Positions 1 to 32,000 are shown, counted from the first letter of the stretch. The stretch: 32,000 bases of DNA from Chlamydiales bacterium (GCA_965261025.1 OZ253438.1:450001-482000); one strand, 5' to 3'. Program-made: numbers and translations. Notes: a model not told the origin generated them from the letters alone.

Positions 1-201
1 AATGTAGTAGAAGAAGTGGTTGGCAAGCCCATACCGTTGGCCCTTTTCCCTCGTAAAAAGGGGGATCCCCCAGAGCTTTATGCAGATATCACAAAGATAA
101 GAAAAGAACTTTCTTTTGAACCAAAGTATTCTTCCTTAAGAGAAATTGTGCAAACAGCCTATTCTTGGGAAAAATCTTTACTAGCCCCGAACGTCAGATA
201 A
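1..201 (+). CDS. galE: UDP-glucose 4-epimerase-like (SDR epimerase) C-terminal fragment; 5' end lies outside the window
   Basis: Frame 1 is open from nt 1 to TAA at 199-201. The tail RKKGDPPELYADITKIRKELSFEPKYSSLREIVQTAYSWEK fits the R-x-GD...L-x-AD...W C-terminal pattern of GalE-type epimerases. Only 66 aa are visible. Confidence 0.55.
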   Translation, partial: NVVEEVVGKPIPLALFPRKKGDPPELYADITKIRKELSFEPKYSSLREIVQTAYSWEKSLLAPNVR

Positions 202-695
202 TGGTTTTTAGAAAAACTCTTTTTGCCCTTTGTATTACTCTTTTTTGCTTTTTTTCTCCTTTGTCTTTCCAGGTCCCTCTCATTTTTTTTGCTCCTTTTC
301 TTGTTTTTAGCTCTTCTTTTCTTTCTTTAGAAAAGCTTCTTTGGCTCTCTTTTTTAGTAGGAGTCTTTGTAGATTTTTTCTCTTTTACTCTTATGGGAGG
401 ACGGGGAGTTCTTTACCTAATTACCTCTTTTCTTCTACTTCGCAAAAAGAAATTTTTCTTCGAAGAAAGACCTTTTTACTTAGCGATTTTTTCTTTACTT
501 TTTGCTTTTTTATCCGAGTTTTTTCGCCTTCTATTTCTGGAACAGGCCTTTTCTTTTAAAAATGTTCTTTTAACCCCATTTTATTTTTCCTTTTCTACCT
601 TCTTATATGCCATAATCATCTTTGTTCCTTTTCTCTTTTCACTGACCGAACTGTATGCAGTGGCGAAAAGGTGGATTCTTTTAAAAAAACGGTAG
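201..695 (+). CDS. Polytopic Phe-rich integral membrane protein, tentatively MreD-like
   Basis: I prefer the ATG at 201, which gives a TAATG stop/start overlap with galE, over the ORF-track start at 165, which would overlap galE by 37 nt. The protein has about 5 hydrophobic helices. The central LVGVFVDFFSFTLMGGRGVLYLITSFLLLRKK resembles the MreD core (G..lD......lG......y). This is a weak by-eye match. Confidence 0.5.
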   Translation: MVFRKTLFALCITLFCFFSPLSFQVPLIFFAPFLVFSSSFLSLEKLLWLSFLVGVFVDFFSFTLMGGRGVLYLITSFLLLRKKKFFFEERPFYLAIFSLLFAFLSEFFRLLFLEQAFSFKNVLLTPFYFSFSTFLYAIIIFVPFLFSLTELYAVAKRWILLKKR

Positions 696-699
696 GCAT

Positions 700-1488
700 A
701 TGTCTTTTTCTCATGAGACTAAAAAAGCTATAGAAGCTGCTTTTTTAGCAGGTGATATATTAAAAAAAGGATTTTATTCTTCCTATTCCATCTTTTCTAA
801 AGAAGGGGTACATAACCTGGTAACAGAATATGATTATCTCTCAGAGCAGGCCTTAATTAATTTTTTTCATCAAGAATTTCCTCAAGATGCTATTTTATCA
901 GAAGAAAAAGGAAGTCTTTTTGCATCAAAAAGAAGATGGATTCTCGATCCTTTAGATGGTACAGTCAATTTTGCTCATAAAATTCCTATGTTTTCTATAA
1001 GCATTGCCTTAGAGCAAGACAAAGAAGTAACCACAGGGGTAGTTTATCACCCTATTTTGCAAGAGCTCTTCATTGCAGAAAAAGGTAAAGGAGCTTTCCT
1101 TAAAGATACCCCTATCCAAGTGACAAAGACAGCAGAACTAGACCTTTCTTTTTTAGCAACAGGATTTCCCTATAATTTGAAGCAAAATCCCCATAATTGT
1201 ATTTCCTATTTCAGTAAAATTTTACAAAGAGGACTCCCTATTCGCAGGATAGGCTCTGCTGCTTTAGATCTTTCTTATTTAGCAGCAGGAAGATTCGATG
1301 GATTTTTTGAAGTTACCCTGGCTCCTTGGGACATAGCAGCAGGAAAGCTTTTAGTAGAAGAGGCAGGAGGGAAAATTTCTGGATGGGATAAAGTAGACTA
1401 TGATATTCACTCTTATAAGCCTGTTTTAGCTACAAATAGTTTTATCCACGCAGAACTTTCTCAGATCCTAGAAGGAGCTGTAGTGTGA
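700..1488 (+). CDS. suhB: Inositol monophosphatase family protein (SuhB-like)
   Basis: Carries the WILDPLDGTVNFAH motif (IMPase W-x-x-DP-x-DGT-x-NF) and the WDIAAG motif near the C-terminus. Length is 262 aa. The gene is tightly packed in the operon. Confidence 0.9.
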   Translation: MSFSHETKKAIEAAFLAGDILKKGFYSSYSIFSKEGVHNLVTEYDYLSEQALINFFHQEFPQDAILSEEKGSLFASKRRWILDPLDGTVNFAHKIPMFSISIALEQDKEVTTGVVYHPILQELFIAEKGKGAFLKDTPIQVTKTAELDLSFLATGFPYNLKQNPHNCISYFSKILQRGLPIRRIGSAALDLSYLAAGRFDGFFEVTLAPWDIAAGKLLVEEAGGKISGWDKVDYDIHSYKPVLATNSFIHAELSQILEGAVV

Positions 1489-2351
1489 TTGAAGGGAAGA
1501 AATGGGCAGAGAGTTTATTGAAAGAGTATAAAAGAGAAGGAGCTTTTCTAACTGCTAAGCCCAAAATTCATTTTATTTTAGTAGGAGAAGATAGTGCTTC
1601 TCATCTTTACGTAAAAAGAAAACAAAAAGTTTGTGAAGAGGTTGGCTTTTTATCAGGGGTCTCCTTCTTTGAGGAAAATATTTCACAAGACGAGCTTCTA
1701 CAAGAGATAGAAAGGATAAATAGAGACCTCTCAACTCACGCTCTCTTAGTACAAATGCCTCTTCCTGGACATATAGATCCAGAAGTGATTGTCGAAAAAA
1801 TAGCCCCAGAAAAAGACGTGGATGGATTTCATCCTCTGAACATGGGAAAACTTTTACGAGGAAATAAAAATGGACTTATCCCCTGTACTCCTTTAGGGAT
1901 TCAATTTCTATTAAATCAATACAAAATAGATCTTTCCCAGAAAAGAGTCCTTATTTTAGGAAGAAGTAATGTAGTAGGAAAGCCCTTAGCAGCTCTTTTA
2001 ATGCAAAAAGAGGAAAAAGCTAATGCTACCGTGACTATAGCACATAGCAAAACACCTCACTTGAAAGAGCTTACTCTCTCCTGTGATGTATTGATTTGTT
2101 GTATGGGAAAAGCCCATTTCATAAAAGGATCGATGGTAAAAAAAGGGGCTGTTGTCATGGATGTGGGCATAAACCGAATAACCCTTGCGGGAAAAACCCA
2201 ACTAGTAGGAGATGTTTGTTTTAAAGAAGTGGTAAAAAAAGCTTCTCTAATTACCCCTGTTCCTGGAGGAATTGGCCCAATGACTATTGCTATGCTTATA
2301 AAAAATACCCTTTTCTGTTACAAGCTGCAACAAAAGAGGGGTTTCTTTTGA
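1485..2351 (+). CDS. folD: Bifunctional methylenetetrahydrofolate dehydrogenase/cyclohydrolase FolD
   Basis: GTG start overlaps the suhB stop (GTGA), with a GAAGGAG Shine-Dalgarno at 1471-1477. Motifs present: LLVQMPLP, DVDGFHP and PVPGGIGPMTIAML. Confidence 0.95.
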   Translation: MIEGKKWAESLLKEYKREGAFLTAKPKIHFILVGEDSASHLYVKRKQKVCEEVGFLSGVSFFEENISQDELLQEIERINRDLSTHALLVQMPLPGHIDPEVIVEKIAPEKDVDGFHPLNMGKLLRGNKNGLIPCTPLGIQFLLNQYKIDLSQKRVLILGRSNVVGKPLAALLMQKEEKANATVTIAHSKTPHLKELTLSCDVLICCMGKAHFIKGSMVKKGAVVMDVGINRITLAGKTQLVGDVCFKEVVKKASLITPVPGGIGPMTIAMLIKNTLFCYKLQQKRGFF

Positions 2352-2380
2352 TCCCTTTCCGCAATCGATATATATAAAAT

Positions 2381-4477
2381 ATGCCAAATTTTAAAAAATC
2401 TAATAAAAGACAAAGCTATAAAAGCAAAATCATTCAAGCTCTTGCCTTGGGCTCTTTGAGTGAAAAAGAGCTTTTAAGTAAGCTCAAAGTTCCTTCCTCT
2501 TGCTATAAAGCCTTTTATCGAGAAATCAAAGGGCTTTTGCAAGAAAAAGTCCTATTTTCTCGTGATAAGAGATATACGCTTTTACAAAAAGAAAAAAAGG
2601 TTATAGGAACTCTTTCTGTTCACCCAAGAGGGTTTGGCTTTGTATCTCCAAGAAATAAAAAGGAGTTTTCCAAAGATGTTTTCATCCCACGAAAATTTAT
2701 GAAAGGAGCTGTAGATGAGGATCTAGTAGAGGTAGAAATAAAAGAAACTCCTTCTAAAAAGGGTTTTGAAGGAAAGATTTCTCAAATTATAAAAAGAGGA
2801 AAAAAAAGATTACTGGGTACAGTTACCCTGAAAACAAATAAAGGATATTTACTCTTTGTTCCCTCTTTAAAAGAGGAAAGATCTGTCCTTTTGAAAGAAA
2901 CAAAAGAATCCTTACAAAAAGGAGATAGAGTAGTAGTAAATATCTGTAGTTGGGGAGGAGAAAAGGGCCCGATACAAACCAGTTTAGAAAGGAAAATAGG
3001 CTCTATTTTTGAGGCAAAAACGGATACAATAGCTGCTTTACAAGAGTTTTCTATAGAGGAAAATTTCCCCGAGGAAGTAAAAGATCAAGCCAAAAAATGG
3101 GGGCTTTTTGTTCGAGAAGAAGACAAAAAGGACCGGGTAGACTATACCCGCTTAAACACCATAACTATAGACCCTAAAACAGCTAAAGATTTTGATGATG
3201 CCATTTCTTTAGAAAAAGAAGCTTCGTGTATCCATTTGTATGTTCATATAGCGGACGTAGCCCACTATGTTAAATCGGGCTCGAAACTAGATAAAAAAGC
3301 TTTTGAAAGAGCTAATTCCACGTATTTTCCGGGAAAATGTATCCCCATGCTTCCGGAGAGTTTATCCAATGGCCTTTGCAGTTTAAAACCGGACGTAATT
3401 CGTTTAGCTGTAACCGTAAAAATGAGTTTTTCCTTAGAAGGAGATTTGTTAGAGCAGAAGATAGAGCGCTCCTTCATTTTAAGCAAAAAACGCTTTTCCT
3501 ATGAAGAAGCTTTTGCTGTATTACAAAATAGGGAAAAAAGTTCTTACCTTCCCCTTCTAAAGGATTTAGTTTTTCTGTGTATGCTTTTAAAAAAGAAAAG
3601 GCAAGAAAGAGGTAGTATTGAGTTTGCTCTTCCTGAAGCGCAAATTCTCCTAGATGAAAATGAGAGTCCCAGAGGGATTGAAATTCATGAATATGACATT
3701 ACTCACCAAATGATAGAAGAATTTATGTTGAAAGCAAATGAAGTAGTGGCTACGACTCTTCATAAAAAAGGGCTTTCGCTTATTTTCCGGGTTCATCAGA
3801 GCCCTTCTTCGGAGAGCTTAGAAGACTTTTATCAAACTGTACGTATTTTGGGGTTTTCTCTTCCTAATTCTCCTTCTACAAGGGATTTACAAAAACTATT
3901 TTTACAAGCAAAAGACTCTCCTTTTTTTCACAGGCTTTCTGTGGCTTTTATCCGTAGTATGAAACTGGCTCTTTATTCCCCTGATAATATAGGACACTAT
4001 GGACTTGCTTTAACTCATTACACTCATTTTACCAGCCCCATAAGAAGATACTCTGATCTTGTTATTAGCCGTTTGTTATTTCAAGAACCTTTTGAAGGAG
4101 ATCTAGCTAAAATTGCAAAGCACTGCTCTGAGAAAGAAAGAGTCTCCATGAAAGCAGAACAAAATGTAGTCTTTTTAAAAAAACTTCGCCTCCTAAGAGG
4201 ATATTTCAAAGAAAATCCTAAAAGGACCTACAAAGCTACTATAACTAAAATAAAACCATCGCATTTATTCTTTGAGCTAGATGATTTCTTTTTTGAAGGG
4301 AGTTTTTCTTTTTCTGATATAGATGTAGATTATTTCGAATTTATAGAAGAAAAAGCCCTTTGGTTAGGATCAAAAAAGGGCATTTCTTTAGCACAGGGAG
4401 ATAAACTTTTAGTAGGGATAAAGACTATTGATCTAATCCATCAAGAAGCTTTTTTTTTATTTTATAATCTCGTCTGA
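2381..4477 (+). CDS. rnr: Ribonuclease R (RNase II/VacB family 3'-5' exoribonuclease)
   Basis: The RNB domain motifs DPKTAKDFDDAIS and HYGLALTHYTHFTSPIRRYSDLV are present. There is an N-terminal cold-shock-like HPRGFGFV and a C-terminal S1-like region. Length is 698 aa. Confidence 0.95.
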   Translation: MPNFKKSNKRQSYKSKIIQALALGSLSEKELLSKLKVPSSCYKAFYREIKGLLQEKVLFSRDKRYTLLQKEKKVIGTLSVHPRGFGFVSPRNKKEFSKDVFIPRKFMKGAVDEDLVEVEIKETPSKKGFEGKISQIIKRGKKRLLGTVTLKTNKGYLLFVPSLKEERSVLLKETKESLQKGDRVVVNICSWGGEKGPIQTSLERKIGSIFEAKTDTIAALQEFSIEENFPEEVKDQAKKWGLFVREEDKKDRVDYTRLNTITIDPKTAKDFDDAISLEKEASCIHLYVHIADVAHYVKSGSKLDKKAFERANSTYFPGKCIPMLPESLSNGLCSLKPDVIRLAVTVKMSFSLEGDLLEQKIERSFILSKKRFSYEEAFAVLQNREKSSYLPLLKDLVFLCMLLKKKRQERGSIEFALPEAQILLDENESPRGIEIHEYDITHQMIEEFMLKANEVVATTLHKKGLSLIFRVHQSPSSESLEDFYQTVRILGFSLPNSPSTRDLQKLFLQAKDSPFFHRLSVAFIRSMKLALYSPDNIGHYGLALTHYTHFTSPIRRYSDLVISRLLFQEPFEGDLAKIAKHCSEKERVSMKAEQNVVFLKKLRLLRGYFKENPKRTYKATITKIKPSHLFFELDDFFFEGSFSFSDIDVDYFEFIEEKALWLGSKKGISLAQGDKLLVGIKTIDLIHQEAFFLFYNLV

Positions 4478-4496
4478 TTCCTTTGCTTATCTCCAC

Positions 4497-4988
4497 TCAA
4501 AAATACGAAGTATGAACAAAGAGGTTTCTCTTAGAAAAAGAACGCATCTTTCTTCTTAGATCGGCAGCTTGATATCTTTTTTTTTCTTCTTCCGTCTGAG
4601 GAACCACCTTAGGTATCCGAACAGGATTTGCTTCTTTATCTACCGCTGAATAGGTAAAATAGGCGGATAGAATATCTTTTTCCTGCAGAAGGCGAAAATC
4701 CTCTGCTACTACTTTTAATCCTATTTCCATATAGCTATCCCAAACTCGATTAATACAAGCTTTAGCAAGTAAAAGGTCTTGTTCTAAAATAGGATGGAAA
4801 AATTGTAAAGAATCAATACCGAGAAAAATGCACCTAACTCCTGCATGCTTTTGTGCCAGTTGCAAGGAAAATGTGGAAAGCTCCTCAAGTAAAGAAACAG
4901 ATAAAGAATTGTTCTTTTTTAAAGGTAAAGAAAGCTTTTTCTGAACCGCGGAAAAAGAAACAGGCTTTTCCTCGCAAGCATTTTCCAT
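4497..4988 (-). CDS. Hotdog-fold acyl-CoA thioesterase-like protein (divergent)
   Basis: GIDSLQFFHPI ... SAYFTYSAVDKEANPVRIPKVVPQTEEEKKRYQAADLRRKMR follows the YciA/ACOT-type pattern (vD.i.F..P ... ftfVAvD..g.P..vP.l.p.t.eE...y..A..Rr). The N-terminal part is divergent. A GGGAG Shine-Dalgarno lies 4 nt upstream of the ATG. Confidence 0.5.
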   Translation of the reverse strand: MENACEEKPVSFSAVQKKLSLPLKKNNSLSVSLLEELSTFSLQLAQKHAGVRCIFLGIDSLQFFHPILEQDLLLAKACINRVWDSYMEIGLKVVAEDFRLLQEKDILSAYFTYSAVDKEANPVRIPKVVPQTEEEKKRYQAADLRRKMRSFSKRNLFVHTSYF

Positions 4989-5121
4989 GTTACTCCCTTT
5001 TTCTGTTTCCTATATTCAAGCTTCGATTTTTTGAAAAGACAGAATCTTTTTCTTCTTTGAAATTTTTTTAAAAAAAAAAGGCAAGTTACTAATAACAAGA
5101 TAATTAAATTAGAAATCCCCC

Positions 5122-5161
5122 AAAACAGAAAAAGAGGAGACAGCCGAAGCTACCTCCTCTT
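5122..5161 (-). terminator. Rho-independent terminator of the rplM-rpsI operon
   Basis: The minus-strand RNA reads AAGAGGAGGUAGC-UUCG-GCUGUCUCCUCUU. This is a 13-bp stem (2 G-U pairs) capped by a UUCG tetraloop and followed by UUUCUGUUUU. It starts 25 nt downstream of the rpsI stop. Confidence 0.7.
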
Positions 5162-5185
5162 GAAATCAGAATAAACAGCGGAAAA

Positions 5186-5584
5186 TTATCGCTTAGAGTA
5201 TTGAAACCTCTTCCTGGCTTTGGCTCTGCCATATTTTTTCCTCTCCTTCCTTCTAGGATCCCTGGTAAGATAACCAAGCTCTTTTAATTCTTTCCGAAGA
5301 GTTTCATCTTTACAAACTAATGCTCTAGAAATCCCAAGGCGAGTAGCTACAGCCTGGGCTGCAACACCCCCTCCTTTGGCACGGATGATCAGATCAAACT
5401 GGCCTAAATAACCAGCTCTTACCAAAGGATCTAAAATCTGGTTCCTCTGAACTTCCGAAGGAAAATACTCCTTCATTTCTTTACCATTGATATCCACTTT
5501 TCCTGTCCCTGGCCGAATGCGAACTGCAGAAACCGCAGTCTTTCTTCTCCCTATTCCAATAATATCTTCACTTTTGTTGCTCAT
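5186..5584 (-). CDS. rpsI: 30S ribosomal protein S9
   Basis: GGGVAAQAVATRLGISRAL and the C-terminal RDPRRKERKKYGRAKARKRFQYSKR are the classic S9 signatures. Length is 132 aa. Confidence 0.97.
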   Translation of the reverse strand: MSNKSEDIIGIGRRKTAVSAVRIRPGTGKVDINGKEMKEYFPSEVQRNQILDPLVRAGYLGQFDLIIRAKGGGVAAQAVATRLGISRALVCKDETLRKELKELGYLTRDPRRKERKKYGRAKARKRFQYSKR

Positions 5585-5591
5585 GTAATCC

Positions 5592-6053
5592 TCAGATGTT
5601 TGCTGTGATAGGTTTCTGCGCCTGTAGGCAATGCTTTTCGTCTTTGTATATATGAAGTTTTTTGATTTGCTTTCTTCCCAAACGAGTCTTAGGAAGCATT
5701 CCCTTAACTGCGTGCCAGAGAATATATTCCGGTTTTTTTTCTTTCATAGTAGCATAGGGAATTTCTTTTAATCCCCCTATATAACCCGTATAGGAGCGAT
5801 AAAGCTTCTGCTGCTCTTTACTTCCTGTGACGTGCACCTTTGCTGCATTAACCACTATTACTCCATCTCCCGTATCCACGTTAGGGGTGAAATCTGGCTT
5901 GTGTTTCCCCCTGAGGACTTTAGCAATTTCAGAAGCAAGACGCCCTAAAGTTTTCCCTTGAGCATCAAACAAATACCATCTTCTATTTGCAAGAGCCTCT
6001 TCTTTAGAAACAAACTGGGTAATTTTTTTCGGCGCTTTTACAGAACAATTCAT
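5592..6053 (-). CDS. rplM: 50S ribosomal protein L13
   Basis: [47 protein letters not shown] is the L13 signature. I chose the ATG at 6053 (153 aa, normal L13 length) over the TTG at 6113 in the ORF track, which adds 20 non-homologous residues. Confidence 0.93.
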
Positions 6054-6160
6054 AAGTAGCTCTTTCTTAAATATTCGCTCTAAAGGATAGCGATTCGTAG
6101 TTTTTTTTGCCAAGATTTTTATGCAGAAGGCTTAAACGCTTAATAAAATTCAAATATTTC

Positions 6161-6188
6161 ATAATAGCGCTACTTTAAGATCTATCAA
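6161..6188 (-). promoter_or_regulatory. Candidate sigma-70/66-type promoter for rplM-rpsI
   Basis: The minus strand reads TTGATA (6188-6183), a 16-nt spacer, then TATTAT (6166-6161). This implies a leader of about 100 nt to the ATG at 6053. The background is AT-rich, so a chance match is plausible. Confidence 0.3.
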
Positions 6189-6294
6189 AATTTAAGAAAA
6201 ATGAGCTAAACAGACCTATTATCTTCTTGGAAAAAGGGGGCAACAAGAAAAAAATTTATAGATTTTTGTTTTTAAATTGATAAAAACCCTGCTT

Positions 6295-6333
6295 TTTAAT
6301 CCCCTCTTCTTCTAAGAAGAAGAGGGGATTAAA
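6295..6333. repeat. Perfect 39-nt palindrome (18-bp stem, 3-nt loop) immediately downstream of the 591-aa gene; possible terminator or protein-binding site
   Basis: TTTAATCCCCTCTTCTTC-TAA-GAAGAAGAGGGGATTAAA has no mismatch. It begins 13 nt after the stop at 6346. Neither strand has an immediately adjacent U-tract. On the minus strand a T5 run follows about 10 nt later. Confidence 0.6.
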
Positions 6334-6345
6334 TCATACTAAGTC

Positions 6346-8121
6346 CTATATTTCCTTTGCTCTACTTACACTCCCATCCAAGTTCATTTCGAGAGGAAAC
6401 TTTTCAGAGGAAATATTTGTTCTAGGAAAAGTTAGCTCAAATTCAAAAAGACCTGTTTGTTTAAATCTATGCCTTCGAGACTCCGCGAGTTGTACAAAAC
6501 CATCGAAGCCCTTCTGGGTATTACAAATAGACTGTATCTTTTCAAAATAGGTTGTAATTCTATTTTCAAAAGCGCTTTCCCATCCATTATTTCCAGTAAG
6601 CCAGTTGGTCAAAAATTCATGTTCTGCAGATCCCTCTATTTTGGCATTCTTCGAGTTTTGAATATTTTCTACAAAACTCTTATCCAAAGACGCACCCTGA
6701 TCTCCTGCAGTAATCTCAAGAGGAACATAGTGTTCTAACTTTGAACGTTTTAATGAGTGTATTGGATTCTGAAAATCAACCATTAAAATACAAGCAGCTA
6801 ATCTCCTACTAATGATTTCTCGATGAATCATCTTATCTAATAAATCGATATCTTCAAAAGCAGGTTCAGGAACAAAAAAGGCAAAATGCGTATCACCAGG
6901 AATATTGACCGTTCCTGAACGAAGAGAAAAGTCAAACTTGGATAGGGCTTGCTCATAAATTGTACGACTGACTTGAGCCCGGTCAACAATAGGAATGAGT
7001 CCTGTTTTTTCCAAAGCAAAAAAATTAGCAAAAAAGGTAAAAGGAAGAGTAAGTTGAGCTTTTTGAGACTGAGAAGAATCGGGTGAGCTGATTAGATTCA
7101 AATTGGTAGTAGATAAGATTTGCCTTAGTAGATCATTAGGACGCGTTATTGTTTTTCCATCCGACCCTATGGCGTGATCGATTCGGCTTTCATTCCAGGC
7201 AGAAATTCCTGCTTTAAACTGGATTTCAAAGCGGTCTGCTTTTTTCCTATTTGTAAAGTACTCGGTACTAACAAAGGGATCATTTTCCGAAAAAATTTTT
7301 GAGAAAATTGTTGCCTCTGAACTATTCCAATGCTGCCAAGGAGAGCGAAGCTCCTTCATTACAGGTCCTCCATTAACGTGACCTGAAAAAGGACCCTTTG
7401 CTCGTGTCTTAGGATCTAGCGCATGAAAACCATTTCCAGACCAAATCCAAAAACCTTGTAACCGCTGATAAAAATTATAGGATCGGCTTTTGTTATCCCA
7501 GCTCATAAGCTGTAGAAACTGCCTTGAAGAATTAACACTAGTCCCTGTACTAACTAGAATGTCAAGACCAATACCGGACGTAGCCTTTGCATTTAAAACA
7601 AGACGGGCTGTCTGATCCACATTATCTGCATTTCTTCTCCAGGCAATTTGCCCGTTTTCAGCAATTAAAAAAACGTCAATTTCTTCAATTTCTTTTAATC
7701 TGTCCAGTTGACTTTTTATCTGCTCCATCGTGAGAGGAAAGAACCCTTTTTTTAAAAAAAGATTGGCGAAAGGATCGTTGATTGAGTTCTCAACTTCCTC
7801 CGAAGACATGGCTTTAGGCAAACCCTGATCCATGCCAACAATGAATTTATAAACCACCTTTCTGGAAGCAGAAGGATCAAAGCGAGTAGGCCCCATTGGC
7901 GCCTCTTCTTCGGGAGGTAATACCCCCAAATTCGAGAATTGGTGGATACTTGAAAAGTCTCTTCGTAAACTAGAAAAAGAGTTTCCTACTCTTGAGAGAA
8001 AATATCCAGAAATAACTCTCTCTTTTCCCTTAAGGCCTTGTGAAAAATAAGAGTCGCCGGATATCAATCTTCCAAAAGTAAAAGCTGGGATCAACCTAGA
8101 GGTAATTGCATTAGTTAACAT
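6346..8121 (-). CDS. Hypothetical soluble protein 'B' (591 aa), family not recognised
   Basis: Long ORF. The start is set at ATG 8121 because AAGGAG (8133-8128) lies 6 nt upstream. The ORF-track start at 8208 has no RBS and runs through an upstream hairpin. No TM helix or signal peptide is present. Distinctive strings are FYQRLQGFWIWSGNGFHALDPKTRAKGPFSGHVNGGPVMKELRSPWQHWNS and GDTHFAFFVPEPAFEDIDLL. Confidence 0.8.
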   Translation of the reverse strand: MLTNAITSRLIPAFTFGRLISGDSYFSQGLKGKERVISGYFLSRVGNSFSSLRRDFSSIHQFSNLGVLPPEEEAPMGPTRFDPSASRKVVYKFIVGMDQGLPKAMSSEEVENSINDPFANLFLKKGFFPLTMEQIKSQLDRLKEIEEIDVFLIAENGQIAWRRNADNVDQTARLVLNAKATSGIGLDILVSTGTSVNSSRQFLQLMSWDNKSRSYNFYQRLQGFWIWSGNGFHALDPKTRAKGPFSGHVNGGPVMKELRSPWQHWNSSEATIFSKIFSENDPFVSTEYFTNRKKADRFEIQFKAGISAWNESRIDHAIGSDGKTITRPNDLLRQILSTTNLNLISSPDSSQSQKAQLTLPFTFFANFFALEKTGLIPIVDRAQVSRTIYEQALSKFDFSLRSGTVNIPGDTHFAFFVPEPAFEDIDLLDKMIHREIISRRLAACILMVDFQNPIHSLKRSKLEHYVPLEITAGDQGASLDKSFVENIQNSKNAKIEGSAEHEFLTNWLTGNNGWESAFENRITTYFEKIQSICNTQKGFDGFVQLAESRRHRFKQTGLFEFELTFPRTNISSEKFPLEMNLDGSVSRAKEI

Positions 8122-8150
8122 CAAATTCTCCTTTGAATTCTTTTTGTGTT

Positions 8151-8193
8151 GGTAAAAAGCCCAGTTTTTCTTCATAAAGAAAAAATAACTGGG
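8151..8193 (-). terminator. Intercistronic hairpin plus T5 between genes A and B (attenuator, partial terminator or mRNA-stability element)
   Basis: The minus-strand RNA reads CCCAGUUAUUUUUUCUUUAUGAAGAAAAACUGGG. It forms a 7-bp base, one mismatch, then 6 more pairs including 2 G-U, around a 6-nt loop. CUUUUU follows directly. It ends only about 18 nt before the Shine-Dalgarno of gene B. Confidence 0.4.
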
Positions 8194-8307
8194 CACAATT
8201 AATAGCAACGGAACTTGTCCTGCAGCCTAAAAGCATGCCAAAAAGTCCCCTAACAGAATCTTTATAGCTCTCAAGCTCTGTATACAAAACAAAGCCTGAA
8301 ATAACTC

Positions 8308-9645
8308 CTAACTATTCTGATCAAAATTATCTAAACGAGTTGAAAATCTGTATGGCTGTTCCCCAGTGCTTTTTATTTCAGCTGCTTCATTTATAGGAGC
8401 AACACTTCTTCCCTGAAGGGTTACACATCCAAACTTAACTACATTAGACGGATCAAAATTCTGAGCAATCCCAGTTAGTTTAATCCGAACAAAATCTGCA
8501 ATTTGTCCTCCAAATTGAATTGGAGCTCCATTGATCTTAATATCACCTACTTTAAAACCCTTACTTTCAGGAACTTCAAAAATAGCCCGAACAGGACTCT
8601 CCTCATCTCCTCTTACAATTTTCCAGTAATCTCTAGAATCTGAGCCATCAGGTGTTTTCCATCCTTGAGGGGAAAAGGTATCAAAATAGAGTCCAACAGG
8701 ATCTTTAAGAGCCACCATCGCTCCTTGTCTTGTTAAAGCATTTACCTGAGCGCCAATGTGAGGATCACTATTTCTTTCCGGTTGACCATACCTACCACAC
8801 GAAATCAATTCTTGCTGGTTTTCTAAAATCCGTCCGTTAACTTCTCGAACCATACTTGATCCTGCCGCAAGCTCAATTTCTGCAAAAAGGCTATTATTTC
8901 TCTGAATCAGATGCATAGCCCCTCTTCCATTTGTGCCGCTATTCCACTTATTCCGAGGTTCATATTTCCCATTTTTAAATAGGTCATCTTGAACAACTTG
9001 ATCGCCAATAAACTCTTTGTAAATTTCAACTACCTTTTTTGGGTTCACTTCACCTAAAAAGTCCCAATACTCGGGTCCTTCACAAGTAAAATCAACTCTT
9101 GTAATTTTTCCAGTAAGATCTCTTGTTACACTCCATTCACAATACTCATCTTGAACATCTCTAGAACGATCTGCTACCTTCCATCTTACACTGTCGGTTG
9201 GGTATCTCTGTTTAATAATTCTTGGAAACCCAATCCAGGAAATAACTGCCTCTGCATAATCACTGGCTTTTTCTGTTGTTCGAGGATTAAAAACCTGAGG
9301 CCTTGGAGCATTATTTAATATCTTTCTTCCATCTGGAGTTTTATCAAACCCTTTTTTTACGACTTCGATAGCTTCGTTGATAAAATTTCGACTCCAGTTT
9401 TGCTTTTGTGCTTTTGTAAGATCATTCAAGTTCCCTGGAGGAGCAAACTCTTGAACAACTGTAGACATTTTTCTAAGCGAAGGGGGTGAGTTTAAATCCT
9501 TCAAGAAAGGAAAAAAAGTGGTAGCTACAGAATTTGTAGCATTTGTAACTACTTTTTCAGAAGAAGGCGAGGAATTTGATAGTCCACATGCTATGGATCT
9601 TGTAAAGCAACCTTTCCCTGCTGATGAAATTGTTGAAATAAGCAT
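8308..9645 (-). CDS. Hypothetical soluble protein 'A' (445 aa), family not recognised
   Basis: The ATG at 9645 is preceded by AAGGAG (9656-9651) at 5-nt spacing. No TM helix or Sec signal is present. Distinctive strings are QDEYCEWSV, FTCEGPEYWDF, HLIQRNNSLFAEIELAAG, CGRYGQPERNSDPHIG and KDPVGLYFD. Confidence 0.85.
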   Translation of the reverse strand: MLISTISSAGKGCFTRSIACGLSNSSPSSEKVVTNATNSVATTFFPFLKDLNSPPSLRKMSTVVQEFAPPGNLNDLTKAQKQNWSRNFINEAIEVVKKGFDKTPDGRKILNNAPRPQVFNPRTTEKASDYAEAVISWIGFPRIIKQRYPTDSVRWKVADRSRDVQDEYCEWSVTRDLTGKITRVDFTCEGPEYWDFLGEVNPKKVVEIYKEFIGDQVVQDDLFKNGKYEPRNKWNSGTNGRGAMHLIQRNNSLFAEIELAAGSSMVREVNGRILENQQELISCGRYGQPERNSDPHIGAQVNALTRQGAMVALKDPVGLYFDTFSPQGWKTPDGSDSRDYWKIVRGDEESPVRAIFEVPESKGFKVGDIKINGAPIQFGGQIADFVRIKLTGIAQNFDPSNVVKFGCVTLQGRSVAPINEAAEIKSTGEQPYRFSTRLDNFDQNS

Positions 9646-9907
9646 AAAAACTCCTTGAAAATTAATATGTTAAAAATCTCAAAAAAAATTTTTTACCTTA
9701 AGGTTTTTTTAAAAACCGGGGAGATTTTCATAAAAAAAAATATATAAATCAATAATTTTAACCTTATTTTAGGAAAAGCTTTTGATAAAAGGCTCCTTTT
9801 AGCAACAGACTCATATTGACTTGTCTGATAGCTACAAAATCCCCCTTGTCAGAAAGCAAAAGCTTCTATTACAATCCTTAAAATCTCACCTCAAAAGGGC
9901 CTATCTT

Positions 9908-11263
9908 ATGAAGAAGTTGAAAACTTTCCATATCCGGACTTATGGCTGTCAAATGAATGAGCTGGACACAGAGGTCATGGTAGGACAGCTTTCTAGGAGG
10001 GGGTTAAGCCTGGTAAAAGAAGAAACAGAGGCCGACCTGGTCATTTACAATACCTGCTCTATTCGAGATCTTGCAGAGAGAAAGGTCATGGGGAAGTTGG
10101 GTCAATTAGGCAGAGGGAAGAAAAAGTCTGTTATAGGGCTTACCGGTTGCATGGCTATGGCTAAAAAAGACCTCTTATTTCGTAAATTTCCTCATCTTGA
10201 TTTCATAATAGGAACAAATAATCTGACAGATTTAGATTCAGTGTTAGATGAAGTTCTTTATACAGAAAAACAGGTGATAAAAACAGAAGATCGTTTCGAG
10301 GAAAACTTGGACTATTTTGTAGCTAAAAGGCAGGATCCTTTAAAAGCTTTTGTTTCTATCATCCGAGGATGTGATAAGTTTTGCACCTATTGCGTTGTTC
10401 CCTACACTAGAGGAAAAGAGGTATCTAGACATTTTGAAGATATCGTAAAAGAGTGTCGAATGTTAGTAGATCAGGGGTATAAAGAGATTACCTTGCTAGG
10501 TCAAAATGTGAATAGTTATGGAAAAGACCATCCTGAATGGAATTGTCTTTTCCATGACCTCTTATACAAATTGGATAAAATCAATGGCTTAAAAAGGGTT
10601 CGCTTTATGACCTCTCACCCCATTGATATTACTAGGGAGCTAATGTATGCCCTAAGAGACCTTCCTTCTCTTTGTAATCTGGTCCATTTTCCGGTACAAG
10701 CAGGCTCTAATCGGATTCTTCGCAAGATGCACCGGATTTACACCAAAGAACAATACTTAGAAAAAGTACACCTTTTAAAGGAAATAGTTCCTGATGTTGC
10801 TTTAGGTACGGACATCATCGTAGGATTTCCTACTGAAACAGAAGAGGAGTTTTTACAAACCTACCAGCTATTTGAACAGGTAGGCTATTCTGTTGCCTTC
10901 ATGTATACTTATAGCCCTAGAAAAGGAACTCCTGCTATGAGATGGAAAGATGATATCCCCGAAGAAGTCAAAGAAGAGAGACTTCAAAGACTTATGGAAC
11001 TATATCATAGAGTAGGTAGTCAAGAGAGGAGCGCTTTTTTAGGAAAGGAAGTTGAAGTTTTGGTAGAAAGATTTAATCGAGATCAAAAAAGACTAAAGGG
11101 TCGCACTCGCTGCTGGAAAAAAGTGATCTTTGAAGGAAAAGAGGAGTGGATTGGTACTTTTCAGAAAGTGAAAATCCACAGCTTTCATCACCAGACTCTG
11201 CTAGGTTCTGTAGTACAAGCGGATTCTTGTCAGAAAAAAAAGCGAGCTTTTGCCTCAGCTTAG
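9908..11263 (+). CDS. miaB: tRNA-2-methylthio-N6-dimethylallyladenosine synthase MiaB (radical SAM methylthiotransferase)
   Basis: Begins MKKLKTFHIRTYGCQMNELD, the N-terminal UPF0004 domain. The radical-SAM cluster motif is GCDKFCTYCVVPYTRG, and a C-terminal TRAM region is present. The ATG at 9908 fits homologous N-termini better than the TTG at 9821. Confidence 0.92.
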   Translation: MKKLKTFHIRTYGCQMNELDTEVMVGQLSRRGLSLVKEETEADLVIYNTCSIRDLAERKVMGKLGQLGRGKKKSVIGLTGCMAMAKKDLLFRKFPHLDFIIGTNNLTDLDSVLDEVLYTEKQVIKTEDRFEENLDYFVAKRQDPLKAFVSIIRGCDKFCTYCVVPYTRGKEVSRHFEDIVKECRMLVDQGYKEITLLGQNVNSYGKDHPEWNCLFHDLLYKLDKINGLKRVRFMTSHPIDITRELMYALRDLPSLCNLVHFPVQAGSNRILRKMHRIYTKEQYLEKVHLLKEIVPDVALGTDIIVGFPTETEEEFLQTYQLFEQVGYSVAFMYTYSPRKGTPAMRWKDDIPEEVKEERLQRLMELYHRVGSQERSAFLGKEVEVLVERFNRDQKRLKGRTRCWKKVIFEGKEEWIGTFQKVKIHSFHHQTLLGSVVQADSCQKKKRAFASA

Positions 11264-12316
11264 CGCTTTCTTCTTCGGAAAAACCCATAGCCAAAAACCA
11301 AAGAGCAAAAAGGGAACGCTTAGAACCTGCCCCATATTCAAGAATCCCGAAAAGAACAGGCTCTGTTCCTCTTTGAAAAATTCAATAAGAAAGCGAAAAG
11401 AAAATAATAAGCAAAGAAGGGACCCTGCTGTTTTACCAGAAAAAACCCTCTTCTTGAAGAAGCATGAAAAAAGAAAGAACAGAAAGAAGTAAAAAAATGC
11501 CTCGTAAAGCTGAGCTGGATGCCTAGGGGCTGGTAAGGATCCATTTAGAGGATTTTCAAAAACAATAGCCCAAGGCACCGTAGTTACCGTACCCAATACC
11601 TCTTGATTAAAAAAATTGCCCAACCGGATCGATCCTGCAATAAAAAGAGAAGGCAATACCATAAGATCCAAAAGAACTTTCCAAGAAATTCCCTTTTCTT
11701 TCCGAATAAATACATACCCTGCAAGGAATACCCCCACTACAGCTCCATGACTTGCAAACCCTCTTCCTTGAAAAAGCTCCCAGGGGGCTTTTATGTAAGA
11801 AAAAAAGTTCTCATAGAATAAAAAATGACCCAGCTTTGCTCCTATGATAGTACCTAAAACTACGTAAAGAAGAAGCTTATCTACAAAACGGGTTGATCTC
11901 TTAGAAAGAGTTAACACATAAGGAGAAAGAAAAAGATCCAAAAGCTCTCTGTTTTTAACTAATAGCGGAAGAGAAAGCACTCCTTTTTTACCAAAAGGGA
12001 GTTTTTGAAAAAGGTTTTCCTGTTTTAGAAGGTGATTAAGCATCGCTAAAACAGTCGTGGCGTTTCCTAGCTCATCTTTGGCAAAATGCTTTTTTAAAAG
12101 AAGTAGGATCTCCTTTTTTTGCAAAAGATCCTCTTCTGTAAAATAAGGTTTTTCTCTAAAAAATCCCTTTATTCTTCGTAAGAAAATAAGATATCCTAGG
12201 AAAAAGCCAGAGCCAAAGAAAAACCCATACCACAATATGGGCCAACCCATGATAGGAAGTATAAAGAGTTCTTTGGCTGGATTCCAATGTAGAAAACTAA
12301 ACGGAACTATAAACAT
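11255..12316 (-). CDS. lgt: Prolipoprotein diacylglyceryl transferase Lgt, with an unusually long insertion after TM1
   Basis: Carries the Lgt signatures GSIRLGNFFNQEVLGTVTTVPWAIVF, RHPAQLYEAFF and the FASHGAVVG region. At 353 aa it is longer than the roughly 270-290 aa that is typical. Confidence 0.9.
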   Translation of the reverse strand: MFIVPFSFLHWNPAKELFILPIMGWPILWYGFFFGSGFFLGYLIFLRRIKGFFREKPYFTEEDLLQKKEILLLLKKHFAKDELGNATTVLAMLNHLLKQENLFQKLPFGKKGVLSLPLLVKNRELLDLFLSPYVLTLSKRSTRFVDKLLLYVVLGTIIGAKLGHFLFYENFFSYIKAPWELFQGRGFASHGAVVGVFLAGYVFIRKEKGISWKVLLDLMVLPSLFIAGSIRLGNFFNQEVLGTVTTVPWAIVFENPLNGSLPAPRHPAQLYEAFFYFFLFFLFSCFFKKRVFSGKTAGSLLCLLFSFRFLIEFFKEEQSLFFSGFLNMGQVLSVPFLLFGFWLWVFPKKKALS

Positions 12317-12348
12317 ACATAACCAGAATAAAATTTTTCCTCTTTTTT

Positions 12349-12768
12349 ATGTATAAAATAAAAATCATAACTACTGGGAAAGTTAAAAAAAATTGGATAA
12401 AGGAAGCATTAAAAGAATACCAAGTCCGTTTACAAAAAGACCTTTCCTTTGAATGGGTTTTTTTAAAGAATTGGAAAGGTTTTTTAGAAAAAAAAACTTC
12501 CTATATAGCTTTGACAGAAGAAGGAACACCCCTGAATAGCTCTGAGTTTGCCTCTTTTTTGCAAAAAAATTTTGAAACACAAAATTCTCTAATTTCCTTT
12601 GTCATAGGAGGGCCGGAAGGACTTTCTCTTCCGATAAAAGAAAATAGCCTCTTTTGTCTTAGCCTTTCTCTTATGACTCTCACTCAAGAGATGTGCCACT
12701 TATTTTTCTTAGAGCAAATCTATAGGGCTGTACAAATTAGTAAAAACTCCCCTTATCATAAGAGATAA
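12349..12768 (+). CDS. rlmH: 23S rRNA (pseudouridine1915-N3)-methyltransferase RlmH (SPOUT)
   Basis: Motifs present: IITTGKVKK, EY..RL, ALTEEGTPLNSSEFASFL, FVIGGPEGLS, and LSLMTLTQEM..LFFLEQIYRA..I....PYHK. Confidence 0.9.
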   Translation: MYKIKIITTGKVKKNWIKEALKEYQVRLQKDLSFEWVFLKNWKGFLEKKTSYIALTEEGTPLNSSEFASFLQKNFETQNSLISFVIGGPEGLSLPIKENSLFCLSLSLMTLTQEMCHLFFLEQIYRAVQISKNSPYHKR

Positions 12769-12776
12769 ATATCAAC

Positions 12777-13205
12777 CTATGTTTTTTTTCTTTCTTTTAT
12801 TGAAAACAAGATCGCCTTGTAAAAAGGATACGCTCCCATAAAAAGAGCCAGAGAAATAGCCCCATCTAAAAGCCCTATATAATCACTTCTTAAAGGAAGA
12901 TATTTTATTGCCATCCCCAATCCCATCATCAAAAAAAGCAAAAGAAGGGTCTTTTTAGGGAAAATCAATCCCAAAGAGAAATTTCCAGCAAAATTCTGGA
13001 TGAAAGAAACTCTTTTGAGGGCTCTCTTTTGTAATAAAAATTTTCCCTTAAGATATCCAAGGGTCATAAGACCGAGAAAACTTCCTATAAAAAAAGGTTC
13101 TTGAAAAGAAGACATACTAAGGCGGGCCATTCCTTTTCGAATAAGAAGAAAAGAAGAAAAACTCCACATAGCTGCATGAATGGCTAGTACAAGCTTTTTT
13201 CCCAC
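12777..13205 (-). CDS. Hypothetical small membrane protein (about 4 TM helices)
   Basis: Hydrophobic ORF. I favour the GTG at 13205, with GGGGGGAG 5 nt upstream, over the TTG at 13220. The start codon is uncertain and no family is recognised. Confidence 0.55.
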   Translation of the reverse strand: MGKKLVLAIHAAMWSFSSFLLIRKGMARLSMSSFQEPFFIGSFLGLMTLGYLKGKFLLQKRALKRVSFIQNFAGNFSLGLIFPKKTLLLLFLMMGLGMAIKYLPLRSDYIGLLDGAISLALFMGAYPFYKAILFSIKERKKT

Positions 13206-13324
13206 ATTCGCTCCCCCCAAAGACCCAAGAAAGAGAATTTACAAAAAAAAAGAAAAAGAAGCAAACTGAGTGAAACTATAGTAAAATATTTTTTGAAAAT
13301 TTTTCCTTCAAAAATGAGGTACTC

Positions 13325-14383
13325 ATGAGTTCATCCGTTTTATTTACTCGGGTTTTTTTCTTTCTTTTGTCTGTTTTTTTCTTTACGGTCTATACCACCT
13401 TTCTACCTTCGGAATCTACTCTCAAAACGGTTATAGGAATCTTTATAGGAGCCTTCTTTGGAGGAGGGTTAATCATCTTAGATCTTTTTTTTAAAAGATT
13501 TAATATTCGCTCTTTTAATGTAACCTGCCTAGGAATTTTCTTTGGGTATCTCATGGGACTTGCTTTAAACCTAATTTTCCATGCTATTTTACAAATCAGT
13601 GAAACGATTCATCTCGCAAATTTGACAAAGGAAATCATAGAAATAGGAATTTTTCTTTTTGCTATTTATATAGGAATTATTCTAACCCAACGATCTGCAG
13701 ATGAACTTTATGTTAGCATACCTTTTGTGAAATTTACCCCAACTACGCATCAGAAAAAAGACTTTCTGATTGATTTGTCTTTATTAGCAGATCCCAGACT
13801 CATTGATCTGGCGGCTTCCGGTATTTTAGATCGTTATCTAGTACTGCCCCGATTTGTAATAAAAGAGCTCTATTCTCAAGCGGAAATAGGAGATGAAAGC
13901 AGCAAATATAGAGCAAAAAAAGCTTTAGAAGTACTAAAAAAACTAGAAGGATTCCCTGACTTACATATCCGCTACAATGATACCGATTTTCCCGAAACCA
14001 AAGACGCTATAGGAAAGATGATTCGCCTGGCTCGTCTTTTAGGCACCAATATTATTACGGCCGATGTAGGAAGAATCCAAGCTTCTAAAATAGAAGATGT
14101 TAAAATTATCGATATCCATTCTCTTTCCAATGCCTTAAAGCCTTTGATGCAAACGGGAGAACAGCTTTCTGTAAAAATCCAAAGATATGGGAAAGAGCCA
14201 AGACAGGGAATTGGCTACTTAGAAGATGGTACTATGGTAGTGGTAAATGGAGGGGGACAGTTTATAGGAGAAATTATTAACGCCCAGGTGCTCTCTGTAA
14301 AGCATACCAGTTCAGGGAGAATGATTTTTTGTAATGCTTTGGATGATTCTTTGATTTTGGAGGAAGAAACAAAAGATGAGTAA
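13325..14383 (+). CDS. PIN/TRAM domain membrane protein (YacL-like)
   Basis: Four N-terminal TM helices are followed by a PIN-like region, LIDLSLLADPRLIDLAASGILDRYLVLPRFVIKEL. The C-terminal TRAM region reads GEQLSVKIQRYGKEPRQGIGYLEDGTMVVVNGGG..IG...NAQVLSVKHTSSGRMIF. The match to the YacL pattern is good. Confidence 0.85.
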   Translation: MSSSVLFTRVFFFLLSVFFFTVYTTFLPSESTLKTVIGIFIGAFFGGGLIILDLFFKRFNIRSFNVTCLGIFFGYLMGLALNLIFHAILQISETIHLANLTKEIIEIGIFLFAIYIGIILTQRSADELYVSIPFVKFTPTTHQKKDFLIDLSLLADPRLIDLAASGILDRYLVLPRFVIKELYSQAEIGDESSKYRAKKALEVLKKLEGFPDLHIRYNDTDFPETKDAIGKMIRLARLLGTNIITADVGRIQASKIEDVKIIDIHSLSNALKPLMQTGEQLSVKIQRYGKEPRQGIGYLEDGTMVVVNGGGQFIGEIINAQVLSVKHTSSGRMIFCNALDDSLILEEETKDE

Positions 14384-14744
14384 AGGAGTGGGGATCGACA
14401 TCATAGAAATTGAAAGGATTAAACAAGGCATTGAAGAATACAAAGAACACTTCCTAGATCGTTTGTTTTCTGCCCAGGAGAAGGCCTACTGTAAAAAATA
14501 TAAAGATCCCTTTCCTCGTTATGCCGGAAGATTTGCTGCAAAAGAAGCTATTGCTAAAGCTTTTGGCGTGGGTTTTGGAAAAGACTTAAGTTTTCAAGAT
14601 ATAGAAATTTTGCAGGATGAAAGAGGAAAACCTATAGCGAAATTCTCAGTAGAAATCATGGGCCGCTTTGAATCTCCTGTCATGGAGATCTCCATAAGTC
14701 ATAGTGAAAAATATGCTGTGGCAGTCGCTATTTGGATAGACTAA
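14376..14744 (+). CDS. acpS: Holo-[acyl-carrier-protein] synthase
   Basis: Motifs present: GIDIIEIERI, RFAAKEAIAKAFG and ISISHSEKYAVAVA. The gene overlaps the upstream gene by 8 nt. Confidence 0.93.
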   Translation: MSKGVGIDIIEIERIKQGIEEYKEHFLDRLFSAQEKAYCKKYKDPFPRYAGRFAAKEAIAKAFGVGFGKDLSFQDIEILQDERGKPIAKFSVEIMGRFESPVMEISISHSEKYAVAVAIWID

Positions 14745-14782
14745 GTATGTTAATAAGAGTGTCTCACTTAGGCAAAAGGGAT

Positions 14783-15307
14783 TTATCTGGGCGTTCCGTC
14801 TGGATTTGAGAGCTGAGAGTTTTCCTCAAAATTCTCTTCCTGCTTCACATCTGCCTGCTTCTGTTTTATCGTTACCGGTTTTAGCGCAGCCCCCAAAGTA
14901 GCGGTGAGTAAAAGAAAAGCGGCGGTATATCTTGCCCCAGAGGCAAACAACCTAAACCCAAACTTCTTCGAGTAGGTTTTCAACTGATTCAGGTTTATTT
15001 CCCCATTATCGGATACCATATTTTTATCTTTAGCAAGAATAAGGCTTTGCACCTTGATAGAGCATATCGCACTTTTCTTGTTAAAAAAACGGATTTTCTT
15101 TCCTGCATTTTCTAAATAGTAAAAATTTAGTAAAAAGTTAGAAATGAGCTTATATTTTTTTATAACAGATAAAGACCTCTGAGCTACGCAGGAGATTTTA
15201 CTAGCAGTTTCGATATTTGTAACAGCTGTATTGGCATCTAGCTGACTGATTTCAGTGACGTAAGTGACAGTGCTCTCTTCCATTCCATGGTTTACAATAG
15301 AACTCAT
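14783..15307 (-). CDS. Hypothetical protein with a single C-terminal TM helix (tail-anchored type)
   Basis: 174-aa ORF with no signal peptide. One hydrophobic helix, YTAAFLLLTATLGAAL, lies near the C-terminus and is followed by an acidic tail. No family is recognised. Confidence 0.55.
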   Translation of the reverse strand: MSSIVNHGMEESTVTYVTEISQLDANTAVTNIETASKISCVAQRSLSVIKKYKLISNFLLNFYYLENAGKKIRFFNKKSAICSIKVQSLILAKDKNMVSDNGEINLNQLKTYSKKFGFRLFASGARYTAAFLLLTATLGAALKPVTIKQKQADVKQEENFEENSQLSNPDGTPR

Positions 15308-15420
15308 ATTAAAACCTACTTTTTATTAAATAATAAGTAGATTTTAACATAAAAATATAAAAAAATCAACTATTTTTTAGCTATTCTTATATTCTTAAAC
15401 AAAATAATTAATGGCTAAAA

Positions 15421-16224
15421 CTAAAAAGAAAAGGGAAGTAAATAGCTTATTATAAAAGAATTAACGTCCTTTGGCCCCCTTTTAGACAGAACTCGCCTTT
15501 CGTATTCTAGGCGAATCGTTCCCCAAACTCCCAAGCGATATCCATAACGAAACTTTACATCGAGGGCTTTTTGACGAACTCTTCCATATCCTTTAAATCT
15601 ATCAATATCGAGACGCGTTTGCTTACCATATCCGTGGATTCCCTCTACGAAAAAGGCCCATTTGTGCTCATCTTGTAGGTTCCCCTCCAGAGCAAAAACG
15701 GCTTTTACCCAGGGAGATCCTAAATTAGCTATTCCCACAGAAGCAAAAGCCCAAGTTCGAAATCGCCAAAACTGAAAAGAATCCCATTCTTTTCCCAAAG
15801 AAAAGTTCCCTTCAAACTCTATATTTCCATGATAAGCAGAGCTGATATCTCTTACACTTTTCTCCGAAACAAAGCGAGCATCTAATCCTGTTGCAAAACT
15901 AAAAGCATCTCCTACAATATCATCCATCCAAAGATATCTAGCCTGAAAAGCTGTGCTTCGAAAACTAAAGTCTTGTCTTGGAGTATGGGCAAACTCTAAA
16001 TCAGCATCTACACTCCATTCAGGAGAAAAAGAAAAATCTAAAGCAGTAAAGAGGAGTTGATCATTAGAAGGGCTTTTTAAAGGAACTAAAGCTCCCTGTA
16101 CTCTGCTATAGTGACTATAGCGATAGCCAGAGAGAAAATGAAACTCATAAACATCCCCAAACCAAGGCTGTTTTTCCAAGGCAGATAGAGAAAAAACAAG
16201 AAAAAAGCACGCTAAAAACTTCAT
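15421..16224 (-). CDS. Putative outer-membrane beta-barrel protein
   Basis: The Sec signal is [17 protein letters not shown]. Alternating hydrophobic beta-strand patterns occur (e.g. [21 protein letters not shown]). The protein ends in an aromatic ...YLLPFSF terminus typical of BamA substrates. Its ATG overlaps the trxB stop (ATGA at 16221-16224). Confidence 0.65.
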
Positions 16225-17168
16225 TCCCTACTAGCCAACCACCTTTCTGCATCAATGGCTGCCATGCAACCAGACCCTGCTGCAGTTATGGCTTGCCTGT
16301 ACTTAGCATCCTGCACGTCCCCCGCAGCAAAAACCCCTTCCACAGAAGTAGAAGTTGAGTCTGCCTTTACCTGAATATATCCTTTTTCTCTCAGTTCAAT
16401 TTGTCCCTGTAAAAAAGCGGTATTAGGAGTATGTCCTATGGCAAAAAATACACCACTTGCCACTTTTTCTTCTATCTTGTTTGTTTTGACATTTTTTACA
16501 ATAACCGACTCTACGACCTCTTTGCCTTTTACTTCTTCTAAAGTAGAATCCCAAATTACTTCTATCTTAGGATTCTTTACGGCTCTATCTATCATAATTT
16601 GAGAAGCTCTAAATGTGTTTCTTCTATGAACGATATATACTTTCTTTCCGTACTTTGTTAAGAAGATAGCCTCTTCCATAGCACTATCCCCTCCTCCTAT
16701 TACAAAAAGCTCTTTATCACGAAAAATAGGAGCAGCTCCATCACAGACAGCACAAGCAGTTACTCCTTTTTGCCAAAGCTCTCCTTCCCTAGTTCCTTTT
16801 ATATCCAACCGTTTTGCTTTAGCACCTGTAGCTATGATTATGGTCCTCGTTTTAAGGCTTTGTTTTTTAGAATAAACCACGAAAGGATAGGTCTTTAAAT
16901 CAACTGACAGAATATCTTCTAAAAAGGTTTTTGTTCCAAATTTCTCTGCTTGTTTTTTAAAAAGCCGCACTATTTCAGGTCCTTGAACCCCTTCCGGAAA
17001 ACCAGGATAGTTTTCCACATCCGTTGTTGTCATTAATTGCCCCCCTGCTGGCCCTTCTTGAAATCCTTCAAAAAGGATAGGAGATAAATTTGCTCTTGCT
17101 GCGTAGATAGCTGCTGTGTAGCCTGCTGGGCCAGACCCTATAATGATTAAATTCTGCTCTTCCTGCAT
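16221..17168 (-). CDS. trxB: Thioredoxin-disulfide reductase
   Basis: Motifs present: [18 protein letters not shown] (FAD binding), the redox-active [16 protein letters not shown] (NADPH binding) and GVFAAGDV. The ATG at 17168 gives 315 aa. The ORF-track start at 17273 would overlap proC by 43 nt. Confidence 0.95.
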
Positions 17169-17230
17169 CGATTGCCTCTTGATGCTAGCAGTATACAAAA
17201 ATCGCTTTTTAGCCACACCAGTTTCTGAAT

Positions 17231-18049
17231 TTAAGAAAATTGAGAATGAAAGGCTTTTGCCTTCCTTATACAAGCTTCCAATACTGAAAGCACTTCTTTT
17301 TCTACTCCCTTTTCTTGGAATACTTTCAAGCCCTCCTCAGTAGTTCCCCCTTTAACAGCGATTGCTTCGACTAGTTCTTCTAAGTTTTTTTTCTGTAGCA
17401 AAAGAGTCGAGGCTCCTTTAAAAGTTTGTGCGGCAATTTTTAGAGCCTTTTCTTTAGAAATACCCGCTTCTATTCCCTTTTTAGCAAAAGCTTGTATTAA
17501 CCTTAGTACATAAGCAGGTCCAGAGCCAGAGACCGCTGTTAAAATCTCTATAGCATCTTCTGGAACCTCCTCTATTTCCCCTAAAGCTCCAAAGAGTTTT
17601 TTTATATCCCCCTTCAAAAAAGAATCTATCCCTTCAGAAAAACAGAATAAATTCATTCCTTCAGCTACTTCTGAAGCAACATTGGGCATTACCCTAAGAA
17701 GGGAAACTTTCCCGAGCTTCTTTTGAAAATAAGAAAGAGGAGCCCCTGATACAATTGAAATGAATAGCTTAGAACCATAGTCCCCTTGGGGAATGCCTTG
17801 TAAAACCTCTTCCAAATCTTTTGGTCTTACGCAAAAAAAAATGAAAGTAGATCTTTCTACTAAACTCTGTAAAGAAGCCGCTGATATACGGTATTTCTGA
17901 GAAGTCTCCTTTTGTTTTTGCTTATTCTTCCTTAAGAAAAGGACTTGAGAAGATTTTACTAACTTACTTTTTTCCATAGTCTTATAAAGAATTTCTGCCA
18001 TATTTCCAAATCCTATAAAACCCAATCCTTTTTCTTCGCCTTTTTGCAT
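17231..18049 (-). CDS. proC: Pyrroline-5-carboxylate reductase
   Basis: Motifs present: [12 protein letters not shown] (Rossmann), SGSGPAYV and [11 protein letters not shown]. Length is 272 aa. Confidence 0.88.
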
Positions 18050-18248
18050 GTTCTTTGTCCTTTAAATTATTTTTAATAAGATACTTATATTTTTCTATAT
18101 CCTTGCTTGAAAAAAAAGAAATTCCTTTTTATCTAAAAAAAAATGAAGTAAAATTGCCCCAGGCAGTGCTAAATCTTAATAATAAAAGAAACAGTAATTA
18201 TTTTTATAAACAAAAACCTTTAAATTTTTCTTGAAGGGCTAGCTCGAA

Positions 18249-21026
18249 ATGCAAAGGATCTTGCGGAAAGTTTTTGGGATTTATCCAGGAGAGGGAGGGA
18301 CCACTTTTCGTTTTGCCAGGCTTTCCACCTATTGGGCTTTTTCTACTCTTTGTCTTGAAAACTTAGCAGATGGGTTATTCCTGCAAAAGGTAGGAGCGCA
18401 CGCTTTACCTAAGGTTTATCTGTCTACGGCCTTAATCTTAATTTTAACCTCTTCCGTCATAGTTTATGCTTTAAGAATCGTAAGTCCCTACCAAATTTTA
18501 CAGAAAGTCATTCTAGCAGGATTTTTCATTAGCGCCTCTTTTCTTTTTGTCCTATCTATGGAGAGCCCCCCTCCTTGTACCTGGTATATTCTCAAAATTT
18601 TCAGCCGCCTTTTCTTTTCTGTTTTCTTAGCTTGTGGTTGGACTTTCATAGACCAGTATCATGACCTACAAGAGGCTAAAAGGGTTTACTCTCTCTACAG
18701 CGCTGCCTATTTTTTAGGAATTATGTTATCAGGAGTAGTAATTAATCTTTTATTATCTAGATCAGGCTATATATTTCTTTATGGTATTGCCTGCTTTACT
18801 ATTTTACTCTCCTTTTTTGAAGTAAAAAATATTGTAGAAAAAGTCCCTGCTGTCCACGATGATACTATAGAGGGAGTATTCACAGGGGATCGAAATGGAA
18901 TCGCTGTTCTTATAGGGCTTGTAAAAAAATCTCCTTATACGCTTGTTCTATTAGCCCTCAGCCTTTTAGTACAATTTATCATGATTACCACTGAATTCAA
19001 CTACATGGAGATTTTCCAAAAAGCCTTTCAGGTAAAAAACCTGGATACAGCTACACATATCTCTGGATTCTTAGCAAAAAGTAGAGCTGCTATTTCTGCA
19101 GGAAATATTTTAATAGGAGCGTTTTTATTTTCTCCCTTCATGCGAAGGCTTGGACTAAATAATATCCTTCTGATTCCTCCCCTGTTTTTGGGATTTGTGT
19201 ATTGCGGTATGTTGATGCAAAACTCCCTTTTTATAGGGATCTTAGGTCTTATAGCAGTAGATGGAGTACTATTTACAATAGAGGATAATAGTTTCAATCT
19301 TTTGACTAAAGCAGTCCCCGCTAAGCTAAAGTCTAAGGTGCGTATTATTAATGACTCGTTTTTTGAGCCTATTGGGATGCTGATTTGTTCTGCCTTTTTA
19401 TTTTGTTTCGAAAAGCATAGTCGTCTTATGGGGCTTGCCTTTTCTTTTCTCTTTTTTACTTTAGCTATTTTACTAAGAAACCTCTATATAAAAGCTATTT
19501 TCATCAACCTAAAGGAAAACGCAATTCATTTTGAAAGAAAACTTCATAATTGGCTGGAAAAACTAGGGAAAAAAGAATCTAAAGAAATCAAAAAAGACCT
19601 GTTAAAATCTCTTTCTTCTTCTTCTGAAGAAGAAAGACTCTTGGGAGTAGAGGGGCTCCTGGCTTATAACGATCCTCTTTTGCTAAAGCGAATTCTACCT
19701 GCTTTGGAAACTCTTTCTTCTAAAAATAAAGAAGCTTTTCTGGCATTAATTGAAAAAAACCCCTTGAAAAATCATCCTTCTGTTTTAGAAAAAGTAAACA
19801 GCTGGGTAGAGGACTCTGAGCTTTTTGAAAAGGCTTACTTCTTTTTAGCAAAAAAAGGACTCCTTCACCCCGAAAAAGTAACCGATGATTTAGAATCAAA
19901 AAATCTTTTCTTAAGAGGAGCTGCCATTCTCACTTTAAAAAAGTCTCAAGCCTTACAAAATACAGAACAAGCTTCTTTAAACCGAACTATTGCTCAAAAA
20001 GAGTCTGATCTTCTCCTTTCCTCTGAAAATCCTTCTGAGGTACTTTTAGGGTTAAAAGTAGCAAAAGAAATCTTTGGCTCTGATGGCTGCTTAAAAATTT
20101 TCCCTCTCTTAAACCACAGTAATTTAGATATAAAAAAAGAAGCAAGCCTTGTACTTTCTGAAATCGTAGATAAATCCTGTATAGCATACCTTCCTAAGCT
20201 TATTGAGGAAATACAAGAGATAAAAGAAGGAGAAATTCGAAAAAACTGCCTAGTTGCCTTGGGGAAAATAGGGGATTCTACTGCCGTAAAAGAAATTTTA
20301 CAGGCCTCTGTTAATTTCCGTCCGTGTGAAAAAAGACTCGTAGAGCAGATCCTTTTACAAATGGGATTAAAAACGGTCCCTACTCTTTTATCTTTGGTAA
20401 GATCTAAAGAAATCCACTATACATGCCGTATCCAAGCAGCAAAGATTTTGGCCCATCTCTCTCTTCCTCAATTAAGAGCTCATTTGGATGAAATTATCTC
20501 AATAGAAAAAGAAAAAGCGTATTTTTATTTTTTCCACGCCCATACCATACAGAAAACCCATCCAGAATATGATCTGGTTCTCTTAGAAGAGACGCTGCAA
20601 AGTCGTTTTCAAGCCTCATTTGATTTTATTATTCATCTCTTGGGAGCAGTAGGTTCTATCGAAGATTCAGAACTATTAGTTCACTCTTTACATAGCAAAA
20701 ACGAAAAAGTGCACAGTAACGCCATAGAAACCTTAGAAAAAACTTGTGATTTTCAGATTTTTTCCTGGCTTTTACCTTTGATAGAAAAAATTCCCTTAGA
20801 AGAAAAACTTTCCGCCTTTCACAAGAACTACCAAGACTATAGCCCTCTTTCCTTACAAGAGCTTTTATACACTCTATATGAATCTCCTTCTCTCTCAGAT
20901 AAAATTACTGCAGCGCATTTAAAAGCTACTTTAAAAGTTCCTAATTGGAAAGAAACCTTGAGGCAGCAAATGAAAACAAATGAAGAAGCCTTTTACCAAT
21001 TTGCCTATGAGTTATTAGAAAAATGA
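18249..21026 (+). CDS. Polytopic membrane transporter-like domain (MFS/nucleotide-transporter-like, tentative) fused to a C-terminal HEAT/PBS-lyase repeat domain
   Basis: About 430 aa contain at least 10 hydrophobic helices, followed by about 490 aa of soluble alpha-repeat. HEAT-type units include EERLLGVEGLLAYNDPLLLKRILPAL, IRKNCLVALGKIGDSTAVKEILQA and NEKVHSNAIETLEKT. Total length is 925 aa. Confidence 0.75.
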   Translation: MQRILRKVFGIYPGEGGTTFRFARLSTYWAFSTLCLENLADGLFLQKVGAHALPKVYLSTALILILTSSVIVYALRIVSPYQILQKVILAGFFISASFLFVLSMESPPPCTWYILKIFSRLFFSVFLACGWTFIDQYHDLQEAKRVYSLYSAAYFLGIMLSGVVINLLLSRSGYIFLYGIACFTILLSFFEVKNIVEKVPAVHDDTIEGVFTGDRNGIAVLIGLVKKSPYTLVLLALSLLVQFIMITTEFNYMEIFQKAFQVKNLDTATHISGFLAKSRAAISAGNILIGAFLFSPFMRRLGLNNILLIPPLFLGFVYCGMLMQNSLFIGILGLIAVDGVLFTIEDNSFNLLTKAVPAKLKSKVRIINDSFFEPIGMLICSAFLFCFEKHSRLMGLAFSFLFFTLAILLRNLYIKAIFINLKENAIHFERKLHNWLEKLGKKESKEIKKDLLKSLSSSSEEERLLGVEGLLAYNDPLLLKRILPALETLSSKNKEAFLALIEKNPLKNHPSVLEKVNSWVEDSELFEKAYFFLAKKGLLHPEKVTDDLESKNLFLRGAAILTLKKSQALQNTEQASLNRTIAQKESDLLLSSENPSEVLLGLKVAKEIFGSDGCLKIFPLLNHSNLDIKKEASLVLSEIVDKSCIAYLPKLIEEIQEIKEGEIRKNCLVALGKIGDSTAVKEILQASVNFRPCEKRLVEQILLQMGLKTVPTLLSLVRSKEIHYTCRIQAAKILAHLSLPQLRAHLDEIISIEKEKAYFYFFHAHTIQKTHPEYDLVLLEETLQSRFQASFDFIIHLLGAVGSIEDSELLVHSLHSKNEKVHSNAIETLEKTCDFQIFSWLLPLIEKIPLEEKLSAFHKNYQDYSPLSLQELLYTLYESPSLSDKITAAHLKATLKVPNWKETLRQQMKTNEEAFYQFAYELLEK

Positions 21027-21457
21027 AAAACTTAAGTTTAATTGAAAAAACGTTTTTCCTAAAAAAAACCAAACTTTTTGAAGGACTGGATTTAGACTTT
21101 TTACTTGCTATTTCTGAAAAAATTAGCCAAGACGTTTACGATAGGAAAGAGAAAGTATTTGGAATCAACCAGGTAGCCAATCGCCTTTACTTCATAGCAA
21201 AAGGTTCTGTAACCTTATTTGATGAAAAGAAAAATTTGATAAAAAAACTAGAGGAAAACGAATTTTTTGGAGATGAAGGAATCTTCAATGAAAAACCGAG
21301 ATCCTATCAGGCTATTTGTGAAGAAGATAGCCTTATTTTAACCCTTTCACGCACTAACTTTTTACATATCATCTCAGAGTGTCCCTCGGTTGCTATCACT
21401 TTACTGCAGTGTTATTCACAAGCCTTTCCCTTAAGGTTTAAAAAAGATGAAAATTAA
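21023..21457 (+). CDS. Stand-alone cyclic-nucleotide-binding (CAP/cNMP) domain protein
   Basis: ATGA overlap with the upstream gene. The sequence LFEGLDLDFLLAISEK...RLYFIAKGSVTLF...EFFGDEGIFNEKPRSYQAICEEDSLILTLSRTNFLHII follows the cNMP-binding beta-roll pattern (FGE...PRSA...A). Confidence 0.82.
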   Translation: MKNLSLIEKTFFLKKTKLFEGLDLDFLLAISEKISQDVYDRKEKVFGINQVANRLYFIAKGSVTLFDEKKNLIKKLEENEFFGDEGIFNEKPRSYQAICEEDSLILTLSRTNFLHIISECPSVAITLLQCYSQAFPLRFKKDEN

Positions 21458-22760
21458 GTCCCACCTTTTCCTGCTTTTATTTCCCGTTATCCTTTTTAGT
21501 CATTTATTGATTATAGCACTTCTTAGTTATCACTGGAGAAAAGAGCTTTTGGAAGGGTTTGAAAAAAAACTAAAAAACTCCGCTGTGTATGTCTCAGAGT
21601 TTTTTGAAAAAAATCCTTCTTTAGAAAAAGAACTTCCCCTTTCTAGGGAGGATTATCCTCATCCTCTGGACTTTTTAAAAAAACAAAAAGTGGAAAAAAT
21701 CTACCTCTTAGAAGCAGAAAAACTCCCCTCTTACGGAATCTTTTCCTCCAGGGAGAAACTAAAAGAAGAACCCTTTTTTACTTTTTTTTCTGAAAAAGAA
21801 GAAAGAAAGGCAAGAGCCCTGGCTCCCTTGAATCAGGAAAGTGATCCTCTTTTATATATAGCTTTGGAAGCTTCTTTGGAAGAGATCTCAGAAAAAATGG
21901 CTGTAAACTCTACTTTGATCTTTTTTTGTGTTGGAAGCTCCCTTTTTCTTCTAGCTATTTTTATCTATTTTTTCGGGAAAAAGGTAGCAGATCCTATCCA
22001 AAAATTAAATAGTTCTGCTTTGACTATAGCGGCAGGGCAATATGGAGAGAAGATCTCTTTAAAAGGCCCCTTAGAAATCTCTGAACTAGCCAATACCCTA
22101 AATGTTATGAGTGAATGTCTCAATGAAAATATGAACCGACTCAAGGAAAATTCTCTACAAAAAGAAAAATGGCATGGAGAATACGAATGCTCTTTACTAC
22201 TGCAAAAACTCATGCTAGAAAAAGCAACAAAGGGGTGCTCTTCTGATACTGTGGTAGTAGAGGCTCTATCCTTTTATTCCGATGAACCAAAAGGATTTGT
22301 GCTAGACATTCTTCAAAGAGAGAAAAAATTATATATTCAAATAGCAGAGGCAAAACAAGCAGGATTTCGAGAAATTTATGATCTTTTAACCCAATATAAG
22401 CTAGCAGAAGAAAATAGCTTTACCAATTTTCTTCGCTCAAAGATAGAGATATCTCTAGAAGAGCCCTTTATCCCTACTACTTTTTTTCATCACCCTATTC
22501 TCTGGTCTCGTAAATACCAAAAAACTATAGAGAAGAGGGAAAAATATAAGCTAAACCCGGGAGACTATTTATTCCTGGGAAATATGACCTTGCTTCGTTT
22601 GAAAAATGATCTGTCTGATGTAATAGAACAGGTATTAAAACACTTTTCAGAAGAGGGGTTTGAAACTGTTGTTAAAATGATGAAGAAGAAGATCTCCTTT
22701 TGGATAAGAAAAGAAGGTCTTGAAGAGGATATTCATCTAATCTGTTTACAATGGCTATAG
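21447..22760 (+). CDS. Two-TM sensor protein with a HAMP linker and a PP2C/SpoIIE-like (RsbU-type) C-terminal domain that appears catalytically degenerate
   Basis: The gene overlaps the upstream gene by 11 nt. TM1 is HLFLLLFPVILFSHLLIIALL, followed by a loop of about 130 aa, then TM2 LIFFCVGSSLFLLAIFIYFF. The HAMP linker reads PIQKLNSSALTIAAGQYGEKISLKGPLEISELANTLNVMSECLN. The C-terminal roughly 200 aa align by eye with SpoIIE-type PP2C blocks. Confidence 0.7.
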   Translation: MKIKSHLFLLLFPVILFSHLLIIALLSYHWRKELLEGFEKKLKNSAVYVSEFFEKNPSLEKELPLSREDYPHPLDFLKKQKVEKIYLLEAEKLPSYGIFSSREKLKEEPFFTFFSEKEERKARALAPLNQESDPLLYIALEASLEEISEKMAVNSTLIFFCVGSSLFLLAIFIYFFGKKVADPIQKLNSSALTIAAGQYGEKISLKGPLEISELANTLNVMSECLNENMNRLKENSLQKEKWHGEYECSLLLQKLMLEKATKGCSSDTVVVEALSFYSDEPKGFVLDILQREKKLYIQIAEAKQAGFREIYDLLTQYKLAEENSFTNFLRSKIEISLEEPFIPTTFFHHPILWSRKYQKTIEKREKYKLNPGDYLFLGNMTLLRLKNDLSDVIEQVLKHFSEEGFETVVKMMKKKISFWIRKEGLEEDIHLICLQWL

Positions 22761-22768
22761 AAAAAATC

Positions 22769-22794
22769 GGACAGAAAAAGACATTTTTTCTGCC
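22769..22794. terminator. Weak AT-rich hairpin between the convergent HAMP gene and acpP (possible bidirectional terminator)
   Basis: CAGAAAAA-GACAT-TTTTTCTG forms an 8-bp stem at 22772-22792. It lies in the 42-nt gap between the stop at 22760 and the acpP stop at 22803. The stem is low in GC. Confidence 0.3.
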
Positions 22795-22802
22795 CTAGAA
22801 AG

Positions 22803-23048
22803 CTATTTTTTTGCGGCTTCTTTTCTTTTTTTGATGTACTTAACCACATCCCCTACTGTCTTTAGCTTAGCAGCATCTTCTTCAGAAATTTCAAATTCAA
22901 AACGCTCTTCAAAAGTCATGATAAGCTCTGTAGAGTCTAGAGAGTCTGCATTTAAGTCCTCTATAAAAGATTTTTCTAAAGTTACTTCTGAAGCTTCCAC
23001 CCCAAGCTGTTCAACAATAATGTCGATTACTTCCTGTTCAATGGTCAT
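22803..23048 (-). CDS. acpP: Acyl carrier protein
   Basis: [30 protein letters not shown] contains the DSLD phosphopantetheine-attachment motif. Length is 81 aa. Confidence 0.97.
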
Positions 23049-23080
23049 AGATTTTTCCTTTTTTTTAATTTTTACCTACT

Positions 23081-23848
23081 TTACTGCATAGTTAATCCAC
23101 CATCTATGGCAAAGGTTTGCCCTGTAATGTAATTAGCCTCTTCCCTCGCTAAAAACAGAGCCATCTCAGCCACATCAGATGATTTTCCTAAAATCCCCAT
23201 AGGGATTTTAGAAAGAATGGAAGACTGAATCTCTTCCGAAAGCTTATCGGTCATAGGAGTTTGTATAAAACCAGGTGCAATCGTATTAACTTGAATCGAA
23301 CCTTCTCCTTTCCCTAAACTAGCCCACTCCAAAGCCAGTGATTTTGTAAGTCCATGAATAGCAGCTTTAGAAGCGGCATAATTAGCTTGCCCTATATTCC
23401 CTGAGATGCCTACTACAGAGCTGATATTGATAATCTTGCCTTTTCTTGCCTTTACCATTGATCTACTAACGGCTTTGCATGTATTAAATATAGACTTTAA
23501 ATTTACTGCAATAACCTGATCCCAATCCTCTTGTTTCATCCGCAAAAAAAGCCCATCTTTAGTAATTCCAGCACTATTTACCAAGATATCTACCCCACCC
23601 CAATCGGCAATAATTTTAGAGATTGCCTCTGATACTTGAGAAAAATCGGCTACATCCAAGAGAAAATAGGAAAATCTTTGTGAAGCCTCCATTGCTTGCT
23701 CTGTAAGCTCTTCTATAGCCTTTTTAGCCCTTTCTTCATTTGTACCAAAAATAGCTACATCTGCTCCCTGCTTTGCATAAAGACTAGCAATAGCCCTTCC
23801 TATGCCAGATGTGCCCCCTGTAACTATTGCTTTCTTCTTTTTTAACAT
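23081..23848 (-). CDS. fabG: 3-oxoacyl-[ACP] reductase
   Basis: Motifs present: VTGGTSGIGRAIA, NSAGIT and the catalytic YAASKAA. The protein is a 255-aa SDR. The gene overlaps the fabD stop by 7 nt. Confidence 0.95.
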   Translation of the reverse strand: MLKKKKAIVTGGTSGIGRAIASLYAKQGADVAIFGTNEERAKKAIEELTEQAMEASQRFSYFLLDVADFSQVSEAISKIIADWGGVDILVNSAGITKDGLFLRMKQEDWDQVIAVNLKSIFNTCKAVSRSMVKARKGKIINISSVVGISGNIGQANYAASKAAIHGLTKSLALEWASLGKGEGSIQVNTIAPGFIQTPMTDKLSEEIQSSILSKIPMGILGKSSDVAEMALFLAREEANYITGQTFAIDGGLTMQ

Positions 23849-24780
23849 AAAAAACTCTTCCTTTCCCCTTTAATCTTTGCTAAATCCCCTACTTTTTCTA
23901 TAGAAAAACTACAAAGTGCGGGATCTATTTTACGATTCATACTAGATAAACTCTTACCGCATCCAATCTCTAAAAAAGTATCTATGCCAAGCCCTTTCAT
24001 ATGCAAAATAGAAGGATGCCATAATACAGAATGCGTTACCTGTTTCTTCAATAGATCCTTTATCTTGCCCTTTCCCGCCGTCTTTCCAGTAACATTCATA
24101 ATAACAGGCACCTTTTCTGAAGAAAAAGACGCCTTTTCAATATAAGGTGCCAGTTTTTCTGCTGCCTCTTTCATAAAAGGAGAATGAAAAGCCCCATGTA
24201 CAGAAAGAGGAATGATTCTTTTCGCTTTAGCTTCCTTTAGGGAAAAAGTGGCTTTTTGAATCCCTTCTTCGCTTCCTGAGATTACTATCTGCCCCGGCGT
24301 ATTATAGTTTGCAATCCACACTTCTGGAATAGATTTTAAAAGCTGCCTTACAACCTTATCCTCTAATCCCAGAACAGCTGCCATAGAGCCTTTTTTATTT
24401 TCACAAGCCTCATTCATAAAAGAGGCTCTTTTTTCTATTAGAAAAAGAGCCTCTTTGAAGGAAAATACTCCGGCAGCATACAAGGCTGTATATTCTCCTA
24501 GACTAAGCCCTGCACAAGCCTTTCTCTGTAAAAAAGGACATTGACTTTCTAAAACCGCTAAAATTGCAGCACTTACTACAAAAATAGCAAGCTGACTATT
24601 TTTAGTTTTTGTAAGCTCTTCCATAGGTCCTTCAAAAAGGATCCTAGAAAGGGGAAAGGATAAAAGAAGGTCTGCTTCGTCAAAAATCGCTTTGGCTTCC
24701 GAAAAAGAATCATAAAAATCCTTCCCCATCCCTACATATTGAGAACCTTGACCTGGAAATAAAAAACCCTGTCCCACCAT
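23842..24780 (-). CDS. fabD: Malonyl-CoA:ACP transacylase
   Basis: Motifs present: FLFPGQGSQYVGMGKD, GLSLGEYTAL (nucleophile Ser) and HGAFHSPFM. The ATG at 24780 lies one nt after the fabH TAG, with AGGAG upstream. The ORF-track start at 24828 overlaps fabH by 47 nt. Confidence 0.93.
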   Translation of the reverse strand: MVGQGFLFPGQGSQYVGMGKDFYDSFSEAKAIFDEADLLLSFPLSRILFEGPMEELTKTKNSQLAIFVVSAAILAVLESQCPFLQRKACAGLSLGEYTALYAAGVFSFKEALFLIEKRASFMNEACENKKGSMAAVLGLEDKVVRQLLKSIPEVWIANYNTPGQIVISGSEEGIQKATFSLKEAKAKRIIPLSVHGAFHSPFMKEAAEKLAPYIEKASFSSEKVPVIMNVTGKTAGKGKIKDLLKKQVTHSVLWHPSILHMKGLGIDTFLEIGCGKSLSSMNRKIDPALCSFSIEKVGDLAKIKGERKSFLC

Positions 24781-24781
24781 G

Positions 24782-25768
24782 CTACTCCTGCTGTAAAACA
24801 GCCGCTCCCCAGGTAAACCCTGAGCCAAAAGCGGTTAATAAGATATTTTCTTTTGACTGAATCTTTTTTTTCTGGATCAACTCATCTAAAGCAAGACCTA
24901 TGGAAGAACAAGAAGTATTCCCATATTTCCCCACCGTTTTAAAAACCCGATCCCCTTTGAGATGATGGAAGCGTTTGGCAATAGCATCTATAATCCTTTC
25001 ATTAGCCTGGTGAGGTATAAGCCAGCTAATATCTTCTTCCTGAAGATCTAAAGCCTCTAGACAAAGCTTAGAAGAAGATTCCATTCTTCTTACAGCATGT
25101 TTAAACACCTCATTACCTGCCATCTTAATGTAGTGCATTCTTTTTGCCACAGTCTCCTCCGAAGCAGGATTAGCCACTCCCCCTGCAGGAAGGATTAAAA
25201 GATCTGATTGCTCTCCATCAGAGCCTAAAGAAACTTGTTCAATAAAGAGCCCTTTTCCCTCTAGACTAACTATGCTAGAAGCAGCCCCATCCCCAAACAA
25301 TACACAGGTAGAGCGATCTGTATAATCTACTATCGAAGAAAGTTTTTCTGAAGCGGCTACCAAAATATTTTTATAAGTACCCGATTCTACAAGAGCTTTT
25401 GCTAGGGAAAGCGCATACAAATACCCCGTACAAGCAGCTTGCAAGTCACACGCTCCCGCTTTTTTTGCTTGAAGCTTTTCCTGCAAAATACAAGCCGTAC
25501 TAGGAAACACATAGTCAGGGGTAAGAGTGGCTACTAAAATAAAGTCTATCTCATTAGCCCCCAGGTTAGCCTGTTTTAAAGCCTTCAAAGAAGCTTTATT
25601 AGCCATATCGGAGGTAAGTTCTGCTTTCTCTGCGATCCTTCTCTCCCTAATTCCTGTTCTAGAAACGATCCACTCATCCGAGGTATCCACCATTTTTTCT
25701 AAATCCTGATTAGAAAGGATCCTTTCAGGAACATAAGAACCCATACCTATAATCTTTGCTTTTTTCAT
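24782..25768 (-). CDS. fabH: 3-oxoacyl-[ACP] synthase III
   Basis: The active-site Cys context is QAACTGYLYAL. HQANERI and GNTSCSSI supply the His/Asn of the catalytic triad. Length is 328 aa. Confidence 0.95.
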   Translation of the reverse strand: MKKAKIIGMGSYVPERILSNQDLEKMVDTSDEWIVSRTGIRERRIAEKAELTSDMANKASLKALKQANLGANEIDFILVATLTPDYVFPSTACILQEKLQAKKAGACDLQAACTGYLYALSLAKALVESGTYKNILVAASEKLSSIVDYTDRSTCVLFGDGAASSIVSLEGKGLFIEQVSLGSDGEQSDLLILPAGGVANPASEETVAKRMHYIKMAGNEVFKHAVRRMESSSKLCLEALDLQEEDISWLIPHQANERIIDAIAKRFHHLKGDRVFKTVGKYGNTSCSSIGLALDELIQKKKIQSKENILLTAFGSGFTWGAAVLQQE

Positions 25769-25920
25769 AACTAAAAAAAACCGAGGTAATTAAAGAAATT
25801 ATTTTTCGGAACTGATTTTATCTTTTTTCTTCTTAAAACCAAAGTCAATTCTAAAGGGAAAACAGACGAAAAGCCTATTTTTTTCTTGCTCTAGATTTTT
25901 TTATACGCAAAAATGGGCGT

Positions 25921-26520
25921 ATGAACTACGAATACCCCAAGGGATTACAGAAAATTTTTACCTTTTTCAAAAAACTCCCAGGAGTAGGCTCCAAGACGGC
26001 AGAAAGGTTTGCCTTTGAGCTTCTTTCTTGGAAAGAAGAGGACCTCTCCCATTTTTCCGAAACAGTGAAAAATATAAAAACGCTTATTACTTCTTGCAAA
26101 GAGTGTGGCGCTTTAAAAGAGACACTATGTCCCTTTTGCTCTTCTTCTTCTAGAAATCAAGAAGTTCTCTGCATTCTTTCTTCTGCAAAAGAAATTTTTC
26201 TTCTGGAAAATACTAGGTCTTATCAAGGTCTATACCATGTCTTGGATAATTTGCTCTCCCCTTTAGAAGGAAAAGAAGAGAGTTCTATAGGATTAGAAAA
26301 ACTCATACAAAGAATCGAATCAAAAAATATCCAGGAAATTATCCTTGCTTTGGATTCTACTTTAGAAGGGGATGCTACAGCCCTTTTCTTAAAAGAATCT
26401 TTAAAAAAATACTCTTTGCGTTTTTCCCGATTAGCTCCCGGTATTCCTTTGGGTAGCTCTTTGGAGTACGTAGATAATGCTACTTTAGCAAGGGCTTTAA
26501 CTTATCGGCAGGCTCTGTAG
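25921..26520 (+). CDS. recR: Recombination protein RecR
   Basis: Carries KLPGVGSKTAERFAF (HhH), the zinc finger CKECGALKETLCPFC, and a Toprim region ILALDSTLEGDATA. Confidence 0.95.
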   Translation: MNYEYPKGLQKIFTFFKKLPGVGSKTAERFAFELLSWKEEDLSHFSETVKNIKTLITSCKECGALKETLCPFCSSSSRNQEVLCILSSAKEIFLLENTRSYQGLYHVLDNLLSPLEGKEESSIGLEKLIQRIESKNIQEIILALDSTLEGDATALFLKESLKKYSLRFSRLAPGIPLGSSLEYVDNATLARALTYRQAL

Positions 26521-26586
26521 TTGCAATAATTCTAATCTATTTCTATAATGATCCTCTCGTGTTAATACAAATTCTGGGCTAAGACC

Positions 26587-28938
26587 TTGACTTCACAATT
26601 CGTTAGAAAGCTTTTTCTTCCTCTGTTTTTTTCTCTTCCTTTCCTAGCTTTTTCTTTTGAAGAATCTTTAGAAGGAAAAGTGATAAGGAAAATAGAAATC
26701 CTATACCAAGAAGAAGGTCCTTCTAAAGGATTGGACTCTTCTCTTTTACAAGATAAGCTAAAAAGTAAGGAAAGTTATCCCTTTTCTCAAGACACTTTTG
26801 ACGCTGATTTAAAGGCTTTAGCTGAGGAATTTGATTGGGTAGAACCTCTTTTTTCCCTAGAAGAGGAAAAAGTCTCTATAGTTCTGAAAATATGGCCTAA
26901 GCCGTTAATCCATGCTATTCATTGGAAGGGAAACCAAGAATATTCCCAAAAAAAACTCCAGAGAGAGCTCGATGTTTTTCCCAAGACTACTTTGACTCGG
27001 AAAGTCTTCAATGAACATTTTTCTAAGCTAAAGCAGTTTTACGTAAAGCATGGATTTTTTGAGTCTCAACTCTCTTACGAGGTTGTTCCAGTAGAAAATA
27101 CAGGCGAAGTAGATATTTTTGTTACGGTTTTTGAAGGAAGATCTGGAAAGATTCAAGAGGTTCTTTTTGAAGGCTTTTCTAAGGAAGATATTCGAGAAGC
27201 TAAATCGAAAATGCTAACAGGAAAGTACCGATTTTTTACGAGCTGGCTAACGGGAGCGGGTCTTTTACAAGAGGAAATGTTGGATCAAGACCAGCTTACC
27301 CTCGTCAACTATTTTCAAGAAAAAGGTTTCGCTGATGCAAAAGTAGATATTTCTACTTTAGATGATCCTTACGGAAACCGCGTCATAGTACAGGTTTCTG
27401 TGAAAAAAGGTCCCCTATACCGATTTGGAGAAATGAAAATAGAAGGAAATGTCCTGTTTTCTCAGGAAGAGATAAAAGAGAAAATTTCTTTCCAGGAGGG
27501 GGCTCTTTTTTCTCCAGAAAAAATCCATAACTCTATACAAATCATCAAAGATCTCTATGGTCATAAAGGATATATTGAAACTCTTGTACAATACGAAAGT
27601 TTTTTAGATCCCTTAGAGCCTGTCTTTCATTTCAATGTCTCTGTTCAGGAAAGTGATAAATACAGAATCGGTATGATTCATATCCTAGGCAACCATCAAA
27701 CCAAAGCACATGTTCTTCTAAGAGAATCTCTCTTAGTTCCAGGTGAGCTTTTTGATTCTCGCAAATTAGAAGCTACCAAAACCCGTCTTCAGAACATGGG
27801 ATACTTTAAAGATGTAAATGTCTTTACTGTAAAAAACTGTGAGAAAGAAGAGGAAGAAGATCTTTCTACACTCTCTTATAGGGATATTTATATAGAAGTA
27901 GAGGAAGCAGCAACGGGCTCAATGAGTCTTTTTTTAGGTTTTGGTTCAACGGATAAGCTAAACGGAGGCCTGGATTTTACTGAGAGAAACTTTAACATAA
28001 GAGGATTTAAAACTCTTTTTACTAAAGGCCTTTCTTCTCTGAGAGGAGGGGGAGAGTTTGTACATGCTAGAGCCTCGATCGGAAAAAAGCAAAGCAACTA
28101 TTTCCTCACTTGGATGGATCCTTATTTCCTTGATTCTCTGTGGAGATTTGGTTTTGAAATAAGTAAAACCTCTAGTGAGCTTCAATCTACTGACTATGAT
28201 ACCGATACTTATGGAACGACTCTCTTTGCTTCTTACCCTATAACTAACAACTGGACCTATGGGCTCAAATATCGGATTCGGTATACGGATACGGATGTAA
28301 AAAATTCTGCGGGAGATTCTTTACAGAAACTGGATAACTCTGGAGTACTTTCCGCTGTGGGTACTTCTCTTGTATATGACTCTGCTGATAACATCTACAA
28401 ACCTCACAAAGGAATCCGTTCTACATTAGAAACAGAGTTCTCTGGTTTGGGGGGAAAGTTTATCTTCTTAAAGTTAGGTTATAATAATACTTTATACCTA
28501 CCAGTAACTGCTAAGACTACTTTAAAATTCCGGGGGAATCTCAATTTTTTGCAGCCCTTTTATGGGAGTATAAGTAAAAGAATTCCTGTAAGTGAAAAGT
28601 TTTTTCTAGGAGGAGAAGGTACGGTCCGCGGATACAAGCCCTATATTCTTGGACCGAGAAAAAATGGCCAACCCACAGGAGGAGTTACCTCTGCTTTGAC
28701 TTCTGCAGAGTATAATGTGGAGATTCTTCCGATACTGGATTTATTTGCTTTTGTAGATGGGGGATCGGTCTCTGGAAAGGTTTTTCTTCCAAGTAAGCTT
28801 CGTTGGAGCACGGGAGTAGGCGCCAGAATAGAGATTATGCAAAGGGCCCCTATAATAGTGGGATATGGATACCCTATAAACCCAAAAGAAAGCTCTGACA
28901 AAGACCGGCTTTTCTTCTCTTTGCAAGGGCAGTTTTAA
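26587..28938 (+). CDS. bamA: Outer membrane protein assembly factor BamA (Omp85)
   Basis: TTG start. An in-frame ATG at 26548 terminates after 5 codons, and no ATG exists within the signal peptide. The signal peptide is FVRKLFLPLFFSLPFLAFS. POTRA-like repeats are present, as are GGEGTVRGY and the C-terminal ...FFSLQGQF. Confidence 0.92.
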   Translation: MTSQFVRKLFLPLFFSLPFLAFSFEESLEGKVIRKIEILYQEEGPSKGLDSSLLQDKLKSKESYPFSQDTFDADLKALAEEFDWVEPLFSLEEEKVSIVLKIWPKPLIHAIHWKGNQEYSQKKLQRELDVFPKTTLTRKVFNEHFSKLKQFYVKHGFFESQLSYEVVPVENTGEVDIFVTVFEGRSGKIQEVLFEGFSKEDIREAKSKMLTGKYRFFTSWLTGAGLLQEEMLDQDQLTLVNYFQEKGFADAKVDISTLDDPYGNRVIVQVSVKKGPLYRFGEMKIEGNVLFSQEEIKEKISFQEGALFSPEKIHNSIQIIKDLYGHKGYIETLVQYESFLDPLEPVFHFNVSVQESDKYRIGMIHILGNHQTKAHVLLRESLLVPGELFDSRKLEATKTRLQNMGYFKDVNVFTVKNCEKEEEEDLSTLSYRDIYIEVEEAATGSMSLFLGFGSTDKLNGGLDFTERNFNIRGFKTLFTKGLSSLRGGGEFVHARASIGKKQSNYFLTWMDPYFLDSLWRFGFEISKTSSELQSTDYDTDTYGTTLFASYPITNNWTYGLKYRIRYTDTDVKNSAGDSLQKLDNSGVLSAVGTSLVYDSADNIYKPHKGIRSTLETEFSGLGGKFIFLKLGYNNTLYLPVTAKTTLKFRGNLNFLQPFYGSISKRIPVSEKFFLGGEGTVRGYKPYILGPRKNGQPTGGVTSALTSAEYNVEILPILDLFAFVDGGSVSGKVFLPSKLRWSTGVGARIEIMQRAPIIVGYGYPINPKESSDKDRLFFSLQGQF

Positions 28939-28960
28939 CAAAAATAAGGAGAATCTTACT

Positions 28961-29557
28961 ATGAAAATCATGTTAACTATATTGGCTCTGTCCGCTTCTT
29001 TTGCCTTTAGTGCAAATAAGCAGGCTGCCTCAAAACAACCAGGAATTGTTAATTTTACGCAATGTGTTTTAGAGTCTAAATATGGAAAAGACGAGCAAAA
29101 AAACTTTGAAAAGATGAGAAAGCAAATGCTTTCTATGATGGAAGAGACGGATCAGGAACTACAAGCCATAGCTAAAGAGCTAGAAGACCCAGAACTTTCT
29201 GACTCTCTATCTCCTAAGGCAAAGGAGGAAAAAGAGAGCAAAAGACAAGCTCTTCAAGAAGATCTTACTAGATATCAAAACCAGTATTATCAAGCAGTAA
29301 ATCAAGCTCAATACCAATTAGTGCAAAAACTTTCTTCTAGTATAAACAAAGCTGCGGAAAAAGTAGCGAAAGAAAAAAGCCTCTCTTTCGTAGTGAATAA
29401 GGAAGCGTGTTTTTATTTTGATCCCTCTCTTGAAATTACAGAGAAGGTAATCCGAAAAATGGACCAAGAGTTTGAGCTGCAAGCAGCTAAAGAGGTTTCA
29501 GAAAAATCAGAAATTTCCCAAAAGGAGTCCCCTAAACAAGAGGGAAAAAATAGCTAA
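28961..29557 (+). CDS. skp: Periplasmic chaperone Skp/OmpH-like
   Basis: The signal peptide is MKIMLTILALSASFAFSA. The body is Lys/Glu/Gln-rich and coiled-coil-like. The gene sits in the conserved position between bamA and lpxD, and AAGGAG lies upstream. Confidence 0.8.
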   Translation: MKIMLTILALSASFAFSANKQAASKQPGIVNFTQCVLESKYGKDEQKNFEKMRKQMLSMMEETDQELQAIAKELEDPELSDSLSPKAKEEKESKRQALQEDLTRYQNQYYQAVNQAQYQLVQKLSSSINKAAEKVAKEKSLSFVVNKEACFYFDPSLEITEKVIRKMDQEFELQAAKEVSEKSEISQKESPKQEGKNS

Positions 29558-29558
29558 A

Positions 29559-30584
29559 ATGGCTAGATACACCCTAAAAGAGCTGGAAGAACTTACGCAA
29601 GCAGAACTAGTAGGGGATCCTTCCTACGTTATTTCAGGTGTAGAAACATTGGAAGAGGCATCCCTTGAAGATGCCTCTTTTCTTTCTAATCCTCGTTATG
29701 AAGATTCTATGAAACGAAGTAAGGCAGGTGTTTTTTGTATCGCTTCGAAAACGCCCCTTTTAGAAGGAAGAAACTATCTCATAGCAAAGGATCCTTCCCT
29801 TTTATTTCAAAAACTGGTGAATCTTTTTCATCCAGATAGCAAACCGGCTACAGGATTTCAGGGAATTCATCCCCAAGCAGTAGTACATCCAACGGCTATT
29901 ATAGAAGATGGGGTCTGTATAGGGCCTTTTTGTGTCATAGATCAGTATGTACATATCCAAAAAGAAACCATCTTATTTCCCCATGTGTATGTAGGCTCTT
30001 ATGCAAAGATCGGAAAAAGCTGTATCCTACATCCCATGTCTAGTGTTAGGGAACGCTGCATTTTAAAAGATAGGGTTATTCTACAGCAGGGCTCTGTCAT
30101 TGGCTCTTGCGGGTTTGGTTATACCACTAATGAAAGAGGGGAATATATAAAACTAGAACAAGCTGGCAACGTAATTTTAGAAGAGGACGTAGAGATAGGC
30201 GCCAATACTACCATAGATAGAGCTCGTTTTAAAAGTACCCTCATTAAAAAAGGGACAAAAATTGATAACCTGGTCCAGATTGCTCACAATGTAGAAGTAG
30301 GAACAAATACAGTGATGGCAGCTCAAACGGGAATAGCAGGATCTACAAAGATAGGATCTTCTGTCATGATAGGAGGACAGGCGGGCATTCTAGGTCACAT
30401 AGAAATTACAGATCAGGTTATGATAGCTACTCGAAGTGGCGTGAGTAAATCATTAAAAAAACCAGGGCAATACCGAGGTAGTCCTGCTATTCCTTTATCG
30501 GAATACCATAAAAGGGAAGTTCATATACGAAAGCTAGGCAGACTTTATAAACAGCTGCGGGAACAAAAAGAAGAGATTATATGA
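29559..30584 (+). CDS. lpxD: UDP-3-O-acylglucosamine N-acyltransferase
   Basis: MARYTLKELEELTQAELVGDPSYVISGV is a typical LpxD N-terminus. Hexapeptide (left-handed beta-helix) repeats run through the middle. The ATG at 29559 lies 1 nt after the skp TAA. The ORF-track start at 29472 overlaps skp. Confidence 0.93.
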   Translation: MARYTLKELEELTQAELVGDPSYVISGVETLEEASLEDASFLSNPRYEDSMKRSKAGVFCIASKTPLLEGRNYLIAKDPSLLFQKLVNLFHPDSKPATGFQGIHPQAVVHPTAIIEDGVCIGPFCVIDQYVHIQKETILFPHVYVGSYAKIGKSCILHPMSSVRERCILKDRVILQQGSVIGSCGFGYTTNERGEYIKLEQAGNVILEEDVEIGANTTIDRARFKSTLIKKGTKIDNLVQIAHNVEVGTNTVMAAQTGIAGSTKIGSSVMIGGQAGILGHIEITDQVMIATRSGVSKSLKKPGQYRGSPAIPLSEYHKREVHIRKLGRLYKQLREQKEEII

Positions 30585-30660
30585 ACAAAAAGGCTAGTTA
30601 GTATATCTTCTTATCTGTAGAATCTTTTTTTTAATTTCTTAAAAAAGAGGTCCTAACTTT

Positions 30661-31269
30661 ATGGAAGCTAAACAAATAAAACTCTCTATTTGTGCAGAGC
30701 TTCTTTTGTTCTTTTCAAAAATACCAAAGGGTTCTGCTTCTGATTTGCCGCGAGGTACCATCCAAATAAAAAAGGTGCAGCGCCTTGCAGAACGCATTCA
30801 CAAAAAAATCCTCTTAGGAAAATCCCCTGAAGAAACTATCCAGCTTGTGTTATGGCTAAAAGAGCTTTTTTCACTACAAAATAATGACAATCTCCTTTCC
30901 TGTAAAACATATGAACCTTTATCAATAGCCCGCTCTCTTTGTAAAAAATTGGAGAAAGAAGGCAAAAAGCAAACGTTATGCAGAGAATTAGATAACGCTG
31001 CTTCCTTGGAAAGGATAAAAACTCTGTTGATTAAGCTAAATTTACCAGCGTTAGGAGTTTTTCTAGCTCAATACTTTAATTTAGTTCAAATGGCCTTGCT
31101 TCCCGATCTAATAGCTAAAATAATCCTAGTTTGCCTCCTATTTTTTACTGCGCTTGCTCATTTAGTTACTGAATTCCACACGGTCTCATTCAGTACTAAG
31201 AAAGTCAAAGAGCTAGAAGAGAAAGTAGTAGAAGTAGTAGAAGTAATAGAAAAGTCTTCTTCTTTATGA
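30661..31269 (+). CDS. Hypothetical membrane protein with a bilobed hydrophobic hairpin (candidate inclusion-membrane 'Inc' protein)
   Basis: 202 aa. Residues 128-169 form two 20-aa hydrophobic helices separated only by Pro-Asp: LPALGVFLAQYFNLVQMALL-PD-LIAKIILVCLLFFTALAHLV. An acidic tail, KELEEKVVEVVEVIEK, follows. No Sec signal is present. Confidence 0.65.
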   Translation: MEAKQIKLSICAELLLFFSKIPKGSASDLPRGTIQIKKVQRLAERIHKKILLGKSPEETIQLVLWLKELFSLQNNDNLLSCKTYEPLSIARSLCKKLEKEGKKQTLCRELDNAASLERIKTLLIKLNLPALGVFLAQYFNLVQMALLPDLIAKIILVCLLFFTALAHLVTEFHTVSFSTKKVKELEEKVVEVVEVIEKSSSL

Positions 31270-31273
31270 AAAG

Positions 31274-31323
31274 AGAAAAGCTCCTCGCAAACGAAGCTAA
31301 AAGCAGTTTGGAGGAGCTTTTTT
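31274..31323. terminator. Bidirectional rho-independent terminator shared by convergent genes
   Basis: AAAAGCTCCTC (31276-31286) pairs with GAGGAGCTTTT (31311-31321). An inner CAAAC/GTTTG stem lies at 31288-31292 and 31306-31310. A T6 run follows on the plus strand, and CTCTTTTC follows on the minus strand. Confidence 0.6.
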
Positions 31324-31365
31324 GTAGTTCAGGTACCTAAAGAGGTTCTTAGAGAAGCTCCTTAA

Positions 31366-31761
31366 TTAATCAAGAGACTCGCAACCCATGATATCTCTGG
31401 AAAATTTTTGATTTTTCCAATGGGTAGTACCTATGACTTTCCGCTGTTTTGGATGTAACCGATAAACATCATATTGCTCTCTCTGTTCTTCCTGATAAAT
31501 CCAACGCGTTCTGATAGTAACGGATATAGATTTGGAACTTTTATTTACCAGATAAACCCAAGAACCATAATCACCGCCAACATATTTATACTCTAACTTT
31601 GCAGCACCACTACAATCAGGACTCACATCGCAATCTTCCGATGTTATCTCCTCAGGCAAGAGAGGTTGTTCAATCTCCTCCTCCATTGCACAAACAGATG
31701 TAAAAAGCCCAAGGGTAAAAAACAGTAAAAAATGGAATAGAGATTTCTTTTTTATAGTCAT
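31366..31761 (-). CDS. Small secreted/periplasmic hypothetical protein
   Basis: The ATG at 31761 is preceded by AAGGAG at 7-nt spacing. The signal peptide is MTIKKKSLFHFLLFFTLGLFTSVCA. The mature part is about 105 aa, begins with an acidic stretch and has 3 Cys. The ORF-track start at 31833 adds 24 residues ahead of the signal peptide. Confidence 0.6.
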   Translation of the reverse strand: MTIKKKSLFHFLLFFTLGLFTSVCAMEEEIEQPLLPEEITSEDCDVSPDCSGAAKLEYKYVGGDYGSWVYLVNKSSKSISVTIRTRWIYQEEQREQYDVYRLHPKQRKVIGTTHWKNQKFSRDIMGCESLD

Positions 31762-32000
31762 TTTAAAACTCCTTTCGGTTAAGGTTTTATGCAAGAAGAC
31801 CAGTACAATTCCATCTGCTTCCTTTGTTTTCAATATTTTTTTTATTTTTTATTTCTAAGAATGAGGGAAATGTATTTGAAAAGAGGAGAAGATTCAATAG
31901 CAATACCAGACGATATCTGCAACCTACTAAGAAATCCCAAAAAGCTAACAAAAATCAATTAAGAATGAGTCTCAGGGATAATAGAAAATAGTATTGGAAA

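Follow-up and report, generated by a model that had tools for sequence, protein, structure and literature searches.

A mobile two-gene module joining DUF8225 to a probable haem protein in a Chlamydiales bacterium

Analysis of a 32,000-nucleotide stretch of a Chlamydiales genome (OZ253438.1:450001-482000; hereafter the window) revealed two adjacent genes, A and B, which form a mobile, horizontally spread accessory module whose two proteins are strictly co-inherited and at times fused. In a sister clade of A the place of B is taken by a DyP-type haem peroxidase, and B itself is probably a haem protein, a putative enzyme standing in for that peroxidase. With confidence that is about evenly balanced, we propose that A and B are two subunits or tightly coupled enzymes of a module for haem-dependent oxidation, in which haem binding by the window B, the oxidative chemistry, a physical complex and the biological role are all predicted properties.

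The window carries two intact open reading frames on the minus strand, located between rplM-rpsI and a gene of the MiaB type. Their translation bears out the original prediction of two co-directional genes of 445 aa and 591 aa, each with AAGGAG 5-6 nt from its ATG, and all peptide strings quoted in that prediction were found in the two proteins; the start coordinate given for the feature, 6295, was off, as it lies 51 nt past the stop codon of B (6346). The features discussed below are as follows.

8308..9645, minus strand: gene A, ATG start, 445 aa (ORF call)
6346..8121, minus strand: gene B, 591 aa from the ATG at 8121; the ORF is open over 6346..8208
9651..9656, minus strand: Shine-Dalgarno sequence AAGGAG of A, 5 nt upstream of its ATG
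8122..8307, minus strand: A-B spacer, 186 bp, including ATG 8175, TTG 8208 and AAGGAG at 8128-8133
9469..9645, minus strand: N-terminal extension of A, residues 1-59, Ser/Thr-rich, predicted disordered and missing from every close homologue
9133..9153, minus strand: QDEYCEW motif of A, residues 165-171, the top conserved signature across the DUF8225 superfamily in alignments
7354..7395, minus strand: GPFSGHVNGGPVMK motif of B, residues 243-256, with His248 and Met255 invariant (alignment, coordinates checked)

Where B truly starts is uncertain, as conservation is lacking over its first ~85 residues; alternative starts at ATG 8175 and at the first TTG (8208) give 609 aa, the length of a database entry (P0121), and 620 aa, respectively. 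Promoter and terminator signals were looked for in the A-B spacer, and none rose above background. Pfam domains on the flanks were Ribosomal_S9 and Ribosomal_L13 downstream and, upstream and divergent, UPF0004, Radical_SAM and TRAM (MiaB type); the neighbours of the pair in the window are S9, L13, MiaB, Lgt, RlmH and RNase R, and no peptidase is among them. A and B are real genes and not chance ORFs, since they have many homologues and the window proteins retain all residues that are invariant in the alignments of their families.

Protein A was assigned to Pfam family DUF8225 (PF26676), because an identical database protein (P0001) carries this precomputed family; PF26676 was also present on 120/120 homologues of A among the matches listed, and the conserved domain covers approximately residues 62-410 of A. 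A profile search against Pfam and NCBIfam, in a set without the PF26676 model, gave no match with E <= 1 for A or B, and the absence of that model explains the empty Pfam result for A. The description of both proteins as unassignable stands for B, which has no Pfam or NCBIfam family, and does not wholly hold for A. Homologue searches retrieved 2303 clusters at 90% identity with the window A and 1343 with the A protein of Bacillus thuringiensis, the two lists overlapping partially. Within the QDEYCEW motif, D166, E167, Y168 and W171 are invariant in both B-paired and DyP-paired clades, and Cys169 is Leu in Mycetohabitans. The confident AlphaFold2 model of A (pLDDT 86.6, pTM 0.81) has pLDDT < 50 over residues 1-49, and in the alignment the relatives of A begin 8-10 residues ahead of the FxPPG motif. 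Fold comparisons were made with Foldseek against PDB and BFVD, and a fold match for A was found in neither.

The family of B consists of ~520-aa proteins, with a conserved domain at approximately residues 88-588 of B, and comprises at least 1417 clusters at 50% identity; 114 homologues were taken from the search listing and 1417 cluster representatives from the full HMMER scan. His248 is invariant in 64/64 aligned sequences and in 307/307 homologues scored at that position. The AlphaFold2 model of B, likewise confident (pLDDT 87.6, pTM 0.85), in which residues 1 to ~85 are predicted to be disordered, gave 172 matches with E <= 10 in the Foldseek search of PDB, none of them with E <= 0.001, and there was no DyP among the 50 of 172 matches listed. 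Neither A nor B has a characterised homologue by sequence or fold, and a literature search found no paper describing the A-B module, in agreement with the original view of a two-protein module of unassigned biochemistry; confident matches placing both proteins in well-characterised families were likewise not obtained in the sequence and fold searches.

The two families are closely tied to each other. B adjoins A on the same strand in 78 of the 80 genomes with an A homologue, the remaining two being contig ends too short to tell, and the same adjacency is seen in further loci (L087, L089 and L093-L096). At least nine independent fusions join B and A in a single polypeptide (P0173, L062, L076, P0237, P0380, P0407, P0440, P0453 and P0485), and P0400 is a B-A-PLD fusion protein. 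The pairwise distance matrices of A and B are correlated with r = 0.97, a value reached in 0/999 Mantel permutations, and the 13 plasmids with B are the same 13 plasmids that have main-clade A. Co-occurrence of the two as neighbours in other genomes, which had been suggested as a check, is thus found in 78/80, and together with the fusions, the correlation and the identical plasmid sets it supports the functional linkage that had been postulated.

Members of the B family and DUF8225 occur in Streptomyces, rhizobia, Bacillus, cyanobacteria, Planctomycetes, Acidobacteria and environmental chlamydiae. The phyletic spread of the pair is patchy, with copies on plasmids, on Streptomyces chromosome arms and beside transposases. 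The context of the pair differs in each close relative (in the closest ones it lies beside ZnuABC genes, rpsF-rpsR-rplI or M4 peptidases), and its contexts in other phyla are unrelated. These features, including the shifting context, support the accessory nature proposed earlier; the location between translation genes is incidental, and the module is unconnected with the genes that flank it here.

A partner swap between B and DyP next to DUF8225 is the first clue to function. In a DUF8225 sister clade (Bacillus, Paenibacillus, Ralstonia, Mycetohabitans and Nostoc), a long DyP-type haem peroxidase occupies the slot of B, and DUF8225 is directly followed by a 510-564-aa DyP (Pfam DyP_N and Dyp_perox_C) in B. 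thuringiensis, Mycetohabitans, Ralstonia, Nostoc, B. altitudinis, Paenibacillus polymyxa and one metagenome contig. Four aligned DyPs (B. thuringiensis, Mycetohabitans, Ralstonia and Nostoc) keep the GxxDG and AHIRK proximal-His motifs and lack Tat signals. In such pairs, which are known from Priestia as well and are themselves uncharacterised, the first gene is homologous to A (30-40% identity, same invariant core) and a tightly coupled partner comes after it, as in the window. As with A-B, the two proteins reside in the cytoplasm, and the mobile surroundings repeatedly include Endonuclease_NS or His-phosphatase genes. The difference lies in the partner, which is a bona fide DyP with GxxDG, whereas B has no detectable sequence or fold kinship with it. 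B shares with DyP-type peroxidases the slot beside DUF8225 and a similar size, and its sequence has one invariant His together with invariant Asp and Arg residues that would be compatible with a haem pocket; however, the B model consists of helices alone in its C-terminal half, where a ferredoxin-like barrel is absent. B was rejected as a DyP-type peroxidase, given that Pfam gave no match with E <= 1, the B profile aligned to the B. thuringiensis DyP with an hhalign probability of 0.15, and no DyP was among the Foldseek matches listed.

The second clue comes from variants of B itself. Exactly at the invariant His, 47/307 homologues have CxxCH, and this clade reads GCFxCHxNGxxxMK at the position of GPFSGHVNGGPVMK, which is a haem-c attachment motif. 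An N-terminal signal peptide, anchor or lipobox was found in 28/42 CxxCH-type B proteins versus 5/164 other B proteins; as the CxxCH type is a single clade that arose by one evolutionary change, this correlation with export signals represents one event and not many. The CxxCH-type variants matched no cytochrome family in Pfam, and B showed no similarity to any known haem protein in sequence comparison or in the Foldseek search of PDB. The likeness to c-type cytochromes is confined to the sister clade, whereas the window B reads GPFSGH at that site and has no export signal; in agreement with the original observation, neither CxxCH nor a signal peptide was found in the window A or B, and the window B was not accepted as a c-type cytochrome. 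At loci with exported CxxCH-type B, the adjacent A has no signal peptide, which is hard to reconcile with an obligate A-B complex. Redox enzymes recur beside the pair, namely tyrosinase, a ferritin-like domain fused to B, FAD oxidases, LodA-like oxidase and RoxA-like cytochrome, and also galactose-oxidase-like proteins and animal haem peroxidase, although those on Streptomyces chromosome arms may partly mirror the general content of these regions.

Because B sits in the slot of DyP and has a predicted haem ligand, the pair most likely performs haem-dependent oxidation. In the proposed scheme, A would be the conserved core, whose invariant Asp, Glu, Arg, Tyr, Trp and His residues resemble a candidate active or ligand-binding site. 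B, so far unclassified, would carry haem with His248 as its axial ligand, as a candidate haem-b protein, and the cytoplasmic window B may hold its haem non-covalently. It takes the genomic slot, and would take the functional slot, of the long, catalytically intact DyP found beside DUF8225 in the sister clade. The oxidation might use peroxide or O2, and its target could be residues of A or, alternatively, a small molecule that A handles. In other lineages, fusion or operon linkage ties the core to peptidases, nucleases and phospholipase D, which suggests a role in inter-organism conflict, cell damage or stress, and not one in central metabolism.

Such wiring, present in about one quarter of loci, hints at a conflict or cell-damage role. 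A rival explanation that we regard as rather unlikely is an anti-invader conflict system of the defence or abortive-infection type, in which A would be a sensor or scaffold, B, DyP, phospholipase D, nucleases and peptidases would be swappable effectors, and the window pair would be a minimal form. In a Planctomycetota genome, A is fused to Trypsin_2, Exo_endo_phos and Endonuclease_NS and is followed by EAD1-Trypsin genes. Fusions of A to two PLDc_2 domains occur in Pyrinomonadaceae, Microvirga, Azospirillum and Blastocatellia (L049, L060, L062 and L080), a Mesorhizobium plasmid has an A annotated as phospholipase D-like, and in Parachlamydiaceae A is fused to His_Phos_1. A peptidase gene is directly adjacent or fused in 18/78 loci, in approximately six or seven independent lineages (S8, S8+S41, Trypsin_2+Endonuclease_1, caspase and M4 types), and these peptidases have no signal peptides. 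CHAT-nSTAND1 or nSTAND1 genes are found near the pair, Endonuclease_NS recurs in both DUF8225 clades, and the mobile, patchy distribution also fits. Stand-alone defence systems have been reported to gain trypsin, caspase or S8 protease-effector modules (Evans et al. 2025, PMC12642450). The A-B loci resemble these modules (gasdermin, Pepco, EACC1, MBL and alpha/beta-hydrolase) in that about one quarter have trypsin-like, S8, caspase-like or M4 peptidases adjacent or fused, in many cases together with a nuclease, and in that the peptidase class varies by clade; on the other side, neither A nor B belongs to the effector families that the part of the article considered here names, and neither has a PADLOC match. 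The window locus itself was rejected as a protease-effector module, because a peptidase is a feature of only the 18/78 homologous loci and is absent from the neighbours here.

Several points weigh against the defence explanation. The 5027 models of PADLOC-DB 2.0 gave no match with E <= 1 for A, B, a B-A fusion or the Streptomyces and Pirellula homologues, the pair has no NTPase or nucleic-acid-sensing domain, and most loci, including the window, consist of the bare pair only. We know of no precedent for a haem peroxidase as a defence partner. The tight co-evolution and fusion of A with B fit an enzyme complex better than they fit an exchangeable effector, and few phages are expected for a chlamydia-like bacterium with a small genome (1.42-Mb contig).

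Improbable, in our judgement, is the idea that A is a substrate protein in which B, DyP or tyrosinase installs a redox cofactor derived from Tyr168, Cys169 and Trp171 of DEYCEW, mature A then being an oxidase. MauG and LodB, whose genes adjoin those of their target proteins, are partners dedicated to cofactor maturation, and the pairs of MauG with methylamine dehydrogenase and LodB with LodA may be likened to A-B in that an oxidising enzyme is encoded beside a non-homologous partner rich in conserved Tyr, Trp and Cys. Three kinds of oxidising enzyme (B, DyP and tyrosinase) sit beside DUF8225, the Tyr and Trp of the motif hold in both clades, and S8 peptidase, FAD monooxygenase and radical SAM neighbours might recall quinoprotein maturation operons such as the QHNDH system. 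However, these pairs have no homology to A or B, the comparison comes from general knowledge, and the cofactor would be a matter of pure analogy. The replacement of Cys169 by Leu in Mycetohabitans, the lack of homology of A to any quinoprotein in Pfam and Foldseek searches, and the frequent permanent fusion, which is unexpected for a dedicated maturase and its target, all speak against it; A was also rejected as a LodA/GoxA or MADH-type quinoprotein, as no Pfam or PDB sequence match was obtained.

We likewise give little credence to A and B being chlamydial effectors that are secreted, for example as type III substrates, and act on a eukaryotic host, with their disordered N-terminal extensions as a predicted secretion signal. 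Both window proteins have long disordered extensions (A 1-59, B 1 to ~85), which close A homologues lack in the case of A and which, as predicted disorder, may be compatible with a signal recognised by an injectisome. A strong Shine-Dalgarno sequence precedes the 445-aa start, whereas no AAGGAG-like sequence lies upstream of the internal start Met60 (ATG at 9468), and the family is enriched in eukaryote-associated bacteria (Neochlamydia, Parachlamydiaceae, Mycetohabitans, Rhizobium, Ralstonia and B. thuringiensis). On the other hand, the majority of the family is in free-living soil bacteria and has no such extension, and the idea addresses localisation only, leaving the biochemistry unexplained and being compatible with the haem-module explanation. 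Finally, a housekeeping role in translation or tRNA modification, for which the position between rplM-rpsI and miaB is the only argument, is effectively refuted and may be considered extremely improbable, as the flanks differ in relatives, synteny is conserved neither among the closest relatives nor in other phyla, and the distribution is patchy with plasmid copies.

Returning to haem-dependent oxidation, the A-B module is large and widespread and has so far had no name, structure or paper. The CxxCH variant and the DyP swap turn two hypothetical proteins into a concrete hypothesis, in which B would be a new haem-protein fold working with DUF8225; if true, this would provide a new haem enzyme family and a function for a Pfam DUF, and, in view of the links to proteases, nucleases and PLD, might also uncover an oxidative mechanism that operates in bacterial conflict systems. 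A more speculative extension, which we consider doubtful as a whole, is that DUF8225 and B constitute a new two-component haem enzyme class made of two folds for which no relative has been solved, with B as a non-homologous DyP replacement, yielding a reactive or toxic oxidation product or a protein-derived cofactor and serving as a mobile weapon or defence module in bacteria of at least ten phyla, sometimes licensed by dedicated proteases and combined with nucleases or phospholipase D; were it true, it would represent an undescribed oxidative effector arm of prokaryotic conflict systems. For the reduced chlamydial genome, the pair is among the few non-housekeeping, horizontally shared modules.

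Both genes of the pair that the original prediction had described, co-directional on the minus strand and flanked by rplM-rpsI and miaB, were present as open reading frames (ORFs), and the peptide motifs quoted for them were all found in the two translations:

8308-9645, minus strand: A, ORF with an ATG start, 445 aa
6346-8208, minus strand: B, ORF; the ATG at 8121, the start originally proposed, gives 591 aa

The AAGGAG Shine-Dalgarno sequence said to lie 5-6 nt 5' of the 445-aa and 591-aa starts is present in both cases, and the database copy of B (P0121) uses the ATG at 8175 (609 aa). The proposed flanks also held in a Pfam analysis, which placed the Ribosomal_S9 and Ribosomal_L13 genes downstream of the pair and a divergent gene of the MiaB type (UPF0004, Radical_SAM, and TRAM) upstream of it. 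Genes for Lgt, RlmH, RNase R, FolD, and inositol monophosphatase lie farther away, and the remaining window genes are housekeeping ones (TrxB-like, ProC, FabD, BamA, and LpxD). Scanning 6000-10000 for promoters and terminators revealed no signal exceeding the shuffled background. Recent horizontal import of A and B into this genome was rejected because their GC and GC3 are the same as those of the adjacent genes.

Several other features of the window were recorded. Four minus-strand ORFs of 147-267 aa without a Pfam family (4497-4988, 12777-13220, 14783-15307, and 15421-16224) are probably lineage-specific hypothetical proteins. In a 925-aa protein at 18249-21026 (plus strand), an MFS transporter domain is unusually fused to C-terminal HEAT repeats, and the convergent miaB-type and lgt genes (ending at 11263 and 11255, respectively) overlap by 9 bp at their 3' ends (11255-11263). 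Among the window proteins looked up, all of which lie on one 1,422,118-bp contig, the sole 90%-identity cluster mate was an ENA fragment of 50 aa grouped with RNase R. The organism appears to be a chlamydia-like bacterium with a small genome.

The earlier description of both proteins as unassignable was correct for B, which has no family, and only partly so for A, which belongs to the Pfam family DUF8225. PF26676 (DUF8225) is precomputed on P0001, the database protein identical to A, and on all 120 A homologues shown, out of 2303 listed in a word-indexed search; local copies of Pfam and NCBIfam gave no match to A or B at E <= 1. The same type of search found 114 homologues of B, and a full HMMER profile scan covering 1.84 billion representatives found 1417 clusters at E <= 1e-3 (515 at E <= 1e-30), none with a Pfam family. 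All named members of both families are annotated as "hypothetical protein". AlphaFold2 produced confident models of A (pLDDT 86.6, pTM 0.81) and B (pLDDT 87.6, pTM 0.85), in which disorder is predicted only at the N-terminus (residues 1-49 and 1-70, respectively). Neither single-sequence nor profile searches of PDB sequences gave a meaningful match to A or B, the best ones (an RpiR fragment, E = 0.03, and DnaA, E = 0.57) being dismissed as noise. Similarly, Foldseek found nothing at E <= 0.001 for either model in the PDB or for A in BFVD, with TM scores of at most 0.11 among the matches listed, and searches of the accessible literature for PF26676, DUF8225, and the family accessions returned nothing; those on DyP neighbourhoods, on DyP with protein-derived cofactors, and on peroxidases in conflict systems likewise yielded no account of the family. 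The absence of a characterised or solved relative in these sequence and structure searches bears out the claim of unknown biochemistry. Alignments revealed 55 invariant columns in A (50 sequences) and 27 in B (64 sequences, 29-52% identity), mostly Asp, Glu, Arg, His, Tyr, and Trp, a pattern that would fit active or ligand-binding sites rather than structural proteins. A and B as paralogues were ruled out (hhalign probability 0.12).

The proposed functional linkage of A and B was strongly supported. Scanning a single genome for each GTDB species yielded 464 relatives of A, and in 78 of the 80 loci fetched, B adjoins A on the same strand (HMM search of six-frame ORFs); the remaining two comprise a contig of 1.2 kb and one that ends just past A. 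The order is B then A in almost all phyla, often with overlapping stop and start, and A then B in a chlamydia-like group (the window and loci L001, L087, and L089). Single-polypeptide B-A fusions occur in P0173, L062, L076, P0237, P0380, P0407, P0440, P0453, and P0485, and P0400 is a triple B-A-PLD fusion. In addition, pairwise distances of A and B are correlated at r = 0.97 (79 pairs; reached in 0 of 999 Mantel permutations), and the 13 plasmids bearing B are exactly the 13 bearing an A of the main clade, in which DUF8225 is paired with B. Comparative genomics could hardly provide a stronger case for a functional link.

The pair is widely distributed, occurring in Streptomyces and Kitasatospora (often 50-200 kb from chromosome ends), myxobacteria, Planctomycetota, Acidobacteriota, Nitrospira, Bacteroidota, Neochlamydia, and Parachlamydiaceae as well as on many alpha-proteobacterial plasmids; in Chryseobacterium it abuts an IS3 transposase. 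Among the nearest relatives of the window pair, L087 lies beside ZnuABC genes and L089 beside rpsF-rpsR-rplI, while the L001 pair is located between two M4 peptidase genes, 680-810 bp distant. Since other loci, including these closest relatives, differ in context, the location of the window pair, flanked by rplM-rpsI and miaB, is incidental; a translation-related role is effectively excluded. When all neighbours in the 80 loci were clustered, no family was present in more than nine loci, and a conserved third gene was rejected. Together with the many lineages and the plasmids, this agrees with the accessory module originally proposed. No A homologue was found in IMG/VR viral contigs (scan) or in phage records (tblastn).

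A second partner was found in a sister clade. Searching plasmids with tblastn identified distant DUF8225 genes (31-40% identity) in Bacillus thuringiensis, B. cereus, Mycetohabitans, Ralstonia solanacearum, and Nostoc, directly followed by a gene for a protein of 510-555 aa, which RefSeq names Dyp-type peroxidase in B. thuringiensis and Mycetohabitans and hypothetical protein in Ralstonia and Nostoc. Pfam assigned DyP_N and Dyp_perox_C to all four of these proteins, whose alignment showed that the GxxDG distal-Asp and AHIRK proximal-His motifs are kept and that none has a Tat signal. The same gene order was observed in B. altitudinis, Paenibacillus polymyxa, and one metagenome contig, and this DyP-paired clade is large (1343 matches). 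In the core of A, residues D166, E167, Y168, W171, R175, E189, Y193, H245, R291, S293, D294, and P295 and the PVGLY stretch are invariant in both clades. Therefore, the swap between B and DyP indicates that DUF8225 is the constant element, next to which either B or a haem peroxidase is encoded. The possibility that B is itself a divergent DyP was rejected by Foldseek, hhalign, and a search with the B profile, which had no match in the DUF8225-DyP loci. On plasmid 1 of Paracoccus denitrificans PD1222 (L082, 4794-9809), a DUF8225-like protein of 577 aa is encoded between a tyrosinase and a 502-aa protein without a Pfam family. This way of arranging the partners is a third type, and the strain is a model organism amenable to genetics. 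On a Nostoc plasmid (L085, 1-8738), the region upstream of DUF8225-DyP contains two ferritin-like (PF12902) genes and the genes for a radical SAM protein and an FAD monooxygenase.

B has a single invariant His, His248 in the window numbering, within the motif GPFSGHVNGGPVMK. At the same position in the alignment, 47 of 307 B homologues carry GCFxCHxNGxxxMK. This is the CxxCH motif for haem-c attachment, and its His aligns with the invariant one. Most of these proteins have a signal peptide, a lipoprotein signal, or a membrane anchor at the N-terminus; a crude rule, which undercounts because several apparent misses visibly have signal peptides, detected an export-type N-terminus in 28 of 42 of them versus 5 of 164 others. 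The association between CxxCH and a signal peptide (Fisher p = 3e-19) is not independent evidence, and the p value overstates it, because the CxxCH proteins form one clade in a neighbour-joining tree and the association thus reflects one evolutionary event. Judging from the aligned motif, the His248 position is evidently a haem ligand in the CxxCH clade, and by homology it likely plays the same role in the cytoplasmic clade, to which the window B belongs and where haem would be bound non-covalently. This haem reading of B fits the DyP swap, and it also fits the redox enzymes adjoining the pair, which include FAD oxidases, a LodA-like oxidase, galactose-oxidase-like proteins, an animal haem peroxidase, and a RoxA-like cytochrome; P0370 is a B protein with a ferritin-like (PF12902) domain fused N-terminally.

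Hydrolases and peptidases form a further part of the context. A is fused to two PLD domains in four fetched loci (L049, L060, L062, and L080) and to an N-terminal His_Phos_1 domain in Parachlamydiaceae. In 18 of 78 loci, representing approximately 6-7 independent lineages, a peptidase is either fused or encoded directly next to the pair on the same strand; S8 is the commonest upstream neighbour (14/70), the adjacent S8 proteins lacking signal peptides, and a giant S8+S41 protein and a caspase were also found. A Streptomyces subclade has a Trypsin_2+Endonuclease_1 gene downstream of A, and the four-gene set (~4100-11400) of a cytoplasmic S8, B, DUF8225, and Trypsin_2 + Endonuclease_1 is complete in L042, L044, L047, and L058. 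Trypsin_2 without a detected S8 gene was observed in L045, L055, L065 (where the second domain has no Pfam match and is hydrolase-like by eye), and L072, and only the S8 gene in L061. In a Planctomycetota MAG (L041, 7926-15058), one 1408-aa ORF unites the DUF8225, Trypsin_2, Exo_endo_phos, and Endonuclease_NS domains. Two EAD1 genes come after it, the first also encoding Trypsin_2, and this arrangement resembles a multi-effector conflict system. Near the DUF8225-DyP pairs, Endonuclease_NS genes occur together with His-phosphatase genes in Bacillus and patatin genes in Paenibacillus. Such wiring suggests that the pair operates in conflict or cell damage. In L096 (1-12069, GCA_036704275.1), conflict-type and haem-oxygenase-type neighbours stand together in one locus: a divergent CHAT-nSTAND1-WD40 giant, an M4 peptidase, B, DUF8225, and a RoxA-like 989-aa dihaem cytochrome c.

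The reading that we favour, to which about even weight is given, is that DUF8225 and a haem partner (B here, DyP in the sister clade) make up a mobile module of two proteins that would together carry out an oxidation. Its main rival, a pure sensor-plus-effector defence system, appears rather improbable. A report on antiviral protease-effector systems (PMC12642450) describes different clades as pairing with different proteases (trypsin-like, caspase-like, or S8), which resembles the varied peptidase pairing of the A-B loci, whereas the window has no peptidase neighbour; PADLOC models gave no match to A or B. A variant with a protein-derived cofactor is possible.

The compartment in which an oxidation module would act is less straightforward. 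In L043 (5926-9104), L093 (773-3489), and L094 (2001-4655), B carries CxxCH and a signal peptide or anchor, and the adjacent A has no export signal and starts directly at its FDPPG motif, which would put the partners on different sides of the membrane; P0485 is a fusion of a signal-peptide B (with CxxCH) and A. Either A reaches the periplasm by another route, or the two proteins need no common compartment. Secretion of the chlamydial copies is possible: both have long N-terminal extensions predicted to be disordered (A residues 1-59, 9469-9645; B residues 1-~85, 7867-8121), the extension of A being absent from its closest relatives (389-390 aa), and in a chlamydia-like organism such extensions could direct secretion. 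The long start of A is preceded by a strong Shine-Dalgarno sequence, AAGGAG, and Met60 was rejected as its real start since no Shine-Dalgarno sequence lies upstream of this internal Met.

The catalogues thus list A solely as a DUF and do not include B. Within its family the window copy is unremarkable, but the family itself represents an undescribed kind of system.

Follow-up and report, generated by a model that had tools for sequence, protein, structure and literature searches.

A conserved chlamydial operon encoding an NTT-like transporter-HEAT protein, a stand-alone cNMP-binding protein and a HAMP-containing membrane protein with a PP2C-like fold

The NTT-HEAT family and the layout of the locus

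The closest described relatives of the locus studied here are the NTT-HEAT and NTT-HEAT-cNBD proteins of Major et al. (2017, Genome Biol Evol 9:480, PMC5381601), to which that article gives no function in its passages on the family. Its authors place a cNBD gene immediately downstream of the NTT-HEAT gene as "part of the same operon", list only Chlamydiaceae and Estrella among the Chlamydiae, and report that an NTT relative, NTT4 of S. negevensis, failed to transport nucleotides. The first gene of our locus has the identical architecture, an NTT-like membrane domain followed by C-terminal HEAT repeats, and the second is the downstream cNBD gene of that description; their association is already known. 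The passages of the article on HEAT, cyclic nucleotides and Chlamydiae make no mention of a HAMP or PP2C partner. Compared with these passages, our analysis adds one more conserved gene and a bigger cassette of ancestral appearance, and it extends the NTT-HEAT family to 80 or more chlamydial species genomes. Both the third partner and the status of the trio as a reduced form of that cassette appear to be undescribed so far.

The window, by which we mean the whole stretch of 32,000 nucleotides analysed (Chlamydiales bacterium, GCA_965261025.1 OZ253438.1:450001-482000), carries three ORFs on the plus strand: gene 1, encoding the NTT-HEAT protein (18249-21026, 925 amino acids), gene 2, encoding a protein with a stand-alone cNMP-binding domain (21023-21457, 144 amino acids), and gene 3, encoding a membrane sensor (21447-22760, 437 amino acids). 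The stop codon of gene 1 and the start codon of gene 2 share the ATGA at 21023-21026, and genes 2 and 3 overlap by 11 nt (21447-21457). Upstream, an AT-rich intergenic region of 199 nt (18050-18248, 23.6% GC against 35.5% in the operon) separates gene 1 from the divergent, minus-strand proC and is presumed to hold the promoter of the operon; a promoter scan gave a single plus-strand sigma-70-like match in it, a weak one (18154-18183, 9/12), and sigma-70-like sites in this gap are fewer than expected from shuffling. Downstream, the 42 nt between gene 3 and the convergent acpP (22761-22802) contain a hairpin (22769-22795) with an 11-bp stem, 4 GC pairs and the arms GGACAGAAAAA and TTTTTTCTGCC, with A and T runs on either side. 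This hairpin was scanned as a terminator on the minus strand, on which the T-run lies; it folds on the plus strand at -10.2 kcal/mol (z -1.9, a modest value) and is likely a bidirectional terminator shared by gene 3 and acpP.

ORF calls and the sequence itself bear out the coordinates, reading frames, overlaps, gaps and hairpin given in a first-pass annotation of this DNA, and its operon structure and every domain call stand as well, the PP2C call at the level of the fold only. It had also seen no adenylate or guanylate cyclase in the window, and our scan of window ORFs up to 23 kb turned up none either. The other window ORFs were named (fab, recR, bamA, ompH, lpxD) by synteny with annotated loci only.

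Conservation in chlamydiae and the wider cassette

Gene 2 directly follows gene 1 in all 73 chlamydial species loci with room for it, and gene 3 follows gene 2 in 62 of the 71 informative loci. The junctions are equally regular: genes 1 and 2 overlap by 4 nt in 66 of 76 loci, and genes 2 and 3 by 4 nt in 55 of 64 and by 11 nt, as in the window, in another five. Reverse searches from three gene 3 homologues always led to an adjoining gene 1-gene 2 pair, and the trio remains unbroken in chlamydial genomes whose surrounding neighbourhood is rearranged. With gene order and overlaps repeated across dozens of independent genomes, the arrangement is more than chance. Co-conservation, whose absence the first-pass annotation had named as counting against its reading, holds fully for gene 2 in these loci and in part for gene 3, which is absent beside genes 1 and 2 in C. 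pecorum and in nine of the 71 environmental chlamydial loci, so genes 1 and 2 can function without it. In C. pecorum the NTT-HEAT gene and a 144-amino-acid cNMP gene directly adjoin a convergent acpP, an arrangement that the first-pass annotation gives for the Chlamydiaceae. The periplasmic loop of gene 3 is itself missing from 22 of 62 chlamydial genes; about 60% of species have it.

Outside the chlamydiae, metagenomes contain a cassette that encodes an NTT-HEAT protein with or without a cNBD, a first HAMP protein (HAMP-1), a small degenerate cNBD-like protein and a second HAMP protein (HAMP-2). This order was found in 32 of the 36 non-chlamydial metagenome loci that reach far enough downstream, and a fused form in two more of them; in five further loci, where stops and starts overlap, the genes come in this order too. 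Gene order and overlaps are likewise shared by distant high-GC lineages, among them an Omnitrophota MAG. By hhalign, the gene 3 protein is homologous from end to end to HAMP-2 (410 columns, E 3.6e-24, probability 99.6%) and to HAMP-1 (probability 99.3%). On this comparison of gene order and profiles, the chlamydial trio represents a reduced cassette whose larger form occurs beyond the phylum, and the module would predate the chlamydiae.

A canonical sensor-HAMP-PP2C gene adjoins the wider cassette in 31 of 78 loci. These neighbours keep the phosphatase motifs (GGD and TDG in 31 of 31 each, DxxGxG in 26 of 31), whereas DxxGxG occurs in none of 50 HAMP-1 and none of 44 HAMP-2 proteins. One cassette, L006, is also accompanied by RsbV/RsbW-like genes of the STAS and HATPase_c_2 types.

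A search for Rosetta-stone fusions recovered two kinds. In the first, seven of nine scanned relatives (1002-1117 amino acids) join NTT/MFS, HEAT and cNMP_binding modules in one polypeptide, in the domain order of gene 1 followed by gene 2; such fusions are mentioned in the first-pass annotation, and are also published (PMC5381601). In the second, a single ORF in each of three loci (L133, L142, L145) combines a TM-Cache-TM-HAMP protein with the small cNBD-like domain.

Domain architecture of the three proteins

The membrane domain of the gene 1 protein (18249-19493, plus strand, residues 1 to about 415) has a polytopic MFS fold with about 11-12 hydrophobic segments, and Pfam MFS_1 matches residues 86-364 (41.8 bits, cut-off 33.4). 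It is followed by a cytoplasmic solenoid of HEAT/PBS-lyase-type helical repeats (19569-21023, plus strand, residues about 441-925, ~485 amino acids), in which Pfam HEAT_2 passes its cut-off at residues 619-684 (38.1 bits) and whose sequence matches in the PDB include AlphaRep/HEAT proteins. The AF2 model (pLDDT 86.6) agrees with this division, with a membrane helix bundle to about residue 412, a linker modelled with low confidence (425-436) and repeats at 441-924 made up of about 30 short helices of high pLDDT. In a Foldseek search of the whole PDB, the best matches of the membrane domain by E-value were AtNTT1 (9j3m_A, E 1.2e-6, TM 0.67 on the target) and C. pneumoniae NTT1 (9j3n_A, E 3.7e-6), which both outrank other MFS transporters, although other MFS folds reach a similar TM; the family profile matched a single transporter among PDB sequences, again 9j3n_A (E 0.012). 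Among solved folds, the modelled domain thus appears closest to the NTT/TLC ATP/ADP translocases. On the choice between TLC and other MFS families, raised in the first-pass annotation, the answer is divided: many of the more than 100 chlamydial orthologues (48-84% identity) match Pfam TLC (PF03219), but the window protein lies below its reach, and of the transporter families MFS_1 alone passes. This missing TLC match and the similar TM of other MFS folds make nucleotide transport a candidate function only for gene 1.

Pfam cNMP_binding (55.4 bits) is the only domain of the gene 2 protein, which matches structures of PKG, PKA-R and CRP at 1e-10 to 1e-6. The phosphate-binding cassette, F82-G83-[D/E]84-E85...P92-R93, is predicted to be intact: across 76 chlamydial orthologues G83 and R93 are invariant, the acidic residue at 84 and P92 are likewise conserved, and the Gly-to-Arg spacing of 10 residues is PKA/PKG-like. 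Gene 2 may be the orthologue either of the fused cNBD or of the small protein of the non-chlamydial cassette. This small protein has an E-C-P motif in common with gene 2 but not the arginine of the phosphate-binding cassette. It is strictly kept in its gene cassette all the same, which is one argument that gene 2 senses a ligand other than cAMP or cGMP (a metabolite, a dinucleotide or a nucleotide that is not cyclic) or serves solely as an adaptor between proteins, the role that these degenerate homologues must have. The lack of a cyclase among the scanned ORFs points the same way. There are precedents, since cNBD folds bind other ligands too, for example in CooA and FNR-type proteins. Against this, the strong constraint on G83, D/E84, P92 and R93 in all 76 chlamydial orthologues is difficult to account for unless a phosphate-ribose ligand is bound, and we regard the alternative as unlikely.

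In the gene 3 protein, hydrophobic helices at residues 7-25 and 157-175 bracket a 131-residue extracytoplasmic loop (21522-21914, plus strand, residues 26-156), and a HAMP linker follows (21972-22130, plus strand, residues about 176-228), in which Pfam HAMP matches residues 176-223 (31.7 bits, cut-off 25). Hydropathy and Pfam thereby uphold the two TM helices, the loop of about 130 residues and the HAMP linker proposed earlier. All 120 full-length homologues match HAMP, and each is annotated as 'HAMP domain-containing' only. The loop resembles Cache/PDC (extracytoplasmic PAS) domains: Foldseek gave weak matches to the extracellular domains of WalK, CitA and KinD (E 0.03-0.1, probability 0.8-1.0), and MCP-like_PDC_1, dCache_1 and sCache_3_3 match below threshold in 50, 35 and 30 of the 120 family members, respectively.

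After a long coiled helix (residues 209-262), the C-terminal domain (22233-22757, plus strand, residues about 263-437) has neither a Pfam match at threshold nor a PDB sequence match, and SpoIIE matches below threshold in 16 of 120 members. In the AF2 model (pLDDT 88.1), Foldseek nevertheless relates it to the PP2C/SpoIIE-like folds of RssB (3f79), Rv1364c (3ke6), SpoIIE (5mqh/5ucg) and SiaA (6k4e), with E 3e-6 to 2e-4 and probability 1.0. The active site was mapped through a weak hhalign profile alignment (E 1.5e-3, probability 17%), for which the similarity of fold and the pattern of residue conservation are the sole backing. In this mapping GGD falls on G283-L284, DxSGxG on E301...G306, TDG on N379-(Q/M)380-G381 and DDxT on E427-D428-I-H430. 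The aspartate of GGD is replaced by Leu, Phe or Ile in 117 of 120 members, and that of TDG by Gln in 81, Glu in 11 and Arg in 11, with Met in the window protein. Since two of the four metal-binding aspartates would be replaced, gene 3 probably encodes a pseudophosphatase, with a PP2C fold lacking the full metal site; the earlier label 'PP2C-like' is right for the fold, while the active site is degenerate by this weak alignment. E301 and D428 are invariant in the family and D287 and D373 nearly so; the two invariant residues leave room for residual metal binding or catalysis.

A putative membrane assembly and its known counterparts

Our preferred reading, which we hold about evenly for and against, is that the three proteins form one inner-membrane, cyclic-nucleotide-responsive transporter or signalling assembly around the NTT-type MFS protein. 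The gene 1 protein would act as transporter or receptor, with its HEAT solenoid as a cytoplasmic docking platform. The gene 2 protein would be the cyclic-nucleotide sensor, holding a cNMP in its phosphate-binding cassette; it would dock on the HEAT tail, to which it is covalently joined in the fused relatives, and once docked gate the transporter or report on it. Gene 3 may supply a second membrane-embedded input or relay, running from the two TM helices through the HAMP linker to the PP2C-fold output, with a Cache-like loop that is dispensable in the species lacking it. As the fold appears to have lost two of its four metal ligands, this output would most likely operate through partner binding, with the gene 2 protein, the HEAT tail or both as partners, and not by dephosphorylation. 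The evidence for the complex is confined to genomic context, from which we infer its physical existence, the identity of the ligand, the transported substrate and the direction of signalling. Strict co-linearity, the 4-nt overlaps and the two kinds of fusion strengthen the earlier proposal that the proteins work together, although gene 3 is not universal. The dispensability of gene 3 and the lack of a cyclase in the ORFs scanned count against the complex; nor is an adenylate cyclase known to be annotated in Chlamydiaceae, so that a cNMP ligand would have no evident source.

The direction of signalling could also be reversed, with the NTT-HEAT protein primarily sensing either a nucleotide of host origin or the flux of transport, and gene 3 with an adaptor-like gene 2 relaying its conformational state to other cytoplasmic targets, such as an Rsb partner-switching system controlling sigma-66 availability; the pseudo-PP2C would then serve phospho-RsbV-like proteins as a decoy or a scaffold. 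For the 22 of 62 gene 3 proteins without a periplasmic loop the only plausible input is intramembrane or cytoplasmic, and BceS-type kinases, which sense through their transporter, offer a precedent. The canonical PP2C genes beside the wider cassette, the RsbV/RsbW-like genes of L006 and the RsbU/CT589 pair of active and pseudo-phosphatase already present in Chlamydia (PMC4552016) also favour it. It is made improbable by the failure to find STAS or RsbW genes near the chlamydial loci inspected, by the retention of genes 1 and 2 without gene 3 at the C. pecorum locus, and by the tightest links, fusions and overlaps, lying inside the trio and not to Rsb genes.

Gene 3 might instead encode an active, divergent PP2C phosphatase, RsbU- or SiaA-like, in a phospho-relay controlling the transporter, with the gene 2 protein, the HEAT tail or an anti-anti-sigma factor as candidate substrates. 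The fold, the four conserved acidic residues at or near canonical positions and the tolerance of Asp-to-Glu changes at the metal sites of chlamydial CT259 (PMC4552016) speak for activity. We consider it decidedly unlikely, given the replaced GGD and TDG aspartates in most members in the weak alignment, the failure of SpoIIE/PP2C ever to reach the Pfam threshold, the loss in HAMP-1 and HAMP-2 of motifs that canonical paralogues in the cassettes keep, and the absence of a kinase gene from the operon. That a transporter, a cNMP binder with another target and an unrelated envelope sensor act independently, and owe their common transcript only to history or to the needs of expression, is very unlikely: this would suit the loss of gene 3 where genes 1 and 2 are kept, and the purely contextual evidence for a complex, but order and overlaps persist in Chlamydiota and distant high-GC lineages, the two kinds of fusion are independent, and the trio stays intact amid rearranged surroundings.

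Returning to the preferred assembly, its parts can be set beside known systems. With the canonical NTT/TLC translocases (Chlamydia Npt1/Npt2, AtNTT1; 9j3m, 9j3n), gene 1 has the MFS fold in common, but it differs in its ~15% identity, its lack of a Pfam TLC match (some orthologues pass the cut-off) and its 485-residue HEAT tail. GlnK-AmtB, BceS-BceAB, DcuS-DctA and UhpC are functional analogues only, as trigger-transporter or co-sensing systems whose transporter is encoded together with the protein that regulates it or senses through it, be that a small binder of a ligand or a membrane sensor largely or wholly devoid of an extracellular domain; the analogy is drawn from gene organisation, with no homology and no common domains. 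Gene 3 resembles RsbU (chlamydial CT588) and SiaA in its periplasmic sensor, TM helices, HAMP linker and PP2C-type fold, but it is shorter, has no SpoIIE/PP2C similarity at Pfam thresholds, and has a transporter gene and a cNBD gene as operon neighbours instead of Rsb or Sia partners. Likened by description only, the pseudo-phosphatase paralogue CT589 has, as gene 3, apparently lost metal-coordination residues (PMC4552016). The best PP2C-type Foldseek match of gene 3, second-best overall, is the C-terminal (pseudo-)PP2C domain of RssB (3f79, E 2.6e-6), a soluble response-regulator adaptor for ClpXP that, unlike gene 3, has no HAMP domain, membrane anchor or transporter context. In E. coli, RssB offers an example of a PP2C fold that serves protein binding rather than catalysis.

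Gene layout and domain architecture of the trio

When its gene order is set against annotated loci of relatives, the window (GC about 36%, chlamydial in character) carries minus-strand trxB and proC, followed by three consecutive plus-strand genes, the convergent acpP-fabG-fabD-fabH cluster, and recR-bamA-ompH-lpxD. An ORF listing placed gene 1 (g1, an NTT-HEAT protein, 925 aa) at 18249-21026, gene 2 (g2, a stand-alone cNBD protein, 144 aa) at 21023-21457, and gene 3 (g3, a HAMP/PP2C-fold membrane sensor, 437 aa) at 21447-22760, exactly where the first-pass annotation had drawn them. The junctions it described, an ATGA at 21023-21026 and an 11-nt overlap at 21447-21457, are legible straight from the sequence and imply coupled translation. 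The AT-rich gap 5' of g1 (199 nt, 23.6% GC) and the hairpin 3' of g3, an 11-bp structure in a 42-nt gap that is common to the convergent acpP, were likewise recovered, and no cyclase was found among the window ORFs scanned, as had been claimed. Sigma-70-like sites were fewer in our scan than in shuffled sequences, and therefore no promoter claim is made.

Terminator-like hairpins numbered 13 in the scanned region, against 5.0 +/- 2.3 in shuffles, and several of them cluster at 21300-21830, within g2 and the 5' portion of g3, on plus and minus strand alike. This excess may be an effect of coding sequence rich in A/T runs, and the hairpins inside g2 and g3 were discarded as evidence because they lie within coding sequence and on both strands. 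Elsewhere in the window, two adjacent large minus-strand ORFs, at 6346-8208 (620 aa) and 8308-9645 (445 aa), had no Pfam match at E<=1e-4 and may encode lineage-specific chlamydial proteins. The longest trxB-like ORF (16221-17273, minus strand) opens with a TTG and shares 43 nt with the 3' end of proC (17231-18049, minus strand); because its Pyr_redox_2 match starts only at residue 41, the true start is probably an internal Met (MQEEQN...), and the overlap an artefact of longest-ORF listing.

Gene 1 is a member of the NTT-HEAT family, in the sense of Major et al. 2017 (PMC5381601), because it matches MFS_1 (41.8 bits) and HEAT_2 (38.1 bits) over the Pfam cut-offs, because of the layout of its model, and because NTT structures are its top matches. 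The AF2 model (pLDDT 86.6, 114 orthologs as input) consists of a membrane helix bundle from residue 1 to about 412, a disordered linker (425-436) and repeats at 441-924, with about 30 short helices up to the C-terminus. A single polypeptide thus places an NTT-like polytopic membrane domain N-terminal to HEAT repeats, which agrees with the fusion proposed in the first pass, and the cNBD gene lies directly downstream, g2 overlapping the g1 stop codon. In a Foldseek search of 350,542 PDB chains, the model ranked AtNTT1 first (9j3m_A, E 1.2e-6) and Chlamydia pneumoniae NTT1 second (9j3n_A, E 3.7e-6), that is, a 12-TM MFS fold nearest to the solved NTTs, with generic MFS transporters close behind at similar TM-scores, and ARM/HEAT proteins. 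Searched against PDB sequences, the g1 family profile found 9j3n_A as its sole transporter match, a weak one (E 0.012). The question of TLC versus another MFS family therefore receives a divided answer: NTT structures are the top folds, but the window protein has no Pfam match to TLC (PF03219) at E<=1 and matches only MFS_1. Many orthologs and fusion relatives do match TLC (23-26 bits, cut-off 21). The orthologs from environmental chlamydiae, 48-84% identical over their full length, variously match MFS_1, TLC and HEAT_2, and some are annotated as 'Npt1/Npt2 family nucleotide transporter' or 'ATP/ADP translocase'. A role as bilin lyase was ruled out, since the weak NblB (NCBIfam) and PBS-lyase matches (20 bits against a cut-off of 300) stem from generic HEAT repeats.

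Two chlamydial MAGs with long-read-style assemblies have g1 broken into 2-4 adjacent ORFs in different frames (positions 7950-10795 of locus L086 and 7986-10792 of locus L087), which are either pseudogenes or uncorrected indel errors.

The cNMP_binding domain (PF00027, 55.4 bits against a cut-off of 27.5) is the sole Pfam domain of the 144-aa g2 protein, which therefore consists of the cNMP-binding fold alone, as first described, and aligns with the domains of PKG, PKA-R, CRP and CNG/HCN. Its phosphate-binding cassette (PBC) in the window, FFGDEGIFNEKPRSY, belongs to a pattern that is strongly conserved in 76 chlamydial orthologs taken from the fetched loci, F82-G83-[D/E]84-E85-x-[L/I]-F88-N-x-x-P92-R93-[S/A]-Y95. 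Within these columns G83 and R93 never vary, 76/76 orthologs have D or E at position 84, and 61 of the 76 have P92. The cassette thus has its glycine, its acidic residue and, ten residues further, P-R-[S/A]; the Gly-to-Arg spacing of 10 residues is that of the PKA and PKG cassettes in the alignment. The predicted ligand pocket looks functional by its residues, and a cyclic nucleotide would be its putative ligand.

In g3, HAMP (PF00672, 31.7 bits against a cut-off of 25, aa 176-223) directly follows TM2 (157-175), is the only domain detectable by sequence, and is matched by all 120 family members in Pfam. The AF2 model (pLDDT 88.1, 120 homologs as input) comprises TM1, a mixed alpha/beta loop, TM2 continuous with HAMP, a helix of roughly 50 residues and a C-terminal alpha/beta domain, so that the two TM helices around a loop and the HAMP linker of the first-pass annotation stand. 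The loop has weak Foldseek matches to the extracytoplasmic PAS/PDC domains of WalK, CitA and KinD (E 0.03-0.1), and sub-threshold PDC/Cache matches in Pfam occur in 30-50 of the 120 family members. For the C-terminal domain, Foldseek returned an alpha-beta-beta-alpha PP2C fold, with matches to P. aeruginosa RssB, Rv1364c, SpoIIE, SiaA and PstP (E 3e-6 to 7e-3, probability 1.0, TM 0.37-0.53 on target). The g3 protein of the window has no Pfam match to SpoIIE/PP2C (PF07228); such matches occur in 16 of 120 homologs, all sub-threshold (best E 0.0047). Since g3 and its 120-member profile retrieved HAMP-containing proteins only, and no PP2C, from PDB sequences, the PP2C call rests on the fold and on a weak profile alignment.

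This alignment, of the family's C-terminal region with a small alignment of canonical SpoIIE-type domains, was made with hhalign in local mode at -mact 0.01, a low posterior threshold for extension (global mode gave 3 columns); it is weak (E 1.5e-3, probability 17%), collinear, and lines up every landmark motif. In it, EYECAmLLQ of g3 corresponds to dlkiAtdiQ of the SpoIIE-type domains, P-R-G283-L284-L-L-D287 to v-G-G-D-l-y-D, A-E301-A-E-E-E-G306 to G-D-V-S-G-K-G, G372-D373-x-F-F-L-F-N379-Q380-G381 to G-D-y-i-y-i-y-T-D-G, and E427-D428-I-H430 to D-D-I-T. Column statistics on this weak alignment indicate that two of four metal ligands are lost, the Asp of GGD being replaced by Leu/Phe/Ile and that of TDG by Gln/Glu/Arg (Met in the window), and that two positions are kept, DxSG as E301 and DDxT as D428, both invariant. 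The weak but motif-consistent alignment thus does not return the full set of four acidic ligands (GGD, DxSGxG, TDG, DDxT). The label 'PP2C-like' holds for the fold, but it should carry no implication of activity, with two of four metal ligands apparently replaced. From model and motifs together, g3 is most likely a pseudophosphatase with Cache-like, HAMP and degenerate PP2C parts, the degeneracy of its site being the less secure element owing to the weak alignment.

The first residues of g3, MKI[KR]T/S..L.LL.P (21447-21490 in the window), are nearly invariant across chlamydiae, although their codons overlap the 3' end of the gene before.

Conservation of the trio in Chlamydiota

The g1 alignment was divided, and the chlamydial and fusion-class scans were run apart, because a joint alignment was too diverse. 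The chlamydial scan, made with one genome per GTDB species, returned 80 loci, which were searched with HMMs of the three genes. The co-conservation that the first-pass annotation had asked for was found: g2 comes directly after g1 in 73/73 loci with room for it, and of the 71 loci that extend at least 1.2 kb downstream, 62 have g3 as the gene next to g2. Adjacent genes mostly overlap by 4 nt, as they do at 66/76 g1/g2 junctions and at 55/64 g2/g3 junctions; a further 5 of the 64 overlap by 11 nt. Among the 62 g3 genes, 36 are long and 22 short, the short ones encoding no periplasmic loop; contig ends truncate the other 4. Waddlia or Parachlamydia are among the carriers of the trio (locus L068). 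Reverse searches from three g3 homologs each led back to g1-g2. In the nine loci without g3, the gene after g2 is acpP, an SSF symporter, an AAA/DUF4143 ATPase, a DUF3604 protein or an ORF with no match, which rules out a divergent g3 hidden there.

The first-pass statement that Chlamydiaceae keep membrane/HEAT and cNMP genes directly beside acpP was borne out in Chlamydia pecorum, where a 925-aa NTT-HEAT gene, a 21-nt gap and a 144-aa cNBD gene stand directly beside convergent acpP, and g3 is absent at this locus. Chlamydiaceae, as represented by C. pecorum, therefore retain only the g1-g2 core at this locus.

Some loci show local irregularities. In locus L045, a short ORF (13141-13335) that matches no more than the C-terminal 65 or so residues of the g3 profile is found some 900 bp downstream of a g3 that itself seems complete, and it may be a duplicated remnant; a similar ORF directly adjacent to g3 in locus L082 (12197-12394) is consistent with a frameshift. 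In locus L001 (GCA_040961015.1), g3 and acpP are separated by a 643-aa fusion of a methyltransferase with an ATP-grasp domain (Dala_Dala_lig_C; 9624-11555) and by a Y1 transposase, insertions that leave the trio intact in rearranged surroundings.

The cassette outside Chlamydiota

An exhaustive search of representatives yielded 1730 relatives of g1. Within the class of 1002-1117 aa, 7 of 9 scanned proteins are NTT/MFS-HEAT-cNMP_binding fusions in a single polypeptide, one of them annotated from an Omnitrophota MAG; the membrane-HEAT-cNMP fusions named in the first pass thus exist, and they provide a Rosetta-stone link. Downstream of the fusion gene, 5/5 loci encode HAMP-1 (707-793 aa), a small protein (120-137 aa) and HAMP-2 (456-499 aa), with frequent stop/start overlaps. 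The g3 profile aligned with both HAMP proteins, over its full length in the case of HAMP-2 (probability 99.6%, E 3.6e-24, 410 columns) and beginning at the sensor domain in that of HAMP-1 (probability 99.3%). The small protein has a cNBD fold (15-48 bits against the g2 HMM, 26% identity to g2) that is without the PBC arginine; it shares with g2 an E-C-P motif missing from the fused cNBDs. Because HMM scores overlap, g2 may be orthologous either to the fused cNBD or to the stand-alone small protein.

A metagenome scan with the fusion-class alignment added 78 non-chlamydial loci. HAMP-1 is the first gene downstream in 51 of 54 loci with room, and the order HAMP-1, small protein, HAMP-2 occurs in 32 of 36 with at least 5.6 kb downstream; in 2 more of these 36, HAMP-1 and the small protein form one ORF, followed by HAMP-2. 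In loci L133, L142 and L145 one ORF joins TM-Cache-TM-HAMP to the small cNBD-like domain, which is a second Rosetta-stone link, from the sensor to the cNBD module. A canonical sensor-HAMP-PP2C gene (for example L097, 15233-16855) was present in 31/78 loci, usually divergent and immediately upstream (25 loci), with the motifs GGD in 31/31, TDG in 31/31 and DxxGxG in 26/31; the last motif was found in 0/50 HAMP-1 and 0/44 HAMP-2 proteins. Locus L006, another non-chlamydial cassette, has STAS and HATPase_c_2 genes upstream too. Because non-chlamydial loci carry NTT-HEAT, HAMP-1, the small protein, HAMP-2 and often a canonical PP2C, the chlamydial operon appears to be a pared-down version of a larger, widely distributed cassette.

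Further features of these neighbourhoods were recorded. HAMP-2 of distant high-GC bacteria begins with MKIRTQNLL, in common with chlamydial g3 (L006, 12016-12050). Repeated neighbours of NTT-HEAT are a gene for an Orn/DAP/Arg decarboxylase and one or two for MTS-type methyltransferases (L006 3030-5967; L090 5561-6757 and 14084-16225; L092 4042-6954); they are absent from the chlamydial loci and might point to a connection with polyamines or other small molecules. A protein of 228-232 aa with Popeye (POPDC1-3) and cNMP_binding domains, a third type of cNBD protein in this setting, is encoded near the cassette in L090 (1476-2162, minus strand) and inside it, between HAMP-1 and the small protein, in L091 (6602-7300, plus strand).

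Proposed mechanism and relation to known systems

The interpretation first given to the trio, one cyclic-nucleotide-responsive membrane transport or signalling complex, is, with corrections, largely supported by the context evidence. A mechanism can be proposed from the domains and folds identified, the unvarying gene order, the overlaps, and the cNBD fusions to a HEAT tail or to a Cache-HAMP sensor. The HEAT solenoid of the NTT-like protein would be a cytoplasmic docking platform, on which the g2 protein would dock with its cyclic nucleotide bound. A g3 dimer anchored next to the transporter would add a second signal, periplasmic through the Cache-like loop where this is present and intramembrane where it is missing, and would pass it on by a non-catalytic PP2C fold binding g2, the HEAT tail or both.

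Control within such a complex could run either way, with the sensors gating the transporter or the transporter acting as receptor for the sensors. We also keep alive a 'trigger transporter' that would feed a partner-switching pathway, in view of the many g3 variants without a loop and of the true PP2C and STAS/RsbW-like genes that neighbour the wider cassette.

For the docked complex on the HEAT platform, host-derived cAMP is one possibility for the source of the putative g2 ligand. Kaul and Wenman reportedly described, in 1986, cAMP effects on chlamydial RB-to-EB development, together with a cAMP-binding activity. A joint reading, which we put forward tentatively and consider rather unlikely as a whole, takes the trio as the minimal survivor of a widespread, hitherto undescribed membrane signalling machine with an NTT fold as receptor or gated importer. 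This machine would combine the NTT-like transporter and its HEAT platform, in some cases carrying a cNBD as well, with a pair of Cache-HAMP-pseudoPP2C sensors, a small adaptor of cNBD fold and, in many cases, a genuine sensor-PP2C phosphatase; in chlamydiae, it would couple host nucleotide/cAMP status and envelope signals to bacterial physiology. Under this same doubtful reading, the trio could be the molecular identity behind the cAMP-binding activity and the RB-to-EB cAMP effect of the 1980s.

The energy parasitism of chlamydiae centres on NTT-type transporters. Conserved phylum-wide, human pathogens included, the NTT-HEAT paralog has so far had no function and no partner beyond the neighbouring cNBD gene. 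The family has been an open question in chlamydial biology since 2017. Our analysis yields a predicted interaction map for it, with a cNMP-binding protein whose ligand site is intact and a HAMP sensor that probably has a catalytically dead PP2C fold, and, in the cassettes of other bacteria, two paralogous sensors and a true PP2C. Should the complex prove real, a nucleotide-transporter fold would be under the direct control of a second messenger, which is rare; the complex would also provide one more documented pseudo-PP2C domain as signalling output, and a candidate link from host nucleotides or cAMP to the chlamydial developmental cycle. The trio proteins are not present in hosts, which bears on the drug-target arguments already made for NTTs.

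Literature searches found no publication that ties a HAMP or PP2C-like gene to NTT-HEAT, no relevant publication on a Chlamydia cAMP receptor protein, nothing useful on CT235 or on cyclic nucleotide-binding together with HEAT repeats in Chlamydia, and CT234 only in a genome-wide association list. The trio and its cassette are not a categorically new system: the g1-g2 pairing and the three-domain fusions are already in Major et al. 2017 (PMC5381601), where cAMP is suggested as a possible tuner of NTT activity, and a 2019 preprint took up the family only for a phylogeny. Compared with these accounts, the conserved third partner and its pseudo-PP2C nature, the loss of g3 from this locus in C. pecorum, the representative of Chlamydiaceae that was looked at, the fusion of sensor and cNBD, and the four-to-five-gene cassette outside Chlamydiota appear to be new.
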